From the NCBI GenBank assembly GCA_029567505.1, contig JAKPXO010000168.1, forward strand, positions 2,828-66,827: DNA of 64,000 nt. The letters run 5' to 3'. Numbering within the stretch: position 1 is the stretch's first letter; the number at the start of each line of letters is the position of its first letter. The DNA comes from Acidobacteriota bacterium. GTDB lineage: Bacteria; Acidobacteriota; Thermoanaerobaculia; UBA5066. Under the pieces are notes generated by a model that was not told the origin of the DNA, did not search any database, and saw only the letters and a list, made by a program, of their open reading frames with translations. Position numbers and translations under genes: made by a program. This document shows, piece after piece, positions 1-64,000 of this stretch.

Positions 1-1
1 C

Positions 2-1392
<1,391 letters not shown>

Positions 1393-1396
<4 letters not shown>

Positions 1397-1650
1397 GCGC
1401 GCCCGTGCAGGTGACGCTCTCCCCGGAGGAGTGGAAGCTCGTCTCCTCCCTCCGCGCCATCCCCGAGAGCCCCCTGAAGGAGCGTCTCGACGCCCTCTTC
1501 GGAGAGGTCCTCAAGTTCGCCGTCGACCCGAAGTGCTCCGAGTCGCAGGCGGACGGCGTCCCCTGCACGAACACGAACATGGACTGCGACTCCTGTCGCA
1601 AGGTGACCGACCTGATCGACACCCTCCGGCGCCGCGTCTCCGCCGGCTAG
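1393..1650 (+). CDS. small hypothetical protein with a 4-Cys cluster, translationally coupled to korBC-like gene
   Basis: GTG at 1393 overlaps the upstream TGA (GTGA). Translation VSAPVQVTLSPEEWKLVSSLRAIPESPLKERL...CSESQADGVPCTNTNMDCDSC. GC3-rich codons in this frame. The upstream part of track ORF 142..1650 is out of frame with KorB and looks like junk. Confidence 0.45.
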
Positions 1651-1800
1651 CCTTCTCCGAGAGCCGCCTTTCCCGCCCGCCGGGGCGGCGAGGGGCCGGG
1701 ACCTCCCGGCTCCCTCCCGCAACGGCGGGCGGGTCCGTCTTCGGGCTCGTAGAATCGCCGCGTGGCAGATCAGCCCCTCGAGCCCGACTCCCCCGCCGCG

Positions 1801-1989
1801 CGGATGCGCCTCGCGCTCGAGCTCTCGGCCGTCGCCGACGCCATGCGCGCGCAGCGTTTCCGCCGGGAGCGCCCGAACGCGAGCGAGGACGAGATCGAGG
1901 CGCTCATGGAAGCGTGGAGGGGCGAGCGGCCCGGCGCCGAGCTCGGAGACTCCGCGGGCCGCCCCGTGCCGTGGCCCCGCCGCCGATGA
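1801..1989 (+). CDS. small helical hypothetical protein (possible antitoxin-like)
   Basis: Track ORF 1762..1989 (GTG start), with an internal ATG at 1801 giving MRLALELSAVADAMRAQRFRRERPNASEDEIEALMEAW. No recognisable RBS. A 24-aa ATGA-overlapping mini-ORF follows. Weak call. Confidence 0.25.
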   Translation, partial: RMRLALELSAVADAMRAQRFRRERPNASEDEIEALMEAWRGERPGAELGDSAGRPVPWPRRR

Positions 1990-2067
1990 GCCCGATCGAG
2001 GCGGCCCTCCGGGCAATTGCAGCGGAGCTGGATCGCGCCGTCGCCGACTTCGGTCCCTAGGGACCGG

Positions 2068-2304
2068 TCAAGCCGTCGGGACGTCGATCCCGCGGAGGAC
2101 GCTCGCCGGGACCCGCGCGATCTCGCGTCCCTCCTCGTCCCGAACGACGAGGCGACCGTCGACGTCCTCCTCCCGGATGCAGCCGAGGACGGAGAGGACG
2201 CCCTTGTCGGCCTCCTCGATCGTCAGGCCCGAGTGCCGCGCGATCCGCCGCGCCACGACGCGCCCGGCCTCCTCCCAGTCGGTGATCCGCCTCGATGGCG
2301 ACAT
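2068..2304 (-). CDS. hypothetical small protein, last gene of the MTase–hicBA string
   Basis: Track ORF of 78 aa (MSPSRRITDWEEAGRVVARRIARHSGLTIEEADKG...), co-directional with and 8 nt downstream of hicA. No family recognised. Confidence 0.4.
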   Translation of the reverse strand: MSPSRRITDWEEAGRVVARRIARHSGLTIEEADKGVLSVLGCIREEDVDGRLVVRDEEGREIARVPASVLRGIDVPTA

Positions 2305-2311
2305 CGCGGCC

Positions 2312-2518
2312 CTACCTCGAATCCCCCCGCCGGGACGGCGCCGGGACGCCGAGGTCCTTGCAGATCTTCAGACAGAGGACTTCGTTGACCTCGCGGTGCC
2401 GAGGAACCGTGGAGGCCTTCCTCTCGCGCGCGTTCACGAAGACGCTGTGTGCGCCCTCTTCACGCAGCAGGGTGCAGCCGTTGCGCTCCAGGTGGCGGAT
2501 CAGGTCGAGGCGTTTCAG
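2312..2518 (-). CDS. hicA: HicA-like mRNA interferase toxin (non-canonical start)
   Basis: Hand translation of the minus strand gives LKRLDLIRHLERNGCTLLREEGAHSVFVNARERKASTVPRHREVNEVLCLKICKDLGVPAPSRRGDSR*. This is a typical HicA (YcfA-like) fold signature. No ATG/GTG/TTG lies in frame upstream of the conserved N-terminus. The first sense codon is CTG, overlapping the hicB TGA (cTGAaa). It is absent from the ORF track. Confidence 0.6.
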   Translation of the reverse strand: MKRLDLIRHLERNGCTLLREEGAHSVFVNARERKASTVPRHREVNEVLCLKICKDLGVPAPSRRGDSR

Positions 2519-2736
2519 GCCGTGAGCCTCAGCGGCTCCCGAATGACGTCGCCGTCGCCGATCTCGATCTCGGACATCGCGCGGTTGGCCTCCAGCACGA
2601 GCGCGACCGCCTCCTCGAGGTTACGCCGTGCCTCCTCGAGCGTCGCACCCTGCGCGTTGGCCCCGGGCAGCTCCTCCACGAAGGCGATGAAGCCCTCCGG
2701 GACCTGGCGATAGACGGCGGTGAACGATACGGTCAT
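2515..2736 (-). CDS. hicB: HicB-family antitoxin
   Basis: MTVSFTAVYRQVPEGFIAFVEELPGANAQGATLEEARRNLEEAVALVLEA matches the HicB/UPF0150 N-terminal domain. An ATG follows the GTG of the track ORF. A GAGG motif lies 7 nt upstream. Confidence 0.7.
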   Translation of the reverse strand: MTVSFTAVYRQVPEGFIAFVEELPGANAQGATLEEARRNLEEAVALVLEANRAMSEIEIGDGDVIREPLRLTA

Positions 2737-2791
2737 CACGTGCCTCAGGCCGATTCTAGTCGGTCAGGCCGCGGCCTCTCGCGGCGCCCGG

Positions 2792-5700
2792 CTACGCGCG
2801 AGGCGCGGCGGCGGCCTGCCAGTGGCGGCCGTCGGAGGCGTCGAACGAGACGAGGAGACCAAGGGAGGCGAGGCTCTCGAGGACGGGCTCCACGTCCTTC
2901 GGCTTCGCCTTCGCGAAGGCCGAAGTCACGGCGGCGAGCGAGCGGGGGGACGGCGCGCGGGCCATCAGGTCGCGGACGGCGGCGATCCGCTCGGGGAGCG
3001 CCTTCGGCCACGGGAGCGGCGCGGCCGGCTTCGCGGCCGGCTCCTCCTCCTCGTCATCTCCGCCCGGAAGAGTCTCCTGCGTCGCCGCCTTCGCGCCGCC
3101 CGGGTTCTGGAACTCGGGGCGGAGCCAGCGGACGAGGCCGCGCCTCTCCTCCTCGGCTCGCTCGGCGTTCAGCGCGACGAGCCGCTCGAGGATCTCCTCG
3201 TCGGTCAGCGTCGACGGCCAGCCGTAGGCGTCGAAGACCGCCGCGTCGAGGTCGTCGTGGATCTGCTTCAGGACGGAGACGAGCCCTTGCTCGTGGATCA
3301 CCTTCTCCTTCGCCGTCAGCGCCTCCCCCGACCGGAGCTTCTCGAGGACGTTGTACATCCCGGTGATCGTGAGGCCGGGATGGAGAGCCTGCTGGCGCTT
3401 GCGGTGCGCGTCGAGGGCTTCGCCGAGGGAGCGGATGAGGGCGGTTTGGGCGGGGGTGGAAGGCGGGAAGGGGAAGAGCAAGAAGCATGGCCCGTTCTGA
3501 TAGCGGGGGTCATTGCCCGCGCCCATTCGCCCGCCTCTCCGAAATGCCCATGTTACATGGACGCGAGAAGAAAGGACGCCGAGGTGCCAGGCATCGTCCG
3601 TGGCGATCCCGGCCAAGGAACCATCAGCCAGGGTTCCCGGGAGTGGAAGGAACACGAACGCTCTGTGTTTTGCGACTTCGGAAGTGGCGATGAACCGTCG
3701 AAGCCCCTTCAACGCCCGCCGCAGCTTCGGCGCGTTCTCGCCGAACAACCACCAGTTTCGCCGCCTCGTATCCCGCTTGTTCTGATCCCTTTCGGGCTTC
3801 ACAAGGTGCAAGAGCCGCTGATAACCGGCAGCGAACTCATTTCGCGCTTGCGCCTCGTCCAACCCGTAGAAATCCACGACGTAACGAACGCCTTCGGTCT
3901 GCGTCAGATCCCGGCCGGCAACGTAGCGCGGAAGAAAGGCCTCGGCGCGATGATCAACGGCGATCAAGTTGTCGCGTTCATCAGAGGTCAGAAGGAACCC
4001 GTCGCCCACGAGTTTGCAGCCCTGAAGGCACAGGTCTTGGTTCGCGACGAGCGCCCGAGTGCCGGAAACCGACGGTCCGGTCGTCAGGTCCGCGTGAATC
4101 GTGCCCTTCCGCGATCTGAAATCGACTCGACTTGAACCGTCATCCAGCTGCTCCTCATCGATGAGCGAGAGGAGGATGCCGGCGCCGGAGGATTGGGAGA
4201 GAACCGTCATCGCGACCCGAACCGCGGCCCCATCCGTCGAATCGACCCACGGGTGATCTGGTACCGCGAAGGCGAGATGGCATGCCGACGAAGCCACGAG
4301 GTGTCGCTGAACCACGCGTCGGTTGAACGTCTGCGTGATGCTGTTCGTCGTGATCAGGCCGAACCGCGTCAGCCTTTCTGCCCGCACCAGCGACGCCGCA
4401 TGGTTCCACCAGTACATGACGAGGTCCGCCGTCTCCGGCACGTCGTCGTGCGCGCGCCTCAGCGCCTCGACGTAGCCGTCCCCCAGCGCCGTCCGCATCC
4501 GCTTGTTCCCCACGAACGGCGGATTCCCCACCACGAACTCCGCCTCCGGCCATTCCGCCTTCCGCGGGTTCACGTACCTTTCCACCACCACCCGCGCGGT
4601 CTCGTCGGGGATCGGCTCCCCCGTCACCGGGCTCGGTTTCGTCGTCTCGCCGTCCCAGCGGGTGACGGGCTTCCCCGCCGCGTCCGTCTCCGGCTCGACG
4701 CGGTCCCAGGCGAGGACGGCGTCGCGGCACTCGATGTTCCCGTAGTCGCGGAGGACGGGCTCGTCGGGGGCGGTGTCGCCGTGGGTCCGGAAGTGCCACT
4801 GGAGCCAGCCGATCCAGAGGACGAGCTCGGCGATCTCCTTGGCCCAGCGCTTCACCTCGATTCCGAGGAGCTGGCGGGGCGTGACGCTGACGCCGTGGAG
4901 GTCGAGGAAGCCGCTCGCCCCGGTCTCGGGGCGCAGGTCGCGGAGGAGCCTCACGACCTCGGCCTCCAGCCGCTTGAAGAGGTCGAGCGTCACGTAGAGG
5001 AAGTTGCCGGTGCCGCAGGCGGGGTCGAGGACGCGCGTCGCGCAGAGCTTCTCGTGGAAGGCGCGGACGGCCCTCTCGGCCTCGGCGATCTTCGTCTCCG
5101 AGCCCTCCTCGACGAGGGTCCTCACGAGCGTCCGCACGACGTCCCACTCGGCGCGGAGCGGCTCCTCGACGGTCGCCCTCACGAGCCGCTCGACGTAGGC
5201 GCGCGGCGTGAAGTGGGCGCCGAGGGCGTGGCGCTCCTTCGGGTCGAGGGCCCTTTCGAGGAGCGTCCCGAAGATGGAGGGCTCGACGTTCTTCCAGTCG
5301 CAGCGGGCCGCCTCGTGAAGCATCTCGAGCTGGCGGCGCGTGAGGGCGAGGGCCTGCGGCGCCGCGAAGAGGCCGCCGTTGAAGCGGAGGAGCTCCCCCT
5401 CGAAGCCGAACGACCCGCCCCGGTTCATCGTCGTCCAGAGCGCCTGGACGTCGGGCGCGAACGTCTCCGGGTGCGGGATCCAGCGCTCGTAGAGGGTCCT
5501 CGTGAAGAGGCGGTTCGGGAGGAGGCCGACGTCCTCGGCGAACATCGTGAAGATGGCCCGCATCAGGAACGTCGCGACCGCCTCCGGGGAATGCCCCGCC
5601 TCGGCCAGCTCCTTCGAGAGGCCGGCGAGGTGCGCCGCGACCTCGCGCGTGACGGCGGTCGTCCGCCGGAGCGGGTCGAGGGAGAGCGGCTCCTCCCAGA

Positions 5701-6214
5701 CGGCGTGGAGCGTCGGGAGGAGCTCCTCGAGGTCGGCGAAGAAGGTGCGGTTCGCGAGGGCGTTCGGGAACGGGTGGTAGACGCGCGAGCCGTCGAAGGA
5801 GGCGTAGAGGTCGACGCAGTGGCCGATGTCGACGACGAGGAGGAACGGGGGCGGGGCGTCGAGCGTCTCGACGTAGCGCTTCGCCTGCCCGAGGGCGTCG
5901 GACATCATCCCGTGCCAGGCGTTCGTTCCGCGCCGCGTCCGGCCCGTCCGGGTCGCGTTCGAGCCCTGCTTGGCCTCGAGCAGGAAGCGTCCGTGCCGGT
6001 AGAGGTCGATCTTCCCGATCGTCGGCCTGCCGGCCGCGTGAAGGAGGACGGCCGGCTTCTCGTAGACGTAGAGGTCCTTCTCCGCGTCGCCCGTCGCCGG
6101 GTCGGGACGGGGCACGCCGAGGAGGTCGCAGAGGTCGTTCAGGAACGGGTCTTTGTTGGCCCGTTCTCCCCCCTCGTTCCCGAGCCAGCGGGCCTGGAAG
6201 GCGGCGATGTCCAT
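2792..6214 (-). CDS. MmeI-family single-chain restriction–modification enzyme (nuclease + N6-adenine MTase + TRD)
   Basis: 1140 aa. The N-terminus carries a PD-(D/E)xK-like motif (IDLYRHGRFLLEAKQG). An AdoMet motif I (VLDPACGTGNFL) and catalytic motif IV (NPPF) are present. A long C-terminal target-recognition region follows. The overall architecture matches MmeI/Type IIL enzymes. Confidence 0.8.
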   Translation of the reverse strand: MDIAAFQARWLGNEGGERANKDPFLNDLCDLLGVPRPDPATGDAEKDLYVYEKPAVLLHAAGRPTIGKIDLYRHGRFLLEAKQGSNATRTGRTRRGTNAWHGMMSDALGQAKRYVETLDAPPPFLLVVDIGHCVDLYASFDGSRVYHPFPNALANRTFFADLEELLPTLHAVWEEPLSLDPLRRTTAVTREVAAHLAGLSKELAEAGHSPEAVATFLMRAIFTMFAEDVGLLPNRLFTRTLYERWIPHPETFAPDVQALWTTMNRGGSFGFEGELLRFNGGLFAAPQALALTRRQLEMLHEAARCDWKNVEPSIFGTLLERALDPKERHALGAHFTPRAYVERLVRATVEEPLRAEWDVVRTLVRTLVEEGSETKIAEAERAVRAFHEKLCATRVLDPACGTGNFLYVTLDLFKRLEAEVVRLLRDLRPETGASGFLDLHGVSVTPRQLLGIEVKRWAKEIAELVLWIGWLQWHFRTHGDTAPDEPVLRDYGNIECRDAVLAWDRVEPETDAAGKPVTRWDGETTKPSPVTGEPIPDETARVVVERYVNPRKAEWPEAEFVVGNPPFVGNKRMRTALGDGYVEALRRAHDDVPETADLVMYWWNHAASLVRAERLTRFGLITTNSITQTFNRRVVQRHLVASSACHLAFAVPDHPWVDSTDGAAVRVAMTVLSQSSGAGILLSLIDEEQLDDGSSRVDFRSRKGTIHADLTTGPSVSGTRALVANQDLCLQGCKLVGDGFLLTSDERDNLIAVDHRAEAFLPRYVAGRDLTQTEGVRYVVDFYGLDEAQARNEFAAGYQRLLHLVKPERDQNKRDTRRRNWWLFGENAPKLRRALKGLRRFIATSEVAKHRAFVFLPLPGTLADGSLAGIATDDAWHLGVLSSRVHVTWAFRRGGRMGAGNDPRYQNGPCFLLFPFPPSTPAQTALIRSLGEALDAHRKRQQALHPGLTITGMYNVLEKLRSGEALTAKEKVIHEQGLVSVLKQIHDDLDAAVFDAYGWPSTLTDEEILERLVALNAERAEEERRGLVRWLRPEFQNPGGAKAATQETLPGGDDEEEEPAAKPAAPLPWPKALPERIAAVRDLMARAPSPRSLAAVTSAFAKAKPKDVEPVLESLASLGLLVSFDASDGRHWQAAAAPRA

Positions 6215-6301
6215 GAAGGGCGCGGAGGCGCGGGGGGAGGTTAGCAGAGGGGCGCCGGCCGGCGCCCCGCAAAGCCACGTCCCGGGGGACGGTCTCGACG
6301 C

Positions 6302-7201
6302 CTACATTCCCATACCGGAGCCCGATCCCATCCCCAGGCCCGAGTTCATCATGCTCCCCATCACGACGTAGCCGTCGTTCGTCAGGTTGTCGTTCACGAC
6401 GGCGTAGGCCATGACCATCCCGCCCGCGCCGCGGTCGAGGCGGACCCGGAGCTGCAGGCCGGCACCGCCCGACGGGAAGCGCGAGGCGACGCCAGCGAGG
6501 ACGTCGTCCACCTGCGTCGACGAGTAGCCGGCGATCCGGAAGGGCCAGCTCTTCGGTCCCGCTCCGGCGGGAGCGCTGCCGTCGGCGTCGACGACGTCCA
6601 GCGTCCCGGTCACGGCCGTCGCGGTCGTGTTCACGACGGTGGCGTTCACGCGGGCGCCGGGCTGAGGCAGGAGGCCGAGCATGACCATCTCGAACTGGCG
6701 GTCGTCCCAGGTGCCCGCCATCGGCATCGCCGTGAGCGACATGCGCTGGGGCATCCCCATGAACGCGAGACCGTACGCTCCGGCCCCCGATTGGTTGTAG
6801 ACGCGGGCCACCGCGGCGATCGGGACCGTGGCGCTGATCCGGAGGTTCCCGAACGCTTTCGTCAGGCCGAGCTGCGCGGAGAGGAGGTCCGGGAGGAAGG
6901 TCACGGGCTGCGAGAGCGCCACAGTGGCCGTCACGGCCGGATCGGCGGTGGCGGCGTTCGCCGGGTGGAACGCGATCGTCGCCGTGCCGGTGCCGCTCGC
7001 GCGGATCCAGAGGTCGGTGACGAAGAAGGCGCCGTTCTTCCCGTCGCCTCGGACTCCGGCCGGGACGATGAGGGATTCGGAGCCATTCGACATCATGTCG
7101 CCGGGGCCGTTCCACATCCCACCTCCGCCCATCTGCGCGAGGGCGGGGGACGTGAGCAGCGTCAGGACGAGGAGGCTGGCCGGGCCGAGCGCCTTCTTCA
7201 T
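6302..7201 (-). CDS. secreted hypothetical protein with Met/Gly-rich termini (possible Cu-binding)
   Basis: Signal peptide MKKALGPASLLVLTLLTSPALA. Met-rich N-terminal region (MGGGGMWNGPGDMMSNG) and C-terminal tail (MGSMMNSGLGMGSGSGMGM). Its ATG overlaps the stop of the cytochrome c gene (ATGA). Confidence 0.6.
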   Translation of the reverse strand: MKKALGPASLLVLTLLTSPALAQMGGGGMWNGPGDMMSNGSESLIVPAGVRGDGKNGAFFVTDLWIRASGTGTATIAFHPANAATADPAVTATVALSQPVTFLPDLLSAQLGLTKAFGNLRISATVPIAAVARVYNQSGAGAYGLAFMGMPQRMSLTAMPMAGTWDDRQFEMVMLGLLPQPGARVNATVVNTTATAVTGTLDVVDADGSAPAGAGPKSWPFRIAGYSSTQVDDVLAGVASRFPSGGAGLQLRVRLDRGAGGMVMAYAVVNDNLTNDGYVVMGSMMNSGLGMGSGSGMGM

Positions 7202-7815
7202 TTCATTCTCCTTTCAGGCGAGGACAGAGCCGTCGAGCCGGAGCCGGCGAGGAACGCCTCGATCTGGCGGGCCTTCTCGAACTCGGCGGGGCTCTTCGGG
7301 TTCAGCGCTTCCATCTCCGCGAGCTCCGAGGGCGTCAGCCCGGGAAGGTGGCGGATGAAGTGAACGAGCTCCCACGTGCCGACGTCTTCCTTGGGCGTCC
7401 CGTCGCCCCAGGCGGGCATGCCGGTGAGGCGGATTCCGTTCCGGATGATCGAGAAGAGCTCTCCGTCGGTGAGGCGCTGGGTCTCGCCGCCGCGCATGTC
7501 GGGCGCGCGCGGATAGAGGCGCTGGCCGATCGGCGTCCGGCCGCTCCCGTCGTTTCCGTGGCAGCCGGCGCAGTGGTCGGCGAAGTGGCGGCGCGCCCGG
7601 GTGAGCACCTCGGGGCTCGCGGCGACGGGGTTCGGAACACGGCGTATCGCCTCCGGGGTCGCCCACCGCCGGAAAGCCCGAGCCACGACCTCCTCGGCCC
7701 CGGACGGCTCGTCTCGCGCGCTGAAGCCGCGACGGACGGCGGCGGCGAGCGTGTATCCGCCCCACACGGCAGCGAGGGCCGCCGCGACCAGGAGGACTCG
7801 TGTCGTCCGCCTCAC
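7198..7815 (-). CDS. class I c-type cytochrome (one CxxCH)
   Basis: N-terminal membrane anchor or signal peptide. A single haem motif CAGCHG is followed by a Met ligand region (GMPAWG). Confidence 0.7.
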   Translation of the reverse strand: MRRTTRVLLVAAALAAVWGGYTLAAAVRRGFSARDEPSGAEEVVARAFRRWATPEAIRRVPNPVAASPEVLTRARRHFADHCAGCHGNDGSGRTPIGQRLYPRAPDMRGGETQRLTDGELFSIIRNGIRLTGMPAWGDGTPKEDVGTWELVHFIRHLPGLTPSELAEMEALNPKSPAEFEKARQIEAFLAGSGSTALSSPERRMK

Positions 7816-7843
7816 GGGTCCCCTCCCGCCGTCCGCCTCGTCA

Positions 7844-8263
7844 TCACGCCTTCTTCTTCTCGAGGTGCATGCCGCACTTCGGGCACTTGCCCGGGCCCGC
7901 GCTCTTCACTTCCGGGTGCATCGGGCAGGTCCAGACGACCTCCTCCGACGCTCCCATCCGGACCACCTTCGCTTCGAGCCCCGCCTTCCCGTGGGCGACC
8001 TCGACGGCCACGCGCAGCCCGGCCTTCAGGTCGGTCCTCTTCGCCTCCGTCGTCCCACGGAAGTAGGTGGTCGCGGAGGTGAGCGTGACCGACACCGTCT
8101 TCCCGTCCGGGTCGGCGACGTCGAGGCGATTCCCCTCGATGTGCGCCACCGTGCCGAGGATCGGCTCCATCCCGTGAGCGTGGCCGTCGTGCGCCGTGGC
8201 GAGACCCGGCGCGACGCCGAGCGTGAGAGCGAGGGCCGTGAGGGCAAGGGTCCTTCCGCGCAT
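7844..8263 (-). CDS. periplasmic protein with C-terminal heavy-metal-binding domain (CPMHPE...CPKCGM)
   Basis: Signal peptide, then the C-terminal motif CPMHPEVKSAGPGKCPKCGMHL. The same motif is found at the N-terminus of the CusB/CzcB adaptor encoded downstream. Confidence 0.7.
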   Translation of the reverse strand: MRGRTLALTALALTLGVAPGLATAHDGHAHGMEPILGTVAHIEGNRLDVADPDGKTVSVTLTSATTYFRGTTEAKRTDLKAGLRVAVEVAHGKAGLEAKVVRMGASEEVVWTCPMHPEVKSAGPGKCPKCGMHLEKKKA

Positions 8264-8417
8264 GTCGAATCCTCCTGTCGAGGGGCGTCGGCCGCCGGCG
8301 GCGCCCGCGGCCCCTCTCGTGGCCGGAAAAATACGGCTCCGACCTTAGAGAGCGATTAGAGCGGCCCGAAGCACCGTCTCTCATCGGTTTCCAAGGTTCG
8401 CCTCCCATCCTCGGGCC

Positions 8418-8927
8418 ATGTGCACGGCGACCCGTCCGGATGCTCTGCTCCTGGTCGAGGACGACGTCTCGCTCGCCATCTGTGTCGCGGAGTTCCTGTC
8501 GAGACGCGGACACGACGTCGAGCTCGCTTTCGATCTCGCCTCCGCGTCGTGCGCCCTCGCTCGGCGGGCCTGGCCGGCCGTCGTCACCGACGTCGACCTC
8601 TCGGGCCCGAGTGGCGCGGAAGGCCTGGAGGTCGTGACGGCTGCGGCGGCGCTGCGGCCGCGCCCCGCGATCGTCGTCTGGAGCGGGTGCGTGAGCGAGC
8701 GCCTCCGGCGCGAGGCGCTCCGGCTCGGCGCGGACGCCGTCCTGGAGAAGGGGAGCCTGTGGGAGCTCGAGGCGGAGTTCGCTCGTCAGCTCGCGAGACG
8801 GCAGCCGACCGGGGCGGTTGATGGAGCGGACCGGATGCGGGACCGACCCGCCGCGGAAGGAGGCAGCGAACGCGGGAGACCGGAACGCCCGGCGGAGGCG
8901 GCCACGGTGGGGGGAGGCGCGCGGTGA
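8418..8927 (+). CDS. stand-alone response-regulator receiver (REC) protein
   Basis: LLVEDD acidic pocket, a phospho-acceptor Asp in VVTDVDL, and a conserved Lys (LEKG). No output domain. The stop overlaps the next start (GTGA). Confidence 0.7.
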   Translation: MCTATRPDALLLVEDDVSLAICVAEFLSRRGHDVELAFDLASASCALARRAWPAVVTDVDLSGPSGAEGLEVVTAAAALRPRPAIVVWSGCVSERLRREALRLGADAVLEKGSLWELEAEFARQLARRQPTGAVDGADRMRDRPAAEGGSERGRPERPAEAATVGGGAR

Positions 8928-9595
8928 GCGCGACCGAGCCGTTCGTCCCGGCGCTGAGGTTCCATGCCCTCACCGGTCTCTACGACCCCCTGATGTCTTT
9001 TCTCGTGAACGAGGCGACGCTCCGGCGCCGCACGTTGAGCCTCCTCCGGCCGGAGCCCGGAGAGAGGGTCCTCGACCTGGGGTGCGGCACGGGCTCCCTC
9101 ACGGTCCGGCTCAAGCAGGAGTTCCCGCGGGTCGAAGTGGTCGGTTGCGACGTGGACCCGGGAGCGCTCGGTCTGGCCCGGCGGAAGGCCGCCGAGGCCG
9201 GGGTCTCGATACGGTGGTGCCTCGGGCCCGCCCACGACCCGCCGCTCCCGGACCGATCGGTGGATCTCGTCACCTCGACGCTGCTCTTCCACCACCTCCG
9301 GCCGGACGGCAAGCGCGCTGCGCTGGCCGCCGCCCTGAGGCTGCTCGAGCCGGGCGGACGGCTCGTCGTCGTCGACTTCACGAGGCCATCGGGTTTCCTT
9401 CGTCGGATCGCCTTCTCCGGAGTCCGGCTCCTCGACGGTCTCGAGGTCACGGCGGACCACGCGGCGGGGCGGTTCGCGGAGATCGTGGAGTCCGCCGGGT
9501 TCGAACGCGTGACGGAGGCCGATCGCCTCGACACGCCCGTCGGCACGATCTCCTTCCTCACCGCGGCCCGCCGCCGCGAGGGTCGCGGCGGATGA
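8924..9595 (+). CDS. class I SAM-dependent methyltransferase (Methyltransf_11/25-like)
   Basis: Motif I VLDLGCGTG and the LLEPGGRLVV motif. It is coupled at both ends by 4-nt overlaps. Confidence 0.75.
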   Translation: MSATEPFVPALRFHALTGLYDPLMSFLVNEATLRRRTLSLLRPEPGERVLDLGCGTGSLTVRLKQEFPRVEVVGCDVDPGALGLARRKAAEAGVSIRWCLGPAHDPPLPDRSVDLVTSTLLFHHLRPDGKRAALAAALRLLEPGGRLVVVDFTRPSGFLRRIAFSGVRLLDGLEVTADHAAGRFAEIVESAGFERVTEADRLDTPVGTISFLTAARRREGRGG

Positions 9596-10536
9596 GGAGC
9601 CTCCGCCTCCGCCTCCGCGCCTGGGTCGTGGTGACGACGACCGTCGCCGTCGGAGCGGTGACGGCGGCGGGAAGCCTCGAGGAGCGACGGCAGATCCGAC
9701 GCGCCGAGTCGGCGTACATCGGTGCGTTCCTCGAGCACCTGGCTGCGATGCCGGAGCTTCGGAGCGACTCTTCCACGGTGCAAGCGCACCTCGGTGCCCT
9801 GTCGGGCTCCCTCGCGAGGGCCGGGGGAAAGGTCGCGCTCGTAGCCTTGAAGCCTTCCGATCCGGTCCCGCTCGGCGCCGGGGCCGTCGCCTGCCAGCGT
9901 CTTTCCCTCTCGGACGGCGAGTGGGCGCTGCACTACTGGAGCGACGGCCGATACGTCCGGGCGCAGGTCCGGCGGGCGTTGCTCACGCGGCTCCTGCTCG
10001 CCGTCGGCCTCGTCCTCGCCATCGTCGCAGGGCTCGAATGGATGCTCCGTCGAAACCTCCTCCGACCGCTCTCGACGATCTCGCGCCAGATCGAGCGGAT
10101 CACGGAAGGCGGAGGCTGGCTCGCGCACGTTCCCGACACGGATGAGGAGCTCCAGCGGCTGACACGAGCGCTTCGGGCGCTCGGACCCGGGCTCGAGGAG
10201 CAGACTCGCCAGTGGATCGAGACCGAGCGACGCGTCGCCGCGGCGTCGGTCCTCGCGGGAGTCCGGGCGGTGACCCTCGAGCCGCTTCGATCCGCGCAGC
10301 TCGAGCTGAGCCTGGCGGAGGCGGCTCTCACCACTGACGCCGCGACGAAGACGCGGCTGCGACGCGCTGCCCGTGCCGTCCACCGGTTGACCGAGACTCT
10401 GCGCGACGCGGAGGCCACCTGGTTCCGCGCTCGTGGCGGCGCCGGCGTCTCGACGGACGAGAGCCGTGCCCGAGCGGCGAAAGGGGAGGCCCGTGCTCTT
10501 CGCCCGACGGCCTCAGGGAGCGTGGAGCCCGGCTGA
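9592..10536 (+). CDS. membrane sensor with HAMP domain and degenerate HisKA-like region, no ATPase domain
   Basis: ATG overlaps the upstream TGA. Two TM segments flank a ~120-aa periplasmic region. HAMP (MLRRNLLRPLSTISRQIERITEGGG) is followed by a coiled coil. A HisKA-like stretch VTLEPLRSAQLEL has Thr where the phospho-His should be. No HATPase_c domain. Confidence 0.6.
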   Translation: MRSLRLRLRAWVVVTTTVAVGAVTAAGSLEERRQIRRAESAYIGAFLEHLAAMPELRSDSSTVQAHLGALSGSLARAGGKVALVALKPSDPVPLGAGAVACQRLSLSDGEWALHYWSDGRYVRAQVRRALLTRLLLAVGLVLAIVAGLEWMLRRNLLRPLSTISRQIERITEGGGWLAHVPDTDEELQRLTRALRALGPGLEEQTRQWIETERRVAAASVLAGVRAVTLEPLRSAQLELSLAEAALTTDAATKTRLRRAARAVHRLTETLRDAEATWFRARGGAGVSTDESRARAAKGEARALRPTASGSVEPG

Positions 10537-10869
10537 GGCCCGCTCCCCTTGCCAGCGCCGCCCGGCGAGCCCCGCTTCCGCGAGGCCGACCTTCCGCATC
10601 AGCGAGGCTACGTCGCGGCGACACGTGTCATCGTGACGACGGCCTCGACGAGAGCGGCACCGACCAGGCTGACGTCTACGGAGGAGGCCACAGGGCGGCG
10701 GCGAGCCCAGGTCGTGAGACGCTCTCCGGCCGACGGACGAACGGCATTCACGGGGCGTAGCACGCGACGGCGGCGAATCTCGGCGGCGAGGGCCCGGGCG
10801 GCGGAAGACCGGGCCGGGGGGCCGCTTCGCCTGGATCCCGCGACTGACGGTCGAGAGGGCTTGCCCGGC

Positions 10870-11085
10870 GGCTCGGTTGGGGCGGAAGGGCTTCTCCCGG
10901 CCGAGCTCCTGGCCCATCCTCCTGACGCTGTTGCCGTCGCGTGCCGGAAAGGGGCTCCGGCCCCTGAGGATCTCGCACAGCAGAATCCCGAGCGAGAAGC
11001 CGTCGAAGGCGGTCTCGGCCACGGCGCCTCAGGCCCGCTCGGGTGAGGTGTACGAGGGGGCCCCGGCGACGCCGCGGGCCTCAGC
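10870..11085 (-). pseudogene. remnant of a Ser/Thr protein kinase (activation-loop to alphaF region) interrupted by in-frame TGA
   Basis: The minus strand reads ...GVAGAPSYTSPERA*GAVAETAFDGFSLGILLCEILRGRSPF, aligning with kinase subdomains VIII–IX (GTPxYMAPE...DIWSLGVILYELLTGRPPF). The TGA is at 11029-11031. No HRD/DFG upstream and no sensible C-lobe downstream. Confidence 0.45.
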
Positions 11086-11359
11086 GGCGCCGAGGCGTGC
11101 GGCCGTCCTCGAGCGTCTCTTCCTCGTCCATCACCCCGTCCTTCAGGGTCGCGGCTGTTCCGCCGGCGTTCGCCGGGCCGCCCGGAGGGCCGCGCGAAGT
11201 CGAGCCGGGCGCGACGAAAGCGGGGGGCTGGCGGCGTCCGCTCCCCCTCGGAGACCTCGAGGCTCTGCGAAGGGACGGGGACGCCGCCGCCGCCTCGGGG
11301 GTGACTGCTTTGCCGAGCTCGGCGCGACCCCGAGGCGGGGGCAGAGCCCGGGCTGCCCG

Positions 11360-11884
11360 TTAGTGCTCTCCGTGTCCGGACCGTCCGGAGCCGCACCCGC
11401 CGCCTCGTCTCGGTGGCGCGGCGTCATCGTGTCCTTCGCCCCCGACCCCAGAGGCGACGCCGAGCGTCCGTTCCGCGGCCGCGATCGCGACGTCGAAGCT
11501 CTCGGCGAATGCCGGCAGCGACGCGTCTGCGAGGCCACGGAGGTTCGCGACGCTCTCGCGGGCGGCGGCCGACACCTTCCCCGCGAACCCGGAGCCACCG
11601 TCCCCCGTGAAGTCCGCGTCCACGAGCGCGGCCCGGAGCCCTCGATGCACGCCGGCATACTCGTCGACCGCACGGTTCAGACGATCGAGGTCGCGTGAGC
11701 GGGCGGCTGCCCGAACGGCCCGCAGTGCGGACGCCTCATCGCGGAGCAGAGCCCGAGCGCCGCGGGCGGAGGCGGACGGGGGCTCGGTCCGCGGTGCCGG
11801 CCCCGGCTCGCCGTGAACGTGCTCCTGTGCCGGTGCCGAGGCGTTGACCAGCAGGACGAAGAGGAGGATCGCCGGGGTGCGCAT
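11360..11884 (-). CDS. secreted hypothetical protein with His-rich ends
   Basis: Signal peptide MRTPAILLFVLLVNASAPAQ, then EHVHGEP. The C-terminal tail is GEGHDD...GCGSGRSGHGEH. It is the last gene of the cus string. Confidence 0.5.
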   Translation of the reverse strand: MRTPAILLFVLLVNASAPAQEHVHGEPGPAPRTEPPSASARGARALLRDEASALRAVRAAARSRDLDRLNRAVDEYAGVHRGLRAALVDADFTGDGGSGFAGKVSAAARESVANLRGLADASLPAFAESFDVAIAAAERTLGVASGVGGEGHDDAAPPRRGGGCGSGRSGHGEH

Positions 11885-11895
11885 CGTTCGCCTCC

Positions 11896-12375
11896 TCAGA
11901 AGACGACGTTCTTGTGGTCCATGCCGCCGCAGCCGTTCTTCGCGAACGGGCGGTTGCAGCCGCCCTTGAAGCAGGCGTCACCCGTGTAGCCGGCCGGCCC
12001 GATGAACTTTACCCAGTCGAGGACCGCCGACTTGAGCTCGGCGGCGTTCGCCCCCTTCACGACGAGCATGTAGTTCGAGAGGCCCCAGATCGTCATCGCC
12101 ATGTTGCACGGGCAGCAGCAGGTCTTCATCGAGAACTTCTTGCAGCAGACCGTCGGGATGGCGGAGAGGACGTCATCTTTGATCTTCTCCTGCTCCGGCG
12201 CGAGGCTCATGTCGGCGTACCGCATGAACTCGAGCGTCTGGGCCTTCACGTCCTTGAAGACGGGCGTCTTCGAGGCGGCCCTGGACGGGGCGGTCGGGCC
12301 GGCCAGGGCCGAAGCGGAGAGGACGGCGGCCGCGAGGGCGGCGGTCCAGCGAGGGAGGGGGGAGGCGTGATTCAT
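11896..12375 (-). CDS. secreted Cys-rich hypothetical protein (CCKKFSMKTCCCPC motif)
   Basis: Signal peptide. Clustered cysteines (VCCKKFSMKTCCCPC, CFKGGC, GCGG). It lies 40 nt downstream of the cusA stop on the same strand. Confidence 0.55.
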   Translation of the reverse strand: MNHASPLPRWTAALAAAVLSASALAGPTAPSRAASKTPVFKDVKAQTLEFMRYADMSLAPEQEKIKDDVLSAIPTVCCKKFSMKTCCCPCNMAMTIWGLSNYMLVVKGANAAELKSAVLDWVKFIGPAGYTGDACFKGGCNRPFAKNGCGGMDHKNVVF

Positions 12376-12414
12376 GTCGTGACTCCTGCTTCCGTCAGTT
12401 CGGTTCGATCGGTG

Positions 12415-15400
12415 TCAGGCGGGAAGTGCCGCGCCCTCGAGGCTCGGCTCCGAGTGATCGGGCCCGGGTTTCGGGAGGCTTCGCTGCTTCCAGAGCATGT
12501 AGATGGCGGGATAGACGAGGAGCTCCAGGAGAAACGACGTCGCGAGGCCGCCCACCATCGGGGCGGCGATCCGCTTCATGACGTCGGAGCCGGCCCCGAC
12601 CGACCACATGATCGGGATGAGCCCGAGCATCGCGGCGAAGACGGTCATCGCCTTCGGGCGGACGCGCTTCACGGCGCCGTGGATGATTGCCTCGACCAGC
12701 TCGGCCTTGTTCCGCAGGAGACCCCTGGCCTTCGCCTCGTCGTAGGAGAGGTCGAGGAAAAGCAGCATGAAGATGCCCGTCTCGGCGTCGAGGCCCATGA
12801 GGGCGATGATCCCGACCCAGACGGCGATCGACGTGTTGTAGCCGAGGATCCAGAGGAACCAGACCGCGCCGATGATCGAGAAGGGGACGGCGAGGAGGAC
12901 GATGAACGTCTTCATCGCCGACTTCGTGTTCATGTACATCAGGAGCCAGATCAGGACGAGCGTGATCGGGATGACGACCTTCAGGCGTTCCCGCACGCGG
13001 ATCATGTTCTCGAACTGGCCGCTCCAGACGAGCGTGTACCCCTGCGGGAGCGTGACCCGCTCCGCGACCGCCTTCTTCGCTTCCTCGACGAAGCCGCCGA
13101 CGTCCTCCTTCGAGGTGTCGAAGTCGACGTAGACGTAGCCCGAGAGGAGCCCGTTCTCGTTCCGGATCATCGAGGGGCCCTGGACGAGCCGGATGTCGGC
13201 GAGCTGGCCCATCGGGACCTGGGCTCCCGACATCGTCGGGACGAGGACCCGCTCGAGGCGCGAGACGTCCTCGCGAAGCTCGCGGGGGTAGCGGAGGGAG
13301 ACGGAGTACCGCTCGCGCCCCTTGATGACCGTCGTGATCGGCTCGCCTCCGATCGCCGTCATCACGACCATGTTCGCGTCGTCGACCGTCAGGCCGTAGC
13401 GGGCGAGCTGGTCGCGCTTGAGCTCGAAGTCGATGAAGTAGCCGCCCGCGACCCGCTCGGCGAACGCCGATCGCGTGGCCGGTACGCTCCTCACGGCGGA
13501 CTCGACCTCCTTGCCGATCCGCTCGATCTCCTCGAGGTCCGAGCCGAAGACCTTGATCCCGATCGGCGTGCGGATCCCGGTCGAGAGCATGTCGATGCGG
13601 GCCTTGATCGGCATCGTCCAGGCATTCGTCGTCCCTGGGATCTTCAGCGCCCGGTCCATCTCGTCGACCAGCTCCTCGTGGGAGATCCGGTCCCGCCAGA
13701 CGTGCCGGAAGACCGACGCGAGCCACTCGGGCGCCCACCCGCTGTACCAGCGTTCGCGGGGGCGCCACTCGCTCTCGGGCTTGAGGATGACGGTCGTCTC
13801 CATCATCGAGAACGGGGCCGGGTCGGTCGCGCTGTCGGCGCGGCCGGCCTTCCCGAAGACGCGCTCGACCTCCGGGAACGATCGCAGAATCCGATCCTGC
13901 ACCTGCAGGAGACGGTCGGCCTCGGTCACCGAGATGCCGGGCAGGGTCGTCGGCATGTAGAGGATGCTCCCCTCGTAGAGGGGCGGCATGAACTCCGAGC
14001 CGAGCCTCAGGAAGACCGGCACCGTCGCCGCCATCGCGAGGAGCGCGGCCGCGATCGTCGTCTTCGGGTGCCTCAGGACGAGGCGGCAGGGGGGCTCGTA
14101 GATCCGGTGGAGGAGGCGGCTGACGGGGTGCTTCTCCTCCGCGTAGTACGTCCCGACCGTGATCTGGTTGACGACCCAGGCGAGCCACTTCGGCCGGAAG
14201 CGGAAGTAGTCCATCCGGGCGAAGAGCATCCGCATCGCGGGGTCGAGGGTGATGGCGAGGAACGCCGCGATCGCCATCGCGAGGTTCTTCGAGTAGGCGA
14301 GCGGCTTGAAGAGGCGCCCTTCCTGGTCGACGAGCGTGAAGACGGGGAGGAAGGCGACCGCGATGACGAGGAGCGAGAAGAAGACGGACGGCCCGACCTC
14401 CATGAGGGCCTCGAGACGGACCTTGTGGAAGTCTCCGGGCCTCCCCCCGTCGTTCCAGAGCTGGAGCTTCTTGTAGGCGTTCTCGACCTCGACGATCGCC
14501 CCGTCGACGAGGACGCCGATCGAGATCGCGATGCCCGCGAGCGACATGATGTTGATCGTCAGCCCCATCTGCCCGAACGGGATGAAAGCGAGGACGACCG
14601 AGATCGGGATCGTGAGGATGGGGACGATCGCGCTCGGGAAGTGCCAGAGGAAGATGAGGATGATGATCGAGACGACGATGATCTCCTCGATCAGCTTGGC
14701 CTTCAGGTTCTCGACCGAACGCTCGATCAGGTCGGAGCGGTCGTAGGTCGTGACGACCTTGACGCCCTTCGGCAGGGACGGCTCGATGTCCTTCAGCTTC
14801 TTCTTCACCCGCTCGATGACGTTGAGGGCGTTCTCCCCGCTCCGCATCACGACGATGCCGCCGACGACATCCCCCTTGCCGTCGAGGTCCGCGATCCCGC
14901 GCCGGATCTCGGGGCCGAGCGAGACCCGCCCGACGTCTCCGATGGTGAGCGGCGTACCGCGTTCGTTCGTCTTCAGGACGACCTGCTCGAGGTCCTTCAC
15001 GCTCTTCAGGTACCCGCGCCCGCGGACCATGTACTCCCGGCCGGAGAGCTCGATGAGCCGCCCGCCCACCTCCTCGTTGCTCATCCGGATCGCCTCGGCG
15101 ACGCGGGAGAGCGGCACGCCGTAGGCGGAGAGGACGTTCGGGTCGATCGTGACCTGGTATTGCCGCTGCGTCCCGCCGACCGTGGCCACTTCCGCCACGC
15201 CCGGCACGGACTGGACCGCGTACTTGAGGAACCAGTCCTGATACGACCTCAGCTCGTCGGTCGTGTTCGTCCCCGACTCGTCGACGAGGGCGTACTGAAA
15301 GACCCACCCGACGCTCGTCGCGTCGGAGCCCATCTCGGTCTTGACCCCCTGGGGGAGGCTCCCCTGGATCTTGGAGAGGTATTCGAGGACGCGCGAGCGG

Positions 15401-15744
15401 GCCCAGTAGAGGTCCGTGCCGTCCTCGAAGATGACGTAGACGTAGGAGAAGCCGAAGTCGGAGGAGCCCCGGATCGTCTTGACCTTCGGCGCGCCCAGGA
15501 GCGCGGTGACGATCGGGTAGGTGACCTGGTCCTCGATGATGTCGGGGCTCCGGTCCCACTTCGAATAGATGATGACCTGCGTGTCGGACTGGTCCGGGAT
15601 CGCGTCGAGGGGCGTGCGCTTCATGACCCAGACGGCGATCAGGACCGCGACGACGTACAGGGAGAGGACGAGGTACTTGTTCTCGGCCGAGAAGCGGATG
15701 ATCCGCTTGATGACTCCGCCTTCTCCGGGGCTCGCGTGACTCAT
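12415..15744 (-). CDS. cusA: CusA-type heavy-metal efflux RND permease (HME-RND)
   Basis: The N-terminus MSHASPGEGGVIKRIIRFSAENKYLVLSLYVV...DAIPDQSDTQVIIYS...YVYVIFEDGTDLYWARSRVLEYL is close to E. coli CusA. 12 TM segments. RBS AAGGAGG sits before the ATG. The track ORF 12415..17115 runs through into cusB only because it starts upstream. Confidence 0.95.
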   Translation of the reverse strand: MSHASPGEGGVIKRIIRFSAENKYLVLSLYVVAVLIAVWVMKRTPLDAIPDQSDTQVIIYSKWDRSPDIIEDQVTYPIVTALLGAPKVKTIRGSSDFGFSYVYVIFEDGTDLYWARSRVLEYLSKIQGSLPQGVKTEMGSDATSVGWVFQYALVDESGTNTTDELRSYQDWFLKYAVQSVPGVAEVATVGGTQRQYQVTIDPNVLSAYGVPLSRVAEAIRMSNEEVGGRLIELSGREYMVRGRGYLKSVKDLEQVVLKTNERGTPLTIGDVGRVSLGPEIRRGIADLDGKGDVVGGIVVMRSGENALNVIERVKKKLKDIEPSLPKGVKVVTTYDRSDLIERSVENLKAKLIEEIIVVSIIILIFLWHFPSAIVPILTIPISVVLAFIPFGQMGLTINIMSLAGIAISIGVLVDGAIVEVENAYKKLQLWNDGGRPGDFHKVRLEALMEVGPSVFFSLLVIAVAFLPVFTLVDQEGRLFKPLAYSKNLAMAIAAFLAITLDPAMRMLFARMDYFRFRPKWLAWVVNQITVGTYYAEEKHPVSRLLHRIYEPPCRLVLRHPKTTIAAALLAMAATVPVFLRLGSEFMPPLYEGSILYMPTTLPGISVTEADRLLQVQDRILRSFPEVERVFGKAGRADSATDPAPFSMMETTVILKPESEWRPRERWYSGWAPEWLASVFRHVWRDRISHEELVDEMDRALKIPGTTNAWTMPIKARIDMLSTGIRTPIGIKVFGSDLEEIERIGKEVESAVRSVPATRSAFAERVAGGYFIDFELKRDQLARYGLTVDDANMVVMTAIGGEPITTVIKGRERYSVSLRYPRELREDVSRLERVLVPTMSGAQVPMGQLADIRLVQGPSMIRNENGLLSGYVYVDFDTSKEDVGGFVEEAKKAVAERVTLPQGYTLVWSGQFENMIRVRERLKVVIPITLVLIWLLMYMNTKSAMKTFIVLLAVPFSIIGAVWFLWILGYNTSIAVWVGIIALMGLDAETGIFMLLFLDLSYDEAKARGLLRNKAELVEAIIHGAVKRVRPKAMTVFAAMLGLIPIMWSVGAGSDVMKRIAAPMVGGLATSFLLELLVYPAIYMLWKQRSLPKPGPDHSEPSLEGAALPA

Positions 15745-15755
15745 CGCGGCCTCCT

Positions 15756-17237
15756 TTAGTGTGCGTGGCCGGCGGGGGGCGGCGCGGGGGCCGGAGCGGC
15801 CGCCGGAGCGCGGGCGCCCTCCGGGCTGCCGGCGGGCTTCGCGGCGGGCGCTGGCGCCATCGCGGCGAGGGCCGCCTTCAGGCGCGACTCGGAGTCGACG
15901 AGGAAGCTCGCGCCGCGCGCGAGGACGTCGCCGGCCGAAAGGCCCGACGTCACCTCGACGAGGCCCTCGGCCTGGTCGCCGACCTCGATCTCGCGCGGCA
16001 CAAGGCGGCCCTCCGCCTCCACGAGGAAGACGACCTTGCGCTGGCCGCTGTCGATGACGACGTCGTCGGGAACGACGAGGGCCTGGCGGGGCGCACCCTC
16101 GAGGAGGACCTGCGCGAACATCTCCGGCTTGAGCGTCCCGCCCGGGTTCGGCAGCTCGAGGCGGACCTTGACGGTGCGGGTCGCCTCGTCGACGGCCGGG
16201 TAGACGTACGTGACGCGTCCCGACCAGGAGCGCCCGGGCCAGTACGCGAGGGTGACGGTCGCCTTCTGCCCGACGGCGAGGCGCGGCAGCTCGTACTCGT
16301 AGACGTCGGCGAGCACCCAGACGGTCGAGAGGTCGACGATGTCGAAGAGCGTGTCGGAAGGCATGACCTTCATTCCGTGATAGGCCATTCGGCCCGTCAC
16401 GAATCCCGAGATCGGGGCGTAGACGTTGAGCGTCCGGGTCGGCTCGCCGCGCCTTTCGAGCGCGTCGACGTCGGCCGGGCGGATGTCCCAGAGGAGGAGC
16501 CGCTGCCTCGCGGCGGCGAGGAGGTCCTCCCCTCCCTTCGCCACGCCGTCGGCGCGAGATCCGGCCAGGGACCGCGACGCCGCGAGGGCGAGGAGGTACT
16601 CCTTCTGTGTCGCGTAGAGGTCCGGGCTGTAGACCTTCGCGAGGACCTCTCCCTTCCGGACGAACTTCCCGGTGAAGTCCGCGGTGACGTCCTCGACGTA
16701 CGCCTCGTAGCGCGTGTGGACGTGGTGGACGCGGCGCTCGTCGTACGCGACGCGGCCGACGGTGCGGATCGACGTCGCGAACGGGGCGTGCTCGACCGTG
16801 ACCGTCCTGAGGCCCAGGAGCTGCCGCTTCGTGGCGTCGATCGTGACCGGCGCGAGCCCGGCCGGCCCCGCGGCGCCGTCGAGCTCGTCCTGGTAGACCG
16901 GGACGAAGTCCATCCCCATCGCGTCCTTCTTCGGCGTCGGGGAGGTCTCGTTCGGGTCCATCGGCGAGCGGTGGAACGCGACGCGCCGCTCCCCGGGGGC
17001 GGAGGGGGCCGCGGCCTGGGCGGCCGGCTTCTCCTCCTCGATCGGAACGAGCTTCATCCCGCAGATCGGGCAGTCGCCCGGGCCGTCCTTGACGATCTCC
17101 GGGTGCATCGGGCACTGATAGCGCTCGACGTGGGCCGAATGGGACCCGCTCTTCGAGCAGGCGGTCAGCAGGGTGACGGAGCCGGCGGCCAGAGCGAGCC
17201 CGGCGGCGAGGGCGACGGAGAGAGTCCGCTTGTTCAT
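15756..17237 (-). CDS. cusB: CusB/CzcB-type periplasmic adaptor with N-terminal heavy-metal-binding domain
   Basis: Lipoprotein signal (LLTAC). CPMHPEIVKDGPGDCPICGMKL motif. HlyD-type barrel-sandwich and beta-barrel regions follow. Confidence 0.9.
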   Translation of the reverse strand: MNKRTLSVALAAGLALAAGSVTLLTACSKSGSHSAHVERYQCPMHPEIVKDGPGDCPICGMKLVPIEEEKPAAQAAAPSAPGERRVAFHRSPMDPNETSPTPKKDAMGMDFVPVYQDELDGAAGPAGLAPVTIDATKRQLLGLRTVTVEHAPFATSIRTVGRVAYDERRVHHVHTRYEAYVEDVTADFTGKFVRKGEVLAKVYSPDLYATQKEYLLALAASRSLAGSRADGVAKGGEDLLAAARQRLLLWDIRPADVDALERRGEPTRTLNVYAPISGFVTGRMAYHGMKVMPSDTLFDIVDLSTVWVLADVYEYELPRLAVGQKATVTLAYWPGRSWSGRVTYVYPAVDEATRTVKVRLELPNPGGTLKPEMFAQVLLEGAPRQALVVPDDVVIDSGQRKVVFLVEAEGRLVPREIEVGDQAEGLVEVTSGLSAGDVLARGASFLVDSESRLKAALAAMAPAPAAKPAGSPEGARAPAAAPAPAPPPAGHAH

Positions 17238-17247
17238 CTTTCGATTC

Positions 17248-18582
17248 CTACATCTTTGAGGGAGAGGCCGACGAGGCCGGGCCGGCGGACGGCATGGCCG
17301 GAGTCATCGCGCCGGAGCCGCGCTCCAGGGAAAGCTCGTCGAGGTCGGCCCGGGCCCGCAGGAGGCCGGCGAGCCGGCCCACCGCGGAGCGGCGGTCGGC
17401 GAAGTAGGTGCCAAGAGCCTCGAGGACGGAGACGAAGGGGACGGAGCCGGTGCGATAGCTCGCGAGCGCCGATTCGACGGAGAGCCGGTCCTGCTCGAGG
17501 AGGCCTTCGGCGTCGAGCCGGGCCTCGGCGGCGAGGCGGCGGAGGCGGACCAGGCGCTCTTCCGTCAGGGCCTCGACGAAGCGGCGCAGGGAGGCCTCGG
17601 TCGCGGCGGCGGCCGACGTGAGCCGTTCCGCTTCGGCGATGAGGGGGCGCTGCTTCCGTCCCGCCCAGAGCGGGACGGTGACACCGACGCTCGCGGACCA
17701 CATGAGGGGGAGACGGCCCCGGTTCATGTAGCCGGCGGAGGCGACGAAATCGGGCTTCAGGTTCCGGCGGGCGAGGTCGGCGCCCAGCCGCTCCCGCTCC
17801 TTCGCGAGCGCCGCCTCTCGAAGCTCCGGCGTCGCCTCGAGCGCGCGCGCGATCGACTCCCGGGTCGACGGGACGAGCAGCAGCTCACCCGGAACGAGCC
17901 GTGCCTCGGTCGGGACGGGCGCGTCCGCCGGGCGGTAGAGGAGCTGGCGGACCTCGGAGAGGGCGGTCTCCTCGGCCGCGCGGTCCGCCTCGCGCTGCTG
18001 GGCCAGCCGCGTCCGCTCGGCTTGCGCGCGAAGGACGTCCTGCTGCGTGGCGAGGCCCGCGGCGTAGCGGGCCCGGCTCACCTCCTCGATCCCCTTCCAG
18101 GTCGAGAGCTGCTCCTCGACGAGGCGGAGGTTCTCTCGGGCCTCGAGGAGGCCGGCGTAGGCGCGGCGGACGGCGCCCGTGAGCGAAAGGACCGCCCGGT
18201 CCGGGAGCGTGGCGGCCCGCTCGGCGTCCTTCGTGGCGATCTCCTCGGCGAGCCGGAGCTTCCCGGGGAACGGGAGCTGCTGCTCGGCCATCAGGGAGAG
18301 CCGCGTCATCTCCATCTCGCCCAGCGAGAAGGCCGTGCCGTCGTTCTCGTACGAGAGGGACACCATCGGGTCGGGGAGCGCGCCCGCGGGTCGGACCCGC
18401 TCACGTGCGGCGGACGCGAGGTCCCGCGCCGCGCGCAGCTCGGGGTTCTTCTCGAGGGCCTCCGCCACGAGGCGGTCCACCTCGGTGGACGCCGAGGCCT
18501 GGGCGTGGAGGAGCTGGATGGGGAGGAGCAGCAGGGCGGCCGAGAAGAGCGCCAGGCTTCGGCCACGCGGTCGTACGGGCAT
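17248..18582 (-). CDS. cusC: TolC-family outer-membrane efflux protein (CusC/CzcC-like)
   Basis: Signal peptide. Two outer-membrane-factor repeats with the typical coiled-coil composition. Confidence 0.85.
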   Translation of the reverse strand: MPVRPRGRSLALFSAALLLLPIQLLHAQASASTEVDRLVAEALEKNPELRAARDLASAARERVRPAGALPDPMVSLSYENDGTAFSLGEMEMTRLSLMAEQQLPFPGKLRLAEEIATKDAERAATLPDRAVLSLTGAVRRAYAGLLEARENLRLVEEQLSTWKGIEEVSRARYAAGLATQQDVLRAQAERTRLAQQREADRAAEETALSEVRQLLYRPADAPVPTEARLVPGELLLVPSTRESIARALEATPELREAALAKERERLGADLARRNLKPDFVASAGYMNRGRLPLMWSASVGVTVPLWAGRKQRPLIAEAERLTSAAAATEASLRRFVEALTEERLVRLRRLAAEARLDAEGLLEQDRLSVESALASYRTGSVPFVSVLEALGTYFADRRSAVGRLAGLLRARADLDELSLERGSGAMTPAMPSAGPASSASPSKM

Positions 18583-18643
18583 TCGGCACCTCGTGTTCGG
18601 TCCGGGAACGGGCGGGGGTTACGGCCGAAGGGACGTGGAGCGA

Positions 18644-19141
18644 TCAGTTCCGCAGGACGCAGTTCCGAAGGTGCAGCGACTCACACTTGCCGGGAGACAC
18701 CGGCAGGCGGGTTTCCGTTCGGGCGTCTCCGTGAGGGGTGCCCGAGGCGACGAACGGGGAAGCGGTCGCGGGCGGACCGGCCGATGCGCGTTCGACGCTT
18801 CCCTCCGTCGCGACGAGAGCGGCGCGCAGCGGCAGAGCGGGACCGACGGTGCAGCCGCACCCGCCGACGCGGGCCAGAGAAGAGCCCGGGTCCTCGCCCT
18901 GGCCGTGTCCTTCCGTCGACGGCAGGCACCCGGGGCAGCCGGGGGCGGGACGATCGGCGCCCTGGCAGCAGGGCGAATCCGCCGGACAGACCGAGGCGAG
19001 CCCGGGCGGCACGAGGAGGATCGTGAGGACTCCGGCCGTCGCGAGGGCGAGCGCCGCCCGAAGCACGCTTCGGCCCCGGCCGGCCTCCGGCCGCCCTGGC
19101 TGAGGCGGGGAGGCGATCGGCGAGAGGGGGGGCGCGCTCAT
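18644..19141 (-). CDS. membrane-anchored Cys-rich hypothetical protein upstream of cusC
   Basis: RBS GAGGAAG sits 4 nt before the ATG. A TM helix (VLRAALALATAGVLTILLV) is followed by CPADSPCCQGADRPAPGCPGCLP and GGCGCT. The stop is 62 nt from the cusC start. Confidence 0.4.
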   Translation of the reverse strand: MSAPPLSPIASPPQPGRPEAGRGRSVLRAALALATAGVLTILLVPPGLASVCPADSPCCQGADRPAPGCPGCLPSTEGHGQGEDPGSSLARVGGCGCTVGPALPLRAALVATEGSVERASAGPPATASPFVASGTPHGDARTETRLPVSPGKCESLHLRNCVLRN

Positions 19142-19172
19142 GACTTCCTCGCCGGGAAGGATGCCGCGCGAA

Positions 19173-19201
19173 GATTAGAGGCGGATTAGCCGGACGATTT
19201 C
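19173..19201. promoter_or_regulatory. GATTAG direct repeats (11–12 bp phasing) in the cusC/cusR divergent intergenic region
   Basis: GATTAGaggcgGATTAGccggacGATTTC. Helical-turn spacing is typical for OmpR/PhoB-family regulators. Confidence 0.3.
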
Positions 19202-19230
19202 GTGAGAGTCTCGCGCCGGGAGGGACCGCG

Positions 19231-19905
19231 GTGAGGATCCTGGTCGTCGAGGACGACCCGAAACTGCTCGAGAGCGTCCGCAAGGGACTGAAGGAGGCTG
19301 GTTTCGGCGCCGACGGGGCCTCGGACGGGCGCGAAGGCCTCGAGCGAGCCCTGGAGGACGACTACGACGCGCTCGTCCTCGACGTCATGCTCCCCGGACT
19401 TTCCGGTCTCGACGTCCTTCGCGAGCTCCGGAAGCGGCGCCGGGCGACGCCCGTCCTCGTCCTGAGCGCCCGCTCGGCCGTCGAAGATCGCGTCCGCGGC
19501 CTGGACCTCGGCGCGGACGACTACCTCGCCAAGCCCTTCAGCTTCGCGGAGCTGCTGGCGCGACTCCGGGCGATCACGCGCCGCCCCGCCGTCGAGCCGC
19601 AGACCGTCCTCTCGGCCGGCGATCTGACGGTCGACACCGTCCGGCACGAGGCGCGGCGGGGGGGGCAGCTCCTCGAGCTGACCCCGAAGGAGTTCTCGCT
19701 CCTCGAGTACCTGGCGCGGCGAAAGGGGGTCGTCCTGACGCGGGCCATGATCCTCGACCACGTCTGGGACCTCGACTACGACGGCGGCTCGAACCTCGTC
19801 GAGGTCTACGTCAACTACCTCCGGAAGAAGGTCGACGCGGGGCACGAGGTGAAGCTCATCCACACGGTGCGCGGGGCCGGCTACGTCCTCAGGGAGCCGT
19901 CGTGA
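19231..19905 (+). CDS. cusR: OmpR-family heavy-metal response regulator (CusR/CopR-like)
   Basis: REC domain with a winged-helix output domain (LTPKEFSLLEYLARRKGVVLTR). It is divergent from cusCBA. Confidence 0.9.
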   Translation: MRILVVEDDPKLLESVRKGLKEAGFGADGASDGREGLERALEDDYDALVLDVMLPGLSGLDVLRELRKRRRATPVLVLSARSAVEDRVRGLDLGADDYLAKPFSFAELLARLRAITRRPAVEPQTVLSAGDLTVDTVRHEARRGGQLLELTPKEFSLLEYLARRKGVVLTRAMILDHVWDLDYDGGSNLVEVYVNYLRKKVDAGHEVKLIHTVRGAGYVLREPS

Positions 19906-21320
19906 CCCGGCGCCCGGTCTCCTTCCGGACCCGGCTCGCCCTCGTCTACTCGGGGATCCTCGCCGCGGTCCTCGGCCTCAGCGGCGCCGGGCTCTACTTC
20001 GTCGTCCGCGCCCAGATGATCCGCCACCACGACGGGGAGCTCGCCGAGACCGCCGCCGCCGTCGAGAAGGTCCTGGCGCAGCACGAGGACTGCGCGGACC
20101 TGACGCCCGGGCAGGTGCAGGAGCTGAACCGGTACTCGAAGCTCGTCCTCTTCCACTCGGCCGGCGGGCAGCCCGACGTCTTCTACAGGTCCCCGGACGT
20201 CGCCTCGGTCCCCGGCGCGAGGGAGCTCGCGGCGCGGCCGGAGCTCCTCGAGGAGAGCCCGGGCTATCGGATGTTCGTCGAGGGGCACGACCAGGTCCGC
20301 GTCTACTCCGTCCCGTACCGCTCGCGGGCGGGACGCCGCGGGGTGATCCGGGTGATGGAGCGGATGGGCGACGTGGAGCTGCCGCTCCGGAACCTCCGGC
20401 TGGGGCTCCTCCTCCTCGCTCCCGCGGCGATCGCGCTCTCCGCGATCGTGACGTGGTCGCTTGCCCGGCGCGCACTCGCCCCCGTGGTCGAGGTGACCGC
20501 GCTCGCGCGTGAGATCGAGGCGACGCAGCTCAGCCGGCGGCTCCCCGCCCCGGCCGTGCCGGACGAGATCGGCCGTCTCGTCGAGACGTTCAACCAGATG
20601 ATCGCGAGGCTCGAGTCGTCGTTCGAGGCGATGAAGCGATTCACCGCCGACGCCTCGCACGAGCTCCGGAGCCCGCTCGCGAACGTGAAGAGCACCGTGG
20701 AGCTCGCGCTCGACCGGCCTCGCTCGGACGAGGAGTATCGCTCGGCCCTCGCGAGCGTGGGCGAGGAGGCCGAGCGGCTCCGCCGGATCGTCGAGGACCT
20801 GCTCCTCCTCGCCCGGGCCGACTCGGGCCGCCTCCCGTTCGAGAAGGAGGAGGTCCGCCTCGACGTCCTCGCCCGGGAGGTCGTGGAGTCGTTCGGCCCG
20901 CGCGCCGCGGAGGCCGGGTTGCTGCTCGAGGTCACCGCCGAGCCGGGGACCGTCGTCCTCGGCGACGAGCGCTGGCTCCGGCAGCTCGCGCAGAACCTCG
21001 TGGAGAACGCGGTCCGGTTCTCGCCGCCGGCCGGAGACGGCCTGACTGCGCCCGTAGTGGCGGTCGGCGTCGCGGTCGACGGCCCGATGGCCGTCTTCAC
21101 GGTCGACGACGAGGGGCCCGGGATTCCCGAAGGAGAGCGCAGCCGAGTCTTCGAGCGCTTCTACCGTGTCGACGCCGCGCGCCGTCGGGGAGCCGACACG
21201 GGCGCCGGCCTCGGGCTCGCCATCTGCGCGTGGATCGTCGACGTGCACGGAGGGACGATCGAGGCGCTGGGCCGGGAGGGGTCAGGAACGCGGATGCGCG
21301 TTCGCTTGACGCGGGCTTGA
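19902..21320 (+). CDS. cusS: heavy-metal sensor histidine kinase (CusS/CopS-like)
   Basis: GTGA overlap with cusR. Two TM segments, a HAMP domain, an H-box (ADASHELRSPL) and HATPase motifs (GxGLGL). Confidence 0.9.
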   Translation: MTRRPVSFRTRLALVYSGILAAVLGLSGAGLYFVVRAQMIRHHDGELAETAAAVEKVLAQHEDCADLTPGQVQELNRYSKLVLFHSAGGQPDVFYRSPDVASVPGARELAARPELLEESPGYRMFVEGHDQVRVYSVPYRSRAGRRGVIRVMERMGDVELPLRNLRLGLLLLAPAAIALSAIVTWSLARRALAPVVEVTALAREIEATQLSRRLPAPAVPDEIGRLVETFNQMIARLESSFEAMKRFTADASHELRSPLANVKSTVELALDRPRSDEEYRSALASVGEEAERLRRIVEDLLLLARADSGRLPFEKEEVRLDVLAREVVESFGPRAAEAGLLLEVTAEPGTVVLGDERWLRQLAQNLVENAVRFSPPAGDGLTAPVVAVGVAVDGPMAVFTVDDEGPGIPEGERSRVFERFYRVDAARRRGADTGAGLGLAICAWIVDVHGGTIEALGREGSGTRMRVRLTRA

Positions 21321-21496
21321 CGCGTTCCCGGACGATGCTGTCCGCTGACCGCCAGGCCCGCGCGTTGGCGAGCCAGAGCGCACGGTGAGTCCCTCGCGGG
21401 GTCTTCAGGGAGTCCGCGGCGGACGTGGCCGGGCGGCGCCTCCCGTCTCTCCCTCCGGGCTTCGCGCCCACCAGGCGTGACGTCGCGGCGTGGAAA

Positions 21497-21525
21497 GGGA
21501 GGGAGCCGCCGAGTGGCTCCCTCCC
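21497..21525. terminator. GC-rich hairpin between convergent cusS and cytochrome genes
   Basis: GGGAGGGAGCC-gccgagt-GGCTCCCTCCC, followed on the + strand by TCTCGTTCCGTCTCGT. Confidence 0.3.
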
Positions 21526-21558
21526 TCTCGTTCCGTCTCGTGGGATCGAGGACGGGGT

Positions 21559-23352
21559 TCAGTCCTCCCGGCCCGGCGTCGCGCCACCGGGCGCGTCGGG
21601 ACGAGGTGCAGCCGAAAGTGCCTGCCCGGTCACCGAGCCCGTCGCAGTGGTGTTCCACCACGTCCCACCCGGACCGAAGAAGCCCTTCAGGATCGTGGCC
21701 GTCTCCTTGTCGCTCAGCTCGTTCCACTTCGAGAAGTTGTCGTTCGTGAACGAGGTGTTGAAGTTGAGGGGCCGGCCTCCGTGGCAGCTCGCGGCACAGG
21801 AGCTCGGCATCCCGCCCTTTTCCTGGTAGAGGAGGGTCTTCTCCGGCGGGATGGCCTCCATCGTGTGCGAGACCTCGTCGTACGACCAGTCGCGCTTCGC
21901 CGTCCTCGGCATGTGGCAGGTGATGCAGTTCGACTGCCCGAGAGTCATCTCCGGCGTATAGGCGTGGAAGGTGTGCGCGCCGACGACCTGGGCGATCTCC
22001 GCCTTGTTCTGCTCGTAGGCGCCGACCTTGGCGACCGTCAGCGCCTTGAACGGGCCGAAGCCGGCGTGGCACGAGAGGCACAGCGTGTTGTTCGTGAAGC
22101 TCGTGGCGATGGCGTTCTTCTCCGTGACGGGGAGGCCGCGCTCACCGCTGTGAGGGTTGTGGCAGTCCGAGCAGGTCACCGTGTGGAACGGGTTCGTGAA
22201 GTGAGCGCTGACCATGTGGGACTGGTACTGCTGCTCGCCCTTCGTCGGGGTCTTGCCGTCGGGCCAGCGCCCGCCCTCGTCGTGCAGGTACTTGAAGACG
22301 TCGTCCCCGATCTGGTACGGCTTGTCGGCCGTCTCGTCGTAGGGATAGTCGTGGAGGCCGCCCGGAACGGAGAGCCCGCGGGTGTGGCACTGGGCGCAGA
22401 GCCAGGTCTGCTGCTGCTTCGTCAGGGAGGCGGGGTTGAGGATCTTCGTCTTGTCGCCGCCGGCGAGGATGTGGAGGGAGCCCGGCCCGTGGCACGACTC
22501 GCACGAGACCCCCATGAACTGCTTCGTGCCGTCCTGGTTGAGGTCGGCGTAATGGCGGTCGGTTCCGGAGTACAGGACGACCGTCGGCGCCTTGACCCAC
22601 CATTCTCCGGTCGCCGTCTTGCCGACCTTGTAGCCCGTGACGTGGCAGCCGACGCAGCTCTTCGTCCAGTTCCGGCCGATGGCCGCGACCGCCGCTGCCG
22701 TCATTCCGGGGACGATCTTCGGCTTCCCGTCGGCGGCCCACCACTTGTCCGCGTTGTAGAGGGCGTACTCGCGGTAGCGGGGCGAGTAGGCGAACGGCAG
22801 CATGTAGATCGACTGCGTCATCCCGCCGGGTCCGTCGGTGACGGGAATCCGCACCATGAGGCGCTGCTGGTAGTACCCCCCCTGCTTGATCCCGACGGTG
22901 AGAGTGAGGGAGCCGATGGTGACCCGGTAAGGGTACGGAGCCCCCGCGACGAAGCTCAGGACGGGCGCGTTCGGCTTGTAGACGTCGAAGGGGGACGCGA
23001 TCTTGTTGAAGTCGAGCCCCTCCTTGAAGTCGTCCTCGCCGTTCTTGTTCCCGTCGAAGATGATCCCCTTGTCGGGCAGCATCGAGCCGAGGTCGTCCGG
23101 GACCGTCGCGTGCATCGTCGCGTGGGCGCTCGTCCTCCAGGAGGCGTAATCCCTGTGGCAGGCGATGCAGGTCTCCGGGCCGACGTACATCGCCGTCTCC
23201 GCGGCCTGCGGGGCCATACGGCTCTTCACGAGGGCGACGACCCTAGCCTGCTCCGAGGCCGGGACCACCTCGCGTTTCCCCGCCGATGCCGGGAGCGCAG
23301 AGACGCCGAGCGCCACGACGGCCCCGGCGAGGACTACTCTCGGGAATCGCAT
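21559..23352 (-). CDS. multihaem c-type cytochrome (about 8 haem motifs)
   Basis: Start taken at MRFPRVVLAGAVVALGVSALPASA (signal peptide, RBS GGAGAGGAGAG). Haem motifs are CIACH, CVGCH, CESCH, CAQCH, CSDCH, CLSCH and CITCH, plus a CAASCH variant. Confidence 0.8.
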   Translation of the reverse strand: MRFPRVVLAGAVVALGVSALPASAGKREVVPASEQARVVALVKSRMAPQAAETAMYVGPETCIACHRDYASWRTSAHATMHATVPDDLGSMLPDKGIIFDGNKNGEDDFKEGLDFNKIASPFDVYKPNAPVLSFVAGAPYPYRVTIGSLTLTVGIKQGGYYQQRLMVRIPVTDGPGGMTQSIYMLPFAYSPRYREYALYNADKWWAADGKPKIVPGMTAAAVAAIGRNWTKSCVGCHVTGYKVGKTATGEWWVKAPTVVLYSGTDRHYADLNQDGTKQFMGVSCESCHGPGSLHILAGGDKTKILNPASLTKQQQTWLCAQCHTRGLSVPGGLHDYPYDETADKPYQIGDDVFKYLHDEGGRWPDGKTPTKGEQQYQSHMVSAHFTNPFHTVTCSDCHNPHSGERGLPVTEKNAIATSFTNNTLCLSCHAGFGPFKALTVAKVGAYEQNKAEIAQVVGAHTFHAYTPEMTLGQSNCITCHMPRTAKRDWSYDEVSHTMEAIPPEKTLLYQEKGGMPSSCAASCHGGRPLNFNTSFTNDNFSKWNELSDKETATILKGFFGPGGTWWNTTATGSVTGQALSAAPRPDAPGGATPGRED

Positions 23353-23597
23353 CAGTCTCTCCTCTCCTTCCGTGAGCAGCCGCTCCCTCGTCGACGGAAC
23401 GCGCGGTTCCCGCCTCGCCTCACTCAGGCGGATGCCAGGCGTTCCCGGGCGCACGTAAAGAGAGAATGGCGCTCCATATCGTTTTTCATAATGAACTGCG
23501 AGATACGGAGCTGCATGATGCGAACGCACCAATTTCGCGGAGGGACGGGCTCCCGTGCGCCTCCGGTATCCTCAGGAAGGCCGCGGCCACGATCCTG

Positions 23598-24371
23598 ATG
23601 CACCTCGTGCTCTTCGCTCTCGCTTCGTTCTTCGCGTCGGGGCTCACGCTCTTTTCCGGCTTCGGCCTCGGGACGATCCTCCTGCCCGTCTTCGTCCTGT
23701 ACCTGCCCGTGGACACGGCGGTCGCGCTGACCGCGATCGTCCATCTCGCCAACAGCCTCCTGAAGGTCGGATTCCTCGGCCGCCACGCCGACAGGTCGGT
23801 CGCGCTTCGTTTCGGGGTGCCCGCCGTCCTCGCCGCTCTGGTGGGTGCGTGGGCCCTCCTCTCGCTCGCCAAGGCCCCTCCGCTCTTCTCCTGGACCCTC
23901 GGCGACAGGCTCCTGCACGTCGAGCCCATCAAGCTGGCGGTCGCGGTCCTGATGGTCGCCTTCGCGCTCCTCGAGCTCTCTCCCCGCTTCACCGCCTGGG
24001 CGGTCCCCCCCCGCTGGCTCCCGGTGGGAGGCGCTCTGGCCGGATTCTTCGGAGGACTCTCGGGCCACCAGGGGTCGCTGAGGACGGCCTTCCTGTCGCA
24101 CTGCGGCCTCACGAAGGAGGCGTTTCTCGGCACGGGCGTCGTCATCGCCTGTGCCGTCGACGTGGCGCGCCTCGGCGTCTACGCGCCACGCCTCGCCTCG
24201 GGCGGGCTCGCAGGACATGGTCTCAAGGTCGCGGTCGCGACCGGAGCCGCCTTCCTCGGTGTCTGGTCCGCGAACCGGCTGCTCCCCAGGGTCACGCTCC
24301 GGGGCGTGAGACTCGTCGTAGCGGTCGCCCTCGTCGTCCTCGGTGTCGCCATGGGGGTCGGCCTCGTCTGA
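23598..24371 (+). CDS. TauE/SafE-family permease (sulfite/anion exporter-like)
   Basis: Start MHLVLFALASFF within track ORF 23466..24371. An 8-TM glycine-rich repeat architecture typical of TauE/SafE. Confidence 0.75.
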   Translation: MHLVLFALASFFASGLTLFSGFGLGTILLPVFVLYLPVDTAVALTAIVHLANSLLKVGFLGRHADRSVALRFGVPAVLAALVGAWALLSLAKAPPLFSWTLGDRLLHVEPIKLAVAVLMVAFALLELSPRFTAWAVPPRWLPVGGALAGFFGGLSGHQGSLRTAFLSHCGLTKEAFLGTGVVIACAVDVARLGVYAPRLASGGLAGHGLKVAVATGAAFLGVWSANRLLPRVTLRGVRLVVAVALVVLGVAMGVGLV

Positions 24372-24447
24372 GAGCTCCCTCCGCCAGCGACCTCGACCGG
24401 GGTCGGCTCCAGGACGGGTCGCGCTCCCGGCCCGCTGCTAGACTCCT

Positions 24448-24864
24448 GTGATGAGCAGGCTGGACCCCGACCCGCTGGACCGCGAAGTCCTGCTGGCCTT
24501 TTGGAAGGTCCACATCCTCCATCACGCGTCGAAGGGGCCCGTCTACGGGCTCTGGCTGGTCCAGGAGCTCGCCGAGCACGGCTACCGGCTGAACCCTGGC
24601 ACGCTCTATCCGGTCCTCGACCGGATGGAGCGGAACGGATGGCTCCTGTCGGAACGAGCGCGTGAAGATCACATCCGGAGCCGCCGCTCCTACACCATCA
24701 CGGCGGAGGGCCACGCGGTCCTCGACCGGCTGCGCGGATTCGTCGAAGAGCTGCACCGCGAGGTCTCCGAACGGGCCGAGAGGAAGCGGAGCGCTCCGAA
24801 GGGACGCGCGCCCGTCCAGACGGCGCCGACGCGGGCGCGGGCGACAGGTCGCCCGCGCGCCTGA
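24448..24864 (+). CDS. PadR-family transcriptional regulator
   Basis: Winged-helix signature HGYRLNPGTLYPVLDRMERNGWL. Confidence 0.75.
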   Translation: MMSRLDPDPLDREVLLAFWKVHILHHASKGPVYGLWLVQELAEHGYRLNPGTLYPVLDRMERNGWLLSERAREDHIRSRRSYTITAEGHAVLDRLRGFVEELHREVSERAERKRSAPKGRAPVQTAPTRARATGRPRA

Positions 24865-24944
24865 CCGGGCCGGCCGTCCGGCGCTCGCCGGCTCGCGCTC
24901 CCGGTCGCGACCCGGGACCCCCGGGCTCCTCACAGCGTCGAGAT

Positions 24945-24960
24945 TGATGCGCGCGCATCA
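24945..24960. promoter_or_regulatory. 16-bp perfect palindrome TGATGCGCGCGCATCA between padR and the barrel gene
   Basis: Self-complementary sequence ~90 nt upstream of the barrel-gene ATG, flanked by the AT-richer CGATTCATTTCGATATCG. Confidence 0.3.
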
Positions 24961-25051
24961 TTCCGAGCAGCGGATCGCGGAACTACGATTCATTTCGATA
25001 TCGGTTTTCGAGTTAGCGGGCGGCCCGGCCGCGCGCTTTCGGGGAGAGACG

Positions 25052-26929
25052 ATGAGCACTGGCCCTCGCGCGGCTCCCCTTCTCGCCGCGCTCCTTCTCA
25101 CCGGCGCGCCGCAGCTGGCCCTCGTCGCCGCGGGCCCGACCGTCAAAGGATCGGTTTCCGTGGGAATCGCCGGCACCTCGACCTCCGGGTCGGCGGAGGC
25201 GTTCAAGAGCCAGTTCTTCCTGGGCGAGGGCTTCTTCCTCGAAGGACTCTCGCTCTCGGCGCTCGGGGCGGACGGCCGCGAGAAGCTGAACGTCTCGGCC
25301 TGGGGCTTCGGCGGGGCCGAGCCGGCCCAGGCGGCGCGCCTTTCCTGGCTGCCGAACGACCGCTGGAAGCTCGACCTCGAGTATGACAAGCGCTGGTCGT
25401 TCCTCGGTCTCGCGGAGGCCGACGTCGGTTCCCGATCGGACCTCTGGCGGATCGAGCGCTGGCGCGGCTCGCTGAGCTGGGACGGCCCCTCATGGGGGAA
25501 GCTCTCCCTCCGACTTCGACGTAACGATCGGCGCGGTACCGTCCACCAGACGTTCTTCGGCCTCAACGAGCCCAACCCTCTCCGTGTCGAGCTCGACGAG
25601 TCCTTGACCGAGGCCGCGATACGCTTCGAGACGAAGGCCGATGGGCCGTTCCACCTCTCGGTCGAGCCCTCCTACGGCGTCTTCGAACGGAAGAACCGCT
25701 GGTTCCCCGACGGCTCCGGCGTCGACCCGGACGTCCTCACCGACGTCGCTTCGAGCCGCGAGGACGAGCAGACGATTCCCGGCGCTCGCGCCGCGGCCTC
25801 CTATCGGATCGAGCGCTTCGAGGCCGTCGCGAACGTCCTCTGGAGCGGCTCGGAGCTCGACGTCACGGGGGACCGGTCGGCAGGCTGGAGCGTGGGCGGC
25901 GGCTCGATCGGAACGGTCGAGGACGTCGACAGGACGATCGGCTCGGCCAGCCTCGACACCCTCGCCGGCAACCTGCGCCTCGGCATCGGCCTCGGGGGCG
26001 GCTTCGTCCTCCGGATCACCGGTGACGCCCGCGACCGCACGACCGACTCCACGCTCCTCGGCGAACGGCTCCTCCGCATCTCGAACGCCGGAAGCACGCT
26101 CGAGCTCCCGAGCGTCGTGGACGAATCCGCCCTGTTCGACACCCGCGACCTCATGGGGCGGGCCGAGCTCGCCTTCGAGACGCCTCGTTTCGGTGCCTGG
26201 GTCGGGGGGTTCCTCGCCTCGCGCGAAGTGTCGTGGAGGGCGACGAGCGCCGATGCCCTCGCCGACGTCACGAGGGACACCGAAGGCCTCGCCGCGGGCC
26301 TCAGCATCGTCCTTCCCGCCCGGCTCCGTCTCAACGTCGATTACGAGCACGGCTCCTTCACCGACTACGTCTTCCGCACTGACCCCGAAGCCGTCGACCG
26401 CATCCGCGGCCGCCTCCGCGGTGAGCTCGGCGGCGGCTTCTCGGCCGCTCTACACGGGCGATACGAGAAGGCGGACACCCCCCCATCCGTGGCCCACCTC
26501 GACCGCAAGAACACGTCCGGCGGCCTCTCTCTGGCCTGGGACGCCCCGAAGGGGGCTCATGGCGCTTCTTTCGACGTCGAAGCCGTCGACCTGACGAGCG
26601 AGACCGGAATCGTCTTTCCCGGGTTCGGCGGCGCCACGACGCGGGGGACGTCTGTCTACGACCTTTCCCTTCTCACGCTCACCGCATCGGCCCGCACGGG
26701 ATTCGGCCCCGTGACGCTGAGCCTCGACGGCACGCGCGTCGAGGACCGCGGCGAGACCTGGCCGGCGCGCGCGTGGACGGCGCAGGCGCGACTGTCCGTG
26801 AAGCTACCCGCGTCCGTCGAGGCCTCTGCCTTCGTCCAGTACTGGAAGTACGACGAGGATCGCGCCGACCGTGACGACTACCGTGCCGCGCGCTACGGCC
26901 TCGTCCTCCGTTGGGAGCTCCCCAAGTGA
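25052..26929 (+). CDS. outer-membrane beta-barrel protein, candidate porin partner of the decahaem cytochrome (MtrB/PioB-like role)
   Basis: Signal peptide MSTGPRAAPLLAALLLTGAPQLALVAA. 625 aa with an alternating beta-strand pattern rich in G/S/T/D/R. The stop overlaps the GTG of the next gene. Confidence 0.7.
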   Translation: MSTGPRAAPLLAALLLTGAPQLALVAAGPTVKGSVSVGIAGTSTSGSAEAFKSQFFLGEGFFLEGLSLSALGADGREKLNVSAWGFGGAEPAQAARLSWLPNDRWKLDLEYDKRWSFLGLAEADVGSRSDLWRIERWRGSLSWDGPSWGKLSLRLRRNDRRGTVHQTFFGLNEPNPLRVELDESLTEAAIRFETKADGPFHLSVEPSYGVFERKNRWFPDGSGVDPDVLTDVASSREDEQTIPGARAAASYRIERFEAVANVLWSGSELDVTGDRSAGWSVGGGSIGTVEDVDRTIGSASLDTLAGNLRLGIGLGGGFVLRITGDARDRTTDSTLLGERLLRISNAGSTLELPSVVDESALFDTRDLMGRAELAFETPRFGAWVGGFLASREVSWRATSADALADVTRDTEGLAAGLSIVLPARLRLNVDYEHGSFTDYVFRTDPEAVDRIRGRLRGELGGGFSAALHGRYEKADTPPSVAHLDRKNTSGGLSLAWDAPKGAHGASFDVEAVDLTSETGIVFPGFGGATTRGTSVYDLSLLTLTASARTGFGPVTLSLDGTRVEDRGETWPARAWTAQARLSVKLPASVEASAFVQYWKYDEDRADRDDYRAARYGLVLRWELPK

Positions 26930-27744
26930 AGTCCACCCTTCTTGCCTTCGCCTTCCTCATCTCTCCCGCCGCGCTGGGTGAGCCCGTCGACGCGGCCACC
27001 TGCGCCGCCTGCCACGAGGACGTCGCCTCCGCGTTCGCGCGCGGCCCGCACGGCGCCGCGATGGCGAGACGGAGCCCGAAGGTCTTGTCCTCCTCGTGCG
27101 TCCGCTGCCACGGCGACGGAAAGGCCCACGCCGAGGACCCGAAGGCGGAGAACGTCTCCCGAGCTCCCGCCCCCGGCGCCTGCCTTTCCTGCCACGCGGG
27201 CTCGGGAACCACCCCCCTGACGGATCCCGCCCACGCCCGGGGCCAGGTCGGCTGCCTCTCGTGCCATGCCTCGGGCCACACGGCGCCGGCGGCCGCGCCG
27301 CTCCTTCGAGCGTCCTCCCACGAGCTCTGCGGCGGGTGCCACGCGACCCAGCGGAACGCCTCGAAGCTCGCGTACTCCCACCGCGACGGCTCGCGCCCCT
27401 TCGACTGCACGAGCTGCCACTCGGCTCACGGAAAGTCCCGCATCGGGCGCCTCGCCCTGCTCGGCAACGGCGGCCCCTGCCTCGACTGTCACTCCGAGAA
27501 GGCCGGCCCCTGGGTCTTCGCCCACCCGCCGCGAGAGACCGGCGGCTGCGTCTCCTGCCACCAGCCCCACGGCTCCACGAACCCGCGGCTCCTGGCACGA
27601 CGGGCGGTCGCCCCGCTCTGCCTCGAGTGCCATTCGGGCCTGCCCTCATCCCACAACCCGGCATCGGCCCGCTACCGGAACTGCATCTCGTGCCATCGCG
27701 CCGTCCACGGCTCGAACCACGAGCCGAGGCTCTTCGAGGATTGA
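26926..27744 (+). CDS. periplasmic decahaem c-type cytochrome (MtrA/DmsE/PioA-like)
   Basis: GTG start in the GTGA overlap. Signal peptide MKSTLLAFAFLISPAALG. Ten CxxCH motifs: CAACH, CVRCH, CLSCH x2, CGGCH, CTSCH, CLDCH, CVSCH, CLECH, CISCH. Confidence 0.85.
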   Translation: MKSTLLAFAFLISPAALGEPVDAATCAACHEDVASAFARGPHGAAMARRSPKVLSSSCVRCHGDGKAHAEDPKAENVSRAPAPGACLSCHAGSGTTPLTDPAHARGQVGCLSCHASGHTAPAAAPLLRASSHELCGGCHATQRNASKLAYSHRDGSRPFDCTSCHSAHGKSRIGRLALLGNGGPCLDCHSEKAGPWVFAHPPRETGGCVSCHQPHGSTNPRLLARRAVAPLCLECHSGLPSSHNPASARYRNCISCHRAVHGSNHEPRLFED

Positions 27745-27884
27745 GGGGAGCCCCCGGACCCCGGCACGTGGCGAGGCCCGCCGGGTTCCTTCTTCATGAC
27801 GAGGCGAAGCCTGTAAAGATCGATCCCGCCGGACTCCTCCTTCGGGTCGACGCGCAATCCGGAAGAACGAATCCACCCGGCGGG

Positions 27885-28298
27885 ACGATGGGGCGGGGGG
27901 TCGAAAGGCCCCCTCTTCCTTCGCTTCCCGCGGGGTTCGACGTCCGGCCCGCGCCCCCCTGCGGGACCTGCACGATCCGGCTCGTCGACCTCGCGTACCA
28001 ACGAGCCCCATGGTTCCGTCTCGTCCGTGAGCCGTTCCGCGTCGGAATGCTCGCGCTCTCCCGGCTCCACGGGATCGACCCGACGACGTACGCCGTGAGA
28101 ACCGAAGCCTGCCGCGGCTGTCTCCGCTTCACCAAGGCCGTCCTGAAGGATCGCTCTGCCCTCTTCCGGCTCCTGAACCGGGTCGTCAACCCGTTCTTCG
28201 ACGCGATCCTCGAGCGGATCGTGGGTGCGCAGGCCGTGGCCGACGCGAAGGAGCATGCGCGGCGCGCGACCGCAGGGGAACCGTCCGGATCGCAGTAA
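27885..28298 (+). CDS. hypothetical protein with two CxxC pairs
   Basis: GC3-biased frame ending at the stop shared with track ORF 27096..28298. Contains CGTC...CRGC and LFRLLNRVVNPFFDAILERIVG. The start is uncertain. Confidence 0.35.
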   Translation, partial: TMGRGVERPPLPSLPAGFDVRPAPPCGTCTIRLVDLAYQRAPWFRLVREPFRVGMLALSRLHGIDPTTYAVRTEACRGCLRFTKAVLKDRSALFRLLNRVVNPFFDAILERIVGAQAVADAKEHARRATAGEPSGSQ

Positions 28299-28448
28299 GC
28301 GAAGGCCCCCGGAGGACCCGGGATGCGTGACGTCGACGTGATCGAGAGCCGGGAGACCGACGTCCGGACCGTTCGGCGCGGACGCTCGACACCGCGTGGT
28401 ACGCGGCGCTTCGAGCCGGGCGAAGGGGCCGTGCTACCCTCCGCCCCC

Positions 28449-28817
28449 ATGACCGGGCGCCGGTGCCGAGCACTGCTCCTTCTCGCCGCGGGATGGCTCC
28501 TGCCGGCGGCGTTCTCGGCCGCGCTCATCCTGCACGAGATCGACCACGCGAACGATCCGGGTGCTCCGAGCGCCGCGGAGGCGCTCTTCCACGGACACCT
28601 CCATGCGGACGGCGAGGCGGGGCACCAGCACGCGTTCGTCGGGTCGCCGGACCTCGTCCGGTGCGGGGCGCGTTCGGCGATCGCCGCTCCGCCGTCCACG
28701 GCGGAAAGCCTCGCGCTGGCGCCCGCTGCGCCGCCCCGTGCGACGGTGGCACGGAGGGCCGAGCCCGACCCGGGCGGCCCGTCCCGGCAAGCCTTGCTGG
28801 CCACCTTCCGGATCTGA
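28449..28817 (+). CDS. small His-rich periplasmic hypothetical protein preceding czcCBA
   Basis: ATG within track ORF 28323..28817. A hydrophobic N-terminus is followed by HEIDHANDP and HGHLHADGEAGHQHAF. Confidence 0.45.
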   Translation: MTGRRCRALLLLAAGWLLPAAFSAALILHEIDHANDPGAPSAAEALFHGHLHADGEAGHQHAFVGSPDLVRCGARSAIAAPPSTAESLALAPAAPPRATVARRAEPDPGGPSRQALLATFRI

Positions 28818-28883
28818 GACCCACGGCCGCGGCCGAGAGGCTGCCCGTCCGCTCTCGTTCCCCGTTTCCGAGAGGAGGACCCC

Positions 28884-30122
28884 GTGACGTCCCGATTCCC
28901 GCTGCGCGCTTCGGCCGCGCTCCTCTTCCTCCTTCAGCCCGCCGCGCGGGCGGAGGAGCCTCTCTCCATCACGCAGGCGGAGCTCGTGGAGCGCGTGCTC
29001 GCGAGCGACCCGCGCCTCGCCGCGCTCGACGCCCGCGCCGCGGTCTCCCGGGCGGAGCCTCGCGCGGCGCGCCTGTGGACGAACCCCGCCCTCTCGGTCC
29101 GGCGCGAGTCGGTGTCGGAGGCCGGCGCATCCGCGGACGACACCTACCTCGAGCTGACCCTCCCTCTCGACGTCTCCGGCCGACGCGGGCTCCGGGCCGC
29201 GTCCCTCTCGGCCGGCGCGGAGGCCGTCTCGGGAGACGTGGAGGCGCGGCGCAACGAGCTCGTCCTCGGCGCCCTCGCGGCCTACCGCGACGCCGCCTGG
29301 GCCCGGGCCCGCGAGAGCGTCCTGCGAGAAGGGCGTGACGCCCTCGCCCGTGTGGCCACGGCCCTCCGGTCGCGACATTCGGAAGGCGATGTCTCGGGCT
29401 TCGACCTCGGACGCATCGAGACGGAGCGGGCCTCGTTCGACGACCTCCTCGCGGAGGCGACGACGGAAGCCGCGATCGCCGAAAGGGCCCTCGCGCGCGC
29501 GGCCGGGATTCCCGCCGGCGCGCTCCGGCCCGCGACGCCTCTGGAGGCGCCTGTTCTTCCCGACCCGTCCGCCACGCTCGTCTCAGACGCCCTCGCCTCG
29601 CGGGGGGAGCGGCGCGCCGCCGCGAGCCGCGTCCGCCAGGAGGAGGAGCTGGGCGTCGCGGCCGTGCGCGCCTGGATCCCCGGCTTCGAGCTCGGGGGCG
29701 GAGCGAAGTCGGTGAAGACCGCCGGCGAGACCGCCTCCGGCTGGGTGGCCGGGATCGGCCTGACCCTGCCGCTCTTCGACCGCGGGCAGGCCGAGAGGGA
29801 GAGGTCCCGCGCGCGGATCGCGGAGGCGAAGGCCGAGCTCGACGCGATCGACCGCCGGATCCGCGGCGAGGTCGAGGACGCCGCGACGCGCCTCGCCGAC
29901 GAGGTCTCCCGCCTTCACAACCTCGACACCGAGCAGTCCCCCCGTGCCGAAACGCTCGCCCGGCGCGCCGAGGTCGCCTTCAGCGAGGGCGAGATCGGCG
30001 CCTTCGAGCTGGCCGACGCCCACCGCACCGCCCGCGACGCCCGCCTGCGCGCTCTCGACGTGCGCCGGCAGGCGAGCCGCTCCGAGCTCGAGCTCTGGCG
30101 CGCCACCGGGAAGAGACCGTGA
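28884..30122 (+). CDS. czcC: TolC-family outer-membrane factor (CzcC-like)
   Basis: Signal peptide and OMF repeat architecture. First gene of the second RND operon. Confidence 0.8.
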   Translation: MTSRFPLRASAALLFLLQPAARAEEPLSITQAELVERVLASDPRLAALDARAAVSRAEPRAARLWTNPALSVRRESVSEAGASADDTYLELTLPLDVSGRRGLRAASLSAGAEAVSGDVEARRNELVLGALAAYRDAAWARARESVLREGRDALARVATALRSRHSEGDVSGFDLGRIETERASFDDLLAEATTEAAIAERALARAAGIPAGALRPATPLEAPVLPDPSATLVSDALASRGERRAAASRVRQEEELGVAAVRAWIPGFELGGGAKSVKTAGETASGWVAGIGLTLPLFDRGQAERERSRARIAEAKAELDAIDRRIRGEVEDAATRLADEVSRLHNLDTEQSPRAETLARRAEVAFSEGEIGAFELADAHRTARDARLRALDVRRQASRSELELWRATGKRP

Positions 30123-31687
30123 CGAGAGGACCCATGAACGACGACCGCCGCCTCAGAACGCCCCTTTCCCTCGCCCTCGCGGCCGTACTCCTGACCGGCG
30201 CCTGCGCGAAGACGAGCCACGAGGCCCACGACGAGCTCCCCGCCGTCCCGCTGACGGTCTGGACCGCGAAGACGGAGCTCTTCCTCGAGTACGAGCCGCT
30301 CGTCGCAGGGCGCGAGTCGCGCATGGCAGCCCACCTGACGGCGCTCGAGACGTTCCAGCCGCTCACCGAGGGCGTCGTCACGCTCCGACTCCGGATGGAA
30401 TCGGGCGAGGTGGTCACCGGAGAGGCGAAGGAGGCCGCACGCGCGGGGATCTTCCGGCCGAACGTGACTCCGGCGAAGTCCGGGAAGTGCCGCATCGAGG
30501 TCGAGGTCCGCGCTTCGAGCCTGACCGACCGCCTGGACGGCGGCGCCTGCGAGGTCTTCGCGGACGAGGCGGCCGCCCGGGCCGCGGCTGCCGAAGAGGA
30601 AGAGGCGGCCGGTGCCCGGATCGCGTTCCTGAAGGAGCAGCAGTGGAAGACCGACTTCGCGACGGCCCCGGCCGTCGAGCGCGACGCGCAGGCAACCGTC
30701 GAGGCGAGCGGGTCGCTCGTCCCGGTCGCCGGGCGCGAGGCACGTCTCTCGGCTCCCGCCTCGGGGCGCGTCGCGTTCGGCGAGACGGCTCCGGTGCCGG
30801 GAGCCTGGGTCCGCAAGGGCCAGCTCCTCGGCTGGATCTCGCCACGGCTCCCGGCCGGCAGCGACCGGCCGAGCCTCGAGGCCGAGATGCGGGCCACGGA
30901 GGCGGAGCGGGTCGCGGCCGATTCCCAGCTCGGCCGCGCGGAGCGGCTCCTCGCGGCAGAGGCGATCTCGAAGAGAGCCCACGAAGACGCGCAGGCGCGC
31001 GCGGCCGTCGCTCGCGCCCGAGCCTCGGCGGCCGCGGCGCGGGTCGCACAGTACGACGCCTCCGCCGGCTCGGGCTCGAGCACGGGCCTCTCCGGCCGGT
31101 TCGAGATCCGCTCGCCGCTCGACGGCACGCTCGTCTCGGTGGAGGCGGCCCCGGGCGAGATGGTGGAGGAGGGGCAGGCCCTCTTCCGTGTCGTCGACGC
31201 GGGGCGCGTCTGGCTGGAGGCCCGCGCGAACGAGGCCGACCTCTCGCGCCTCGAGGGGGCGAAGTCCGCCTGGTTCACCGTCGAGGGAGATGCCGCGCTC
31301 CACGAGGCCGGCCGCCTCCTCTCGTTCGGGCGGGTCGTCGATCCGGCGACGCGGACGGTCCCCGTCCTCTTCGCGGTCTCGAACGCGGACGGACGCCTCC
31401 GGGTCGGGCAGGCCGCGCGGGTCCGGCTCGCGACAGGCCCGTCCGTCCGCGCTCTCACGATCCCGGATTCGGCCGTCCTCGACGACGGCGGCAAGCCGGT
31501 GGCGTTCGTCCACGTCTCGGGGGAGGCCTTCGAGAGGCGCGTCCTCTCGCTCGGCGCGCCGGGAAAAGGCTGGGTCCAGGTCCTCGCGGGCCTCGCCCCG
31601 GGCGAGCGCGTCGTGACGAAAGGCGCGTACGAGATCAAGCTCGCCGCGGCCTCGGGCTCGATCCCGACGTCCGGCCACGTCCACTGA
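30119..31687 (+). CDS. czcB: RND periplasmic adaptor subunit (CzcB-like)
   Basis: GTGA overlap with czcC. Lipoprotein-like N-terminus (LLTGAC). HlyD-family coiled-coil and beta-barrel regions. Confidence 0.8.
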   Translation: MTRGPMNDDRRLRTPLSLALAAVLLTGACAKTSHEAHDELPAVPLTVWTAKTELFLEYEPLVAGRESRMAAHLTALETFQPLTEGVVTLRLRMESGEVVTGEAKEAARAGIFRPNVTPAKSGKCRIEVEVRASSLTDRLDGGACEVFADEAAARAAAAEEEEAAGARIAFLKEQQWKTDFATAPAVERDAQATVEASGSLVPVAGREARLSAPASGRVAFGETAPVPGAWVRKGQLLGWISPRLPAGSDRPSLEAEMRATEAERVAADSQLGRAERLLAAEAISKRAHEDAQARAAVARARASAAAARVAQYDASAGSGSSTGLSGRFEIRSPLDGTLVSVEAAPGEMVEEGQALFRVVDAGRVWLEARANEADLSRLEGAKSAWFTVEGDAALHEAGRLLSFGRVVDPATRTVPVLFAVSNADGRLRVGQAARVRLATGPSVRALTIPDSAVLDDGGKPVAFVHVSGEAFERRVLSLGAPGKGWVQVLAGLAPGERVVTKGAYEIKLAAASGSIPTSGHVH

Positions 31688-31701
31688 CGAGGCGGCCCGC
31701 C

Positions 31702-34700
31702 ATGATGGACCGCCTCATTCGCTGGTCGCTCCTCAACCGCCTCTTTGTCGTCGTCGCGGCGATCGCCGTCTCCCTCTACGGAGCGTTCACCGCGCTCCGT
31801 ATGCCCGTCGACGTCTTCCCCGACCTGACCGCGCCGACGGTCACCGTCCTGACGGAGGCCCACGGACTCGCGCCGCAGGAGGTCGAGACGCTCGTCACGT
31901 TCCCGATCGAGTCGGCGATCAACGGGGCGACCGGCGTCCGCCGCGTGCGGTCGGCCTCGGGCATCGGCATCTCGGTCGTCTGGGTCGAGTTCGACTGGGG
32001 GCGCGACATCTACGTCGCGCGTCAGGTCGTCAACGAGAGGCTCCAGCTCGTCGCGACCCAGATCCCTCCCGGCGTCGGGCCCCCGGCCCTCGCCCCGATC
32101 TCCTCGATCATGGGCGAGATCCTCTTCCTCGGCCTCGAGAGCGGCGTCCATTCGGGGCCCGAGCTGCGCGAGGCGGGCGACTGGGTCGTCCGCAAGCGAC
32201 TCCTCGCGCTTCCCGGCGTCGCGCAGGTCATCCCGATCGGCGGGGGCGTCAAGCAGTTCCAGGTCCTCGTCGAGCCGGGGAAGCTCCGCGCCCATGGCGT
32301 CACGTTCGAGGAGGTCGCCCGCGCCCTCGAGGAGTCGAACCAGAACACGAGCGGCGGGTTCCTCGTTCGCGGGCCCCAGGAGTGGCTCATTCGCGGTCTC
32401 GGCCGGATCGCCACGAACGAGGACGTCGCAAGGACCGTCGTGACCCAGCGGAACGGCGTCCCCGTCCTCGTCGGCCACGTCGCGAAGGTCGAGATCGGCC
32501 CGGCGCTGAAGCGGGGCGAGGGCTCGGCGAACGGCAAGCCCGCGGTCATCCTCGGCGTCCTCAAGCAGCCCGGTGCGAACACGCTCACGCTGACGGCCGA
32601 GGTCGATCGCGCCCTCGACGAGATTCAGCCAACGCTGCCGAGGGGTATGACGATCGAGCGCAAGCTCTTCCGTCAGGCCGACTTCATCCGCTCCGCCGTA
32701 AGGAACGTCTCGGTCGCGCTTCGCGACGGGGCGATCCTCGTCGCGATCATCCTCTTCTTCTTCCTCTTCAATTCCCGGACGACGCTCATCTCCCTCGTGG
32801 CGCTCCCCGTCTCGCTGATCGTCGCCGTCCTCGCCCTGAAGGCGATGGGGGCGACGTTCAACACGATGACGCTCGGGGGCCTTACGATCGCGATCGGCAG
32901 CCTCGTCGACGACGCGATCATCGACGTCGAGAACGTGTTCCGGCGCCTGCGTGAGAACCGCGCCCGGCCCCCCGAGGAGCGGGAGTCGGCCCGGGAGGTC
33001 ATCTACGCGGCGTCGACGGAGATCCGCGGCTCGATCGTCTTCGCGACGCTCATCGTCATGCTCGTCTTCGTCCCGCTCTTCTTCCTCACCGGCGTCGAGG
33101 GGCGGCTCCTCGCCCCTCTCGGCCTCGCCTATCTCGTCTCGATCTTCGCCTCCCTCGTCGTCGCCCTCACCGTCACGCCCGCGCTCTGCAGCTACTTCCT
33201 CGGCGACGCGAAGACGCTCGCGCACGGCGACAGCCTCCTCGTCCGCAAGCTCAAGGAGGCCTACCTCCCCTCGCTGAAGGCCGCCCTTCGGCACGGCAAG
33301 CTCGTCATGGCCGCGTCCGTCGTCCTCCTCCTCGGCGCGCTCCTCCTCGTTCCGTTCCTCGGCCGGACCTTCCTGCCGGAGTTCAACGAGGGAGCTCTCA
33401 CGCTGAGCGCCGTGACCCTTCCGGGGACCTCCCTCGAGGAGTCGGACAGGCTCGGGAGGCGCGTCGAGACGATCCTCCTCTCGCACCCCGAGGTGATCTC
33501 GACGGCGCGACGGACCGGCCGGGCCGAGCTCGACGAGCACGCGCAGGACGTCAACTCCGCCGAGATCGACGCGCGGTTCGAGCAGAAGGAACGGTCGAAG
33601 GACGAGTTCCTGAAAGCCCTCCGGGCCGACCTCGCGACGATCCCGGGGATGGTCATCCAGATCGGCGGGCCGCTCTCTCACCGGATCGACCACATGCTCT
33701 CCGGGACTCGCGCGAACATCGCCGTCAAGCTCTTCGGCGACGACATCTCCCAGCTCCGCTCGACCGCGGAGGAGATCCGCCGGGCGATGGAGAAGGTGGA
33801 GGGGATCGCCGACCTCTCCGTCGAGCAGCAGGTCGACATCCCGCAGCTCACCATCGCCTTCGACCGGGACCGGATCGCCCGCTACGGCCTTCGGGCCGGT
33901 CCGCTCGCCGAGACGATCGAGGCGGCCTACGCGGGCCGGAAGGTGACGCAGGTCCTCGAGAGCCAGCGGACGTTCGACGTCGTGATCCGGTACGAGGATT
34001 CGCACCGCGAGAGCGTCGAGGCCGTCCGGGCGACCCTCGTCGACACGCCGTCGGGCGCGAAGGTCCCGCTCGGGGCGCTCGCCACGATCCGCCAGGACGC
34101 GGGGCCGAACGTCGTGATGCGCGAGAACGCCCAGCGGCGCATCGTCGTCATGGCGAACATCGGCGGCCGCGACCTCGGGAGCGTCGTCGCCGACATCCGC
34201 GCCGCCGTGGCGCGCGACGTGAAGCTCCCCTCGGGCTACTACGTCGTCTACGGCGGCCAGTTCGAGAGCGAGGGGGAGGCGACGCGGACGATCGGGCTCC
34301 TCTCCCTCTTCGTCGTCGCCGGGATCTTCCTCCTCCTCTTCCTCGCCTTTCGCTCCGCCCGGACGGCGCTCCTCGTCATGGTGAACCTGCCGCTCGCCCT
34401 CATCGGCGGCGTCGTCGCCGTCAAGCTCGGCGGCGGCATCCTGAGCGTCGCCTCGCTCGTCGGCTTCATCACGCTCTTCGGCATCGCGACGCGCAACGGC
34501 ATCATGATGGTCTCCCACTACGAGCATCTCATGCACCGGGAGAAGGTCTCCTTCGACGAGGCGATCGAGCGCGGGTCGCTCGAGCGGCTCTCGCCGATCC
34601 TGATGACCGCCCTCTGCGCCGGCCTCGCCCTCATCCCGCTGGTCGTCGCCGGGGATCACCCCGGCAACGAGATCCAGGCGCCGATGGGGGTGGTCATCCT

Positions 34701-34812
34701 CGGCGGGCTCCTCTCTTCGACCGCCCTGAACATGCTGGTCCTGCCGGTCCTCTACCGGCGCTTCGCCCGGCCGCGCACGGGCGGCGAGCCCGCGGAGCCG
34801 ATCGAGGGCTGA
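31702..34812 (+). CDS. czcA: CzcA-type heavy-metal efflux RND permease
   Basis: MMDRLIRWSLLNRLFVVVAAIAVSLYGAFTALRMPVDVFPDLTAP... with the RND motifs LVDDAIIDVEN and DxxE. Confidence 0.95.
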   Translation: MMDRLIRWSLLNRLFVVVAAIAVSLYGAFTALRMPVDVFPDLTAPTVTVLTEAHGLAPQEVETLVTFPIESAINGATGVRRVRSASGIGISVVWVEFDWGRDIYVARQVVNERLQLVATQIPPGVGPPALAPISSIMGEILFLGLESGVHSGPELREAGDWVVRKRLLALPGVAQVIPIGGGVKQFQVLVEPGKLRAHGVTFEEVARALEESNQNTSGGFLVRGPQEWLIRGLGRIATNEDVARTVVTQRNGVPVLVGHVAKVEIGPALKRGEGSANGKPAVILGVLKQPGANTLTLTAEVDRALDEIQPTLPRGMTIERKLFRQADFIRSAVRNVSVALRDGAILVAIILFFFLFNSRTTLISLVALPVSLIVAVLALKAMGATFNTMTLGGLTIAIGSLVDDAIIDVENVFRRLRENRARPPEERESAREVIYAASTEIRGSIVFATLIVMLVFVPLFFLTGVEGRLLAPLGLAYLVSIFASLVVALTVTPALCSYFLGDAKTLAHGDSLLVRKLKEAYLPSLKAALRHGKLVMAASVVLLLGALLLVPFLGRTFLPEFNEGALTLSAVTLPGTSLEESDRLGRRVETILLSHPEVISTARRTGRAELDEHAQDVNSAEIDARFEQKERSKDEFLKALRADLATIPGMVIQIGGPLSHRIDHMLSGTRANIAVKLFGDDISQLRSTAEEIRRAMEKVEGIADLSVEQQVDIPQLTIAFDRDRIARYGLRAGPLAETIEAAYAGRKVTQVLESQRTFDVVIRYEDSHRESVEAVRATLVDTPSGAKVPLGALATIRQDAGPNVVMRENAQRRIVVMANIGGRDLGSVVADIRAAVARDVKLPSGYYVVYGGQFESEGEATRTIGLLSLFVVAGIFLLLFLAFRSARTALLVMVNLPLALIGGVVAVKLGGGILSVASLVGFITLFGIATRNGIMMVSHYEHLMHREKVSFDEAIERGSLERLSPILMTALCAGLALIPLVVAGDHPGNEIQAPMGVVILGGLLSSTALNMLVLPVLYRRFARPRTGGEPAEPIEG

Positions 34813-34899
34813 TCGACCGATTCGCCGCGGACCGGCCCGCTACATCCCGTTACATTCGCGACATCCCCCCGAAAGGGGCGGGCCCCAGATTCCTCCCCG

Positions 34900-35981
34900 A
34901 TGAGCAGGAGAATGAAACGGGCCTCCGTCCTCGGGGCGCTCCTCCTTTCGGGGACGATCGCCGCGTTCGTCTTCCGCGCCCCGGCCGCCCGGACTGGGGA
35001 CGGCCTCGAGAGGGTGCGGGTCGCGCGCGGGACGATCGGGACGAGCGTCAAGGCGACCGGGATCCTGAAGCCGATGGTGGGTGCCGAGGTACGGGTGGGG
35101 TCGCGCGCCTCCGGGGTCGTCGAGCGGCTCTTCGTCCGCGTCGGCGACGCGGTCGGGGCCGGCCAGGTCCTCGCGCGCCTCGACACCCGCGAGCTCGAGG
35201 CGCGGCGGGACGAGAGGCGGGCCGCGCTCGCGACGGCGGCCGCCGACCTCGCGTTCGCGCGGGCGGACCTCGCCCGCCGGAGCCGGCTCGCGGCCGAAGG
35301 GCTCCTCCCGCCGAGCGACCTCGAGGTGGCCGAGAGGGCGTTCGCCGTCGCCGGGACGCGAGAGGCGGAGGCACGGGCCGCCCTCATCAGCACCGAGGCG
35401 CAGCTCGGCTACGCGACGATCCGCGCCCCGATCGCCGGCGTCGTCGCGAACGTCGCGACGCAGGAGGGGGAGACGGTCGCCGCGAGCTTCGCCGCGCCGA
35501 CGTTCGTCACGCTCCTCGACCTCTCGCGCCTCGAGCTCTGGGCCTACGTCGACGAGACCGACGTCGGGCGCGTCCGCGCCGGGCAGGAGGTCACGTTCTC
35601 CGTCGACACCTACCCGGGCGTCGAGCTCCCCGGACGCATCGACACCATCTACCCGAAGGCGGAGATCCGCGACAACGTCGTCAACTACGTGGCCGTCGTC
35701 CGCTTCGCGCGCCCCGAGGGACGGGTCCTTCGGCCCGAGATGACCGCCTCCGTCCGCGTCGCGGTCGAGACGCGGACGGGCGTCCTGACGCTGCCGCGCC
35801 GGGCCGTTCGCCGCGACGGCTCCCGGACGTTCGTCCTCCTCGCGCGGCCGGGCTCCGCCCCCGAGCGGCGCCGGGTCACGACGGGGGCGGGCGACGAGAG
35901 CAGCTGGGAGATCCGCGAGGGTCTCTCCGAAGGGGACGAGGTCCTCGTCGGCGAGGCGGGCGGAACGGAAGGAGAGGAAGG

Positions 35982-35985
<4 letters not shown>
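34900..35985 (+). CDS. HlyD/MacA-like periplasmic adaptor of ABC efflux system
   Basis: N-terminal anchor. Coiled-coil hairpin, lipoyl and beta-barrel motifs (IRAPIAGVVANV). Confidence 0.8.
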
Positions 35986-36652
<667 letters not shown>

Positions 36653-36653
<1 letters not shown>

Positions 36654-37897
36654 TGAGGACCGGCCGGCTCGTCCTCGCGGCGTTCGCCTCCCTGCGCCGC
36701 TTCAAGCTCCGGAGCGCCGCGATGGTCGTCGGGAGCTTCGTCGGCGTCGCCGCCCTGACGCTCGTCGTCTCGGTCGGCGGCGGCGTCGAGCGGAAGGTCC
36801 TCTCGACCGTTCGGCAGATCTTCGGCGAGAGGTCGGTCCTCGTCGTCGCCGGGGGAAGCAACCTCCTGACCGGCCCGCGGGCGGGCGCGGCCCGCCTCAC
36901 GCTCGAAGACCTCGAGGCCGTCGCGCGCGAGGTGCCCCAGGTCGAGGCGTGGGACGCGCAGCAGATCCTCCCCGCCGCGCCGATCCGGCGCGCGGGACCC
37001 TCGACGACGGGCGAAGGCGGCCCCTCCGCCACGGCCCGCGTCGTCGGGCAGACCGAGAGGAGCCCGCGGGTCTGGTCGCGGACCGCCTCCGGCGGCGCGT
37101 TCTTCGACGCCGCCGCCGTCTCCTCCTCGGCCCGGGTCGTCGTGATCGGAGAGACGGTGGCCCGCGAGCTCTTCGGCAGCGAGGACCCCGTCGACTCCGA
37201 GATCCTCGTCGGCCCGGTCTCCTTCCGCGTCGTCGGCGTCCTCGAGAGGTTCGGCACCGACGTCCACGGGATGGACCGCGACGACGAGGTCGTCGTCCCA
37301 CTCACGACCGCCATGCGCCGCCTCCTGAACGTCGACACGATCGCGGGCGCCAAGCTCCTCGTCCGTTCCTCCGCCCGGACCGAAGCCGTCGGGCGCGAGG
37401 TGGCGCGCGTCCTCCGGGAACGCCACGGCCTCCCGCCCGGCAGGCCCGACGACTTCATGCTCATCACCGACGTCCAGGTCCGGAAGATGGTGGGGAACGT
37501 GCAGCGCGTCCTCTTCCTCTTCCTCCCGCTTGCAGCGGGCGTCTCTCTCCTCGCGGGGGGCGCGATCTCGGCCGCGCTCATGCTTTCCTCCGTCTCCGCC
37601 CGCGTTTCCGAGATCGGGATCCGGCGCGCCGTCGGCGCGAGGCCCGAGGACATCCGGCTCCAGTTCCTCCTCGAGAGCGCGTCGGCGGCCCTCACGGGGG
37701 CGGTCGCGGGCGTCGCGGTCGGCGCGGCGCTCGCCGAGCTGGCGGCGCGCCGCATGCAGCTCGGGAGCGTCCTCTCGGTCCGGGCGGTGCTCCTCGGCCT
37801 CCTTGCCTCTCTCGCCGTCGGCCTCGCGGCAGGGGTCCTCCCCGCGCGGCGCGCGGCGGCCCTTCCGCCGGCCGAGGCGCTCGCCGCTCGGGGATAG
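36653..37897 (+). CDS. ABC transporter permease, FtsX/MacB family (first of two)
   Basis: ATG overlaps the upstream TGA (TGATG). An N-terminal TM segment, a large periplasmic domain, and a C-terminal 3-TM FtsX domain. Confidence 0.8.
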
Positions 37898-37951
37898 CGT
37901 GAGCCGCCGCGAGATCCGCAACGCCGGTGGCCGGCGCCCGGGGACGGAGCG

Positions 37952-39172
37952 ATGAGGCTCCGGCGGCACCTCGGCCCATCGGTCCGCGCGCTCCTCGCAC
38001 ATGGCCTCCGCGCGCTGCTCGCGGTCGGGAGCGTGGCGGTCGGCATCGCCTCCGTCCTCGTCACGAGCGGCGTCGGAGACGGCGCCCGTGCCGAGGTCGC
38101 GCGGAGCCTCGGCTCGATGGCGACGGACCTCGTCGTCGTCCGGCCCGCGGAGGCGAAGCGCCTGGTGGCGCGGAGGACGGTGCGGGGCGCGGTGCCGACG
38201 CTGACCTCGGAGGACGCCGAGGCGATCGCCCGCCTCGCGTCCGTCTCCGCTGTCTCCCCCGTCGCCGAGGCGCGCGCTCTCGTGAAGGCCGGCGCGGCCT
38301 CGACTCAGGTGAGCGTCCTCGGCACCGGCCCCGCGTACGCGGAGCTGCGGAAGTTTCGGGTGGCGAGGGGGCGCTATCTCGACGAGGAGAACGATCGGAT
38401 CGCGTCGCGCGTGGCGGTCCTCGGCGCCCGGGTCGCCGAGAGCCTCTTCGCGGGCGAAGACCCGGTGGGGCGGACGGTCCGCATCCGCCGCGCCCCCTTC
38501 GAGGTCATCGGCGTCCTCGCCTCGCGCGGGGCGTCGGCGAACGGCTCCGACGAGGACAACCTCGTCGCCGTCCCTCTCCGGACGGCGCTCCGTCGCCTCC
38601 TGAACGTCACCTGGCTCTCGTCGATCGCCGTCACGCTGCGCGAGGACGCCTCTCCGGCCGCGGCCGAGGCCCTGATACGGGACCTCCTGCGTCGCCGCCA
38701 CCGTCTCGACGTCCGCGGCGCACCGGACGACTTCACGATCCAGGGGCAGGAGAAAATGGCGGCGATGCAGAGGACGGCAGTCCGGTCGCTCACTCTCCTG
38801 ACGTCGGGCCTCGCGGGCGTCGCGCTCGCCGTGGGCGGCGCCGGGATCCTCGCGCTGATGCTCCTCTCGGTCCGGGAACGGACCGCCGAGATCGGGGTGC
38901 GTCTCGCCGTGGGCGCCACCCCCGCCGACGTCCTCGTCCAGTTCCTCGGCGAGGCGGCGCTCCTCGCCCTCGCCGGCGGCGCCGGCGGCGCCCTCCTCGG
39001 GGCCGCCGGGGCCTTTGCGGTGGCGTCGGCCACAGGCTGGAAAGTCGTCGTCCCCGCCGGCGCGTACACGGTCGCCCTCGCGACCTCCCTCCTCCTCGGG
39101 CTCGCCTCCGGCGCGGTCCCCGCCGCGCTCGCCTCGCGAGTCCCGCCGATCGAGGCGCTGGCGTCACGATGA
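37952..39172 (+). CDS. ABC transporter permease, FtsX/MacB family (second of two)
   Basis: Same architecture as the preceding gene and a paralogue of it. Confidence 0.8.
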
Positions 39173-39858
39173 CGCTCCGCGTCCTCCTCGTGGACGACGA
39201 CGAGGCGCTCACGGCCCTCCTCGTCGAGTACCTCGCGCGGTTCGACATGGCGGCCACGGCGGCGGCGCACCCGCAGGAGGCCTTCCGGCTCCTCAGGGCC
39301 GCCCCACCCGACGTCCTCGTCCTCGACGTGATGCTCCCCGGGATGGACGGCTTCGCCGTCTGCCGGAAGGTGCGCGAGACGAGCGACGTGCCGATCGTCA
39401 TGCTCACCGCGCGGGGCGACCTCGCCGACCGCGTCGTCGGCCTCGAGCTGGGCGCCGACGACTACGTACCGAAGCCGTTCGAGCCGCGCGAGCTCGTGGC
39501 CCGCATCCAGGCCGTCCACCGCCGCCGCTCGAAGGGGGCAGAGGAGGAGCTCCTCAGGTCCGGCACGGTCGTCGTCGACCTCGCGACGCACACCGCCCGC
39601 CTCGGGGACGAGGAGCTTCCGCTCTCGACCGCGGAGCTCCGCCTCCTCGCGCTCTTCCTCCGCCACCCGGGTCGCGTCCTCTCGCGGGAGCGCCTCCTCG
39701 ACGAGACGCGCGGCGCCGGCTTCGAGGCCTACGACCGGTCGATCGACGTCCTCGTCAGCCGGCTCCGCCAGAAGCTCGGCGACGACGCCCGTCACCCGCG
39801 CTTCGTCCGTACCGTCCGCGGCGCCGGCTACTGCTTCGTGGGGGTCCGCGATGGCTGA
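39169..39858 (+). CDS. OmpR-family response regulator
   Basis: ATGA overlap with the permease gene. REC plus winged-helix domains ([15 protein letters not shown]...). Confidence 0.9.
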   Translation: MTLRVLLVDDDEALTALLVEYLARFDMAATAAAHPQEAFRLLRAAPPDVLVLDVMLPGMDGFAVCRKVRETSDVPIVMLTARGDLADRVVGLELGADDYVPKPFEPRELVARIQAVHRRRSKGAEEELLRSGTVVVDLATHTARLGDEELPLSTAELRLLALFLRHPGRVLSRERLLDETRGAGFEAYDRSIDVLVSRLRQKLGDDARHPRFVRTVRGAGYCFVGVRDG

Positions 39859-41188
39859 ACGCGTCCGGCTCCACCGCTCCGTCTTCGTCCGACTCGTCGC
39901 CGTCATGGCCGCCTCGACGCTCGCGATCGTCGTGATCGTCGCGATGCTCTTCTTCGGAGCCGTCGGCGGGAACATCGCGACCGTCCGCCGGATCGCGGAC
40001 GACCATGCCCGCCTCCTCGCGACGGCAGCCCCGGACGAAGCCCGCGCCCGCGAGATCGCCGCGCGGCTCGACGTCGCGATTCGCTTCGAAGGCCCCACCG
40101 GCTCCTTCACGACCGACCCCGCGCTCCCGACGATCGCCGAGGCCGAGCGCGAGAGGGCCTCGGCCCGCGGTCCGCTCCGCGGCGCCGACACGACGATCGC
40201 CGAGGCGCCCGGGGGCGGCCGCTACCTCTTCTCCTGGGCGCACGAGAGGCGCCTGAGGGCCGCGCACGACCGTTTCCTCGTCCTCGCGCTCCTCCTCGTC
40301 CTCCTCGTCGTCGTCGTCGCGCACGAGCTGATCCGCCGCTCTCTCCGGCCGCTCCGCCTCCTCCACGCCGGCGTCGAGAGGCTCGCCGAGGGGGAGCTGG
40401 CCGTCGCCCTCCCCGCGAAGAGCCGAGACGAGTTCGGGACGCTCTCGGCGGCGTTCAACGCCATGGTGACCCGCGTCCGCGAGATGGTGTCCGCGCGCGA
40501 CCGGCTCCTTCGCGACGTGAGCCACGAGCTCCGCTCACCGCTTGCCCGGATGAAGGTCGCGCTCGCGCTCCTCTCCGAGGACGGCAAGACACGCGGGATG
40601 AAGGCCGACGTCGCCGAGATGGAGGCGCTCATCTCGCAGCTCCTCGAGCTCGAGCGGCTCCGCGACGGCCGCGGGCTGAACGTGGGCGCTCACGACGTCG
40701 GCCCCCTCCTGAGAGCGGCGGCGGCACCGTTCGAAGAGACCCCTCCGGGCGTCCTCGTCGAGCTCCCCGCGGGCGAGCTCCCGGCCCGGATCGACCCGGA
40801 GAGGATCCGCACGGTCCTCCGAAACCTCCTCGAGAACGCGGCCAAGTACGCGCTTCCCGACAGCGCGCCCGTCGTCCTCTCGGCGACGCGCGAGGACGGC
40901 GGCATCGCGTTCCGCGTGTGCGACGACGGTCCCGGGATCCCCGACGCCGACCGCGCCGCCCTCTTCGAGCCCTTCACCCGCGTCGACCGCTCCCGCTCGA
41001 AGAAGACCGGCGGCTACGGCCTGGGCCTCGCGATCTGCCGGGGAATCGTCGAAGCGCACGGCGGAGCGATCTCGCTCGAGAGCCGCGAGGGGCGTGGCAC
41101 GACGTTTCTCGTGCACCTCCCTGGCGCGGACCGCGTCGACCAACCGCCTCTCGTTGCCCCGACACCCGTACCTTCCCGCACCCGTTGA
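39851..41188 (+). CDS. sensor histidine kinase (HAMP–HisKA–HATPase)
   Basis: Two TM segments, H-box VSHELRSPL, and G-boxes. Confidence 0.85.
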   Translation: MAERVRLHRSVFVRLVAVMAASTLAIVVIVAMLFFGAVGGNIATVRRIADDHARLLATAAPDEARAREIAARLDVAIRFEGPTGSFTTDPALPTIAEAERERASARGPLRGADTTIAEAPGGGRYLFSWAHERRLRAAHDRFLVLALLLVLLVVVVAHELIRRSLRPLRLLHAGVERLAEGELAVALPAKSRDEFGTLSAAFNAMVTRVREMVSARDRLLRDVSHELRSPLARMKVALALLSEDGKTRGMKADVAEMEALISQLLELERLRDGRGLNVGAHDVGPLLRAAAAPFEETPPGVLVELPAGELPARIDPERIRTVLRNLLENAAKYALPDSAPVVLSATREDGGIAFRVCDDGPGIPDADRAALFEPFTRVDRSRSKKTGGYGLGLAICRGIVEAHGGAISLESREGRGTTFLVHLPGADRVDQPPLVAPTPVPSRTR

Positions 41189-41224
41189 CACGGAGCCCGC
41201 TCCGTCCCATATTCCCGCGCGACG

Positions 41225-41305
41225 GATGCCTAGGGGTGGCCGGGAAACCGGCCTGAGAGCAGACCCTCGAACCTGATCCGGGTCATACCGGCGAAGGGAA
41301 CGGCA
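41225..41305 (+). ncRNA. TPP (THI-box) riboswitch
   Basis: atgcctaGGGGTGGCCgggaaaccGGCCTGAGAgcagACCCtcgAACCTGATCCGGGTCATACCGGCGAAGGGAAcggc matches the conserved TPP aptamer. The CUGAGA bulge and the ACCUGAUCnGGnUAAUnCCnGCGnAGGGA pyrophosphate-sensor helix are both present. Downstream hairpins (cggaagcGGGTgcttccg; ccccgcGTgcgggg) directly abut the RBS GGAAGGAGG. Confidence 0.8.
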
Positions 41306-41388
41306 AACGGAAGCGGGTGCTTCCGCAAACCTCGAGAGACCCCGACGGATCCGCTTCGATCCCCGCGTGCGGGGAAGGAGGCGCTTCC

Positions 41389-43647
41389 ATGACCCGAGCC
41401 CCGAAGACGAAGACCCGAAGCCTCGCGGGCGCGCTCGCGCTCGCCCCGCTCCTCGCGCTGGCCGGACTCGCGCCGGCGACGGAGCCCGATCGGCCCGCCA
41501 CGCCGGGCGCGATGGCCCCGGCCGATTCGGCCGCGCCCGTGGCCGCTCCCGAAACGCCGGCGACCACGCCCGCCTCGGAGACGGTTTCATCCGAAGGCGA
41601 CCCGGCCGCCGAGAAGGTCCCGCCGATGCCCCGCCGCGTCGAGGAAGTCGTCGTCCAGGCCGTCCGCGCCGACGTCGACACGCCGGTCACGAAGACCGAC
41701 GTCCCGCGCGCGGAGATCGAGAGGAAGAACCTCGGGCAGGAGATGCCCGCGCTCCTCGCCGACCTCCCTGCGATGACCTACTACTCCGACACGGGGGTCG
41801 GGAACGGCTACGCCTACGTCTCGATGCGCGGCGTCGGCCCGACCCGGATCAACTTCACGCTCGACGGCGTCCCTCTCAACGAGCCGGAGGACGGCACCCT
41901 CTACTTCGTCGACTTCGGCGACCTCGGGAGCTCCGTCGAGAGCCTCCAGGTGCAGCGCGGCGTCGGGACGTCGGCCGCGGGGGTCGCGAGCTTCGTCGGC
42001 TCGGTCAACTTCGCGAGCCTCGACCTCGCCGAGGAGACGACGACGACGGCGCGGTTCGCCCTCGGCTCGTTCGGGACGGAGCGGGCGACGGTCGGCGTCC
42101 AGACGGGACGCCTCGGAGACTCGGGCTTCAAGGCCTACGTCCGCGGCTCCTACCAGGCGACGGACGGCTACCGCGAGAACTCCGAGATCCGGCAGCGGAG
42201 CCTCTTCGGCGGCCTCTCGCACGAGAGCGAGAAGGGGTACTTCAAGCTCTTCGGCTTCCTCGGGCGGGAGCGGTCGCAGTCGGCCTACTACGCCGTCGAG
42301 CCGGAGCTCCTCGAGGAGGACCCGCGCTACAACCCGCTCACCCCCGACGACCGGGACCGCTTCGGCCAGCAGTTCGTGGAAGCGCAGTACACGCGTTTCC
42401 TCTCCGAGACGACGAGCCTCGCCGGGCAGCTCTACGTGAACGACGCCGGCGGCTGGTACCGCCTCTGGAACTCGTCGCGGACGGCGCTCCGCGAGTACGG
42501 CCTCGACTGGACGAACCTCGGCGCGGCCGTGACGCTGAAGACGACGCTCGGGCCGCTCGGGGTGACGTGGGGCGTCCACGGGAGCGACTTCGGGAGCCGG
42601 CGGACACGCGACGTCGTCGACGGCGCGCGCTCTTACGAGAACCGCGGCTTCAAGGACGAGGCCTCGACGTTCGTGAAGCTCTCGCGCGACGCCGGCGACT
42701 GGCACCTCTACGCCGACGCGCAGCTCCGCTGGGCCCGCTTCCGCTACGACGGCACCGTCGCCGTCGCCCCGGTCTCCTGGACCTTCTTCAACCCGAAGCT
42801 CGGCGTCCGCCGCGATCTCGGGAAGGACCTTTCCCTCTACGCCTCCGTCGGGATGACGAGCCGCGAGCCGGGCCGGGGCGACCTCCTCCTCGGCGAAGAG
42901 AACATCTCCGTCCCGCACGACCTCGACGCGGTGAAGCCGGAGAAGGTCGTGGCGTTCGAGGTCGGGGCCGCCTGGAAGGGCGGCCCCTTCGCCGCCCAGC
43001 TGAACCTCTACGACATGGAGTTCCGCGACGAGATCGCCCTGACGGGCGAGCAGTCGGAGGTGGGGCTCTCGATCCGACGGAACGCCGAACGGAGCTTCCG
43101 GCGCGGCCTCGAGTGGGACCTGGCCTTCCGCCCGCGCGAGGAGCTCGCGTTCCGCTTCACCGGGAGCTGGAGCTGGAACCGGATCCGCTCCTGGACGCAG
43201 TTCTACGAGGTCTACGACGACGCGGGCGAGTGGGCCGGGACGACGAGCCGGACGTTCTCGGACGTCGAGCCGGTCCTCTCGCCGCCGTTCGTCGGGAACC
43301 TGATCGTGGAGGGCTCGCCCCTCCCCGGCCTGACGCTCGGGGCGACCGGGCGGTACGTGGCGAAGGCGTGGCTCGACAACACGAACGCCGAAGGGATCGC
43401 GACGCCGTCGTGGTGGAAGGTCGACCTCTCGGCCTCGTACGACCTCTCGCGCTTCGTGAAGACGGGAAGCCCGAAGGTGAAGGTCGTCGTCGAGAACCTC
43501 TTCGACGAGGAGAAGATCTGGGCGAACGGCTACAGCTGGCTCTACGCGACGCGCGACGGAGCGGGCCGGGAGGCGCTCGGGGCGATCCCGTACTATTTCC
43601 CCATGGCGACGCGCAGCGTGACGGCCGTCCTCGACCTGGGGTTCTGA
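41389..43647 (+). CDS. TonB-dependent outer-membrane receptor
   Basis: Signal peptide. Plug-domain motifs and a 22-strand barrel ending in the C-terminal Phe (VLDLGF*). Confidence 0.85.
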   Translation: MTRAPKTKTRSLAGALALAPLLALAGLAPATEPDRPATPGAMAPADSAAPVAAPETPATTPASETVSSEGDPAAEKVPPMPRRVEEVVVQAVRADVDTPVTKTDVPRAEIERKNLGQEMPALLADLPAMTYYSDTGVGNGYAYVSMRGVGPTRINFTLDGVPLNEPEDGTLYFVDFGDLGSSVESLQVQRGVGTSAAGVASFVGSVNFASLDLAEETTTTARFALGSFGTERATVGVQTGRLGDSGFKAYVRGSYQATDGYRENSEIRQRSLFGGLSHESEKGYFKLFGFLGRERSQSAYYAVEPELLEEDPRYNPLTPDDRDRFGQQFVEAQYTRFLSETTSLAGQLYVNDAGGWYRLWNSSRTALREYGLDWTNLGAAVTLKTTLGPLGVTWGVHGSDFGSRRTRDVVDGARSYENRGFKDEASTFVKLSRDAGDWHLYADAQLRWARFRYDGTVAVAPVSWTFFNPKLGVRRDLGKDLSLYASVGMTSREPGRGDLLLGEENISVPHDLDAVKPEKVVAFEVGAAWKGGPFAAQLNLYDMEFRDEIALTGEQSEVGLSIRRNAERSFRRGLEWDLAFRPREELAFRFTGSWSWNRIRSWTQFYEVYDDAGEWAGTTSRTFSDVEPVLSPPFVGNLIVEGSPLPGLTLGATGRYVAKAWLDNTNAEGIATPSWWKVDLSASYDLSRFVKTGSPKVKVVVENLFDEEKIWANGYSWLYATRDGAGREALGAIPYYFPMATRSVTAVLDLGF

Positions 43648-43648
43648 C

Positions 43649-44245
43649 CTGAACGCGCTCGAGGTCGCCGGCTTCCTCACGGGGATCCTCGCCGTCTGGC
43701 TGACGGCGAAGGAGAGCCCGTGGTGCTGGCCGACGGGGATCGTCAACGTCTCGCTCTACGCCGTCGTCTTCGCGCAGGCGAAGCTCTACGCCGACATGGG
43801 GCTGCAGGGGGTCTTCCTCGCCGTCTGCGCCTATGGCTGGTGGGAGTGGCTCCACGGCGGCGAGGGAGGCGGCCGGCTCGCGGTCTCGCGCGCCTCGCGA
43901 CCGCTCCTTTTCGGCCTCGTCCTCGCGGGCGCCGTCTTCGCGGCCGCGCTCGGCTGGGGCCTTCACCGCGGCACGGACGCCGCCTTCCCGTTCGTCGACT
44001 CCACGCTCGCCTCCTTCAGCCTCGTGGCCCAGTACCTGCAGTCGGTGAAGAAGCTCGAGACCTGGTGGTTCTGGATCGCCGTCGACGTCGGCTACGTCGG
44101 GATGTACCTCGCGAAGGGGCTCACTCTCACGGCGCTCCTCTACGCGATCTTCCTCGCGCTCTGCGTCATCGGCCTGCGCGACTGGAGGCGCTCGCTCGAG
44201 GCGCCGCCGGCCGCGGACGCCGCCCCGGCCGCGGAGCCCGCGTGA
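43649..44245 (+). CDS. PnuC-family transporter (PnuT-like, given riboswitch context)
   Basis: Conserved PnuC N-terminus LEVAGFLTGILAVWLTAKESPWCWPTGIVNVSLYAVVFAQAKLYADMGLQ...YGWWEW and the WWFWI motif. The only in-frame initiator before the conserved region is CTG at 43649, directly after the receptor TGA. The track ORF starts at the internal ATG 43796. Confidence 0.75.
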   Translation: MNALEVAGFLTGILAVWLTAKESPWCWPTGIVNVSLYAVVFAQAKLYADMGLQGVFLAVCAYGWWEWLHGGEGGGRLAVSRASRPLLFGLVLAGAVFAAALGWGLHRGTDAAFPFVDSTLASFSLVAQYLQSVKKLETWWFWIAVDVGYVGMYLAKGLTLTALLYAIFLALCVIGLRDWRRSLEAPPAADAAPAAEPA

Positions 44246-44790
44246 GGCCGCTCCGCGTCGTCGTCACCGGCTCGGAGTGCACGGGAAAGACGACGCTCGC
44301 GCGCGCGCTCGCAAAGCGATTCGGCGCCCCGTGGGTCCCCGAGTTCTGCCGCGGCTGGCAGGACGCGAAGGGGGCCCCGCTCGAGGCCGGGGACGTCGCG
44401 CCGATCGCGCGCGGGCAGGTCGCGGTGGCCGTCGCCGCCGAGGCGGCCGCGCGGGAGCTCGTCGTCCTCGACACGGACCTCCTCTCCACGGTCGTCTACG
44501 CGCGTCACTACTACGGAGCCTGCCCCGGCTGGGTCGAGGATGCGGCGCGGGCACGCCTCGCCGACCTCTACCTCCTCTGCGCGCCCGACCTGCCCTGGAC
44601 CGCCGACGGCATCCGCGACCGTGGCAAAGCCCGCGAGGAGATGCACCGCCTCTTCGCGGAGGAGCTCGCCCGCGCCGGGGCCCGCGTGACCCCGGTCTCG
44701 GGGCTCGGCCCGGCGCGCGGGGACGAGGCCGCCGCCGCGGTGGCGCGCTCCCTCGCCCGGCGCTCCCCCGGGGCACGGTCCGCCGGATAG
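44242..44790 (+). CDS. NadR-type P-loop kinase (ribosylnicotinamide-kinase-like domain)
   Basis: GTGA overlap with pnuC. Walker A VVVTGSECTGKTTLARALA. VLDTDLLSTVVYARHYYG and WVEDAARARLADLYLL parallel the NadR RNK domain (IDTDFITTQAF; WVDDGLRSLG). Confidence 0.7.
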   Translation: MRPLRVVVTGSECTGKTTLARALAKRFGAPWVPEFCRGWQDAKGAPLEAGDVAPIARGQVAVAVAAEAAARELVVLDTDLLSTVVYARHYYGACPGWVEDAARARLADLYLLCAPDLPWTADGIRDRGKAREEMHRLFAEELARAGARVTPVSGLGPARGDEAAAAVARSLARRSPGARSAG

Positions 44791-44862
44791 ACTCCCTGCA
44801 ACCAACGCCCCCGGCAGCACGGATCGACCCCGCACGGCCCCGAGCCGGAAGAAGGAGGACCC

Positions 44863-45258
44863 ATGAACCGCAGCCGCCTGCCCCTCGCCCTCGTCGTCCT
44901 CGCCCTCCTCGCGACCGCCTACCCCGCGGCGGCGGATCGCTGGGTCCTCCTCGGCGAGAAGCACGTCACCGACCGCGTCGAGAGGGATACGATCGTCGTC
45001 ACCGCCACCCGCGGCGACTTCGAGGCGATCCAGGTCCGGGTGAAACGCGCCGCCGTACGCTTCGTCGACGTCAAGGTCATCTACGGGAACGGCTCGACGG
45101 ACGACCTCGCCATTCGCGACGTCATTCCTGCCGGGGGCGAGTCCCGCGTGATCGACCTGAAGGGAGGCGACCGCGTCCTCCACCGCGTCGACTTCGTCTA
45201 CGAAGCGAAGTCGCTCGGGCGGCGCGGTGCGCTCGTCCAGGTCTGGGGCCGGCGCTGA
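44863..45258 (+). CDS. secreted hypothetical protein
   Basis: Signal peptide MNRSRLPLALVVLALLATAYPAAA, ~100 aa mature. No family recognised. Confidence 0.5.
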   Translation: MNRSRLPLALVVLALLATAYPAAADRWVLLGEKHVTDRVERDTIVVTATRGDFEAIQVRVKRAAVRFVDVKVIYGNGSTDDLAIRDVIPAGGESRVIDLKGGDRVLHRVDFVYEAKSLGRRGALVQVWGRR

Positions 45259-45269
45259 AGGAAGCCGAC

Positions 45270-46157
45270 GTGGGCAAGGACGCGAAGCTCTCCCGCCCCT
45301 ACCGCGTCGAAAGCGGGAAGAAGTTCCGCCTGAAGGACTTCGACCCGGGCGACACCGGCGGACTCAAGCTCGAGAAGGACCACGCCGCCGAGAAGCTCGA
45401 GAAGGGGGTCGATCTCCTCGCCGCGCTCCAGGACAAGCTCTACGCCCAGGACAAGCGGGCCCTCCTCCTCATCTTCCAGGCGATGGACGCCGCCGGGAAG
45501 GACGGCACGATCAAGCACGTCATGTCGGGCGTGAACCCCCAGGGGTGCCAGGTCTTCGCGTTCAAGGCGCCGTCGGCCGAGGAGCTCGACCACGACTTCC
45601 TCTGGAGGACGACGAAGTGCCTCCCGGAGCGAGGGCGGATCGGCATCTTCAACCGCTCGTACTACGAGGAGGTCCTCGTCGTGCGGGTCCACCCGCAGAT
45701 CCTCGCGGGGCAGAAGCTCCCGCCCGAGCTCGTGACGAAGAGGATCTGGGACGAGCGCCTCGAGGACATCGCCGCGATGGAGCGCTACCTGACGCGGAAC
45801 GGGATCGCCGTCGTCAAGTTCTTCCTGAACGTGTCGAAGAAGGAGCAGCGGAAACGCTTCCTCGACCGGCTCGAGGAGCCCGACAAGAACTGGAAGTTCG
45901 CGCTCGGCGACGTCGAGGAGCGGAAGCACTGGGACGCCTACCAGGAGGCCTACGAGGAGGCGATCCGCGCGACGGCGACCCCCTGGGCGCCCTGGTACGT
46001 CGTTCCGGCCGACGCGAAGTGGTACACGCGCCTCGTCGTCGCCTCGGCGGTGATCGACGCGCTCGAGAGGATGGACCTCGCCTACCCGGAGGTCGACGAG
46101 GCGAAGAAGGCGGAGCTCGAGAAGGCGCGGGAGGCGTTGGCGACGGCGAAGGGCTGA
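45270..46157 (+). CDS. ppk2: polyphosphate kinase 2 (PPK2) family nucleotide phosphotransferase
   Basis: GTG with gaaggaag upstream. PPK2 motifs IFQAMDAAGKDGT (Walker A-like) and FNRSYYEEV, and a lid region. Confidence 0.85.
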   Translation: MGKDAKLSRPYRVESGKKFRLKDFDPGDTGGLKLEKDHAAEKLEKGVDLLAALQDKLYAQDKRALLLIFQAMDAAGKDGTIKHVMSGVNPQGCQVFAFKAPSAEELDHDFLWRTTKCLPERGRIGIFNRSYYEEVLVVRVHPQILAGQKLPPELVTKRIWDERLEDIAAMERYLTRNGIAVVKFFLNVSKKEQRKRFLDRLEEPDKNWKFALGDVEERKHWDAYQEAYEEAIRATATPWAPWYVVPADAKWYTRLVVASAVIDALERMDLAYPEVDEAKKAELEKAREALATAKG

Positions 46158-46167
46158 TCGCCCCGGC

Positions 46168-47154
46168 TCAGGAGTGGAGCTCGACGACGTCGCGGTCCGC
46201 GAGGACGTGGGCCCGGTCGACCTGCTGCCCGTCGAACTTCGCGTGCCCCCAGATCCGCGCGAAGCGAAGGGCGGAGGCGACGTCCTTGTGGACGCGTTCC
46301 GCGAGGTCGTGGACCGTCGCGCCGTCGGGGAGGACGAACGGGGCGGCGAGATCGGGCTTCTTCCCGGGCTCCTTCGCGTAGACGCGGATCCGCCGCAGCT
46401 CGCGCCAGAGGAGGAGCCGTAGATCGTCGAGCCCCGCTCCCGAGAGGGCCGAGACCGGATGGAATGGCAGGTCCGTCCCGATCGCCTCGCGCGCCATCTC
46501 GGCGAACGTCCCGTCGTCGAGGTCACTCTTGTTCCCGAGCGCGATGACCGGCCTCACGGCGAGGAAGGGCGGCGCATCAGCGGGGAGCGGCCGCACGCGC
46601 GGCCAGACGCGCGCCTTCTCGAGGAGCTCGAGGAGGAGCTTCGCCGAATCCTCCCCGTCGTCCGCGGCCACGTCGAGGACGAGGAGGACGCCGTCGGCGT
46701 TGTGGGCGAGGTTCGCGAGGTAGGGCTCGGTGTGGCCTGCGGCGACCGCCGGGGTGTCGACGAGCTGCACCTGGACGTCCTCGAACGGCATCATCCCGGG
46801 GAGCGGGACGCGGGTCGTGAAGGGGTACTCCCCGATCTCCGGGTGGGCATGGGTGAGGGCGGCGAGGAGGGTGGACTTCCCCGCGTTCGGCTCGCCGAGG
46901 AGGACCCACTGGCCGGCCCCCTCGCGCTTCACGTGCCCCGGGTCCGCCCGCCGCCCGCCGTGCGCGGCGTGCTCGACCTCGCTCTCGAGCTTCGCGAGCC
47001 TCTTCTTCAGGTCGGCGTAGAGCTTCTCGGTCCCCTTGTGCTTCGGGAGGAGCGCGATCATCTCGCGCATCGCCGCGAGCCTCTCCTCGTGCGTCGCCGC
47101 CGCCTTAAACCGCTCCTCGGCGTCGTGGTAGGGCGGCGTCAGGTTCGCGGGCAC
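46168..47154 (-). CDS. Obg/DRG-like GTPase with C-terminal TGS domain
   Basis: Start taken at GTG (VPANLTPPYHDAEERFK...). G1 GEPNAGKST, G3 DTPAV, G4 NKSD. The C-terminal TGS-like module reads IRVYAKEPGKKPD...ARIWG. Upstream in-frame sequence would overlap the next gene and looks non-coding. Confidence 0.75.
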   Translation of the reverse strand: MPANLTPPYHDAEERFKAAATHEERLAAMREMIALLPKHKGTEKLYADLKKRLAKLESEVEHAAHGGRRADPGHVKREGAGQWVLLGEPNAGKSTLLAALTHAHPEIGEYPFTTRVPLPGMMPFEDVQVQLVDTPAVAAGHTEPYLANLAHNADGVLLVLDVAADDGEDSAKLLLELLEKARVWPRVRPLPADAPPFLAVRPVIALGNKSDLDDGTFAEMAREAIGTDLPFHPVSALSGAGLDDLRLLLWRELRRIRVYAKEPGKKPDLAAPFVLPDGATVHDLAERVHKDVASALRFARIWGHAKFDGQQVDRAHVLADRDVVELHS

Positions 47155-47209
47155 GGCTAAATTATGCTTCCGGACCGGGCGCTCGGGAGACGCTATCCTT
47201 CTGCTCGTC

Positions 47210-49207
47210 GTGAGCGCCCTCGTCGAGACGGTCCTCTCCGCAGGCACGCCCGAGGAGCGCGCCGACGCCTTCGTCCGGCTCCTGCGGGAGTCGCCGCCGC
47301 CGGCGCCCGGCGCGGCCGGCCCGAGGTCCCGGGTCGGTACGATCCTCGACGCCCTCGAGGCGTCCCCCGAGGTCCGGTCGAGCTTCCTGTCGTCGCTCTC
47401 GGCGCTCTTCGCCGAGGGGGACGGGACCGCGCTCTTCGGCGACGTCGGCATTCCGAGCGACAAGGGGTTCTTCGCCGAGCTCGGGAGCCGCGTCTCCGCC
47501 CGGCTGATCCCCTCTCCCCGTGATGCGCACGACCTCGCCGAGATCGCGGCCCGGCTCTTCCGCTCCGAGGCCGACGTCGTCGCCTTCCGGGAGCTTCCGC
47601 TTTCCGACCTCCATCGCCTCGTCCGCCTGCTCGAGACGGGGCTCTCGCGTGAGGCCTCCGCCTCCCTCTCGAGAGCCTTCGCCGACGGGTTCCGTCTCCT
47701 CCTGGCGCGGATCCACGCGCAGGGGCTCTCGCGGGAGCTTCGCTCGCGCGCGACCCCGGGCTCGATCTCGGCGTCCCCCTTCCACCGTCTCCTTCGCTCC
47801 GGGGACGCTCTCCTCGACGCCTGGCTCTGCGGCCGGGAGGTCGGCCCGGCCCTTCAGTCCTTCAACAAGGACTCGGGCGACTGCCGCAAGGAGGTGCGCG
47901 CCATCCAGCGGCGGCTCGAGGAGGCCGGCGTCAGCGTCGACGTCGTCTTCGGCCTCGAAGTGATCGACCGGTGCCTGACCCGCACCGCTCTCATGGCGGA
48001 CGTGATCACGCTCGGGCCCGGGCCGGATCGTTCGCGCGCCCTCCACAGGCTCCTCGCCCGCCTCGTGCTCAACGCGCACGAGGACCGGAGCGTCCTCCAC
48101 CTCGTGAGGTGGAACCTCCACCTCCTCGACCGGAAGATCGTCGACAGGACCGGGAAGACCGGGGAGCACTACGTCGCCGCGACCCGGCCCGAGTACCGCC
48201 ACATCTGGCTCGCGGCCGCCGGCGGCGGAATCGTCACCGTCTTCACGGCGGCGTTCAAGATGCTCGTCCACGAGTGGCACCTCGCCGCGTTTCCGGAGAG
48301 CTTCCTCTACGGCCTCAACTACGCGATCAGCTTCCTCCTGATGCAGGCGTTCGGCCTCATCCTCGCGACGAAGCAGCCCGCGATGACGGCGGCCGCCCTG
48401 GCGAGCATCCTTCGCGAGACGACGGGCGACGACCGGGAGGAGCGGATCGCGGGCTTCTTCGCCCGGCTCACGAGCTCGCAGCTCGCCGCCGCGCTCTCGA
48501 ACGTCCTCGTCGTGAGCGCGGGCGCGGCCGCCTTCGTGGCGGCCTGGAGCGCGCTCGCCGGCCGGCCGTGGGTCGACGAGAAGACGGCGCGCGAGACGTT
48601 CCTCGTCCTCAGCCCGCTCGACAGCGGTACGGTCTTCTTCGCCGCGCTCACGGGAGTCCTCCTCTGGCTCGGGAGCGTGGCCGGCGGCTGGTTCGAGAAC
48701 TGGTCGACCTACCACCGCCTCCCCGAAGGAATCGCCCGCCACCCGATCGGACGACTCGTCGGAGCCGACCGGATGCGGCGCGCCGCCGACGCCCTCTCGC
48801 GCAACGCTTCGGGCTGGGCGACGAACGTCGCGCTCGGCTTCCTGCTCGGGTTCGCTCCCGCGATCGGCCGCTTCTTCGGCATCCCGTTCGACGTCCGCCA
48901 CGTCACCCTCTCCACGGGGCAGCTCGGGCTCGCGGCCTCGAGCCTCGGCCAGGGCTGGTTCGCGGAGGGCGCGTTCCTGCGCGGCCTCGCGGGGATCGGC
49001 GTGATGTTCGTCCTGAACCTCTCGGTGGCTTTCTCGCTGTCGCTCTTCAACGCGGCGCGGGCCTACGAGATGCCGCCCGGGGAGCTTGCTGGCGTCCTGA
49101 AGCACGTCCTTCAGCGAGCGCTTCGCCGCCCGCTGGACTTCGTGCGGCCGCCGCGGCCGACCCCCCGGGAAGGGCCGGCGCAAGAGCCTTCGCCCCCGAC
49201 GGAGTAA
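47210..49207 (+). CDS. large membrane protein, possibly of the so-called 'site-specific recombinase' (PF10136-like) family
   Basis: 665 aa with a soluble N-terminal half and a multi-TM C-terminal half. The family assignment is from memory of the architecture only. Confidence 0.55.
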   Translation: MSALVETVLSAGTPEERADAFVRLLRESPPPAPGAAGPRSRVGTILDALEASPEVRSSFLSSLSALFAEGDGTALFGDVGIPSDKGFFAELGSRVSARLIPSPRDAHDLAEIAARLFRSEADVVAFRELPLSDLHRLVRLLETGLSREASASLSRAFADGFRLLLARIHAQGLSRELRSRATPGSISASPFHRLLRSGDALLDAWLCGREVGPALQSFNKDSGDCRKEVRAIQRRLEEAGVSVDVVFGLEVIDRCLTRTALMADVITLGPGPDRSRALHRLLARLVLNAHEDRSVLHLVRWNLHLLDRKIVDRTGKTGEHYVAATRPEYRHIWLAAAGGGIVTVFTAAFKMLVHEWHLAAFPESFLYGLNYAISFLLMQAFGLILATKQPAMTAAALASILRETTGDDREERIAGFFARLTSSQLAAALSNVLVVSAGAAAFVAAWSALAGRPWVDEKTARETFLVLSPLDSGTVFFAALTGVLLWLGSVAGGWFENWSTYHRLPEGIARHPIGRLVGADRMRRAADALSRNASGWATNVALGFLLGFAPAIGRFFGIPFDVRHVTLSTGQLGLAASSLGQGWFAEGAFLRGLAGIGVMFVLNLSVAFSLSLFNAARAYEMPPGELAGVLKHVLQRALRRPLDFVRPPRPTPREGPAQEPSPPTE

Positions 49208-49279
49208 CTAAGTCTTTTCTGATCAGTAGGATAAAAATGAGTGACACCTCGATGCAAAATATATAATGTAGAGAACATC
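49208..49279. promoter_or_regulatory. AT-rich island (promoter/operator) upstream of GntR-family gene
   Basis: taactaagtcttttCTGATCAGtaggataaaaatgagtgacacctcgatgcaaaatatataatgtagagaacatc has ~30 % GC against ~70 % background. It contains a TATAAT-like box and an 8-bp palindrome CTGATCAG. Confidence 0.35.
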
Positions 49280-49966
49280 ATGCAGGCGCGATCAGGACCC
49301 GAACGACACCGGCAGCTTCGCCAGTGGGTCGCCGACAGGCTTCGGGCCGAGATCCTCGAGGGGCGTCGCAGGCCCGGAGACTGGCTCCGTCAGGAGAGCG
49401 TCGCCCGCGAAGAGGGCGTCAGCCAGACCCCGGTTCGGGAGGCGCTCAAGCAGCTCGTCGCCGAGGGGCTGCTCGAGCATGTCCCCTACCGGGGCATCCG
49501 CGTCGTGACGCTCTCGGTCGAGGACGCCGAGGACCTCTACGCGAGCCGCGCCGTCCTCGAGCCGATGGCGGCGCGGCACGCGGCCGGCTCGATCACGGCC
49601 GACGAGGTCCGGGAGCTCGCCTCGCTCCACGAGCGAATGCTGGCCTGCGAGATCCCGGCCCGCCTCCGCGAGTACCGCGACCTGAACCGGCGCTTTCACG
49701 AGACGATCATCGCGGCCTCCCGCCGACCGTTCCTCACGCGAACGCTCGGCCACCTCTGGTCGGCCTTCCCGACGATGCTCTGGAGCAACGTACCCGGAAT
49801 CGCCTCGACCTCGCTCCCCGAGCGCGAGGACCCCGACGCCGCCGAGCACGCGGAGATCGTCGCGGCCCTCGTCGCGCACGACCCCGATCGCGCCGCCGCC
49901 GCCGTGAAGCGGCACGTCGAGGAGGCGGGACGGACGCTCGTCGCCGCCATGAGGGCCCATCCGTGA
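49280..49966 (+). CDS. GntR-family (FadR/FCD subfamily) transcriptional regulator
   Basis: Winged HTH (ESVAREEGVSQTPVREALKQLVAEGLL) and a C-terminal all-helical FCD-like domain. Confidence 0.8.
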   Translation: MQARSGPERHRQLRQWVADRLRAEILEGRRRPGDWLRQESVAREEGVSQTPVREALKQLVAEGLLEHVPYRGIRVVTLSVEDAEDLYASRAVLEPMAARHAAGSITADEVRELASLHERMLACEIPARLREYRDLNRRFHETIIAASRRPFLTRTLGHLWSAFPTMLWSNVPGIASTSLPEREDPDAAEHAEIVAALVAHDPDRAAAAVKRHVEEAGRTLVAAMRAHP

Positions 49967-50079
49967 TGCGCCCGACGGGGATCCAGTTTCTCTCCCCGCG
50001 TCGGGGCTCGAACGATCGCAAGCGAACACTCGTCCCGCGGGGCTCGAAACAAGCCCGAGGCCGGGCAAGAGGAGGAGTC

Positions 50080-52830
50080 ATGCCACGTCCGATCTCCGTC
50101 GTCACAGGAGCCGTTCTGATCCTGCTGTTGGGCCTCTCGGGCATCGCGAGCGCCCAGGGCACCGTCACTGGCAGCGTCCAGGGAATCGTCCGCGACTCCG
50201 AAGGGGGCGTCCTTCCCGGCGCCACCGTCACCGCCGTCTCGGGCGCTCTCGTTCGCGGTCGCATGACGACCACGACCGACGCACGCGGCGGCTGGCGCTT
50301 CCCCGCGCTCCCGCCGGGAACCTACGCGATCGAGGCCGAGCTGCAGGGCTTCCGGAAGATCCGCCGTGACGACGTGCGGGTCCGCCTCGGGCAGGCGATC
50401 GCCGTCGACCTCGTCCTCGCGCTCGAGAGCGTCGCCGCCGAGGCCATCGTCACGGCGGAGGCACCGCTCGTGAGCGTTGTCGAGAACAGGGTCTCGACGA
50501 GCTTCGGCGAGGACTACATCAGCCGGCAGGCCGTCCCGCGCAACTACTACCAGGTGATCACGACGGCCCCGGGCGTGAACGCCGACACCGGAACGAGCGG
50601 CAGCGCGATCCTCGCCTACGGCGGGACGAGTGAGAGCCAGAACGCCTTCACGCTGGACGGCGTGAACGTGGCCGATTCGGGCTCAGGCCAGCACTGGGTT
50701 CTGCCGAGCATCCAGTGGATGGAGGAGATTCAGATCGGCGGCCTCGGCGCAAACGCCGAGTACGGCGGCTACACGGGCGGCGTCATCAACGGCGTCACGA
50801 AATCGGGCGGCAACGAGTTCAAGGGGGCCCTCGAGGCGTACTACCAGCCCGACTCTTTCACCTCGGACAACTCGCCCGACACCGAGGACGAAACCTTCGA
50901 GTTCGAGAACTACGCCGTCAGCCTCGGCGGGCCGGTCGTGAAAGACCGGCTCTGGTTCTTCGCGAGCGCCGAGTACTGGCACCAGGAGACGACCCCGGTC
51001 GGCGCCACCGCCACCTCCGATCGGAAGATCCCCCGATTCCTCGGGAAGCTGACATACCAGGTGAGCGAAAAGAACCGCGTGTTCGGAATGTTCGAGTACG
51101 ACCACGTCGAGAACGAACGGCGCGGAATCGACGCCTACACCTTCCCCGAGGCGGCCCGCAAGCAGGACGGGCCGGGCGTCTCCTTCTCCGTGAACTGGGA
51201 GTCCATCCTCAACTCGTCCAACTTCCTCAACGTGAAGCTGACGGGCTACGACGGGAACGATGACTACCTCCCCTACAACGGCACCGACACGCCAGGCCAC
51301 GAGGACCTCTACGGCCACACCGGTTGGAGCCTCGTGAACGCGAAGATGCAGGATCTCTCCCATCGGCACCTCGTGACGGGCGACGCCTCGTGGAGCCTCT
51401 TCAAGGACGGCCTCTTCGGCAAGGCCGACTCGCATTCCTTCAAGTTCGGTGCCCTCTACGAGAAGGCCTCCACGACCGACGAGTGGCGGCGAAACGGCGG
51501 CTTCACCTACTACGACGACTCGACTCTCTGCCCCGGCGACACCGAGGCGGAGCAGATCGCGAACTACCTCCGCGACCCGAGCTGCGGCTGGTACGAGCGC
51601 TCGACCGGCTACGGCGAATACGAGGTCCACGCCGAGCACACCGGCTACACGTTCTACGCTCAGGACTCCATCCGCCTGAGCCGCGTGACGATCAACGCAG
51701 GCCTCCGCTACACGAACTACAGCGCCGGCTGGCGCGAGGGTTTCGGGAACCCCGACGTCTACGAGGTCGACTTCGTCGACCCGCGGATCGGATTCTCCTG
51801 GGACGTCCGCGGCGACGGACGCTGGGCGATCAAAGCGCACTGGGGCCGCTACCACTCCTCGATGTACACCTACCTCTTCGACCGCGAGGTCTCCGGCCAC
51901 GCCTCGGTTCCTGACGGCGACTGCTACTGGGACGGCTCGGCCTGGGGCGACTGCTCGTCCTCCACGCCCGACGAGGCGCCGATCGGCGACGTCGACCACC
52001 CGTACGTCGACGAGACCCTCTTCACCGTCGAGCACCAGCTCGGCCGAGACTCGTCGATCGGCGTCGACTTCATCGACCGTCGCTTCCGCAGCCTCATGGG
52101 CCTCTACAACACGAACAGCGACTACGAGCGGGTCACCGGCATCGCGAATCCCTTCGGAGGCGGCGACCTCGAGGTCTGGACGCTGAACGGCGACCCCGTC
52201 TGGTCACTGACGACCGACAACCCCGGCTACCGAGACTACGACTCCCTCGTCCTCCGGTACGACAAGCGGCACGCGAACGGCTGGCAGCTCCGCTCCTCCG
52301 TCGTCTGGACGGACCTCAAGGGGAACGTCCTGAAGAACAATGGCTACGCGCCCGAGCTCGAGGACCGCAACGGCCTCGTCAACGCCGACGGGCGGATGGA
52401 CTCCTCCTTCAACGAGTGGGAGTTCAAGGTGTCCGGCGCGGTCGACCTTCCGCTCGGGATCGTCGCGAGCGGCCAGTACACCTACCTCTCCGGCACCTAC
52501 TGGACGCCCTACGGCGACGTCCGCTCTTACGTCGACGGCAACTTCTACAGCGGCCGGAACGTCTTCCTCACCGAACGCGGATCCGAGAAGCTCCCGGCGC
52601 GGAACATCCTGGACCTCCGGCTCGGATGGGGGATGAACGTCCGCGGGCCGCTCCGCCTCGAGCTCTCCCTCGAGTGCTTCAACGTCCTCAACTCGGACAA
52701 GCCCCTCACCGTCGACAACTACTACGGCCGCTACCGCTCGGGCAGCTGGTCCGAGTACGCGGCCTTCGGCGAGGCTCTCAGCATCGAGGCCCCGCGCCAG
52801 TTCCGGGCCGGGCTCCGCCTGATCTTCTAG
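50080..52830 (+). CDS. Oar-like TonB-dependent receptor with N-terminal CarboxypepD_reg domain
   Basis: RBS GAGGAGGAG. Signal peptide. A CarboxypepD_reg-type beta-sandwich (GTVTGSVQGIVRDSEGGVLPGATVTA...TDARGGWRF), a plug, and a long barrel ending in the C-terminal Phe (RLIF*). Confidence 0.85.
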   Translation: MPRPISVVTGAVLILLLGLSGIASAQGTVTGSVQGIVRDSEGGVLPGATVTAVSGALVRGRMTTTTDARGGWRFPALPPGTYAIEAELQGFRKIRRDDVRVRLGQAIAVDLVLALESVAAEAIVTAEAPLVSVVENRVSTSFGEDYISRQAVPRNYYQVITTAPGVNADTGTSGSAILAYGGTSESQNAFTLDGVNVADSGSGQHWVLPSIQWMEEIQIGGLGANAEYGGYTGGVINGVTKSGGNEFKGALEAYYQPDSFTSDNSPDTEDETFEFENYAVSLGGPVVKDRLWFFASAEYWHQETTPVGATATSDRKIPRFLGKLTYQVSEKNRVFGMFEYDHVENERRGIDAYTFPEAARKQDGPGVSFSVNWESILNSSNFLNVKLTGYDGNDDYLPYNGTDTPGHEDLYGHTGWSLVNAKMQDLSHRHLVTGDASWSLFKDGLFGKADSHSFKFGALYEKASTTDEWRRNGGFTYYDDSTLCPGDTEAEQIANYLRDPSCGWYERSTGYGEYEVHAEHTGYTFYAQDSIRLSRVTINAGLRYTNYSAGWREGFGNPDVYEVDFVDPRIGFSWDVRGDGRWAIKAHWGRYHSSMYTYLFDREVSGHASVPDGDCYWDGSAWGDCSSSTPDEAPIGDVDHPYVDETLFTVEHQLGRDSSIGVDFIDRRFRSLMGLYNTNSDYERVTGIANPFGGGDLEVWTLNGDPVWSLTTDNPGYRDYDSLVLRYDKRHANGWQLRSSVVWTDLKGNVLKNNGYAPELEDRNGLVNADGRMDSSFNEWEFKVSGAVDLPLGIVASGQYTYLSGTYWTPYGDVRSYVDGNFYSGRNVFLTERGSEKLPARNILDLRLGWGMNVRGPLRLELSLECFNVLNSDKPLTVDNYYGRYRSGSWSEYAAFGEALSIEAPRQFRAGLRLIF

Positions 52831-52850
52831 GTCCCTCCTCCTCTCTCATC

Positions 52851-52884
52851 GGGGGCGGCCTGCCGGCCGCCCCCGCTTTTTCTT
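52851..52884 (+). terminator. Rho-independent terminator after the Oar-like receptor gene
   Basis: GGGGGCGGCC-tgcc-GGCCGCCCCC followed by GCTTTTTCTT. Confidence 0.6.
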
Positions 52885-52918
52885 CCGCCCCGCGTCCGCC
52901 GGGCGCCCAGGAGAGCCG

Positions 52919-53791
52919 ATGGTCCGCCGTGATTCCGCTCCACTCGTTCTCCTCGCCCTCCTCCTTGCCGTGCCGTCGATCCCGGCGCGCGCCGATGGAC
53001 CCGCGCCTCGCGCGGGGCATCTCGTTCTGATCGGCGGCGGCGAAAAGCCCGCGGACGCGATGCGCAAGTTCGTCGAGCTGGCCGGCGGGAAGGACGCGCC
53101 GATCGTCGTGATCCCGACGGCGTCCGGCGAGCCCGACGCCGCGGAGTACTACGAGAAGCTCTTCCGCGAGGAGCTCGGCTGTACCGACACCGTCTCGCTC
53201 CGGATCCGGAGCCGCGCCGACGCCGCGCGCCCCGACTTCGTCGCCCTCGCCCGGAAGGCCCGCGGCGTCTTCTTCGGGGGCGGAGACCAGATCCGGATCA
53301 CGAACGCCCTTCTCGGAACGCCGGTCGGGGACGCGATCGCCGCGGCGTTCGCCGAGGGCGCCGTCGTCGGCGGCACGTCGGCCGGAACGGCCTGCCAGAG
53401 CGAGCGGATGATCACCGGCGAAGGAGACTTCACTCAGGTGAGGACCCGCAGCGTGGAGCTCTGGCAGGGCCTCGGCTTCCTCCCCAGCGACGTCGTCGTC
53501 GACCAGCATTTCCTCCGCCGGCAGAGGCAGAACCGCCTCCTCTCGGTGGTCCTCGAGAAACCCGAGCTCCTCGGAGTCGGCGTCGACGAGGAGACGGCCA
53601 TCTGGGTTCGCCCCGACGGGACCTTCCAGGTCCTCGGGGAAAGCGGCGTCATGATCTTCGACGCGAAGGGGGTCTCGCTCTCCCGGCGGCCCCGCCCGAC
53701 CGGCCAGGACCTCCTCGGCGTCCGCGGCCTGACGCTCCACCTCCTCCTGCCTGGCGAGTCCTACGACCTCCGCACCCGCCGTCCCCTGTAG
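52919..53791 (+). CDS. secreted cyanophycinase-like peptidase (family S51)
   Basis: Signal peptide. LVLIGGGE, a nucleophile motif GGTSAG, and GFLP...DQHF. Exported, as extracellular CphE-type enzymes are. Confidence 0.75.
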   Translation: MVRRDSAPLVLLALLLAVPSIPARADGPAPRAGHLVLIGGGEKPADAMRKFVELAGGKDAPIVVIPTASGEPDAAEYYEKLFREELGCTDTVSLRIRSRADAARPDFVALARKARGVFFGGGDQIRITNALLGTPVGDAIAAAFAEGAVVGGTSAGTACQSERMITGEGDFTQVRTRSVELWQGLGFLPSDVVVDQHFLRRQRQNRLLSVVLEKPELLGVGVDEETAIWVRPDGTFQVLGESGVMIFDAKGVSLSRRPRPTGQDLLGVRGLTLHLLLPGESYDLRTRRPL

Positions 53792-53805
53792 CGGGTACCG
53801 GAGGT

Positions 53806-53873
53806 GGTGCCAGGCGTGAAATCGTGCAGTATTCGCAAAGAGGAGAACAATACATGATTTCACGCCTGGCACC
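53806..53873 (+). promoter_or_regulatory. 18-bp perfect inverted repeat enclosing the RBS and start codon of the capA-like gene
   Basis: GGTGCCAGGCGTGAAATC (53806-53823) and GATTTCACGCCTGGCACC (53856-53873), separated by a 32-nt AT-rich loop gtgcagtattcgcaaAGAGGAGaacaatacAT. Immediately downstream are three imperfect ~15-nt direct repeats (GGCACCGYGTGGGG). Confidence 0.5.
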
Positions 53874-55251
53874 GCGTGGGGTGGCACCGTGTGGGGGGGC
53901 ACCGCAGTGGGTGCCACTGATTCGGGTCCTCGCGGCGTTCGTTCTCGTCTCCGGCCTGGCGTCGGCGGAGCCGCCCGGGTGGGACCAGGGGCGGTCCGTG
54001 TACGAGCGGCGGATTCGGCCGCCGGAGGCGCCGGAGAAGGTCGACTGGGAGGCCCGGGTGACGGCGCTCCTGCGCGAGGAGCCGGGAGACCTCGTCGTCG
54101 CCGCCGTCGGCGACCTGATCTTCAATGAGCGGATCAGCCACCTGAAGGAGCCGGAGCGGAAGAACCTTCTCCGCATCCTGCAGGAAGCCGACGTCGCGAT
54201 CGGGAACCTCGAGTTCTCGATCAACGACCGGCCCGAGCTTCAGAAGGTCTTCTACAACTTCCGCGCGCCGCGCGAGTTCGCGTGGGAGCTCGCCGCCACC
54301 GGGATCAACCTCGTGAGCCTGGCGAACAACCACGCCCTCGACTTCGGCCCCGAGGGGCTCCTCGAGTGCCTGCGCGCTCTCGACCTGTCGGGGATCGCCC
54401 ACGCCGGGGCCGGCCGGACCCTCGCAGAGGCGCACGAGGCCGGCACGAAGCGGCCCCCCGGGCAGAAGGGGCGCGTCGCGCTCCTCTCCTACATGCGCTT
54501 CTGGACCGACCGCGACCGCTGCTCGGACCCGGCCGGACCGTGCCTCGCGACGATCGACCCGGCGACCGTCCTCGTCGCCCGACCCGACGGGACGGTCGAG
54601 TCGGTGGAGGGGCCGCAGGAGCGGGACGTGGCGCGCATGGAGGAGGACGTCCTCCTGGCGAAGCGGCGTTTCGGCCCCGTCTTCGTCGCGTACCACGTCC
54701 ACGACGTGAGCCACGCGCGGGTCTTCGGCATCCAGGACACGACCCCGCCGAACGAGGAGATCCCGTTCCGTCGCGCGGTCGACGCGGGAGCCGACGCCGT
54801 CCTCGGGAGCGGCCCGCACGTCCTGCGCGGAATCGAGCTGAGGAACGGACGACCGATCTTCTACAGCCTGAGCAACTTCGTCTACCAGTACCGCACGCCG
54901 AAGGCGATCCCGACGGATCTCCCCCACCAGCGCGACTCCGAGATGCCGCGCCCCGCGAACGTGTCGGTCTGGGACCGGCGCGACTCGCGTGAGGTCATGG
55001 AGAGCGTCGTCGCGCGGATGACGTACCGCGGCGGCGCGCTCCGGAAGCTCGAGCTGATTCCCGTGACGATCGACGACGAGGGACCGCTCTACGGAGTCCC
55101 TCGGCTCGCGTCGACGAAGAGGGCGGAGGAGATCGTCGCGCTCCTCCAGCGGCTCTCCGCGCCGTACGGCACGAAGATCGCGCTGAAGGACTGGTACGGC
55201 GAGGTAGAGCTGTCGGCCGTGAACGACGGCGCGCAGGCCCCCTCGGAGTAA
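53854..55251 (+). CDS. CapA/PgsA-like poly-gamma-glutamate biosynthesis-type metallophosphatase-fold protein
   Basis: ATG at 53854 with AGAGGAG 8 nt upstream. An alternative GTG at 53908 gives a cleaner signal peptide (MPLIRVLAAFVLVSGLASA). CapA motifs GDLIFNE, ANNHALDFG, and the VAYHVHDVSH core. Confidence 0.8.
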   Translation: MISRLAPRGVAPCGGAPQWVPLIRVLAAFVLVSGLASAEPPGWDQGRSVYERRIRPPEAPEKVDWEARVTALLREEPGDLVVAAVGDLIFNERISHLKEPERKNLLRILQEADVAIGNLEFSINDRPELQKVFYNFRAPREFAWELAATGINLVSLANNHALDFGPEGLLECLRALDLSGIAHAGAGRTLAEAHEAGTKRPPGQKGRVALLSYMRFWTDRDRCSDPAGPCLATIDPATVLVARPDGTVESVEGPQERDVARMEEDVLLAKRRFGPVFVAYHVHDVSHARVFGIQDTTPPNEEIPFRRAVDAGADAVLGSGPHVLRGIELRNGRPIFYSLSNFVYQYRTPKAIPTDLPHQRDSEMPRPANVSVWDRRDSREVMESVVARMTYRGGALRKLELIPVTIDDEGPLYGVPRLASTKRAEEIVALLQRLSAPYGTKIALKDWYGEVELSAVNDGAQAPSE

Positions 55252-55278
55252 ACCTCCGCGGGCCCGGCGGCGGTGGCG

Positions 55279-56103
55279 CTACTGCTTCACGAGCTCGACG
55301 CGCCGGTTCTTCGCACGGCCGGGCTCGGCGTCGTTCGAGGCGACGGGGGCGAGGGGGCCGACGCCGTAGCCCCTGAGGCGGGCGACGGCGACGCCATGGG
55401 TGGACGTGAGGGCCGCGACGACGGCCTCGGCACGCGCCTGCGACAGCTTCATGTTTCCGTCGATCGCGCTGACGGAGTCGGTGTGGCCGACGACCCAGAG
55501 CTTCAGCGCCGGGTCTGCGGCGAGGAGCTTCGCGACTTCCTGGAGCGCCGGTGTCGACTCGGGCTTGACGACGGACTTGCCCGTGTCGAAGTAGATCCCT
55601 TCGACGGCCACGTGCCCGGTCGTCTTCAGGGCGTCGCGGAAGGAGGCGGCGTCCGCGACGACGTGCTGCGTCATCTCCTGCCTCTCGACGATCCGGAGCC
55701 AGATCTTGCCGTTTCCGCGCTCCGCTTCGGCCCAGACCTCCTTGCCGTCGACGACGACCGAGCCGTTCACCCACCAGTTCGGCACCGAGTCGGCGACCGT
55801 GCCGCCGATCTTCTTCAGGGCGTTTTCGTAGTTCCGGACCACGGCGAGGCCGGACTGGTCGTCCTTTCGGTCGTCGACGGTGTACGTGATGAAGGTGTAC
55901 CTGCCCTCCACGACGCGCGTCTTTCCCCTCTGGAGCTTGAAGGGCCAGGCGGTGAACTCCTTCGTCTCACATGCCGCGATGGAGTAGTTCGGCATCCGGG
56001 TCGGAAAGAGCGGGTGGTCCTTGCAGCCCGCCTTGTCCGGCCGGACGGCGAGGGCGGAGCCGGAGGCGAGGAGGAGCGCCAGGGCGGCGAGGCGGACTCT
56101 CAT
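55279..56103 (-). CDS. OmpA-family peptidoglycan-binding protein
   Basis: Signal peptide MRVRLAALALLLASGSALA. C-terminal OmpA_C motif GHTDSVSAIDGNMKLSQARAEAVVAAL...GRAKNRRVE. Confidence 0.8.
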   Translation of the reverse strand: MRVRLAALALLLASGSALAVRPDKAGCKDHPLFPTRMPNYSIAACETKEFTAWPFKLQRGKTRVVEGRYTFITYTVDDRKDDQSGLAVVRNYENALKKIGGTVADSVPNWWVNGSVVVDGKEVWAEAERGNGKIWLRIVERQEMTQHVVADAASFRDALKTTGHVAVEGIYFDTGKSVVKPESTPALQEVAKLLAADPALKLWVVGHTDSVSAIDGNMKLSQARAEAVVAALTSTHGVAVARLRGYGVGPLAPVASNDAEPGRAKNRRVELVKQ

Positions 56104-56241
56104 TCGTGCATCCCTTTCGGCCGAGCTCGGCGGACGTCTCTCATCGAAGGCCATCTGGAATTCTAGGGCCGGAAGCGACGGCGGCGGCACGGCGAAGCCC
56201 CGTTTGCATCCCGTTTTGTTCTAGAATATACTCATATAGTT

Positions 56242-56403
56242 ATGTGCCATCCCGTTCGCTGTCCGAAGTGCAGGAAGCCCGCCTGGGCCGGTTGCGGCCG
56301 CCACGTCGAGGAGGCGCTCGCCGGAGTCCCCGTCGAGAGGCGCTGCTCCTGTCCCCCGCCGGAGTCGGTCCTCCCGCGGCCGCTCGGCCCGCGGAGCCGC
56401 TGA
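56242..56403 (+). CDS. small Cys-rich protein, paralogue A (53 aa)
   Basis: MCHPVRCPKCRKPAWAGCGRHVEEALAGVPVERRCSCPPPESVLPRPLGPRSR*. The ATG lies 6 nt after a TATAGT box in an AT-rich island. Shorter than the ORF-track cutoff. Confidence 0.5.
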   Translation: MCHPVRCPKCRKPAWAGCGRHVEEALAGVPVERRCSCPPPESVLPRPLGPRSR

Positions 56404-56437
56404 GGCTCCCACAGGGGCGTGGCAGAATCCGCCTCCC

Positions 56438-56599
56438 ATGTGCCACCAGATCCAGTGCCCCCGCTGCGGCCGCCCCACGTGGGCCGGCTGCGGACGCCAC
56501 GTCGAGCAAGCCCTCGCGAACGTCCCGAAGGAACAGCGTTGCAGCTGCCCTCCGCAGCCGTCCTTCCTTCAGAGGCTCTTCGGCTCGAAGGGGAAGTGA
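56438..56599 (+). CDS. small Cys-rich protein, paralogue B (53 aa)
   Basis: MCHQIQCPRCGRPTWAGCGRHVEQALANVPKEQRCSCPPQPSFLQRLFGSKGK*. The shared motif with paralogue A is MCHx3CPxCx3xWAGCGRHVExALxxVPxExRCSCPP. The copies differ by synonymous third-position changes (ggt/ggc, ggc/gga), indicating purifying selection. Confidence 0.5.
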   Translation: MCHQIQCPRCGRPTWAGCGRHVEQALANVPKEQRCSCPPQPSFLQRLFGSKGK

Positions 56600-56629
56600 G
56601 CGCGACGGACCGCGGGAGGGGCGGGCCCC

Positions 56630-58306
56630 TCAGCGGTCCGCGGCGAGCCAGGCGGTCGCGAGCCCGAGGCGGGTGACGCGGCGAACCTGAGCCGGGTCGA
56701 TCGAGGCGGGCGTGTCCCCCGGGCGGTGGTAGTCCGGGTGGAAGTTGCCGAAGAACCGGACGAAGGGGACGCGCGCCCGCGCGAAGTCGCGGTAGTCGCT
56801 GCCGCCGTTGACCCCCTCGGTCCAGTCGAGGTGCAGGGCGAGCTCGGCCGCGCTCCCGGCCCGCGCGAGGAGCGGCCCGAGGTCGGGCGCGAAGCTCGCC
56901 ACCCCGGGCTCGATGAACGAATCGGGGCGCGCGGCGGCGAGGAACGCCGCCGCGCCGGGGAGCTTCGCCGCGGTGACGAGGTCGCGGATCTCCTCCGCCT
57001 TCCACGGGTGAGCGACCATGTCGAAGTTCAGGTAGACGGCCGTCCTCGCGAGCGGCCAGAGCGGGTCCCGGACCCAGTGCCCCGAGCCGATCTTGTCCTC
57101 CTCTTCGCCGGTCCAGAGCGCGAAGACGAGCGTCCGCTTCGGCTGGACGGGAGACGACGCGAAGGCGCGCGCGATCTCGAGGAGCGCCGCGACGCCCGAG
57201 GCGTTGTCGTCGGCCCCGGGGTGAGTCACCCCGTCCACGCGCCCGAGGTGATCGGCGTGCGCGCCGAGGACGACGGCCTCGCCCTTCAGGGCCGGATCGC
57301 TCCCCGGGAGGATCCCGACGACGTTCCGCGAGAGGCCCGTCTTCTCGACCGCCGTCGCGCGGAGCGTCGCGGAGGCGGGAAGGGCGCGCGAGGGCTCTTC
57401 CGCCTTCGGCGCGGCGCCGAGGAGCGCCTCGAGGACGGCGGGCGCGCAGCGGAAGACGAGCGGCTCGAGCGAGGGCCCCTCCGCCATCGACCGGAACGCG
57501 AACGTCGCGGGCTTCTCGGTCCCGAGGAGGCGCGTTGCCCAGTCGTTCCCCTCGACGGCGAGGACGGCCACCGCGCCGAGCGCCTTCGCCGTCTCCAGCT
57601 TCGCGGCCCAGCGCTCCTCGGTGTCGCCCGCGGCGTACTTCTCGACCAGATCCTTCCTCGCCCACGCTTCTCCCGGCGGGAGCCCCTCGCGGAGGACGAC
57701 GACCCTCCCCTTCACGTCGAGGCCCCTGTAGTCGTCCCGCGCCGGCGCGCTCTCGCGGATGCCGTAGCCCGCGAAGACGAGCGGTCCCGAGACGGAGCGG
57801 GCGGGCTGCGGCGGGACGACGACGTCGACGCCGTGAACGAACGTCCGTCGCGCCGTCGTCTCCCCGGCCCGGCGCTCGATCTCGACGGAGCCCCCCGGCT
57901 CGCGGATCTCGCGCATCGGCACCGGCTGGAAGTACGTGCGTGCGCCCTGTGCGTCGGTGGCGCCGTACGGCGCCACGCCGGCGAGGGCCAGCTGCGCCGC
58001 CCCGTATTCGAGCGCGGCCTCGAGGCCGTCGCTCCCGAGGCCACGCCCCCCGAGAGCCGGCGCGGCGAGGAAGTCGACGTGCGCGCGGAGCGCCGCGGCA
58101 CGAACGCCGTCGAGCGCCGCGCGGAGCGGCGCCGGAATCGCCTCGCCCGCCTTCGGGAGGACGAACCGGGGCCGCGCGGCGTCCGCGGCCGAAGTCGCAG
58201 GAGCAGCGGAAGCCGGAGACGGCTGCGCGACAGCCGGTGGAGCGGCGAGCACGCCGCCGAACGCCGCGGCGATCGTGAGGGCAGGAACGAGCACCGTCTT
58301 CCTCAT
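56630..58306 (-). CDS. M28-family aminopeptidase with PA domain, secreted
   Basis: Start at MRKTVLVPALTIAAAFGGVLAAPPAVA (RBS GGAGAGG). Zn-ligand motifs HADHLG, GADDNASG and EEDKIGS. The ATG overlaps the epimerase stop (ATGA). Confidence 0.8.
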   Translation of the reverse strand: MRKTVLVPALTIAAAFGGVLAAPPAVAQPSPASAAPATSAADAARPRFVLPKAGEAIPAPLRAALDGVRAAALRAHVDFLAAPALGGRGLGSDGLEAALEYGAAQLALAGVAPYGATDAQGARTYFQPVPMREIREPGGSVEIERRAGETTARRTFVHGVDVVVPPQPARSVSGPLVFAGYGIRESAPARDDYRGLDVKGRVVVLREGLPPGEAWARKDLVEKYAAGDTEERWAAKLETAKALGAVAVLAVEGNDWATRLLGTEKPATFAFRSMAEGPSLEPLVFRCAPAVLEALLGAAPKAEEPSRALPASATLRATAVEKTGLSRNVVGILPGSDPALKGEAVVLGAHADHLGRVDGVTHPGADDNASGVAALLEIARAFASSPVQPKRTLVFALWTGEEEDKIGSGHWVRDPLWPLARTAVYLNFDMVAHPWKAEEIRDLVTAAKLPGAAAFLAAARPDSFIEPGVASFAPDLGPLLARAGSAAELALHLDWTEGVNGGSDYRDFARARVPFVRFFGNFHPDYHRPGDTPASIDPAQVRRVTRLGLATAWLAADR

Positions 58307-59457
58307 CTCAGCCTCTCCATCCGAAGCGTGTACTTCTCGAGCCGCTCCGGAATCACGTCGACGCCGATCCCTTCGCCGGCCGGCACCTCGACGAACCCCT
58401 CCGCGTCGAGGACGACGGAGGGGGTCACGAGGTCCTCGCGGAAGTACCGGCTCGTCTCCGACGTGTCGCCCGGAAGCGTGAAGCCCTCCACCGTTTGGAG
58501 GTGGATGTTCACGGCGCGGCCGATGCCCGTCTCGTCCATCCCGCCCGACCAGACCGGGATCCCCCGCTCCCTCGCGAAGGCGAGGAGCCGGAGCGACTCG
58601 AGTAGCCCGCCAACGCGCCCTTCCTTCAGGTTCAGGACCCGGCAGGCGCCGAGCTCGACGGCGGCGCGGAAGTCGGCGAGGTCGTGGATCGACTCGTCGA
58701 GGCAGAGCGGCGTCGCGAGCTCCTTCTCGAGGAGCGAGTGCTCGAAGATGTCGGCATACGAGAGCGGCTGCTCGATCATCGTGAGGCCGAAGGCGTCGAG
58801 CCTCGCGAGGTGCGCGGCGTCCTCGAGGCGGTAGTCGCCGTTCGCGTCGGCCATCAGCGGCAGGTCGGGGAAGCGCTCGCGGACCGCCGCGACGTAGTCG
58901 ACGTCCTTCCCCTTTTTCACCTTCACCTTCACCCGGTGGTAGCCGCGCGCGACCGCCTCCTCGACCACGCGGACGAGCGCCGCGGGCGAGTCCTGCAGGC
59001 CGATGCTGATCCCCGAAGGGATTCGCTTTCGCGCCCCGCCGAGGAGCTCGTGGAGCGGCACGCCCTTCCGCTTCGCCGCGAGGTCCACGAGGGCGTTCTC
59101 GAGCGACGCCTTCGCCATCCGGTTCCCGCGAACGTGGCCGAAGCGCCCGTCGAGCTCGACGAACGTGAGGCCCGGCTCGACGAGCGGGAGGAGGAACTCG
59201 GCCACGACGTGCCGAGCGGAGGTCGTCGTCTCCGGCGCGTAGAACGGGTCGGGATCGGCGACGCACTCGCCCCAGCCGATCTTCCCGCCGCCCTCGACGC
59301 GGACGAGGAACGTCTCCTTCCCCGTCCAGGTCGCCGTGGAGATCGAGAACGGCTTCACGAACGGGAGGCTCACGTGGACGAGGTCGACCCGCTCGAAGGC
59401 GGGGACGCGCTCGGCCTCGAGCGGCAGCGCCGACGCGCGTTCCGCGGGCCCGCTCAC
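58303..59457 (-). CDS. enolase-superfamily dipeptide epimerase / o-succinylbenzoate-synthase-like enzyme (MR/MLE family)
   Basis: Start GTG (GTGA overlap with the M14 stop). N-terminal capping domain (VDLVHVSLPFVKPFSISTATWTGKETFLVRV). The barrel carries KVKVKKG and metal ligands D(ANGDY), E(IEQP) and D(ESI). Compare E. coli YcjG. Confidence 0.8.
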   Translation of the reverse strand: MSGPAERASALPLEAERVPAFERVDLVHVSLPFVKPFSISTATWTGKETFLVRVEGGGKIGWGECVADPDPFYAPETTTSARHVVAEFLLPLVEPGLTFVELDGRFGHVRGNRMAKASLENALVDLAAKRKGVPLHELLGGARKRIPSGISIGLQDSPAALVRVVEEAVARGYHRVKVKVKKGKDVDYVAAVRERFPDLPLMADANGDYRLEDAAHLARLDAFGLTMIEQPLSYADIFEHSLLEKELATPLCLDESIHDLADFRAAVELGACRVLNLKEGRVGGLLESLRLLAFARERGIPVWSGGMDETGIGRAVNIHLQTVEGFTLPGDTSETSRYFREDLVTPSVVLDAEGFVEVPAGEGIGVDVIPERLEKYTLRMERLR

Positions 59458-60992
59458 CGTGGTGATCCTGCCGGCGCCGCGAGGGCGACCACGCGCCGGA
59501 CGGGGATCGTCCCGTCCCACGCGACGAGCGCCTTCAGGCGGGGGTACTGCCAGAGGCCGTACATCGCCGTCGGCTCGAGAAGGATCGCGGCGCGCAGCGC
59601 GTCCGGCCCCTCGAGCGGGACCCAGAGGCTCCCGGCCGGCAGCTCGATCGTCTTCGCCGCGCCGCGCTTCACGATCGTCCGGCCGCCGTACCGGCCGTAG
59701 AGGTCGTCGAACTCCTCCTCCACGCGGAGGAGCGCACACGTCTCGGCCGTCACCGTCCGCGGTGCCGCGAGCGTCTCGTACGCGAGGCCGTGCCGCTTCA
59801 GAAGAGCGCCGATCTCCGCGGCCGCCGCCGGCTCGACGGCGTAGCCGAGCGGCGTCGGGACGCTCCGCTTCACCGCGACGTCGGTCATCACGTTCGCCGT
59901 CGGCACCCGGAGCGCCTTCCCCGTCGCGAGGTCGACGACGGGGAACTCCGTCACCGTCCCCTCCGGGTTCACCCAGAGCGCGTCCGACGGCAGGAACGGC
60001 GGGAGCGGGCGCTTCCACGCCTGCTCGACGACGGCGCGGTCCTCTGCCCTTCGGCCGCCCCCGTCGAGGAACCGCCGGAAGAGGACGAGGTAGGCATCCA
60101 CCCGTTTGCCGAGGTCGGCCTGCGGGTTCGGCGACCTGTGACGGACGGCCGCCTCGATGATGAACGACAGGCCGCCGTAGGCGCCGAGGCCGTTCAGGCC
60201 GCCGTCGGTGTCGGGGGCCGAGTGGCGCTGCTCGTCGTCGGGGGGCGCCCCGCCGACCCAGTAGCGAAGGAAGCGGTGTCCCGCCTTCTCGAGGGGCGCG
60301 GCCGACGCGTCGACCCAGCGCTTCGCCGCCGCGACGCGCTCGCGGTCGAAGTGGGGGTTGTTCAGCCCGTCCATCGTGATGTCGGGCCACTTCTCCCACC
60401 CCTTCCTCGTCCACTCCTCCTGGTCGCGTCCGAACTCGTGAGCGTCGACGGCGAGGTGCGGCCGCACCCGCCGCGCCACGCGGTGGAGCGCCTCCGTCTC
60501 CGGGTGGAAGAGCGTGACGTGGTCGCGGTTCAGGTCGGCACCCGCCGCGTTCCGTCGCGTGGCGGCCTCGGCGCCGTCGGGGTTCACCATCGGCATCACC
60601 CAGAGGTCGACCTCGGGCGGGAGGAGCTTCGGGTCGCGCGCGAGGTCGCGCAGCAGGTAGAGGAGGGCGTCCTTCCCCGACACCTCGTCGCCGTGCTGCT
60701 GGGCGTAGAAGAGGATGCGGAACGTCGGGCTCGCGCTCCCGCGCGCGTTCACGAGGAAGAGGTTTCGGCCCGCCGCCGTCTTCCCCTCGACGGAGACGGC
60801 GATCGACCCCTTCCCGTCGATCGTCTTCAGGAAGGCCGCCATCTCCTCGTACGAGGTCGACCTCGTCAGAGTCCGGTGGTCCTCCGGAAGGGCGACGTTC
60901 GCGAGGCCGGGACGAACTGCGCCCGGCCCGGACGCCGCGACCGGACCGGGGCCGAGGAGGGCCGCCGCGAAGAGGAGCGCGAGCGCTTTCAC
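59454..60992 (-). CDS. M14-family zinc carboxypeptidase, secreted
   Basis: Signal peptide MKALALLFAAALLGPGPVAASG. HGDE zinc-ligand motif, NPDG, and AVDAHE. C-terminal extension of ~200 aa. Confidence 0.8.
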   Translation of the reverse strand: MKALALLFAAALLGPGPVAASGPGAVRPGLANVALPEDHRTLTRSTSYEEMAAFLKTIDGKGSIAVSVEGKTAAGRNLFLVNARGSASPTFRILFYAQQHGDEVSGKDALLYLLRDLARDPKLLPPEVDLWVMPMVNPDGAEAATRRNAAGADLNRDHVTLFHPETEALHRVARRVRPHLAVDAHEFGRDQEEWTRKGWEKWPDITMDGLNNPHFDRERVAAAKRWVDASAAPLEKAGHRFLRYWVGGAPPDDEQRHSAPDTDGGLNGLGAYGGLSFIIEAAVRHRSPNPQADLGKRVDAYLVLFRRFLDGGGRRAEDRAVVEQAWKRPLPPFLPSDALWVNPEGTVTEFPVVDLATGKALRVPTANVMTDVAVKRSVPTPLGYAVEPAAAAEIGALLKRHGLAYETLAAPRTVTAETCALLRVEEEFDDLYGRYGGRTIVKRGAAKTIELPAGSLWVPLEGPDALRAAILLEPTAMYGLWQYPRLKALVAWDGTIPVRRVVALAAPAGSPR

Positions 60993-61002
60993 GGCCGTGC
61001 TC

Positions 61003-62418
61003 CTAGAACGGTCCCCAGTGCATGAGGACGGGCGGAACGAGGAGGAGGAACGCCAGGACCATGAGCGTCAGCATGAGCGGCAGGAACCAGCGCGCCCACC
61101 TCTCCCACGGGATCTTCGCCATGCCGAGGACCCCCATCGTGACGGCGGAGGTCGGGAGGATTGGGTTGATCAGCTCGCAGAGCTGGTAGGCGAAGACGAT
61201 CGTCTGCCGCGTCAGGCCGACGAGGTCGGCGAGCGGCGCCATGATTGGCATCGTGAGCGCGGCCTGCGCCGTCCCCGAGTGGATGAAGAAGTTGATGACG
61301 CACTGGACGACGAACATCACCTGGGCGGCGACGACGCCGGGGAGGTGCGAGATCAGCCCCGCGCCGTGGAAGAGGATCGTGTCGAGGACCTTCGCCTCGC
61401 GCGCGATGATGAGGAGCGCCCGGCCGCAGGCGATGATGAGCGCCACGTTGACCATGTCCTTCGCGCCGGCGACGAACGCCGTCGCGATCCGCGTCCCGCC
61501 GAGGCCCGCGACGACGCCGAGGACGAGCCCCATCGCGAGGAAAAGGGCGCCGATCTCCTCGATGAACCACTGCTTCTTCAGGATCCCCCAGACGAGGACG
61601 CCCATCGTCGTCACGAAGAGCGAGAGGACGAGGGCGTGCCGGACGGTCCACGGCTCCGCCTCGCCGCTCGCCGGGGCGCTCCGCTCGCGCGCGACGTCGA
61701 GGTCGTGGACGGGGCTCGTCTCCGGGCGCTTCTTCACGCGCGCCGCGTAGACCATCACCCACGCGATCATGACGCCCGTCGTCACGAACCAGGTCGCGAC
61801 CCGGTAGCCGAGGCCCGAGTAGAGCGGCAGGCCGACGAGCCCCTGCGCGATGCCGACGGTGAACGGGTTGAAGAAGGCCGCCCCGAAGCCCGCTGCCGCC
61901 CCGAGGAACGGGATCGCGACACCGACGATCGAGTCGTAACCGAGGGAGATCGCGAGCGGGATGCAGAGGACGACGAACGGGATGACCTCCTCGGACATCC
62001 CGAAGACGGAGCCCGCGAGGGAGAAGACCGCCATGAGGACCGGGATGACGAGCTTCTCGAGGAACGGGCGCGCCGCAAGGGCCGCCGTCAGCTTCCGGAT
62101 CGCGAACTCGATCGTCCCGCCCGCCTGGACGATGCCGAAGGCGCCGCCGATGGCGAAGAGGAACGCGATGATGAGCGCCCCGTCGAGGAAGCCGCGGATC
62201 GGGGCGACGACGACCCACTGCGGGCCGAGCCAGACCTTCTCGACCTGCTGGTAGGTCCCCGGCACCGTGACCGTCCGCCCCGCCTTCTCCACGGTCTGGT
62301 ACGTCCCCGACGGGACGAGCCACGCCAGGACCAGGACGAAGACGACGAGGCTCCCGACGATCACCAGAGTGTGGGGCATTCGGAACGTACGTCCGCTGTT
62401 GCTCGCGGCCTCGGCCAT
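61003..62418 (-). CDS. YfcC/DcuC-like membrane transporter (putative peptide or amino-acid carrier)
   Basis: Start at MAEAASNSGRTFRMPHTLVIVGSLVV with RBS GGGAGAGGGAG. ~12 TM segments with the YfcC-family repeat. It is the first gene of the peptidase operon. Confidence 0.75.
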   Translation of the reverse strand: MAEAASNSGRTFRMPHTLVIVGSLVVFVLVLAWLVPSGTYQTVEKAGRTVTVPGTYQQVEKVWLGPQWVVVAPIRGFLDGALIIAFLFAIGGAFGIVQAGGTIEFAIRKLTAALAARPFLEKLVIPVLMAVFSLAGSVFGMSEEVIPFVVLCIPLAISLGYDSIVGVAIPFLGAAAGFGAAFFNPFTVGIAQGLVGLPLYSGLGYRVATWFVTTGVMIAWVMVYAARVKKRPETSPVHDLDVARERSAPASGEAEPWTVRHALVLSLFVTTMGVLVWGILKKQWFIEEIGALFLAMGLVLGVVAGLGGTRIATAFVAGAKDMVNVALIIACGRALLIIAREAKVLDTILFHGAGLISHLPGVVAAQVMFVVQCVINFFIHSGTAQAALTMPIMAPLADLVGLTRQTIVFAYQLCELINPILPTSAVTMGVLGMAKIPWERWARWFLPLMLTLMVLAFLLLVPPVLMHWGPF

Positions 62419-62677
62419 CGCTCCCTCTCCCTTCCCGATTCCGTTCCTTCGTGGACGACGCCCCGGGCGGCTCCCGGCTTCTCGAGCGCTCCGCGGGCGC
62501 TCCGGCATCATAGAGAACGGGCGTCCTTCCGGGGGGCTCGACCGGTCCATTTCGTGCACATTTCCGGTGTTCCCGGGCTCCCCCGCGGCTCTGCGACGGC
62601 GTCGCCATTGGGCACCGCCGCCGCCATCCTCCGCTGGACCGGGAGGGGTCCGGGGCGCGATGATGGCTGATGGCCGA

Positions 62678-62695
62678 GACCCCGGATCCGGGGTC
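62678..62695. promoter_or_regulatory. 18-bp perfect palindrome GACCCCGGATCCGGGGTC upstream of the hydG-like gene
   Basis: Self-complementary sequence 15 nt upstream of the RBS GGGAGAA. It lies in the divergent intergenic region shared with yfcC. Confidence 0.3.
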
Positions 62696-62710
62696 CGCCA
62701 GGGAGAACCC

Positions 62711-64000
62711 ATGACGCATTCCGCCCTCTCACCCGAGCCCGTCGTCCGGATCGACGACGGCGGGATCTGGAGCGATCTCGAATCCGCCTCCCGGTCCGAC
62801 GCCGGAGAAGTCCGCGCCCTCCTCGCGAAGTCGCGGGAGCTGAAGGGCCTGCGCGGCCGCGACCTCGCCGTCCTCGCGAACGTCACCGACCCGGCGCTCC
62901 TCGACGAGCTCTTCCACACGGCCCGCGAGGTGAAGGAGGCGATCTACGGCCGGCGCATCGTCCTCTTCGCGCCGCTCTACATCTCGAACCTCTGCGCGAA
63001 CGAGTGCACCTACTGCGCCTTCCGCGCGCGGAACACGGCGCTCGTCCGCCGGGCGCTCACGCAGGAGGAGATCTCCCGCGAGGTGAAGTGGCTCGAGGAG
63101 CAGGGGCACAAGCGGATCCTCCTCGTGGCGGGCGAGTCGTACCCGCGCGAGGGGTTCGACTACGTCCTCCGCTCGATCGAGACGGTCTACGCGACCTCCA
63201 GCGGCCCGGGCGAGATCCGCCGCGTGAACGTGAACGTCGCGCCGCTCACCGACGGGGAGTTCCGCCGCCTGAAGGAGGCGAAGATCGGGACCTACCAGCT
63301 CTTCCAGGAGACGTACCACCGCGAGACGTACGCCGAGGTGCACGTCGCCGGGAAGAAGCGGGACTACGACTGGCGCGTCACGGCGATGGACCGGGCCATG
63401 AGGGCCGGGATCGACGACGTCGGCATCGGCATCCTCTTCGGCCTCTTCGACTGGCGCTACGAGCTCCTCGCGCTCATGCAGCACGTGGAGCACCTCGAGC
63501 GGACGTTCGGCGTCGGGCCGCACACGATCTCCGTCCCGCGGATCGAGCCGGCCACCGGGTCGGAGGTCGCGGACCACCCGCCGCACGCCGTCTCCGAGGT
63601 CGACTTCCGGAAGGTCATCGCGATCCTCCGCCTCGCCGTCCCGTACACGGGACTGATCCTCTCGACGCGCGAGTCGGCCGAGACGCGGCGCGAGGTCCTC
63701 GGCCTCGGCATCTCCCAGATCTCGGCCGGCAGCCGGACGAACCCCGGCGGCTACGAGGCCGACCCGGGCGACGCGTGCGCGGAGCAGTTCTCGCTCGGCG
63801 ACCACCGCTCGCTCGACGAGGTGATCCGCGACGTCGCGTCGCTCGGCTTCGTCCCCTCGTTCTGCACCGCCTGCTACCGGCTCGGCCGCACCGGCGCCGA
63901 CTTCATGGACGTGGCGAAGCCGGGCGAGATCAAGGAACACTGCAACCCGAACGCCCTCGCGACGTTCCAGGAGTACCTCCTCGACTACGGCTCGGCGGAG
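62711..64000 (+). CDS. hydG: radical-SAM tyrosine lyase HydG ([FeFe]-hydrogenase H-cluster maturase); 3' partial
   Basis: CANECTYCAF radical-SAM cluster motif. The C-terminal domain motif CTACYRLGRTGADFMDVAKPGEIKEHC (Cx2Cx22C) distinguishes HydG from ThiH. The ORF runs off the window end. Confidence 0.75.
   Translation, partial: MTHSALSPEPVVRIDDGGIWSDLESASRSDAGEVRALLAKSRELKGLRGRDLAVLANVTDPALLDELFHTAREVKEAIYGRRIVLFAPLYISNLCANECTYCAFRARNTALVRRALTQEEISREVKWLEEQGHKRILLVAGESYPREGFDYVLRSIETVYATSSGPGEIRRVNVNVAPLTDGEFRRLKEAKIGTYQLFQETYHRETYAEVHVAGKKRDYDWRVTAMDRAMRAGIDDVGIGILFGLFDWRYELLALMQHVEHLERTFGVGPHTISVPRIEPATGSEVADHPPHAVSEVDFRKVIAILRLAVPYTGLILSTRESAETRREVLGLGISQISAGSRTNPGGYEADPGDACAEQFSLGDHRSLDEVIRDVASLGFVPSFCTACYRLGRTGADFMDVAKPGEIKEHCNPNALATFQEYLLDYGSAE

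Follow-up and report, generated by a model that had tools for sequence, protein, structure and literature searches.

A predicted MmeI-family restriction-modification gene with an exchanged specificity cassette, next to a hicBA pair, in an uncultured acidobacterium

The locus and the predicted enzyme

The locus lies within a window of 64,000 nucleotides (the whole stretch of DNA that was analysed) from an Acidobacteriota genome. The host is an uncultured Thermoanaerobaculia-like bacterium. The four genes at the locus and the main features of the first of them, in the order of transcription, are the following:

2792..6214, minus strand: predicted MmeI-family Type IIL/IIG restriction-modification gene, 1140 aa and stop codon (Pfam, PADLOC, PDB phmmer, AF2/Foldseek)
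5966..6010, minus strand: predicted PD-ExK nuclease motif, I69-D70 ... E80-A-K82-Q83, numbered as D70/E80/K82 of MmeI (PMC2731913)
5000..5026, minus strand: predicted SAM-binding motif I, DPACGTGNF, aa 397-405 (sequence motif and conservation)
4514..4525, minus strand: predicted N6-adenine methyltransferase catalytic motif IV, NPPF, aa 564-567 (sequence motif and conservation)
2795..3025, minus strand: predicted C-terminal helix-helix-helix-strand-strand (winged-helix-like) domain, aa 1064-1140 (AF2 secondary structure and pLDDT)
2515..2739, minus strand: predicted hicB antitoxin, small, single-domain, with no DNA-binding domain (Pfam UPF0150 and HicB_lk_antitox, PDB matches)
2312..2518, minus strand: predicted hicA toxin, 68 aa, with a CTG start at 2518-2516 (Pfam HicA_toxin)
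2068..2304, minus strand: lineage-restricted 78-aa ORF, a flanking chromosomal gene (contexts of its homologs)

The initial annotation, made from the sequence alone, had proposed a 1140-aa MmeI-family enzyme with a D...EAK nuclease motif, an NPPF core and a recognition region, and the database searches locate all of these. The protein matches four Pfam families above the gathering cut-off, namely MmeI_N (62 bits), MmeI_hel (52.7 bits), MmeI_Mtase (119.6 bits) and MmeI_TRD (39.3 bits), and the PADLOC profile REase_MTase_IIG (PDLC03627) covers its entire length with 1425 bits. The best PDB sequence match is MmeI, entry 5hr4 (phmmer E = 4e-35, query residues 192-972), which is also the top Foldseek match of the AF2 model (pLDDT 83; E = 8e-32, TMt 0.74). 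The N-terminal motif, the presence of which in an alignment had been in question, is found there: D70, E80, A81, K82 and Q83 show no variation across 60 homologs, and the same holds for D397, A399, C400, G401, G403, N404 and F405 of motif I and for G563, N564, P565 and P566 around motif IV. The spacer between the nuclease and the methyltransferase is helical (AF2 helices at aa 159-265), and this region aligns with residues 165-434 of 5hr4. The TRD ends at FPFP (aa 914-917, nt 3464-3475) and is followed by further helices (aa 921-1024 in the AF2 model), an acidic disordered linker (aa 1037-1063) and the winged-helix-like domain; the last ~100 aa, which comprise the linker and this domain, have no counterpart in MmeI (919 aa).

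These results indicate that the gene encodes a single-chain restriction-modification enzyme with an intact nuclease motif, an ordinary member of a known family that most probably belongs to a long (~1140 aa) clade of stand-alone MmeI-family enzymes (Type IIL, also classed as IIG/IIS). Annotation of the neighboring genes identifies a cytochrome c, an HMBD protein, a response regulator, a Methyltransf_25 protein of the small-molecule type, POR and efflux genes, and no companion DNA methyltransferase or BREX gene adjoining the enzyme. Members of the MmeI family are frequently found disrupted (PMC2731913), and the alleles of the related loci L003 and L091 look frameshifted.

Exchange of the specificity cassette between alleles

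Comparison with related alleles delineates two further features of the enzyme gene:

3453..4321, minus strand: exchanged specificity cassette, aa ~632-921, comprising the last part of the methyltransferase and the TRD (blastn against L001 and L002, protein identity, GC3 change-point)
4331-4348, minus strand: TNSITQ, an invariant motif at one cassette boundary, the other being FPFP

The recognition cassette has been replaced wholesale by recombination, as is known throughout the MmeI family. In the syntenic relative L001, identity to the window is 98.3% in the flanks and 96.5-96.9% over the remainder of the gene, whereas blastn detects no DNA similarity between positions 4317 and 3453; a second relative, L002, gives the same boundaries (4325 and 3451, blastn). 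At the protein level, identity to the relatives is 42-56% inside the cassette versus 92-99% outside. Six TRD types are distributed over seven enzymes with backbones that are 87-98% identical, and the identities of backbone and TRD are uncorrelated (r = 0.09 over 1770 homolog pairs). The locus L003 carries the same TRD type as the window, with a divergence at 4-fold sites of 0.61 in the TRD versus 0.22-0.25 in the backbone. A close donor of the TRD in the window was not found, the best match, in P0006, showing 76-82% identity.

The exchanged unit exceeds the TRD, starting just past the methyltransferase motif TNSITQ and ending just past FPFP. The crossovers sit in the conserved DNA of these two motifs, and near-identical backbones with unrelated TRDs therefore occur in one population. 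With restriction and modification housed in a single polypeptide, a swap would alter both activities jointly.

Base composition of the recognition segment

The segment 3480-4400 had been reported to drop to ~58% GC. The dip is real but shallower than this, with 62.1% GC measured and 59-60% in the lowest 300-nt windows; it is the lowest-GC 920-nt stretch of the 64-kb window (mean 71.1%, sd 2.8%). The drop occurs nearly entirely at third codon positions, and a change-point fit delimits aa 632-945 (nt 3380-4321), with GC3 of 0.72 versus 0.966 outside (Fisher p = 5e-30). At the left edge of the dip, this change-point (nt 4321) falls together with the place where homology to the relatives breaks off (4317-4325).

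This drop was initially taken to suggest recognition-domain exchange by horizontal transfer. The exchange is borne out by the allele comparison, but low GC as a sign of recent import is not: TRD GC3 is below that of the backbone in 81 of the 83 family loci, from many phyla. A low-GC TRD is thus a family-wide property which alone is no sign of recent import into the present genome, and the dip accordingly does not mark one recent import.

The same breadth raises the question of whether the low GC3 arose in place, not via imported DNA, either through fast evolution or weak codon selection, or because GC-biased gene conversion does not reach a segment that has no homologous counterpart in the population, which would then drift toward AT. 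Such an origin is compatible with the family-wide, one-directional character of the dip, with GC at 4-fold sites of 0.589 in the TRD versus 0.82-0.87 in every other segment (80 species, p ~ 1e-14), with the correlation of TRD GC with the GC of the host flanks (r = 0.67), and with the situation in low-GC hosts, where TRD composition is near that of the host and the backbone lies above it. However, repeated import of generally AT-richer mobile DNA predicts a one-directional offset too, and replacement of the cassette is seen directly in the allele comparison. Moreover, low conservation cannot by itself account for the dip because the C-terminal tail lacks it despite diverging as much as the TRD does (33-49% identity). 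An origin in place appears, on these grounds, somewhat unlikely, although in-place decay of GC3 and import are compatible with each other as causes of the dip.

The hicB-hicA pair

The two genes behind the enzyme gene are predicted to form a Class 2 hicBA pair, given the size and domain of HicA, the small HicB encoded upstream and the overlap between the genes. The hicB gene encodes 74 aa from GTG 2739, ATG 2736 (73 aa) being the more likely start; the product matches UPF0150 with 28.5 bits (cut-off 27.3) and HicB_lk_antitox with 19.1 bits, contains no other domain and has PDB matches to TTHA1756, TTHA1013 and the HicB entry 6g1c. HicA is recognized by the HicA_toxin profile with 41.9 bits (cut-off 27) over profile positions 3-58 of 58. 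The order of the two genes, reversed relative to E. coli as the initial annotation had it, is unremarkable because Class 2 is the most common hicBA arrangement (PMC10865869).

The lack of a canonical hicA start and the overlap of its CTG with the hicB stop, both noticed earlier, are substantiated as well. The HicA_toxin match begins at the CTG, which is in the next frame to hicB and overlaps the hicB TGA by 4 nt as CTGA; no canonical start is found in frame upstream of GTG 2437, from which the ORF would be only 41 aa long. Because CTG initiates very poorly, translation of hicA may be scant or absent. A silent hicA would be a decaying gene with a mutated start, and the pair would amount to an orphan HicB and not to an addiction or defence module. 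That L002 has TTG at this position is compatible with such decay, as is the retention in the related L092 of only a 3' remnant of hicA, with His changed to Gln, by which hicA loss does occur in the lineage. Nevertheless, the ORF is intact and the CTG fixed in 10 assemblies (L001 and 8 further ones included), GAGG is present 8 nt upstream of the CTG, and the 4-nt overlap fits termination-reinitiation coupling. Compared with L002, hicA differs by 17 synonymous and 9 non-synonymous substitutions (20 and 7, respectively, in hicB), and the NCBI genome records (GCA) of L087 and L089 list a 68-aa HicA in their gene tables at this locus. The histidine of GAHS, the residue that is Gln in the L092 remnant, is also kept; within EGAHSVF, it may occupy the position expected of the catalytic histidine from the GSNH motif of E. 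coli HicA. Translational silence of hicA is, therefore, considered unlikely.

Extent of the module and the 78-aa ORF

Comparison with L002 also shows how much DNA moves together:

2336..6255, minus strand: co-transferred module, enzyme gene, hicB and most of hicA (homology to L002, where the genomic surroundings are unrelated)

In blastn, L002 aligns to positions 6255-4325 and 3451-2336 with 88-90% identity; its flanking genes differ, and the homology ends inside hicA. The enzyme gene and the Class 2 hicBA pair thus move jointly as a ~3.9-kb module.

A further 78-aa ORF past hicA had been included with these genes in a compact defence/addiction islet. The ORF is located at 2068-2304, and co-transfer of the enzyme and hicBA stands, but the 78-aa ORF is found without the enzyme. 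In L092-L095, its homolog adjoins the same POR operon and the enzyme is absent; in L096, the homolog occurs in another context. Because of this flanking of the POR operon without the enzyme, and because the module shared with L002 ends inside hicA, the ORF is a neighboring chromosomal gene outside the islet. It has just 16 detectable homologs, all of 75-93 aa, and searches of Pfam, NCBIfam, PADLOC and PDB reveal no family or structure match. A single functional operon or islet of all four genes would agree with their common direction and short gaps (52 nt, -4 nt and 7 nt) and with L003, where only 18 nt separate the end of the enzyme gene from the homolog of the 78-aa ORF behind it; it is nonetheless improbable, considering that L002 possesses the enzyme and hicBA without the 78-aa gene and that neither hicBA nor the 78-aa ORF is found downstream of the enzyme at any of 80 distant family loci. 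No promoter or terminator consensus was detected at the locus.

Comparison with known systems

The closest characterized relatives are MmeI (PDB 5HR4) and its family, e.g., RpaB5I (1184 aa), which share the domain order PD-ExK, helical arm, gamma m6A methyltransferase, TRD up to FPFP and C-terminal helices (Morgan et al. 2009, PMC2731913; Callahan et al. 2016, PMC4833311). The catalytic residues are numbered as in MmeI, and neither enzyme has a companion methyltransferase. The present enzyme differs from MmeI in showing only ~20% identity to it, in being ~220 aa longer, in possessing a helical stretch of very high conservation (aa 931-1040), the acidic linker and the winged-helix-like domain, and in that a Pfam search of its 1140 aa gives no match to MmeI_C.

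Near-identical catalytic backbones with unrelated recognition domains in close genomes are also seen among the Type IIG alleles of C. jejuni and S. thermophilus (Furuta et al. 2010, PMC2853133) and in LlaGI versus LlaBIII (PMC3553950), where a swap likewise changes restriction and modification specificity jointly. Unlike those cases, the present one concerns an uncultured lineage from the environment, in which backbones with 87-98% identity bear six TRD types; its breakpoints are at TNSITQ and FPFP, and throughout the family, the synonymous sites of the cassette show a systematic shift toward AT.

The hicBA pair resembles Class 2 modules (Gerdes 2024, PMC10865869), in which HicB is small (63-103 codons), lacks a DNA-binding domain and is encoded upstream of, and overlapping with, a HicA of 60-85 aa, and which often sit in defence islands (PMC10865869); it differs from them in the CTG start of the toxin (TTG in a relative) and in its linkage to, and co-transfer with, a Type IIL gene.

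A more distant fold match is PglX/BrxX of BREX (PDB 8C45, 9EWZ), which has a related methyltransferase-TRD architecture and methylates one strand of an asymmetric site but lacks the N-terminal PD-ExK domain and needs other BREX proteins, partners that the present locus does not contain. A role solely in methylation (YeeA- or PglX-like), or within a BREX- or DISARM-type system and not as a self-contained restriction enzyme, is highly improbable: public annotations of close homologs do read "class I SAM-dependent DNA methyltransferase" and the DrmMI and PglX profiles of PADLOC match partially over the methyltransferase/TRD half, but these matches are confined to aa ~560-1020, the NCBIfam BREX-6 PglX profile yields 18.9 bits where its cut-off is 900, no DISARM genes are nearby either, MmeI_N with invariant D70/E80/K82 is present, and homologs without PD-ExK are the inactive ones (PMC2731913).

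Proposed mechanism and implications

Taken as a whole, the observations are, with high probability, best explained by an MmeI-family restriction-modification enzyme with a recombined specificity cassette, a Class 2 hicBA pair that moves with it and the 78-aa ORF as a neighbor. By homology to MmeI and RpaB5I, the TRD would read an asymmetric site of 6-7 bp; the gamma-class methyltransferase core (DPACGTG...NPPF) would use SAM to methylate one adenine, on one strand only; and the N-terminal PD-ExK domain (D70/E80/K82), carried on the helical arm, would cut unmethylated DNA ~20/18 nt downstream. For the MmeI family, single-strand m6A, SAM-dependent cleavage ~20/18 nt downstream and stimulation by a second site have been described (PMC2731913). 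The cassette, aa ~632-921, has been swapped by crossovers in the conserved DNA of TNSITQ and FPFP. Translation of hicA would initiate at the weak CTG, coupled to the hicB stop, with a low toxin:antitoxin ratio as the expected consequence.

The synonymous sites of the specificity cassette are shifted toward AT, sharply and in one direction only, in ~80 species from many phyla, with the other five segments of the gene GC-rich; this pattern can tentatively be viewed as a distinct evolutionary regime. Under one form of this proposal, the cassettes may constitute a horizontally circulating pool of segments that are constantly re-imported and never ameliorate; under the other, they may be "recombination shadows" in an often-converting gene, exposing GC-biased gene conversion within one ORF. 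In either form, if true, the regime would provide a simple compositional signature for finding the swappable specificity modules of restriction and defence genes.

Organization of the locus

Genuine genes were distinguished from the many spurious ORFs of the window (~71% GC) by codon-position GC, which supports the following:

2792-6214, minus strand: enzyme gene, 1140 aa
2515-2739, minus strand: hicB, 74 aa
2312-2518, minus strand: HicA-like frame
2068-2304, minus strand: gene for a 78-aa protein

On the upstream side (higher coordinates), the neighborhood contains genes for a 299-aa protein, a cytochrome c, a heavy-metal-binding protein, a response regulator and a small-molecule-type methyltransferase; on the downstream side, the 78-aa gene is followed by genes for an Rv0078B-like antitoxin and a 2-oxoacid:ferredoxin oxidoreductase (POR), and a CusABC-like efflux operon is located further out in the window. 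There are no tRNAs in the window, and a promoter/terminator consensus scan of positions 1700-6700 yielded no sites. The 299-aa ORF (6302-7201, minus strand) shows a strong coding signal (GC3 0.93) but matches nothing in Pfam, NCBIfam or PADLOC; together with its cytochrome c neighbor, this ORF is kept in L001, a syntenic close relative, and in the further assemblies L084-L090. In L001, an insertion of ~750 bp that carries a MerT-like gene and a 110-aa ORF (L001 5212-5961, between window positions 6301 and 6253) lies directly upstream of the enzyme gene. The Rv0078B-like antitoxin gene (1762-1989, plus strand) has no AbiEii toxin partner and is separated from the 78-aa ORF by only ~78 bp; in L003, a close relative, an AbiEii-Rv0078B pair adjoins the homolog of this ORF.

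An MmeI-family restriction-modification enzyme

The 1140-aa protein matches the Pfam profiles MmeI_N, MmeI_hel, MmeI_Mtase and MmeI_TRD, each above the gathering cut-off, and the PADLOC Type IIG profile from end to end (1425 bits). A PDB sequence search started with this protein identifies MmeI (5HR4) as the only match (E = 4e-35). A fold search with an AlphaFold2 model derived from an input of 60 homologs (pLDDT 83, pTM 0.74) also places 5HR4 at the top (E = 8e-32, TMt 0.74), with CamA, M.BseCI, DrdV, PglX and LlaGI far behind. All features described for the MmeI family (PMC2731913) are found in the window protein: the N-terminal nuclease motif, on which the initial annotation had made the assignment depend (PD-ExK, aligned with D70/E80/K82), the helical arm, the gamma m6A methyltransferase (MTase), the recognition domain (TRD) extending to FPFP, and the C-terminal helices. 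The catalytic residues are invariant among the 60 homologs. The proposed identity as an MmeI-family single-chain enzyme is thus supported by domains, profile, sequence and fold. A BREX/PglX identity is excluded, as the score is 18.9 bits (cut-off 900) and the partner genes are absent. By analogy with the MmeI family, the enzyme would methylate a single strand, cleave at 20/18 and require two sites.

Close relatives of the enzyme with a source name are labelled Thermoanaerobaculia, and the clade of ~1130-1160-aa enzymes is very widely spread over phyla. This long-form clade is characterized by an acidic disordered linker (aa 1037-1063) with no counterpart in MmeI, and by a predicted C-terminal helix-helix-helix-strand-strand domain of winged-helix-like appearance (within window 2795-3130, aa 1029-1140), which MmeI lacks. 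The most conserved part of the enzyme is the helical region aa 931-1040 (window 3095-3424), which is 81-90% identical in homologs whose nuclease domain shares only ~52-55% identity. The gene looks disrupted in two assemblies, L003 (5677-9118), where a 980-aa protein is called despite full-length homology to the enzyme, and L091 (1-1559), where the gene is split by a gap (coverage 2.6x); the cause may be natural inactivation or faulty assembly.

Exchange of the specificity cassette

The exchange of the recognition domain suggested in the initial annotation is borne out by direct comparison of alleles. The DNA of L001 (encoding P0002), with flanks 98.3% identical to those in the window, is 96.5% identical over 6253-4317 and 96.9% identical over 3453-2309, and similarity is undetectable from 4317 to 3453. 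The same cassette boundaries (4325 and 3451) are seen in L002 (encoding P0005), a relative in a different genomic context with 88-90% DNA identity; L003 (encoding P0006), in a different context and without hicBA, is 86% identical across the whole gene and has the TRD type of the window. At the protein level, identity to the window protein is 71-99% for P0002, P0003, P0004, P0005 and P0007 in each segment outside aa 601-930 (at least 84% in all segments save the C-terminal tail of P0007), compared with only 42-56% within aa 601-930. Each of the two crossover points falls a few codons past an invariant motif, TNSITQ (aa 623-628) in one case and FPFP (aa 914-917) in the other; therefore, the exchanged unit, a cassette of ~870 bp, comprises the end of the MTase domain and the whole TRD.

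Seven enzymes with backbones (the protein outside the cassette) that are 87-98% identical carry six TRD types with a mutual identity of 41-51%. Backbone and TRD identity are essentially uncorrelated across 60 family members (r = 0.09, 1770 pairs); where backbones are at least 90% identical (21 pairs), the median TRD identity is 45%, and in certain pairs the TRDs are more alike than the backbones. In L003, the one relative with the window's TRD type, divergence at 4-fold degenerate sites is 0.61 in the TRD versus 0.22-0.25 in the backbone. Backbone and cassette therefore have separate histories.

Intragenomic, phase-variable TRD switching is rejected: a tblastn search of the window with eight alleles, a blastn self-comparison and a repeat search detected neither a silent second copy of the TRD nor a shufflon nor inverted repeats in the flanks, and the window contains no recombinase. 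Exchange takes place between genomes. A homolog search with the cassette alone identified no donor; it returned only short fragments (at most 503 aa), whose identity reaches 74% where part of the cassette is covered and 61% where most of it is. Allelic TRD diversity in Type IIG genes (PMC2853133) and the analogous pair LlaGI/LlaBIII (PMC3553950) were reported earlier; TRD exchange as a phenomenon is already known, as are this kind of enzyme and this kind of hicBA.

A family-wide GC trough over the TRD

The stretch 3480-4400 is the lowest-GC 920-nt stretch of the window; the dip itself had been noticed correctly, but the measured value is 62.1% (300-nt window minima of 59-60%) rather than ~58%. 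It is a third-codon-position effect: GC3 is ~0.97 over aa 1-600, 0.63-0.78 over aa ~600-930 and at least 0.93 beyond, and a two-change-point fit gives 0.72 in aa 632-945 (nt 3380-4321) versus 0.966 (Fisher p = 5e-30). Two more regions of the window have lowered GC (0.65-0.68), namely 12000-15000, which falls in an AcrB/CusA-like efflux pump gene, and 50000-52000.

The low GC had been taken as a pointer to horizontal transfer in this particular gene, a reading that the dip does not support by itself because it is shared across the family. In a sample of 83 loci (80 species-level representatives spread over many phyla, plus three close relatives), GC3 of the TRD-equivalent codons is below that of the same gene's backbone in 81, with a mean difference of -0.20, and the averaged profile shows a trough at aa ~570-920. 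At 4-fold degenerate sites, GC in the 80 species is 0.589 in the TRD versus 0.82-0.87 in each of five other segments, and 69-79 of 77-80 loci have the lower value in the TRD (Wilcoxon p ~ 1e-13 to 1e-14). Low conservation as the sole cause is rejected given that the C-terminal tail, with a divergence equal to that of the TRD, has no trough. TRD composition follows that of the host (r = 0.67); in low-GC hosts, backbone GC is above that of the flanks and TRD GC is near it. The trough may result from continual re-import of mobile DNA, which is generally AT-richer, or from a process acting in place, e.g., if a segment without a homologous partner escapes GC-biased gene conversion, and the two may act jointly. 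Targeted literature searching found no prior description of a synonymous-site GC trough over the TRD, which is weak evidence of novelty; this family-wide trough over the cassette is the only mildly unexpected result.

The hicBA pair

The 74-aa protein is a single-domain UPF0150/HicB protein without a DNA-binding domain. The next frame encodes a 68-aa HicA identified by Pfam (41.9 bits), on which the assignment rests because a phmmer search against the PDB found no HicA structure. The order of the two genes is, as originally stated, the reverse of the hicAB order of E. coli. This is unremarkable, however, as the pair is a predicted Class 2 hicBA, the most common bicistronic arrangement (PMC10865869). 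The description of the hicA start also stands: there is no canonical start in the frame ahead of GTG 2437, and CTG 2518-2516, which has a GAGG 8 nt upstream of it, overlaps the TGA of hicB. The CTG is not an error, since L001 has it, as do eight further assemblies that are 99.4-100% identical to the window; L002 has TTG in its place. Two NCBI genome records (L087 and L089) list the 68-aa HicA at the locus in their gene tables. Compared with L002, there are 20 synonymous and 7 non-synonymous differences in hicB, and 17 and 9, respectively, in hicA. Initiation at the CTG would be weak and coupled, yielding little toxin; a silent hicA is a live alternative. A TAGAAT hexamer lies in the intergenic region (2740-2791, minus strand), ~20 nt ahead of the hicB start; it is shared by the window, L001 and L002, the more distant of these relatives, and was not called by the consensus scan. 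It is a candidate -10 element that may give hicBA its own promoter.

The mobile module and its insertion site

L002 shares with the window only 6255-2336, i.e., the enzyme gene, hicB and most of hicA, in a setting of unrelated PIN, AbiEii and Uma2 genes. The enzyme and hicBA therefore move as a ~3.9-kb module; neither tRNA nor integrase was found at its borders. Neither hicBA nor the 78-aa ORF is present downstream of the enzyme in any of the 80 distant family loci, and the enzyme-hicBA link is a specific feature of this lineage.

Homologs of the 78-aa ORF number only 16, none of them outside this lineage; the ORF has a sub-threshold hit to DUF6894 and no match in NCBIfam, PADLOC or PDB. In L092-L095, its homolog likewise adjoins the POR operon, and the place of the enzyme is taken by an AbiEii/DUF6922 pair; in L096 it is found in another context, and in L003 directly after the enzyme gene, with hicBA absent. 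The ORF, which the initial annotation included in the defense islet, is therefore a neighbor at a variable hotspot, outside the islet. A role as controller protein was dropped for the same reason, namely that the gene is also found without the enzyme. L092 contains a hicA 3' remnant (5835-6000, corresponding to window 2470-2312) in which the putative catalytic His is replaced by Gln, and the enzyme and hicB are missing; the equivalent of window ~2470-12400 is replaced by the AbiEii/DUF6922 pair, which adjoins the efflux operon. The insertion site of the enzyme is a variable defense/TA hotspot.

Implications

The locus is a clean natural example of specificity change in a single-chain restriction-modification enzyme, with six cassette variants on near-identical backbones in one environmental lineage, swapped at two invariant motifs. 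These alleles are ready material for specificity engineering and for tying TRD sequence to methylation motif. The GC trough may serve as a marker of exchangeable recognition modules and provides a small test case for ideas on what keeps bacterial GC high.

Follow-up and report, generated by a model that had tools for sequence, protein, structure and literature searches.

A membrane sensor without kinase parts, encoded with a receiver and a methyltransferase in a copper island of an Acidobacteriota genome

Results

Three overlapping genes in a copper island

The window (the whole 64,000-nt stretch that was analysed, from an uncultured Acidobacteriota bacterium of the Thermoanaerobaculia) contains three consecutive genes whose products we call REC, for the receiver, MT, for the methyltransferase, and P3.

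8418-8927, + strand: REC gene, 169 aa, first of the trio
8924-9595, + strand: MT gene, 223 aa, middle of the trio
9592-10536, + strand: P3 gene, 314 aa, last of the trio

Read directly in the sequence, the REC and MT genes overlap as GTGA (8924-8927) and the MT and P3 genes as ATGA (9592-9595). Third-position GC is higher in all three (0.85 in REC, 0.89 in MT and 0.84 in P3) than in the region (0.72), so all three look coding. A scan for Rfam families and terminators gave no match within the trio operon. The genes around the trio are those of a copper island.

6302-8263, - strand: divergent operon that shares the box described below (HMBD protein, cytochrome c and a 299-aa protein)
7844-8263, - strand: HMBD protein (HMBD, 1.2e-12)
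7198-7815, - strand: cytochrome c (Cytochrome_CBB3, 2.1e-11)
6302-7201, - strand: 299-aa protein whose ends are Met-rich; no family match
12415-18582, - strand: CusCBA-type heavy-metal RND efflux genes (TIGR00914, HlyD_D23, HMBD, OEP)
12415 to about 15744, - strand: CusA (TIGR00914, 1017.8 bits, cut-off 701.45)
15756-17237, - strand: CusB, among the CusCBA-type genes
17248-18582, - strand: outer-membrane factor, among the CusCBA-type genes
19231-19905, + strand: CusR-like OmpR-family regulator (Response_reg and Trans_reg_C; TIGR01387, 262.8 bits, cut-off 279.2)
19902-21320, + strand: CusS-like heavy-metal sensor kinase (HAMP, HisKA and HATPase_c; TIGR01386, 306.9 bits, cut-off 292.55)

The boundary of CusA near 15744 was estimated from a 1109-aa orthologue in L010, one of the related loci, which are numbered here with L. 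A distance of 9.4 kb separates the P3 stop codon from the start of the CusS-like kinase gene downstream, and a second kinase is encoded at 39851-41188. The HMBD, cytochrome c and 299-aa genes are also divergent from REC or MT in L001, L003, L005 and L007-L011. An earlier note on this DNA had described the two overlaps, the copper-resistance setting, a receiver with intact phospho-acceptor residues and a small-molecule methyltransferase that is not CheR; all four descriptions hold.

A direct-repeat box upstream of the trio and of the CusR-like gene

A direct repeat, putatively a binding site of an OmpR-family regulator, lies in the 154 nt that separate the divergent HMBD and REC genes.

8345-8361, + strand: direct-repeat box TTAGAGAGCGATTAGAG, a perfect match to TTAGAG-N5-TTAGAG
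8378-8394, - strand: degenerate inverted second copy TTGGAAACCGATGAGAG, with 3 mismatches and not significant alone
19175-19191, + strand: second box copy TTAGAGGCGGATTAGCC, TTAGAG-N5-TTAGCC, with two mismatches

Allowing up to two mismatches, the window contains three matches to the box against 0.51 expected. The box is found at the same place in L001-L009 and, with one mismatch, in L010; the stretch CTCTCATCGGaTTCCAAGG is conserved in L003, L007 and L010. The copy TTAGAGGCGGATTAGCC precedes the start of the CusR-like gene by 40 nt, and the orthologous gene in L010 has an identical site upstream. We regard the CusR-like protein as a candidate regulator acting at the box, and the CusS-like kinase as a candidate phosphodonor for REC.

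REC is predicted to be an intact receiver

REC matches the Pfam family Response_reg (PF00072) at 35.1 bits, above the cut-off of 30.2, and has the acidic pocket, phospho-acceptor Asp, Ser/Thr and Lys of a receiver. E14, D15, D58 and K111 are invariant, position 89 is Ser or Thr in all orthologues (S89 in REC), and the active-site residues line up with those of the NtrX receiver. A receiver core of ~120 aa (dN/dS 0.34) is followed by a variable, low-complexity tail that evolves near neutrality. Judged by its sequence, REC is an intact, stand-alone, single-domain receiver.

MT belongs to the class I SAM methyltransferases

The best Pfam matches of MT are Methyltransf_25 (1e-24), Methyltransf_11 (2.6e-21) and Ubie_methyltran (1.9e-16). 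Its score for the Methyltransf_25/11 class is 87.5 bits against a cut-off of 27, and its GxGxG SAM-binding motif, VLDLGCGTG, is invariant among homologues. The 22 Pfam families matched at E<=1 do not include CheR. Among solved structures, small-molecule N-, C- and O-methyltransferases come closest. MT is soluble, with a dN/dS of 0.23. MT is hence classed, from these matches, as a generic small-molecule methyltransferase and not a CheR. It shares the Rossmann-type SAM fold of the UbiE/Methyltransf_11/25 enzymes, but differs from the curated UbiE and CpaM families in scoring below every curated cut-off: 98.9 bits for the best NCBIfam model, CpaM (NF043040, cut-off 180), and 64.9 bits for the UbiE subfamily model (cut-off 158.35). 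Methylation of metalloids in the manner of ArsM was considered and rejected, since MT scores 49.1 bits against the arsenite methyltransferase model (cut-off 263) and the alignment of the MT family shows no conserved Cys beyond the GCG of the SAM motif.

The MT family also occurs in copper loci elsewhere. Three homologues that are 45-47% identical to the window MT all lie in copper loci, and two of the three come from MAGs of other phyla; no P3-like gene and no two-component gene was called in those three loci. In locus L021, a 197-aa membrane protein is encoded between two MT genes. It was considered as a P3-like protein and rejected, being polytopic and His-rich.

P3 has the architecture of a sensor kinase without its catalytic parts

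P3 consists, in order, of a first transmembrane segment (TM1), a periplasmic domain, a second transmembrane segment (TM2), a HAMP-like domain and a DHp-like hairpin, and is a membrane protein of the dimeric-sensor type. Its hydropathy peaks are centred near residues 20 and 139, and its C-terminus lies ~30 residues beyond the hairpin. The single-chain AF2 model has a pLDDT of 71.7.

9727-9759, + strand: periplasmic motif F-L-E-H49-L50-A-A-M53-P54-E-L (conservation in 38 homologues)
10042-10206, + strand: HAMP-like domain, residues 151-205 (Pfam HAMP, 18.4 bits)
10207-10440, + strand: DHp-like helical hairpin, residues 206-283 (AF2 and HMM alignments)

TM1 continues into a helix that bears the periplasmic motif at its top; the periplasmic domain covers residues 30-127. 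Among 38 diverse homologues L50 is invariant (38/38), H49 and M53 are each found in 36, and P54 in 30. As His and Met residues, H49 and M53 are candidate Cu(I)/Ag(I) ligands.

Neither P3 nor its 17 homologues include HisKA or HATPase_c in Pfam searches, even at E<=10 for HATPase_c, and no Pfam family reaches its cut-off. The HAMP score of P3 itself (PF00672) is below the gathering cut-off of 25. Nonetheless, the HAMP-like domain lies directly after TM2, HAMP is detected in all 17 homologues (best E 1e-4), the family profile aligns to the HAMP domains of real kinases at a library-wide E of ~1e-4, and residue 159 is Pro, as expected for HAMP. The HAMP connector is unusually conserved (G-G-G-W-x-x-x-x-P-x-x-D-x-E-L), with W176, D184 and E186 invariant.

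The hairpin is formed in the AF2 model by helices at residues 201-244 and 250-278, and modelling the fragment yields the same hairpin. We consider it probable that the hairpin is a degenerate HisKA domain. In hhalign it matches seven HisKA segments weakly (E 0.002, probability 14%), and HMM alignment to the HisKA domains of two proteins, P0116 and P0119, gives the same register. Comparison of the P3 family with the CusS-like kinase of the window was not significant in hhalign, and that alignment ends at the end of HAMP. Foldseek searches of the PDB with the whole AF2 model and with the HAMP-hairpin fragment gave no match below E=1, and a PDB sequence search with the family profile returned chance-level matches only. 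Kinase DHp entries recur among the weak Foldseek matches; we do not count them as evidence.

Three independent alignments place Ala226 (GVR-A-VTLEPL; codon 10267-10269) in the column of the phosphorylated His. This column is variable in the family (R, E, A, S, D, K and others), and none of the 38 homologues has His there. With neither a phospho-acceptor His nor a CA domain, P3 is predicted to be incapable of autophosphorylation. The HisKA phosphatase motif is H-E/D-x-x-T/N; the position four residues after the His column is E, G or D in the P3 family, so a phosphatase role is unsupported. The earlier note had recognised the sensor-kinase topology, the HAMP domain, the DHp-like hairpin and the missing ATP-binding domain, and had concluded that P3 does not autophosphorylate; hydropathy, Pfam, AF2 and the alignments agree. 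It had also described a His-to-Thr replacement, which was a register error: Thr228 is not in the His column. As for its caveat that P3 might be unrelated to HisKA, the hairpin does align with HisKA, albeit weakly.

P3 is a conserved family found in copper loci

The P3 family has 104 representatives in ~100 clusters at 50% identity. Nearly all are 270-360 aa long, about 300 aa being usual, and all those with a taxon label are from Acidobacteriota. Selection is strongest on TM2 and HAMP (dN/dS 0.06) and is also evident in the hairpin (0.16); the last ~31 residues are nearly neutral (0.85). A search for related loci with a P3 alignment narrower than that of the 38 homologues yielded 7. Copper genes accompany P3 in 16 of the 18 loci examined, and the remaining two, L012 and L013, are short contigs. 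Distant homologues adjoin CusCBA, YHS or CopA genes; in L014-L018, P3 is beside or just downstream of CusCBA genes. P3 is a conserved family, kept under purifying selection and present in copper loci. A literature search found no description of the P3 family or of copper-linked class I methyltransferases.

Relatives at 58% and 89% P3 identity to the window keep the coupled order REC-MT-P3, contrary to the other caveat of the earlier note, that the trio might not form a conserved unit in any related genome. MT directly precedes P3, adjacent or overlapping, not only in the window but also in 10 of 11 close loci, and two arrangements occur (REC-MT-P3 and MT-P3-MT2); L006 has its MT orthologue at a distance of 4.5 kb from P3. 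In L001 and L002, REC also adjoins another MT paralogue. For each of the three genes there are copper loci that carry it without the other two. No MT gene neighbours P3 in the stretches examined of the distant loci L012-L018, and in the stretches examined of the wider family P3 also occurs with no REC or CusRS gene nearby. Since distant P3 homologues lack MT and REC in these stretches, and MT homologues occur in copper loci where no P3-like or two-component gene was called, the coupling of all three genes is confined to one clade.

On contig JADHED010000316.1, from a related MAG, a single fusion protein combines a P3-like sensor and HAMP with two receivers and a real HisKA-HATPase_c core. Its last receiver is 37% identical to REC, and both have an unusual VLEK[G/S]S motif. 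This protein, a singleton from one MAG, could be an assembly chimera.

Discussion

What might a sensor without a kinase domain do in a copper island? P3 is most likely a pseudo-kinase that acts through protein contacts in an accessory module of the copper regulon. We propose, at about even chances, that REC-MT-P3 is an accessory operon of the Cus-type copper/silver regulon in which P3 tunes CusRS-like phosphate flow by docking or pairing. The steps beyond the architecture of P3, namely interaction, metal binding and phosphotransfer, are what we infer. P3 would bind periplasmic Cu(I)/Ag(I) via the near-invariant His49/Met53 motif, and the signal would travel via HAMP to the DHp-like hairpin, which, being unphosphorylatable, would act as a docking or dimerisation surface. 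The hairpin could dock the co-encoded REC, as DivL docks DivK~P, or it could pair with the CusS-like kinase, as a CA-less ChrS variant does with HrrS; either would let P3 tune the flow of phosphate in the CusRS-like pathway. REC would be a genuine phospho-receiver that obtains phosphate from a kinase encoded elsewhere, and the CusS-like kinase is the obvious candidate. MT would be a cytoplasmic, co-regulated effector and not a signalling enzyme; its family recurs in copper loci of several phyla. Transcription of the trio is probably driven by the CusR-like regulator at the TTAGAG-N5-TTAGAG box. In favour of this proposal are the architecture of P3, the constraint on its family, the copper setting, the periplasmic motif, the box shared by the two promoter regions, the conserved REC active site and the fusion protein; against it weigh the statistically weak link of the hairpin to HisKA, the P3 genes of the wider family with no REC or CusRS neighbour in the stretches examined, the singleton status of the fusion protein and the close linkage of MT to P3. 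The interaction surface of P3 may be HAMP instead of the hairpin, since the hairpin is poorly conserved across the wider family and, of the cytoplasmic parts, the HAMP connector is conserved best.

P3 resembles the CusS/CopS-type kinases (TIGR01386) in having a periplasmic domain flanked by two transmembrane segments, a HAMP-like domain right behind TM2, a hairpin, conserved periplasmic His and Met residues, and a place in a Cus-type copper/silver island. In contrast to them, it lacks the phospho-acceptor His and HATPase_c, and its periplasmic domain is shorter (~95 aa), with no detectable sequence similarity (11.9 bits for TIGR01386). Docking and heterodimerisation of pseudo-kinases have precedents that may serve as analogies (PMC4211667, PMC9491836). 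DivL of Caulobacter is histidine-kinase-like, has neither kinase nor phosphatase activity, and binds DivK~P, a single-domain receiver in phosphorylated form, through the face of its DHp that docks receivers (PMC4211667). P3 is likewise kinase-like in its predicted architecture and may dock the single-domain receiver encoded with it. Unlike P3, DivL retains a CA domain and carries Tyr in place of the His; it lies in the cytoplasm, contains PAS domains and takes part in cell-cycle control (PMC4211667). ChrS_CA-fs of Corynebacterium glutamicum is a CA-less pseudokinase variant that arose from a real kinase by a frameshift during laboratory evolution and retains the His; it heterodimerises with the paralogous HrrS, which phosphorylates the regulator, leading to more exporter expression and to resistance (PMC9491836). 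Like P3, it is a membrane sensor without a functional CA domain, whereas P3 belongs to a natural, conserved family that lacks both His and CA.

An alternative explanation is that P3 is the membrane sensor subunit of MT: periplasmic metal would, by way of P3, switch the activity or location of the translationally coupled MT, or P3 would itself be methylated like a chemoreceptor, with REC modulating the complex. The adjacency of MT and P3 in 10 of 11 close loci, in two arrangements, exceeds what co-regulation alone requires. It favours this explanation, as do the second MT paralogue next to REC in L001 and L002 and the absence of an output domain in P3 itself. P3 also recalls a chemoreceptor encoded with CheR, as a transmembrane sensor with HAMP and a cytoplasmic hairpin beside a SAM methyltransferase gene. 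We nonetheless consider a sensor-enzyme complex rather unlikely. P3 has no MT neighbour in the stretches examined of the distant loci, the 45-47% identical MT homologues are in copper loci without a called P3-like or two-component gene, the MT orthologue of L006 is separated from P3, and the solved relatives closest to MT act on small molecules. The comparison with CheR and chemoreceptors was rejected: MT has no CheR match, Pfam finds no MCPsignal in P3 or its 17 homologues, and inspection of the hairpin by eye shows no family-wide paired Glu/Gln methylation motif. The only NCBIfam chemoreceptor model to match P3 does so over the TM2/HAMP stretch (E 0.014).

The three could instead be independent copper-island genes that share a promoter in this lineage. 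P3 would then play no part in two-component signalling and might be a periplasmic, metal-binding or scaffold partner of the Cus pump or of the HMBD protein and cytochrome c, REC a phosphate sink for CusS, and MT a detoxifier or modifier of small molecules. Each gene does occur in copper loci without the other two, and P3 lies beside or just downstream of CusCBA genes in L014-L018. We regard this as unlikely. The cytoplasmic HAMP is the most constrained part of P3, with its low dN/dS and invariant GGGW...D.EL, which argues for transmembrane signalling rather than passive metal binding; moreover, the coupled trio is kept in relatives down to 58% P3 identity, and the fusion protein joins a P3-type sensor, a kinase core and a REC-like receiver. 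That P3 is a decaying pseudogene of a histidine kinase stripped of its C-terminal half might be suggested by its stopping where a CA domain would begin and by its nearly neutral last ~31 residues. This reading is effectively refuted and was rejected on family size and dN/dS: ~100 clusters share the same ~300-aa architecture, and every domain, the hairpin included, is under purifying selection. Third-position GC is typical of coding DNA throughout P3, and the sole kinase-fused relative found is a singleton.

The earlier note had suggested that the methyltransferase replaces the kinase chemistry. Nothing supports this, and P3 and MT each join copper loci separately. A better fit is its other suggestion, modulation of the CusS-like kinase pathway by the sensor, given the box shared by the trio and cusRS-like promoter regions. 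A related and broader idea, that P3, REC and MT are a previously undescribed copper signalling module in which the sensor controls MT and/or the receiver in trans, with methylation and not His-Asp phosphotransfer as the output, strikes us as improbable. If it were true, the methylated target would be a protein or a small signal molecule, and the cross-phylum linkage of MT to copper loci would point to an unrecognised methylation step in copper homeostasis. We know of no role of methylation in copper resistance.

To our knowledge, few pseudo-histidine kinases have been described, among them DivL and laboratory truncations. P3 is a whole natural family without His and ATPase domain that has kept a sensor, a strongly constrained HAMP and a DHp-like hairpin. 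Tied as it is to copper/silver efflux loci of Acidobacteriota, P3 offers a clean system for transmembrane signalling without catalysis. Two leads can be tested: the class I methyltransferase family, met repeatedly in the copper loci of two or more phyla, and the conserved direct-repeat box, which would define a Cus-type regulon in this clade.

The REC-MT-P3 operon

The operon comprises genes for a stand-alone receiver (REC), a SAM methyltransferase (MT) and a kinase-less, HAMP sensor-like membrane protein (P3).

Trio and associated promoter box
8345-8361: perfect direct repeat TTAGAG-N5-TTAGAG, in the 154-nt HMBD gene-REC intergenic region
8418-8927, + strand: REC, 169 aa
8924-9595, + strand: MT, 223 aa
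9592-10536, + strand: P3, 314 aa

The genes overlap by 4 nt at GTGA (8924-8927, REC/MT) and ATGA (9592-9595, MT/P3), both read straight from the sequence. Frame signal is unbroken across the three ORFs, and their GC3 values (0.85, 0.89 and 0.84, respectively; window G+C ~71%) are those expected of real genes in the source genome. The window matches MAGs of Thermoanaerobaculia (Acidobacteriota), from which a P3 protein identical to that of the window is on record. REC scores above the Pfam Response_reg cut-off (35.1 bits vs 30.2) and can be aligned to the NtrX receiver, with the phospho-acceptor Asp, Ser/Thr and Lys all in place. Five REC orthologues keep E14, D15, D58 and K111 without exception, along with S or T at position 89; the C-terminal ~50 residues form a variable tail. 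MT is clearly a class I SAM methyltransferase (Pfam Methyltransf_25, 1e-24; also Methyltransf_11 and Ubie_methyltran). It falls under every cut-off of the curated NCBIfam models, the top one being CpaM (98.9 bits vs 180), and has no conserved cysteines besides that of the GCG motif. The closest solved structures are small-molecule N-, C- and O-methyltransferases, and the Pfam search gave no CheR match. Hence, the earlier note was correct in describing two 4-nt overlaps, a receiver with intact phospho-acceptor residues, and a methyltransferase of the small-molecule type rather than CheR.

P3 is a kinase-less, sensor-like family

Hydropathy peaks in P3 are centred near residues 20 and 139. A Pfam HAMP match is sub-threshold (18.4 bits vs 25) and recurs in 17/17 homologues; neither HisKA nor HATPase_c was found by Pfam search. 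In the AlphaFold2 model (pLDDT 71.7), a long TM1 helix leads to a periplasmic domain of one helix and three strands, then to a TM2/HAMP helix and a helical hairpin (helices 201-244 and 250-278). A fragment modelled alone gave the same HAMP and hairpin, and Foldseek returned no significant match for either model.

When 1.8 billion representatives were searched exhaustively with the P3 profile, 104 proteins were retrieved, including ~60 full-length relatives of 270-360 aa. At the weak end (E ~1e-4) the matches are true kinases that carry HAMP, HisKA and HATPase_c. In two of these, P0116 and P0119, the P3 profile runs through HAMP into the H-box (SGVAHELNNPL and AHVSHEVRNPL, aligned to sgIREaTLePL in the P3 family). 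A profile of 30 sequences covering the P3 region after HAMP was also compared with a profile of seven HisKA segments, and 63 columns aligned in the same register (E 0.002; 14% probability). The hairpin is thus likely, if not proven, to be a degenerate DHp, probably derived from HisKA. The earlier note proposed a His-to-Thr replacement, but the shared register places the phospho-His column at Ala226 in the window P3 (G-V-R-A-V-T-L-E-P-L), not at the Thr it named. Among 38 diverse homologues the residue in this column varies (R, E, A, S, D, K or Q, among others) and is never His, and the family has no conserved cytoplasmic His. The same note's broader claim is secure: with neither HATPase_c nor a His at the phospho-acceptor column, P3 cannot autophosphorylate.

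P3 represents a functional family, not a wrecked gene. Its relatives are nearly all alike in length, and dN/dS, computed against the orthologue with an 89% identical P3, is 0.18 for TM1 and the periplasmic part, 0.06 for TM2 and HAMP, 0.16 for the hairpin and 0.85 for the C-terminal tail. Across an alignment of 38 sequences with 26-59% identity, the most conserved elements are the periplasmic L-x-H49-L50-A-x-M53-P-E-F, the HAMP connector G-G-G-W...P..D.EL, and L-G-P-x-L-E-x-Q...W-I-E-A-E-R-R. A His/Met pair close to the membrane's outer face is the classic set of ligands for periplasmic Cu(I)/Ag(I) sites. Pfam and NCBIfam hold no model for P3, databases label it "hypothetical", and the literature searched yielded no description of the family; as concepts, pseudo-histidine kinases and single-domain receivers are already known. 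Relative to locus L010, dS along the P3 gene (9592-10536) differs ~five-fold, from 0.10 in the N-terminal part to 0.52 in the hairpin, which hints at past recombination within the gene.

Gene neighbourhoods

A comparison of neighbourhoods, as the earlier note suggested, revealed that the trio is conserved as a unit in related genomes: the coupled order recurs where P3 is 89% (L010, L011) or 58% (L007-L009) identical. At these loci the trio is divergent from the HMBD-cytochrome c-299 aa genes and is followed by Cus genes. In L001-L005 the order is MT-P3-MT2, with a Ser/Thr kinase and a YHS/HMBD CopA next door; REC sits at a separate place in the island, in every case divergent from an HMBD gene and in one case right behind another MT paralogue. 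No MT adjoins P3 upstream in L006. More distant P3 homologues (29-41% identity; Vicinamibacteria and other Acidobacteriota) have CusCBA, YHS-domain or CopA genes as neighbours, and the DNA examined around them contains neither MT nor REC. Three copper loci, two of them from MAGs of other phyla, harbour homologues of the window MT at 45-47% identity; these loci contain an RND pump and YHS protein; DUF305, CopA and CsoR; or CusF and several MTs. No P3-like or two-component genes were called there. P3 and MT are thus copper-island components each in its own right, and the three-gene operon is a clade-specific merger.

MT-family genes recur in copper loci (L019, L020, L021/L022, L001-L006) with CopA, CsoR, CusF, YHS or RND genes, in MAGs of Acidobacteriota and Actinomycetota. 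The paralogues are often clustered, with up to ~six per 10 kb in L021. The literature searched gave no role for methylation in copper resistance.

Regulation

In L001-L010 the box is kept at homologous intergenic sites, where it precedes REC, MT-P3 or the MT orthologue; a degenerate inverted copy also lies in the HMBD-REC intergenic region. The sole other intergenic match in the window (≤2 mismatches) is at 19175-19191, 40 nt upstream of the CusR-like regulator gene, and L010 has an identical site. The neighbouring CusS-like kinase exceeds the curated heavy-metal sensor kinase cut-off, and CusA that of the CusA/CzcA model. We infer that the trio is part of the CusR-like regulator's regulon. 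The box fronts several divergent copper-related operons plus the CusR-like gene, and is probably the hallmark of a Cus-type regulon in this clade of Thermoanaerobaculia.

Possible function

How might P3 signal? We propose that P3 would sense periplasmic copper or silver, and that the signal would pass via HAMP to the non-phosphorylatable DHp-like hairpin. The hairpin would then act by contact with the co-encoded REC or with the CusS-like kinase, tuning the Cus response. The former contact may be analogous to that of DivL, which acts by contact with DivK~P (PMC4211667), and the latter to that of CA-less ChrS, which acts by contact with HrrS (PMC9491836). Phosphate for REC would have to come from a kinase encoded outside the trio. 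For MT, the best interpretation is an effector regulated together with the other two genes. An alternative explanation, that MT is the output of P3 in trans, is unlikely, and we retain it because MT-P3 adjacency is kept throughout the close clade.

In a related MAG, one gene specifies a hybrid histidine kinase of 736 aa (L023, 17726-19936, on the same contig as L006). Its residues 1-214 form a sensor of the P3 type with HAMP (233 bits vs P3). A true HisKA (GGVAHDFNN) comes next, then HATPase_c and a pair of receivers; the second receiver is 37% identical to REC and carries REC's unusual VLEK[G/S]S motif. This protein is a possible "Rosetta stone" linking P3-type input to a REC-type receiver via a kinase core. 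It is a singleton, the protein database having yielded no further P3-kinase fusions, and could have arisen by recent fusion or as a chimera of the assembly.

Other features of the island and window

A Pkinase (Ser/Thr protein kinase) gene shares the island in five of five relatives (L001, L002, L003, L005, L006), in four of them directly upstream of the YHS/HMBD CopA gene, and MerR or MerT genes are also near. In the examined part of the window, none of these genes turned up.

Further features of the window
2792-6214, - strand: 1140-aa MmeI-type restriction-modification enzyme (N-terminal, helicase-spacer, methyltransferase and TRD domains) at the copper island border; also in L010 and L011
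6302-7201, - strand: 299-aa protein, no family match; signal-peptide-like N-terminus, Met/Gly-rich ends (MGGGGMW... and ...MGSGSGMGM)
11360-11884, - strand: 174-aa protein, no family match
11896-12375, - strand: Cys-rich protein of 159 aa, secreted-looking, no family match; Cys clusters include CCKK...CCCPC
18644-19141, - strand: 165-aa ORF with a good ribosome-binding site, no family match
41222-41317, + strand: TPP riboswitch (Rfam RF00059, 61.5 bits)
41317-43647: TonB-dependent receptor gene
43796-44245: PnuC-family transporter gene

The 299-aa protein gene is always co-transcribed with those for the HMBD protein and cytochrome c, and its product is likely a periplasmic copper-handling protein. 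The gene for the 159-aa protein, directly downstream of CusA, is kept in the window and relatives, and is partnered by that for the 174-aa protein in the window, L003, L006 and L007-L009. The minus-strand cus operon begins with the 165-aa ORF, which is divergent from the CusR-like gene, with the box region common to both. The TPP riboswitch lies directly upstream of the TonB-dependent receptor gene, which the PnuC-family transporter gene follows.

Follow-up and report, generated by a model that had tools for sequence, protein, structure and literature searches.

The window, the whole 64-kb stretch of DNA analysed here, contains a coupled pair of genes for a predicted outer-membrane beta-barrel (B) and a decahaem c-type cytochrome (A), preceded by genes for a PadR-family regulator, a TauE/SafE-family permease and, on the opposite strand, an octahaem cytochrome (C') (Table 1). 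Only two open reading frames in the window carry at least three CxxCH motifs, and no inner-membrane multihaem or quinol-dehydrogenase candidate was found in it. The original prediction had named a barrel gene with a signal-peptide-like N-terminus, a cytochrome with ten CxxCH motifs coupled to it by a GTGA junction, a cytochrome of about eight haems on the opposite strand and an Acidobacteriota-like lineage, all of which were borne out.

Table 1. Genes and sequence elements in the region of the B-A pair.
Feature	Coordinates	Strand	Remarks
C', 597-aa OcwA-type octahaem cytochrome	21559-23352	-	7 CxxCH + 1 CxxxCH, i.e. 8 haem motifs
TauE/SafE-family permease	23466-24371	+	PF01925, E 5e-18, match from residue 51
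Second motif copy ATATCGTTTTTC	23476-23487	+	Divergent C'/tauE-padR promoter region
Degenerate palindrome copy TGATGCGAACGCACCA	23516-23531	.	3 mismatches; divergent C'/tauE promoter region
PadR-family transcription regulator	24448-24864	+	PF03551, E 4.4e-20, 71.9 bits (cut-off 27)
Perfect 16-bp palindrome TGATGCGCGCGCATCA	24945-24960	.	padR-B spacer; single occurrence in the window
Conserved motif ATATCGGTTTTCGAGT	24998-25013	+	39 bp upstream of the B start codon; candidate operator/promoter element
B, 625-aa predicted outer-membrane beta-barrel	25052-26929	+	Putative remote MtrB/PioB/GSU2204-type sheath; no haem, no cysteine
A, 272-aa predicted periplasmic decahaem c-type cytochrome	26926-27744	+	MtrA/DmsE type; 10 CxxCH; coupled to B via GTGA
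Weak terminator-like hairpin	27769-27787	+	Directly after A; probable end of the B-A transcript

B is a secreted-type protein with a hydrophobic leader that begins MSTGPRAAPLLAALLLTGAPQLALVAAG. Its predicted structural model is confident and all-beta, and describes a large, plug-less barrel of 26-28 strands (an approximate count from DSSP on the model), in keeping with an MtrB-like barrel of about 26 strands. Among solved structures, MtrB is the top fold match by a clear margin, with a superposition over 540 residues. The model therefore speaks against a soluble or non-barrel protein. The search with MtrB/PioB models that the original prediction had proposed came back empty: B matches neither PF11854 nor TIGR03509, Pfam overall gives nothing, and NCBIfam gives a 13-bit match only. 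The score of B against NF041027 (the GSU2204 family) is 13.4 bits at a curated cut-off of 350, and the CXXCH/selenocysteine motif is absent. Within the B family, TIGR03509 matches none of 23 members at E up to 1, while NF041027 matches 13 of the 23 (best E 5.9e-8). Profile-profile comparison connects the B family to a group of distant relatives (E 1.6e-63), in which PF11854 (MtrB_PioB) gives a marginal match in 6/38 members and TIGR03509 in 1/38. Because searches of the PDB with the profiles of the B family and of these relatives did not find the MtrB sequence, the link between B and MtrB rests on the fold together with transitive and marginal HMM evidence, on which basis we regard B as a putative remote relative of the MtrB/PioB/GSU2204-type sheath. 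The family is small. A collection of 5.8 billion proteins contains 23 clusters of it at 90% identity, and one of 1.84 billion proteins contains about 56 close representatives of clusters at 50% identity.

The ten CxxCH motifs of A are an exact count and are accompanied by no variant haem motifs. The N-terminus, MKSTLLAFAFLISPAALG, reads as signal-peptide-like, and the same product was predicted independently on an identical contig. TIGR03508 scores 170.5 bits across profile positions 3-257 of 258, which is under the curated cut-off of 192.2; the second-best family model is NF041028 (120 bits; cut-off 325), and the NrfB and NrfH family models reach only 30-41 bits (NrfB 30). A aligns colinearly with MtrA (6r2q_A) at E 3.8e-24, compared with E 2e-3 for NrfB, and many of its relatives at 45-58% identity bear the JGI name 'DmsE family decaheme'. 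Judged by these comparisons, A is an MtrA/DmsE homologue and does not group with the NrfB/NapC type, a grouping that by the terms of the original prediction would have refuted it.

The TGA stop codon of B (26927-26929) overlaps the GTG start codon of A (26926-26928), and a B stop/A start overlap is present in 33/39 loci. The loci retrieved comprise 31 from MAGs and otherwise metagenome contigs, with no cultured organism among them. The 31 belong to Holophagae, Thermoanaerobaculia or unclassified Acidobacteriota, save two titled only 'bacterium', and the closest are Holophagales MAGs at ~80% identity. When two contigs near-identical to the window (L001 and L002) are set aside, 27 of the 36 related loci (L003-L038) have the order barrel, 10-haem cytochrome, 7+1-haem OcwA-like octahaem cytochrome, and most of the others are interrupted by contig ends. 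Thus, the canonical module consists of three genes, barrel, decahaem and octahaem, and the barrel-first order, previously described as non-canonical, is real but is the rule in this family. Since the ten-haem count and the coupling of B and A are both kept across about 38 related loci, they are far beyond chance. The hairpin after A is weak evidence for a terminator because such hairpins are no commoner in the region than in shuffled sequence, and a scan of 23300-28900 for sigma-70-type promoters, which is uninformative for Acidobacteriota, gave no site.

In the window, a tblastn search for a remnant of the octahaem gene after A found only C', which belongs to the same third-component family and is a PadR-linked paralogue (42% identical) located upstream of B-A. 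The arrangement in the window is derived, with the adjacent octahaem gene lost and only the paralogue kept. The octahaem cytochrome has the fold of OcwA. It has eight haem motifs, compared with nine haems in OcwA (Thermincola potens, 6I5B) and 11 in OmhA (Carboxydothermus ferrireducens, 6QVM), and, unlike these proteins, has an additional beta-rich domain of ~170 residues, which lies between haems 1 and 2. Moreover, OcwA and OmhA are from monoderm bacteria, whereas the octahaem cytochrome here pairs with an outer-membrane barrel and a putative wire. Because its signal peptide is of the ordinary type and a lipobox is absent, its surface location is drawn from homologues only. A T9SS C-terminal sorting domain is present on about 20 of the best 120 octahaem homologues, and in a Thermoanaerobaculum sp. 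MAG the module lies directly after a secretin and pseudopilin cluster, i.e. a type II secretion neighbourhood. C' is likely a cell-surface electron outlet.

PadR, TauE and the palindrome are present as the original prediction had described them; however, they are lineage-specific and lie outside the conserved module. The PadR protein scores 99 bits against NF053635 (the Rv3488 family; cut-off 140), and PadR and a C' paralogue are likewise paired in one related locus (L003). The first 100 bases of the tauE open reading frame are AT-rich and contain promoter motifs, and translation may actually begin at the in-frame ATG at 23598; because the modules of the other loci compared lack tauE, it was rejected as a component. 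The palindrome TGATGCGCGCGCATCA is found only in the two near-identical contigs and lies upstream of the barrel in no relative. The window has nine perfect 16-bp palindromes where first-order Markov simulations give 4.8 on average, the chance of one such palindrome in the 187-bp padR-B spacer is roughly p = 0.02-0.03, i.e. mildly unlikely, and at up to three mismatches there are three matches versus 0.33 expected. Being absent in relatives and of a kind that is not rare here, the palindrome was rejected as a strong argument for a PadR operator and is a weakly supported candidate operator. The motif ATATCGKTTTTC occurs twice in the 64 kb versus 0.04 expected, once at each promoter, and the 16-mer ATATCGGTTTTCGAGT is also present upstream of padR in L003. 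The common promoter motif together with the adjoining padR gene suggests that B-A and the paralogous octahaem gene form one locally rewired regulon in a metal-efflux-rich region. Cus/Czc-type efflux genes flank the module in the window; a role in metal detoxification, considered on the basis of these flanks, was dropped because relatives lack that context.

Based on these data, we suggest that the B-A pair is the core of an MtrAB-type electron conduit across the outer membrane, most likely working outward, a reading to which we give a probability of roughly 0.7. In this model, the cysteine-free barrel of roughly 26 strands would form an insulating sheath in the outer membrane, and A, translated from the mRNA of B through the overlapping stop and start codons, would enter the barrel, its ten haems forming a wire that links the periplasm with the cell surface. 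An OcwA-type octahaem cytochrome, in relatives the product of the gene after A and in the window probably C', would sit at the outer mouth of the barrel and hand electrons to an extracellular acceptor. Electrons would be supplied by an inner-membrane quinol dehydrogenase encoded elsewhere, and candidate donors of NapC/NirT-like, cytochrome-b-fused multihaem or Rieske/cytochrome b type adjoin the module in relatives. For instance, NapC-like and 23-haem cytochrome-b-fused genes are near the module in locus L005, and a NiFe hydrogenase, Rieske/cytochrome b, a multihaem cytochrome and a NapC-like gene are near it in locus L041. The acceptors reduced would most likely be Fe(III)/Mn(IV) minerals, humic quinones or others that are insoluble or impermeant. 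The folds, homologies, haem counts, synteny and coupling are what the data show, and they support the extracellular electron-transfer module originally predicted; that the parts form a complex, where they are located, the direction and acceptor of the electrons, metal redox included, and the regulation are what we infer from them.

That the two genes are incidental neighbours, with B a generic porin or transporter and A an NrfB/NapC-like relay with cytoplasmic-membrane partners, would agree with the failure of the curated MtrB/PioB models to match B. We consider this highly improbable in view of the strict synteny and stop/start overlap across about 38 loci spanning 32-80% identity, the clear margin by which MtrB is the best fold match of B, and the far greater closeness of A to MtrA than to NrfB. 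A conduit of the DmsEF type would serve an extracellular enzyme and not a mineral reductase: the octahaem cytochrome, which is related to NrfA, octahaem nitrite reductase and MccA, would act at the cell surface on a soluble N or S oxyanion, for example nitrite, hydroxylamine, sulfite or tetrathionate. We regard this reading as improbable.

The same core could also run inward, with the oxidation of Fe(II), minerals or a cathode as in MtoAB and PioAB, and with the octahaem cytochrome as an extracellular oxidase or a periplasmic relay. MtoAB and PioAB are homologues of MtrAB that function in the opposite direction and form no separate clade (PMC8805035). Because they run the same core inward, sequence does not settle the direction. 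Modules of some relatives adjoin Rieske/cytochrome b and a cytochrome bd-like oxidase-cytochrome c fusion, which would suit inward flow, and Fur and TonB receptors encoded nearby (L004, L006) provide a link to iron. However, the characterised MtoAB and PioAB systems lack an extracellular cytochrome, while the present family nearly always has one, and OcwA, the closest solved relative of the octahaem cytochrome, is a cell-surface cytochrome with iron-reducing activity (PMC7829351). The uptake hydrogenase adjoining the module in L041 fits H2-driven reduction. In addition, to our knowledge, those Holophagae and Thermoanaerobaculia in culture that have metal phenotypes reduce metals. Taking both sides together, we consider inward flow unlikely and retain the outward conduit.

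An outward conduit would most likely join a Shewanella-type (MtrAB-type) wire and barrel to an OcwA-type surface cytochrome in uncultured Acidobacteriota; such a partner has so far been characterised only in Gram-positive iron reducers. Evidently, the MtrAB-type core can be combined with an outlet of the OcwA type rather than the MtrC type, which widens the known modularity of these conduits. Sediments, aquifers and soils commonly harbour Holophagae and Thermoanaerobaculia, which include metal reducers; we know of no extracellular electron-transfer machinery characterised in these groups. Because B has no Pfam/NCBIfam assignment and A falls just under its cut-off, surveys based on MtrB/MtrA markers could miss the module and under-count the electron-transfer capacity of Acidobacteriota. 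With three genes, it is also a compact part set suited to heterologous testing. Tentatively, and as a possibility on which we would not rely, the module may represent a distinct conduit class centred on Holophagae/Thermoanaerobaculia, with an MtrAB-type wire and sheath coupled to a terminal cytochrome that is of the OcwA type and bears an additional beta-rich domain. It could be the main pathway by which these Acidobacteriota, widespread in sediments and soils, respire metals or humics, with core and alternative outlet rewired in the window's lineage under a PadR-type regulator responsive to small molecules (e.g. a phenolic or a metal) in a metal-efflux island.

In Shewanella, the gene order is mtrC-mtrA-mtrB (PMC8805035). 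Compared with MtrCAB (Shewanella, PDB 6R2Q), MtoAB, PioAB and DmsEF, B precedes A rather than following it, B escapes PF11854 and TIGR03509, and A stays below the TIGR03508 cut-off; furthermore, the extracellular partner is of the OcwA type and not MtrC/OmcA-like. The Geobacter OmbB-OmaB-OmcB operon runs from porin to periplasmic cytochrome to outer cytochrome; OmaB is an octahaem protein and OmbB is a porin with about 20 strands. The module of relatives resembles this operon (the porin-cytochrome complex of Geobacter sulfurreducens named in PMC12307469) in gene order and predicted three-part architecture, and in the window only the first two parts are adjacent. However, the proteins are unrelated: the barrel is partnered by a decahaem cytochrome of the MtrA type and not by an octahaem one, it superposes on the 26-strand MtrB unlike the smaller OmbB, and the outer cytochrome is OcwA-like and lacks a lipobox. 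No curated families other than those of GSU2204 and GSU2203 (OmcK), NF041027 and NF041028, give any sequence signal for B. NF041027 is labelled an MtrB/PioB-family barrel (PMC13188914), and in Geobacter the otherwise uncharacterised GSU2204/GSU2203 pair is induced with hematite and magnetite. B, being free of cysteine, lacks the CXXCH or selenocysteine motif borne by GSU2204-family proteins, and the scores here are far under the 350- and 325-bit cut-offs.

Among Acidobacteriota, MtrCAB Group 5 has been described in Bryobacterales (PMC8805035), EET1 and EET2 in peat Terriglobia (bioRxiv 10.64898/2026.05.27.727921) and porin-cytochrome complexes in Holophaga S7 (PMC7399161). These clusters are likewise sequence-divergent porin-cytochrome systems, but they are from Terriglobia or are homologous to MtrB or ExtB by sequence, and our literature search of Acidobacteriota porin-cytochrome reports found no description of a module of barrel, decahaem and OcwA-like octahaem cytochrome in Holophagae/Thermoanaerobaculia. 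PCC3 and PCC4 of iron oxidisers differ from the module in haem numbers and components.

In the window (G+C ~71%), the sequence observation behind the original prediction was confirmed. The 625-aa product of the barrel gene (B) starts with a hydrophobic leader and lacks cysteine, and the TGA stop codon of this gene (26927-26929) overlaps the GTG start codon (26926-26928) of the decahaem gene (A) in the GTGA arrangement that had been described. In the 272-aa A product, CxxCH occurs exactly ten times, and variants of the motif are absent. Gene calls made independently on identical metagenome contigs agree on both products and on the 4-base overlap, and the genes for PadR, the TauE/SafE permease and the opposite-strand multihaem cytochrome, together with the palindrome, were all located where they had been placed. 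The true start of tauE is probably the in-frame ATG at 23598, because the first ~130 bases of the gene as called (23466-23600) are AT-rich and contain both promoter motifs, and the Pfam match begins at residue 51.

Features of the window and of related loci (L numbers) discussed in the text
Feature	Position	Strand	Remarks
Metal/efflux-rich flank	12415-18582	-
Metal/efflux-rich flank	19231-21320	+
597-aa cytochrome	21559-23352	-	7 CxxCH + one CxxxCH
TauE/SafE permease	23466-24371		upstream of B; E 5e-18
ATATCGKTTTTC, copy 2	23476		divergent region between octahaem gene and tauE-padR
3-mismatch palindrome copy	23516-23531		other promoter region
PadR gene	24448-24864		upstream of B; PF03551, E 4.4e-20
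Inverted repeat GCGCGGGCGACAGGTCGCCCGCGC	24835-24858		24 bp, 11-bp arms
Palindrome TGATGCGCGCGCATCA	24945-24960		unique in window
ATATCGKTTTTC, copy 1	24998		42 bp upstream of B start
B, barrel	25052-26929	+	625 aa
A, decahaem	26926-27744	+	272 aa
Small ORF	27888-28298	+
Small ORF	28323-28817	+
Metal/efflux-rich flank	28884-34812	+
Metal/efflux-rich flank	34900-39172	+
Octahaem paralogues	L003 10743-12584, 13670-15463
Fur-family regulators	L004 7308-7775, L006 6997-7464, L007 3390-3857		divergent
CRP-like palindromes TGTGAATTGATTCACA and TTGTGAAGTATTTCACAA	L010 7795-7810, L011 6043-6058, L015 3437-3454
Hydrogenase-flanked module	L041 82-20907		4.74-Mb contig
T9SS-tagged octahaem homologue and neighbours	L042 7001-12243
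Secretin and pseudopilin genes with module	L044 1-4921		Thermoanaerobaculum sp. MAG

B matched no Pfam family, and NCBIfam returned a 13-bit match only. Among 5.8 billion proteins searched, its relatives formed only 23 clusters, all of them devoid of Pfam domains and informative names. The AlphaFold2 model built on the alignment from this search is confident (pLDDT 88.8, pTM 0.80) and, except for a disordered leader (residues 1-27), all-beta, with about 26-28 strands and no plug domain. In Foldseek, the model matched MtrB with E 1.8e-14 and TM 0.71/0.68, while all other matches had TM <=0.49. The predicted barrel topology thus holds in the form of a plug-less beta-barrel with MtrB as the closest fold. 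The family consensus C-terminus (...W-x-F, with Phe as the last residue in about half of the loci) reads as typical of an outer-membrane beta-signal. At the level of sequence, the link to MtrB is remote, and MtrB in the PDB was not matched by profiles of the B family or of its distant relatives. Thirteen of the 23 family members match NF041027 ("GSU2204 family"; best E 5.9e-8), which is listed as an MtrB/PioB-family outer-membrane barrel in a 2026 review (PMC13188914). When 1.84 billion cluster representatives were searched exhaustively with a profile, 390 relatives were recovered; a distant group of 38 of these aligned with the B family over 607 columns (hhalign probability 100%, E 1.6e-63) and includes six matches to Pfam MtrB_PioB and 19 to the GSU2204 family. 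Based on the fold match to MtrB, the NF041027 matches and the alignment with the distant group, we place B in the MtrB/PioB/GSU2204 barrel superfamily, as a divergent branch outside the curated models.

A covers the entire profile of TIGR03508 (DmsE family decahaem) with 170.5 bits, just below the cut-off of 192.2, as compared with only 30-41 bits for the NrfB and NrfH models. Its best PDB match is MtrA (6r2q_A), at E 3.8e-24 versus 2e-3 for NrfB, and all haem motifs line up in order with those of MtrA. Many relatives at 45-58% identity carry the JGI name "DmsE family decaheme c-type cytochrome". Thus, A sides with MtrA/DmsE as anticipated, and a grouping with NrfB/NapC is not borne out, TIGR03508 and MtrA being far ahead of NrfB.

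Among 36 related loci (L003-L038), 27 run from the barrel through a 10-haem cytochrome (about 280 aa) to a 7+1-haem cytochrome (about 600-630 aa; C), and most of the remaining ones are cut by contig ends. The B stop codon and A start codon overlap in 33 of 39 loci, the window counted, in the forms ATGA, GTGA, TGATG or TAATG. Judged by identity, the 597-aa cytochrome of the window is a member of the C family but a paralogue: it is 82% identical to the second, PadR-linked copy in L003 and only 42% identical to the copy linked to B and A in that locus. No trace of the B-A-adjacent copy was found within the window. Because both paralogues are present in L003 (77% barrel identity), where one follows the decahaem gene and the other is divergent from padR, the lineage of the window has apparently lost the adjacent copy, and the B-A pair has apparently moved next to padR. 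In L003, T6SS VgrG and PAAR genes lie upstream.

About 20 of the 120 best homologues of the octahaem cytochrome carry a T9SS C-terminal sorting domain, and those with a source name are from Chlorobi and candidate division KSB1. In L044, genes for a secretin (Secretin_N and Secretin) and two N-methyl pseudopilins lie directly upstream of B-A-C, suggesting that the outer cytochrome has a secretion route of its own. OcwA is cell-surface-associated and has iron-reducing activity (PMC7829351). Because of the T9SS domains, the L044 cluster and the surface location of OcwA, we argue that the octahaem family probably works extracellularly. In L042, a T9SS-tagged octahaem homologue lies beside a 394-aa unknown protein and two multihaem cytochromes, a different putative porin-cytochrome set, so that OcwA-type outlets seem to occur together with several types of outer-membrane core, at least two. 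P0066, a more distant barrel, keeps the B-A-C order, whereas P0100, a more MtrB-like barrel, has the canonical order NapC-like cytochrome, decahaem, barrel; thus, the order switch tracks the divergence of the barrel family.

We suggest, with a probability of roughly 0.7, that B-A is an MtrAB-type conduit. In this model, B would form the sheath, A would be the ten-haem wire produced by coupled translation, the OcwA-type octahaem cytochrome would serve as the outer outlet, and a quinol dehydrogenase encoded elsewhere would supply the electrons. The likeliest direction is outward, with Fe(III), Mn(IV), humics or the like as acceptors. Electron uptake in the inward direction, in the manner of MtoAB and PioAB, is an unlikely alternative. 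Somewhat less likely again is a DmsEF-like supply line feeding a surface oxyanion reductase. That the genes lie together merely by incident is very improbable, being effectively excluded by synteny. For the MtrAB-type conduit, we infer complex formation, localisation, direction, acceptor and the link to PadR.

Compared with MtrCAB, A is homologous and B has the same fold; the differences are the reversed gene order, the failure of the family models to recognise B, and an outlet unlike MtrC. The Geobacter OmbB-OmaB-OmcB complex has the same gene order as the B-A-C module but is built from unrelated proteins. Among curated families, those of the Geobacter GSU2204/GSU2203 (OmcK) pair, itself uncharacterised, are closest. 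Porin-cytochrome clusters reported in other Acidobacteriota are MtrCAB in Bryobacterales (PMC8805035), EET1 and EET2 in peat Terriglobia (bioRxiv 10.64898/2026.05.27.727921) and those of Holophaga S7 (PMC7399161), and OcwA-related cytochromes of Acidobacteria have already been placed in published trees. We found no description in the literature of a module of barrel, decahaem and OcwA-like cytochrome. We regard B-A-C as a solid, testable candidate that is no surprise in principle; its practical importance stems from the fact that the curated MtrB/PioB and MtrA/DmsE models tested do not assign it.

All 31 loci from the species-representative genome collection are MAGs; 29 are titled Holophagae, Holophagales, Thermoanaerobaculia, Thermoanaerobaculales, Thermoanaerobaculaceae or unclassified Acidobacteriota and two "bacterium" only, and the closest (~80% identity) are Holophagales. 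The context of the conserved three-gene core varies. In L004, L006 and L007, a gene for a Fur-family regulator lies just upstream of the module, close to genes for TonB-dependent receptors and for a cytochrome bd-like subunit with a fused c-type cytochrome domain; this suggests control by iron in Thermoanaerobaculia. Another relative has a NapC/NirT-like cytochrome, a 23-haem cytochrome-b fusion and sigma-54 two-component genes. In L041, an uptake-type NiFe hydrogenase with maturation genes flanks the module, which is followed by Rieske, cytochrome b and 606-aa multihaem cytochrome genes and by a NapC-like cytochrome with cytochrome b, and this stretch looks like a full respiratory island. The NapC-like, cytochrome-b and Rieske neighbours in relatives are plausible quinol-side partners; such candidates are absent from the window, where only two ORFs are multihaem. 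The metal/efflux-rich flanks of the window are not common to related loci; they encode a CusB-like protein with a heavy-metal-binding domain, two TolC-like outer-membrane factors, an OmpR/histidine-kinase pair, a CzcCBA-like RND system and a MacAB-like ABC system. Between the decahaem and czcC-like genes are two small ORFs without Pfam matches, one with four cysteines (CGTC...CRGC) and one His-rich (HEIDHAND..HGHLHADGEAGHQH), both of which could encode accessory proteins that bind metal for the efflux operon.

Among the loci compared, the association of the module with PadR, TauE and the palindrome is confined to the lineage of the window. The palindrome is a weak operator candidate: the window has nine perfect 16-bp palindromes versus 4.8 expected, and this one is absent in relatives. 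ATATCGKTTTTC, a motif spotted by eye, occurs exactly twice in 64 kb versus 0.04 expected, and the 16-mer ATATCGGTTTTCGAGT is also present ahead of padR in L003, amid otherwise poorly alignable DNA. ATATCGKTTTTC would be the better candidate regulatory element. The inverted repeat within the last padR codons, which is longer than the palindrome, may form a hairpin between padR and the barrel gene. In three loci of Thermoanaerobaculia or unclassified Acidobacteriota (L010, L011 and L015), a CRP-like TGTGA-N6-TCACA element lies upstream of the barrel gene, a hint of control by the CRP/FNR family rather than by PadR.
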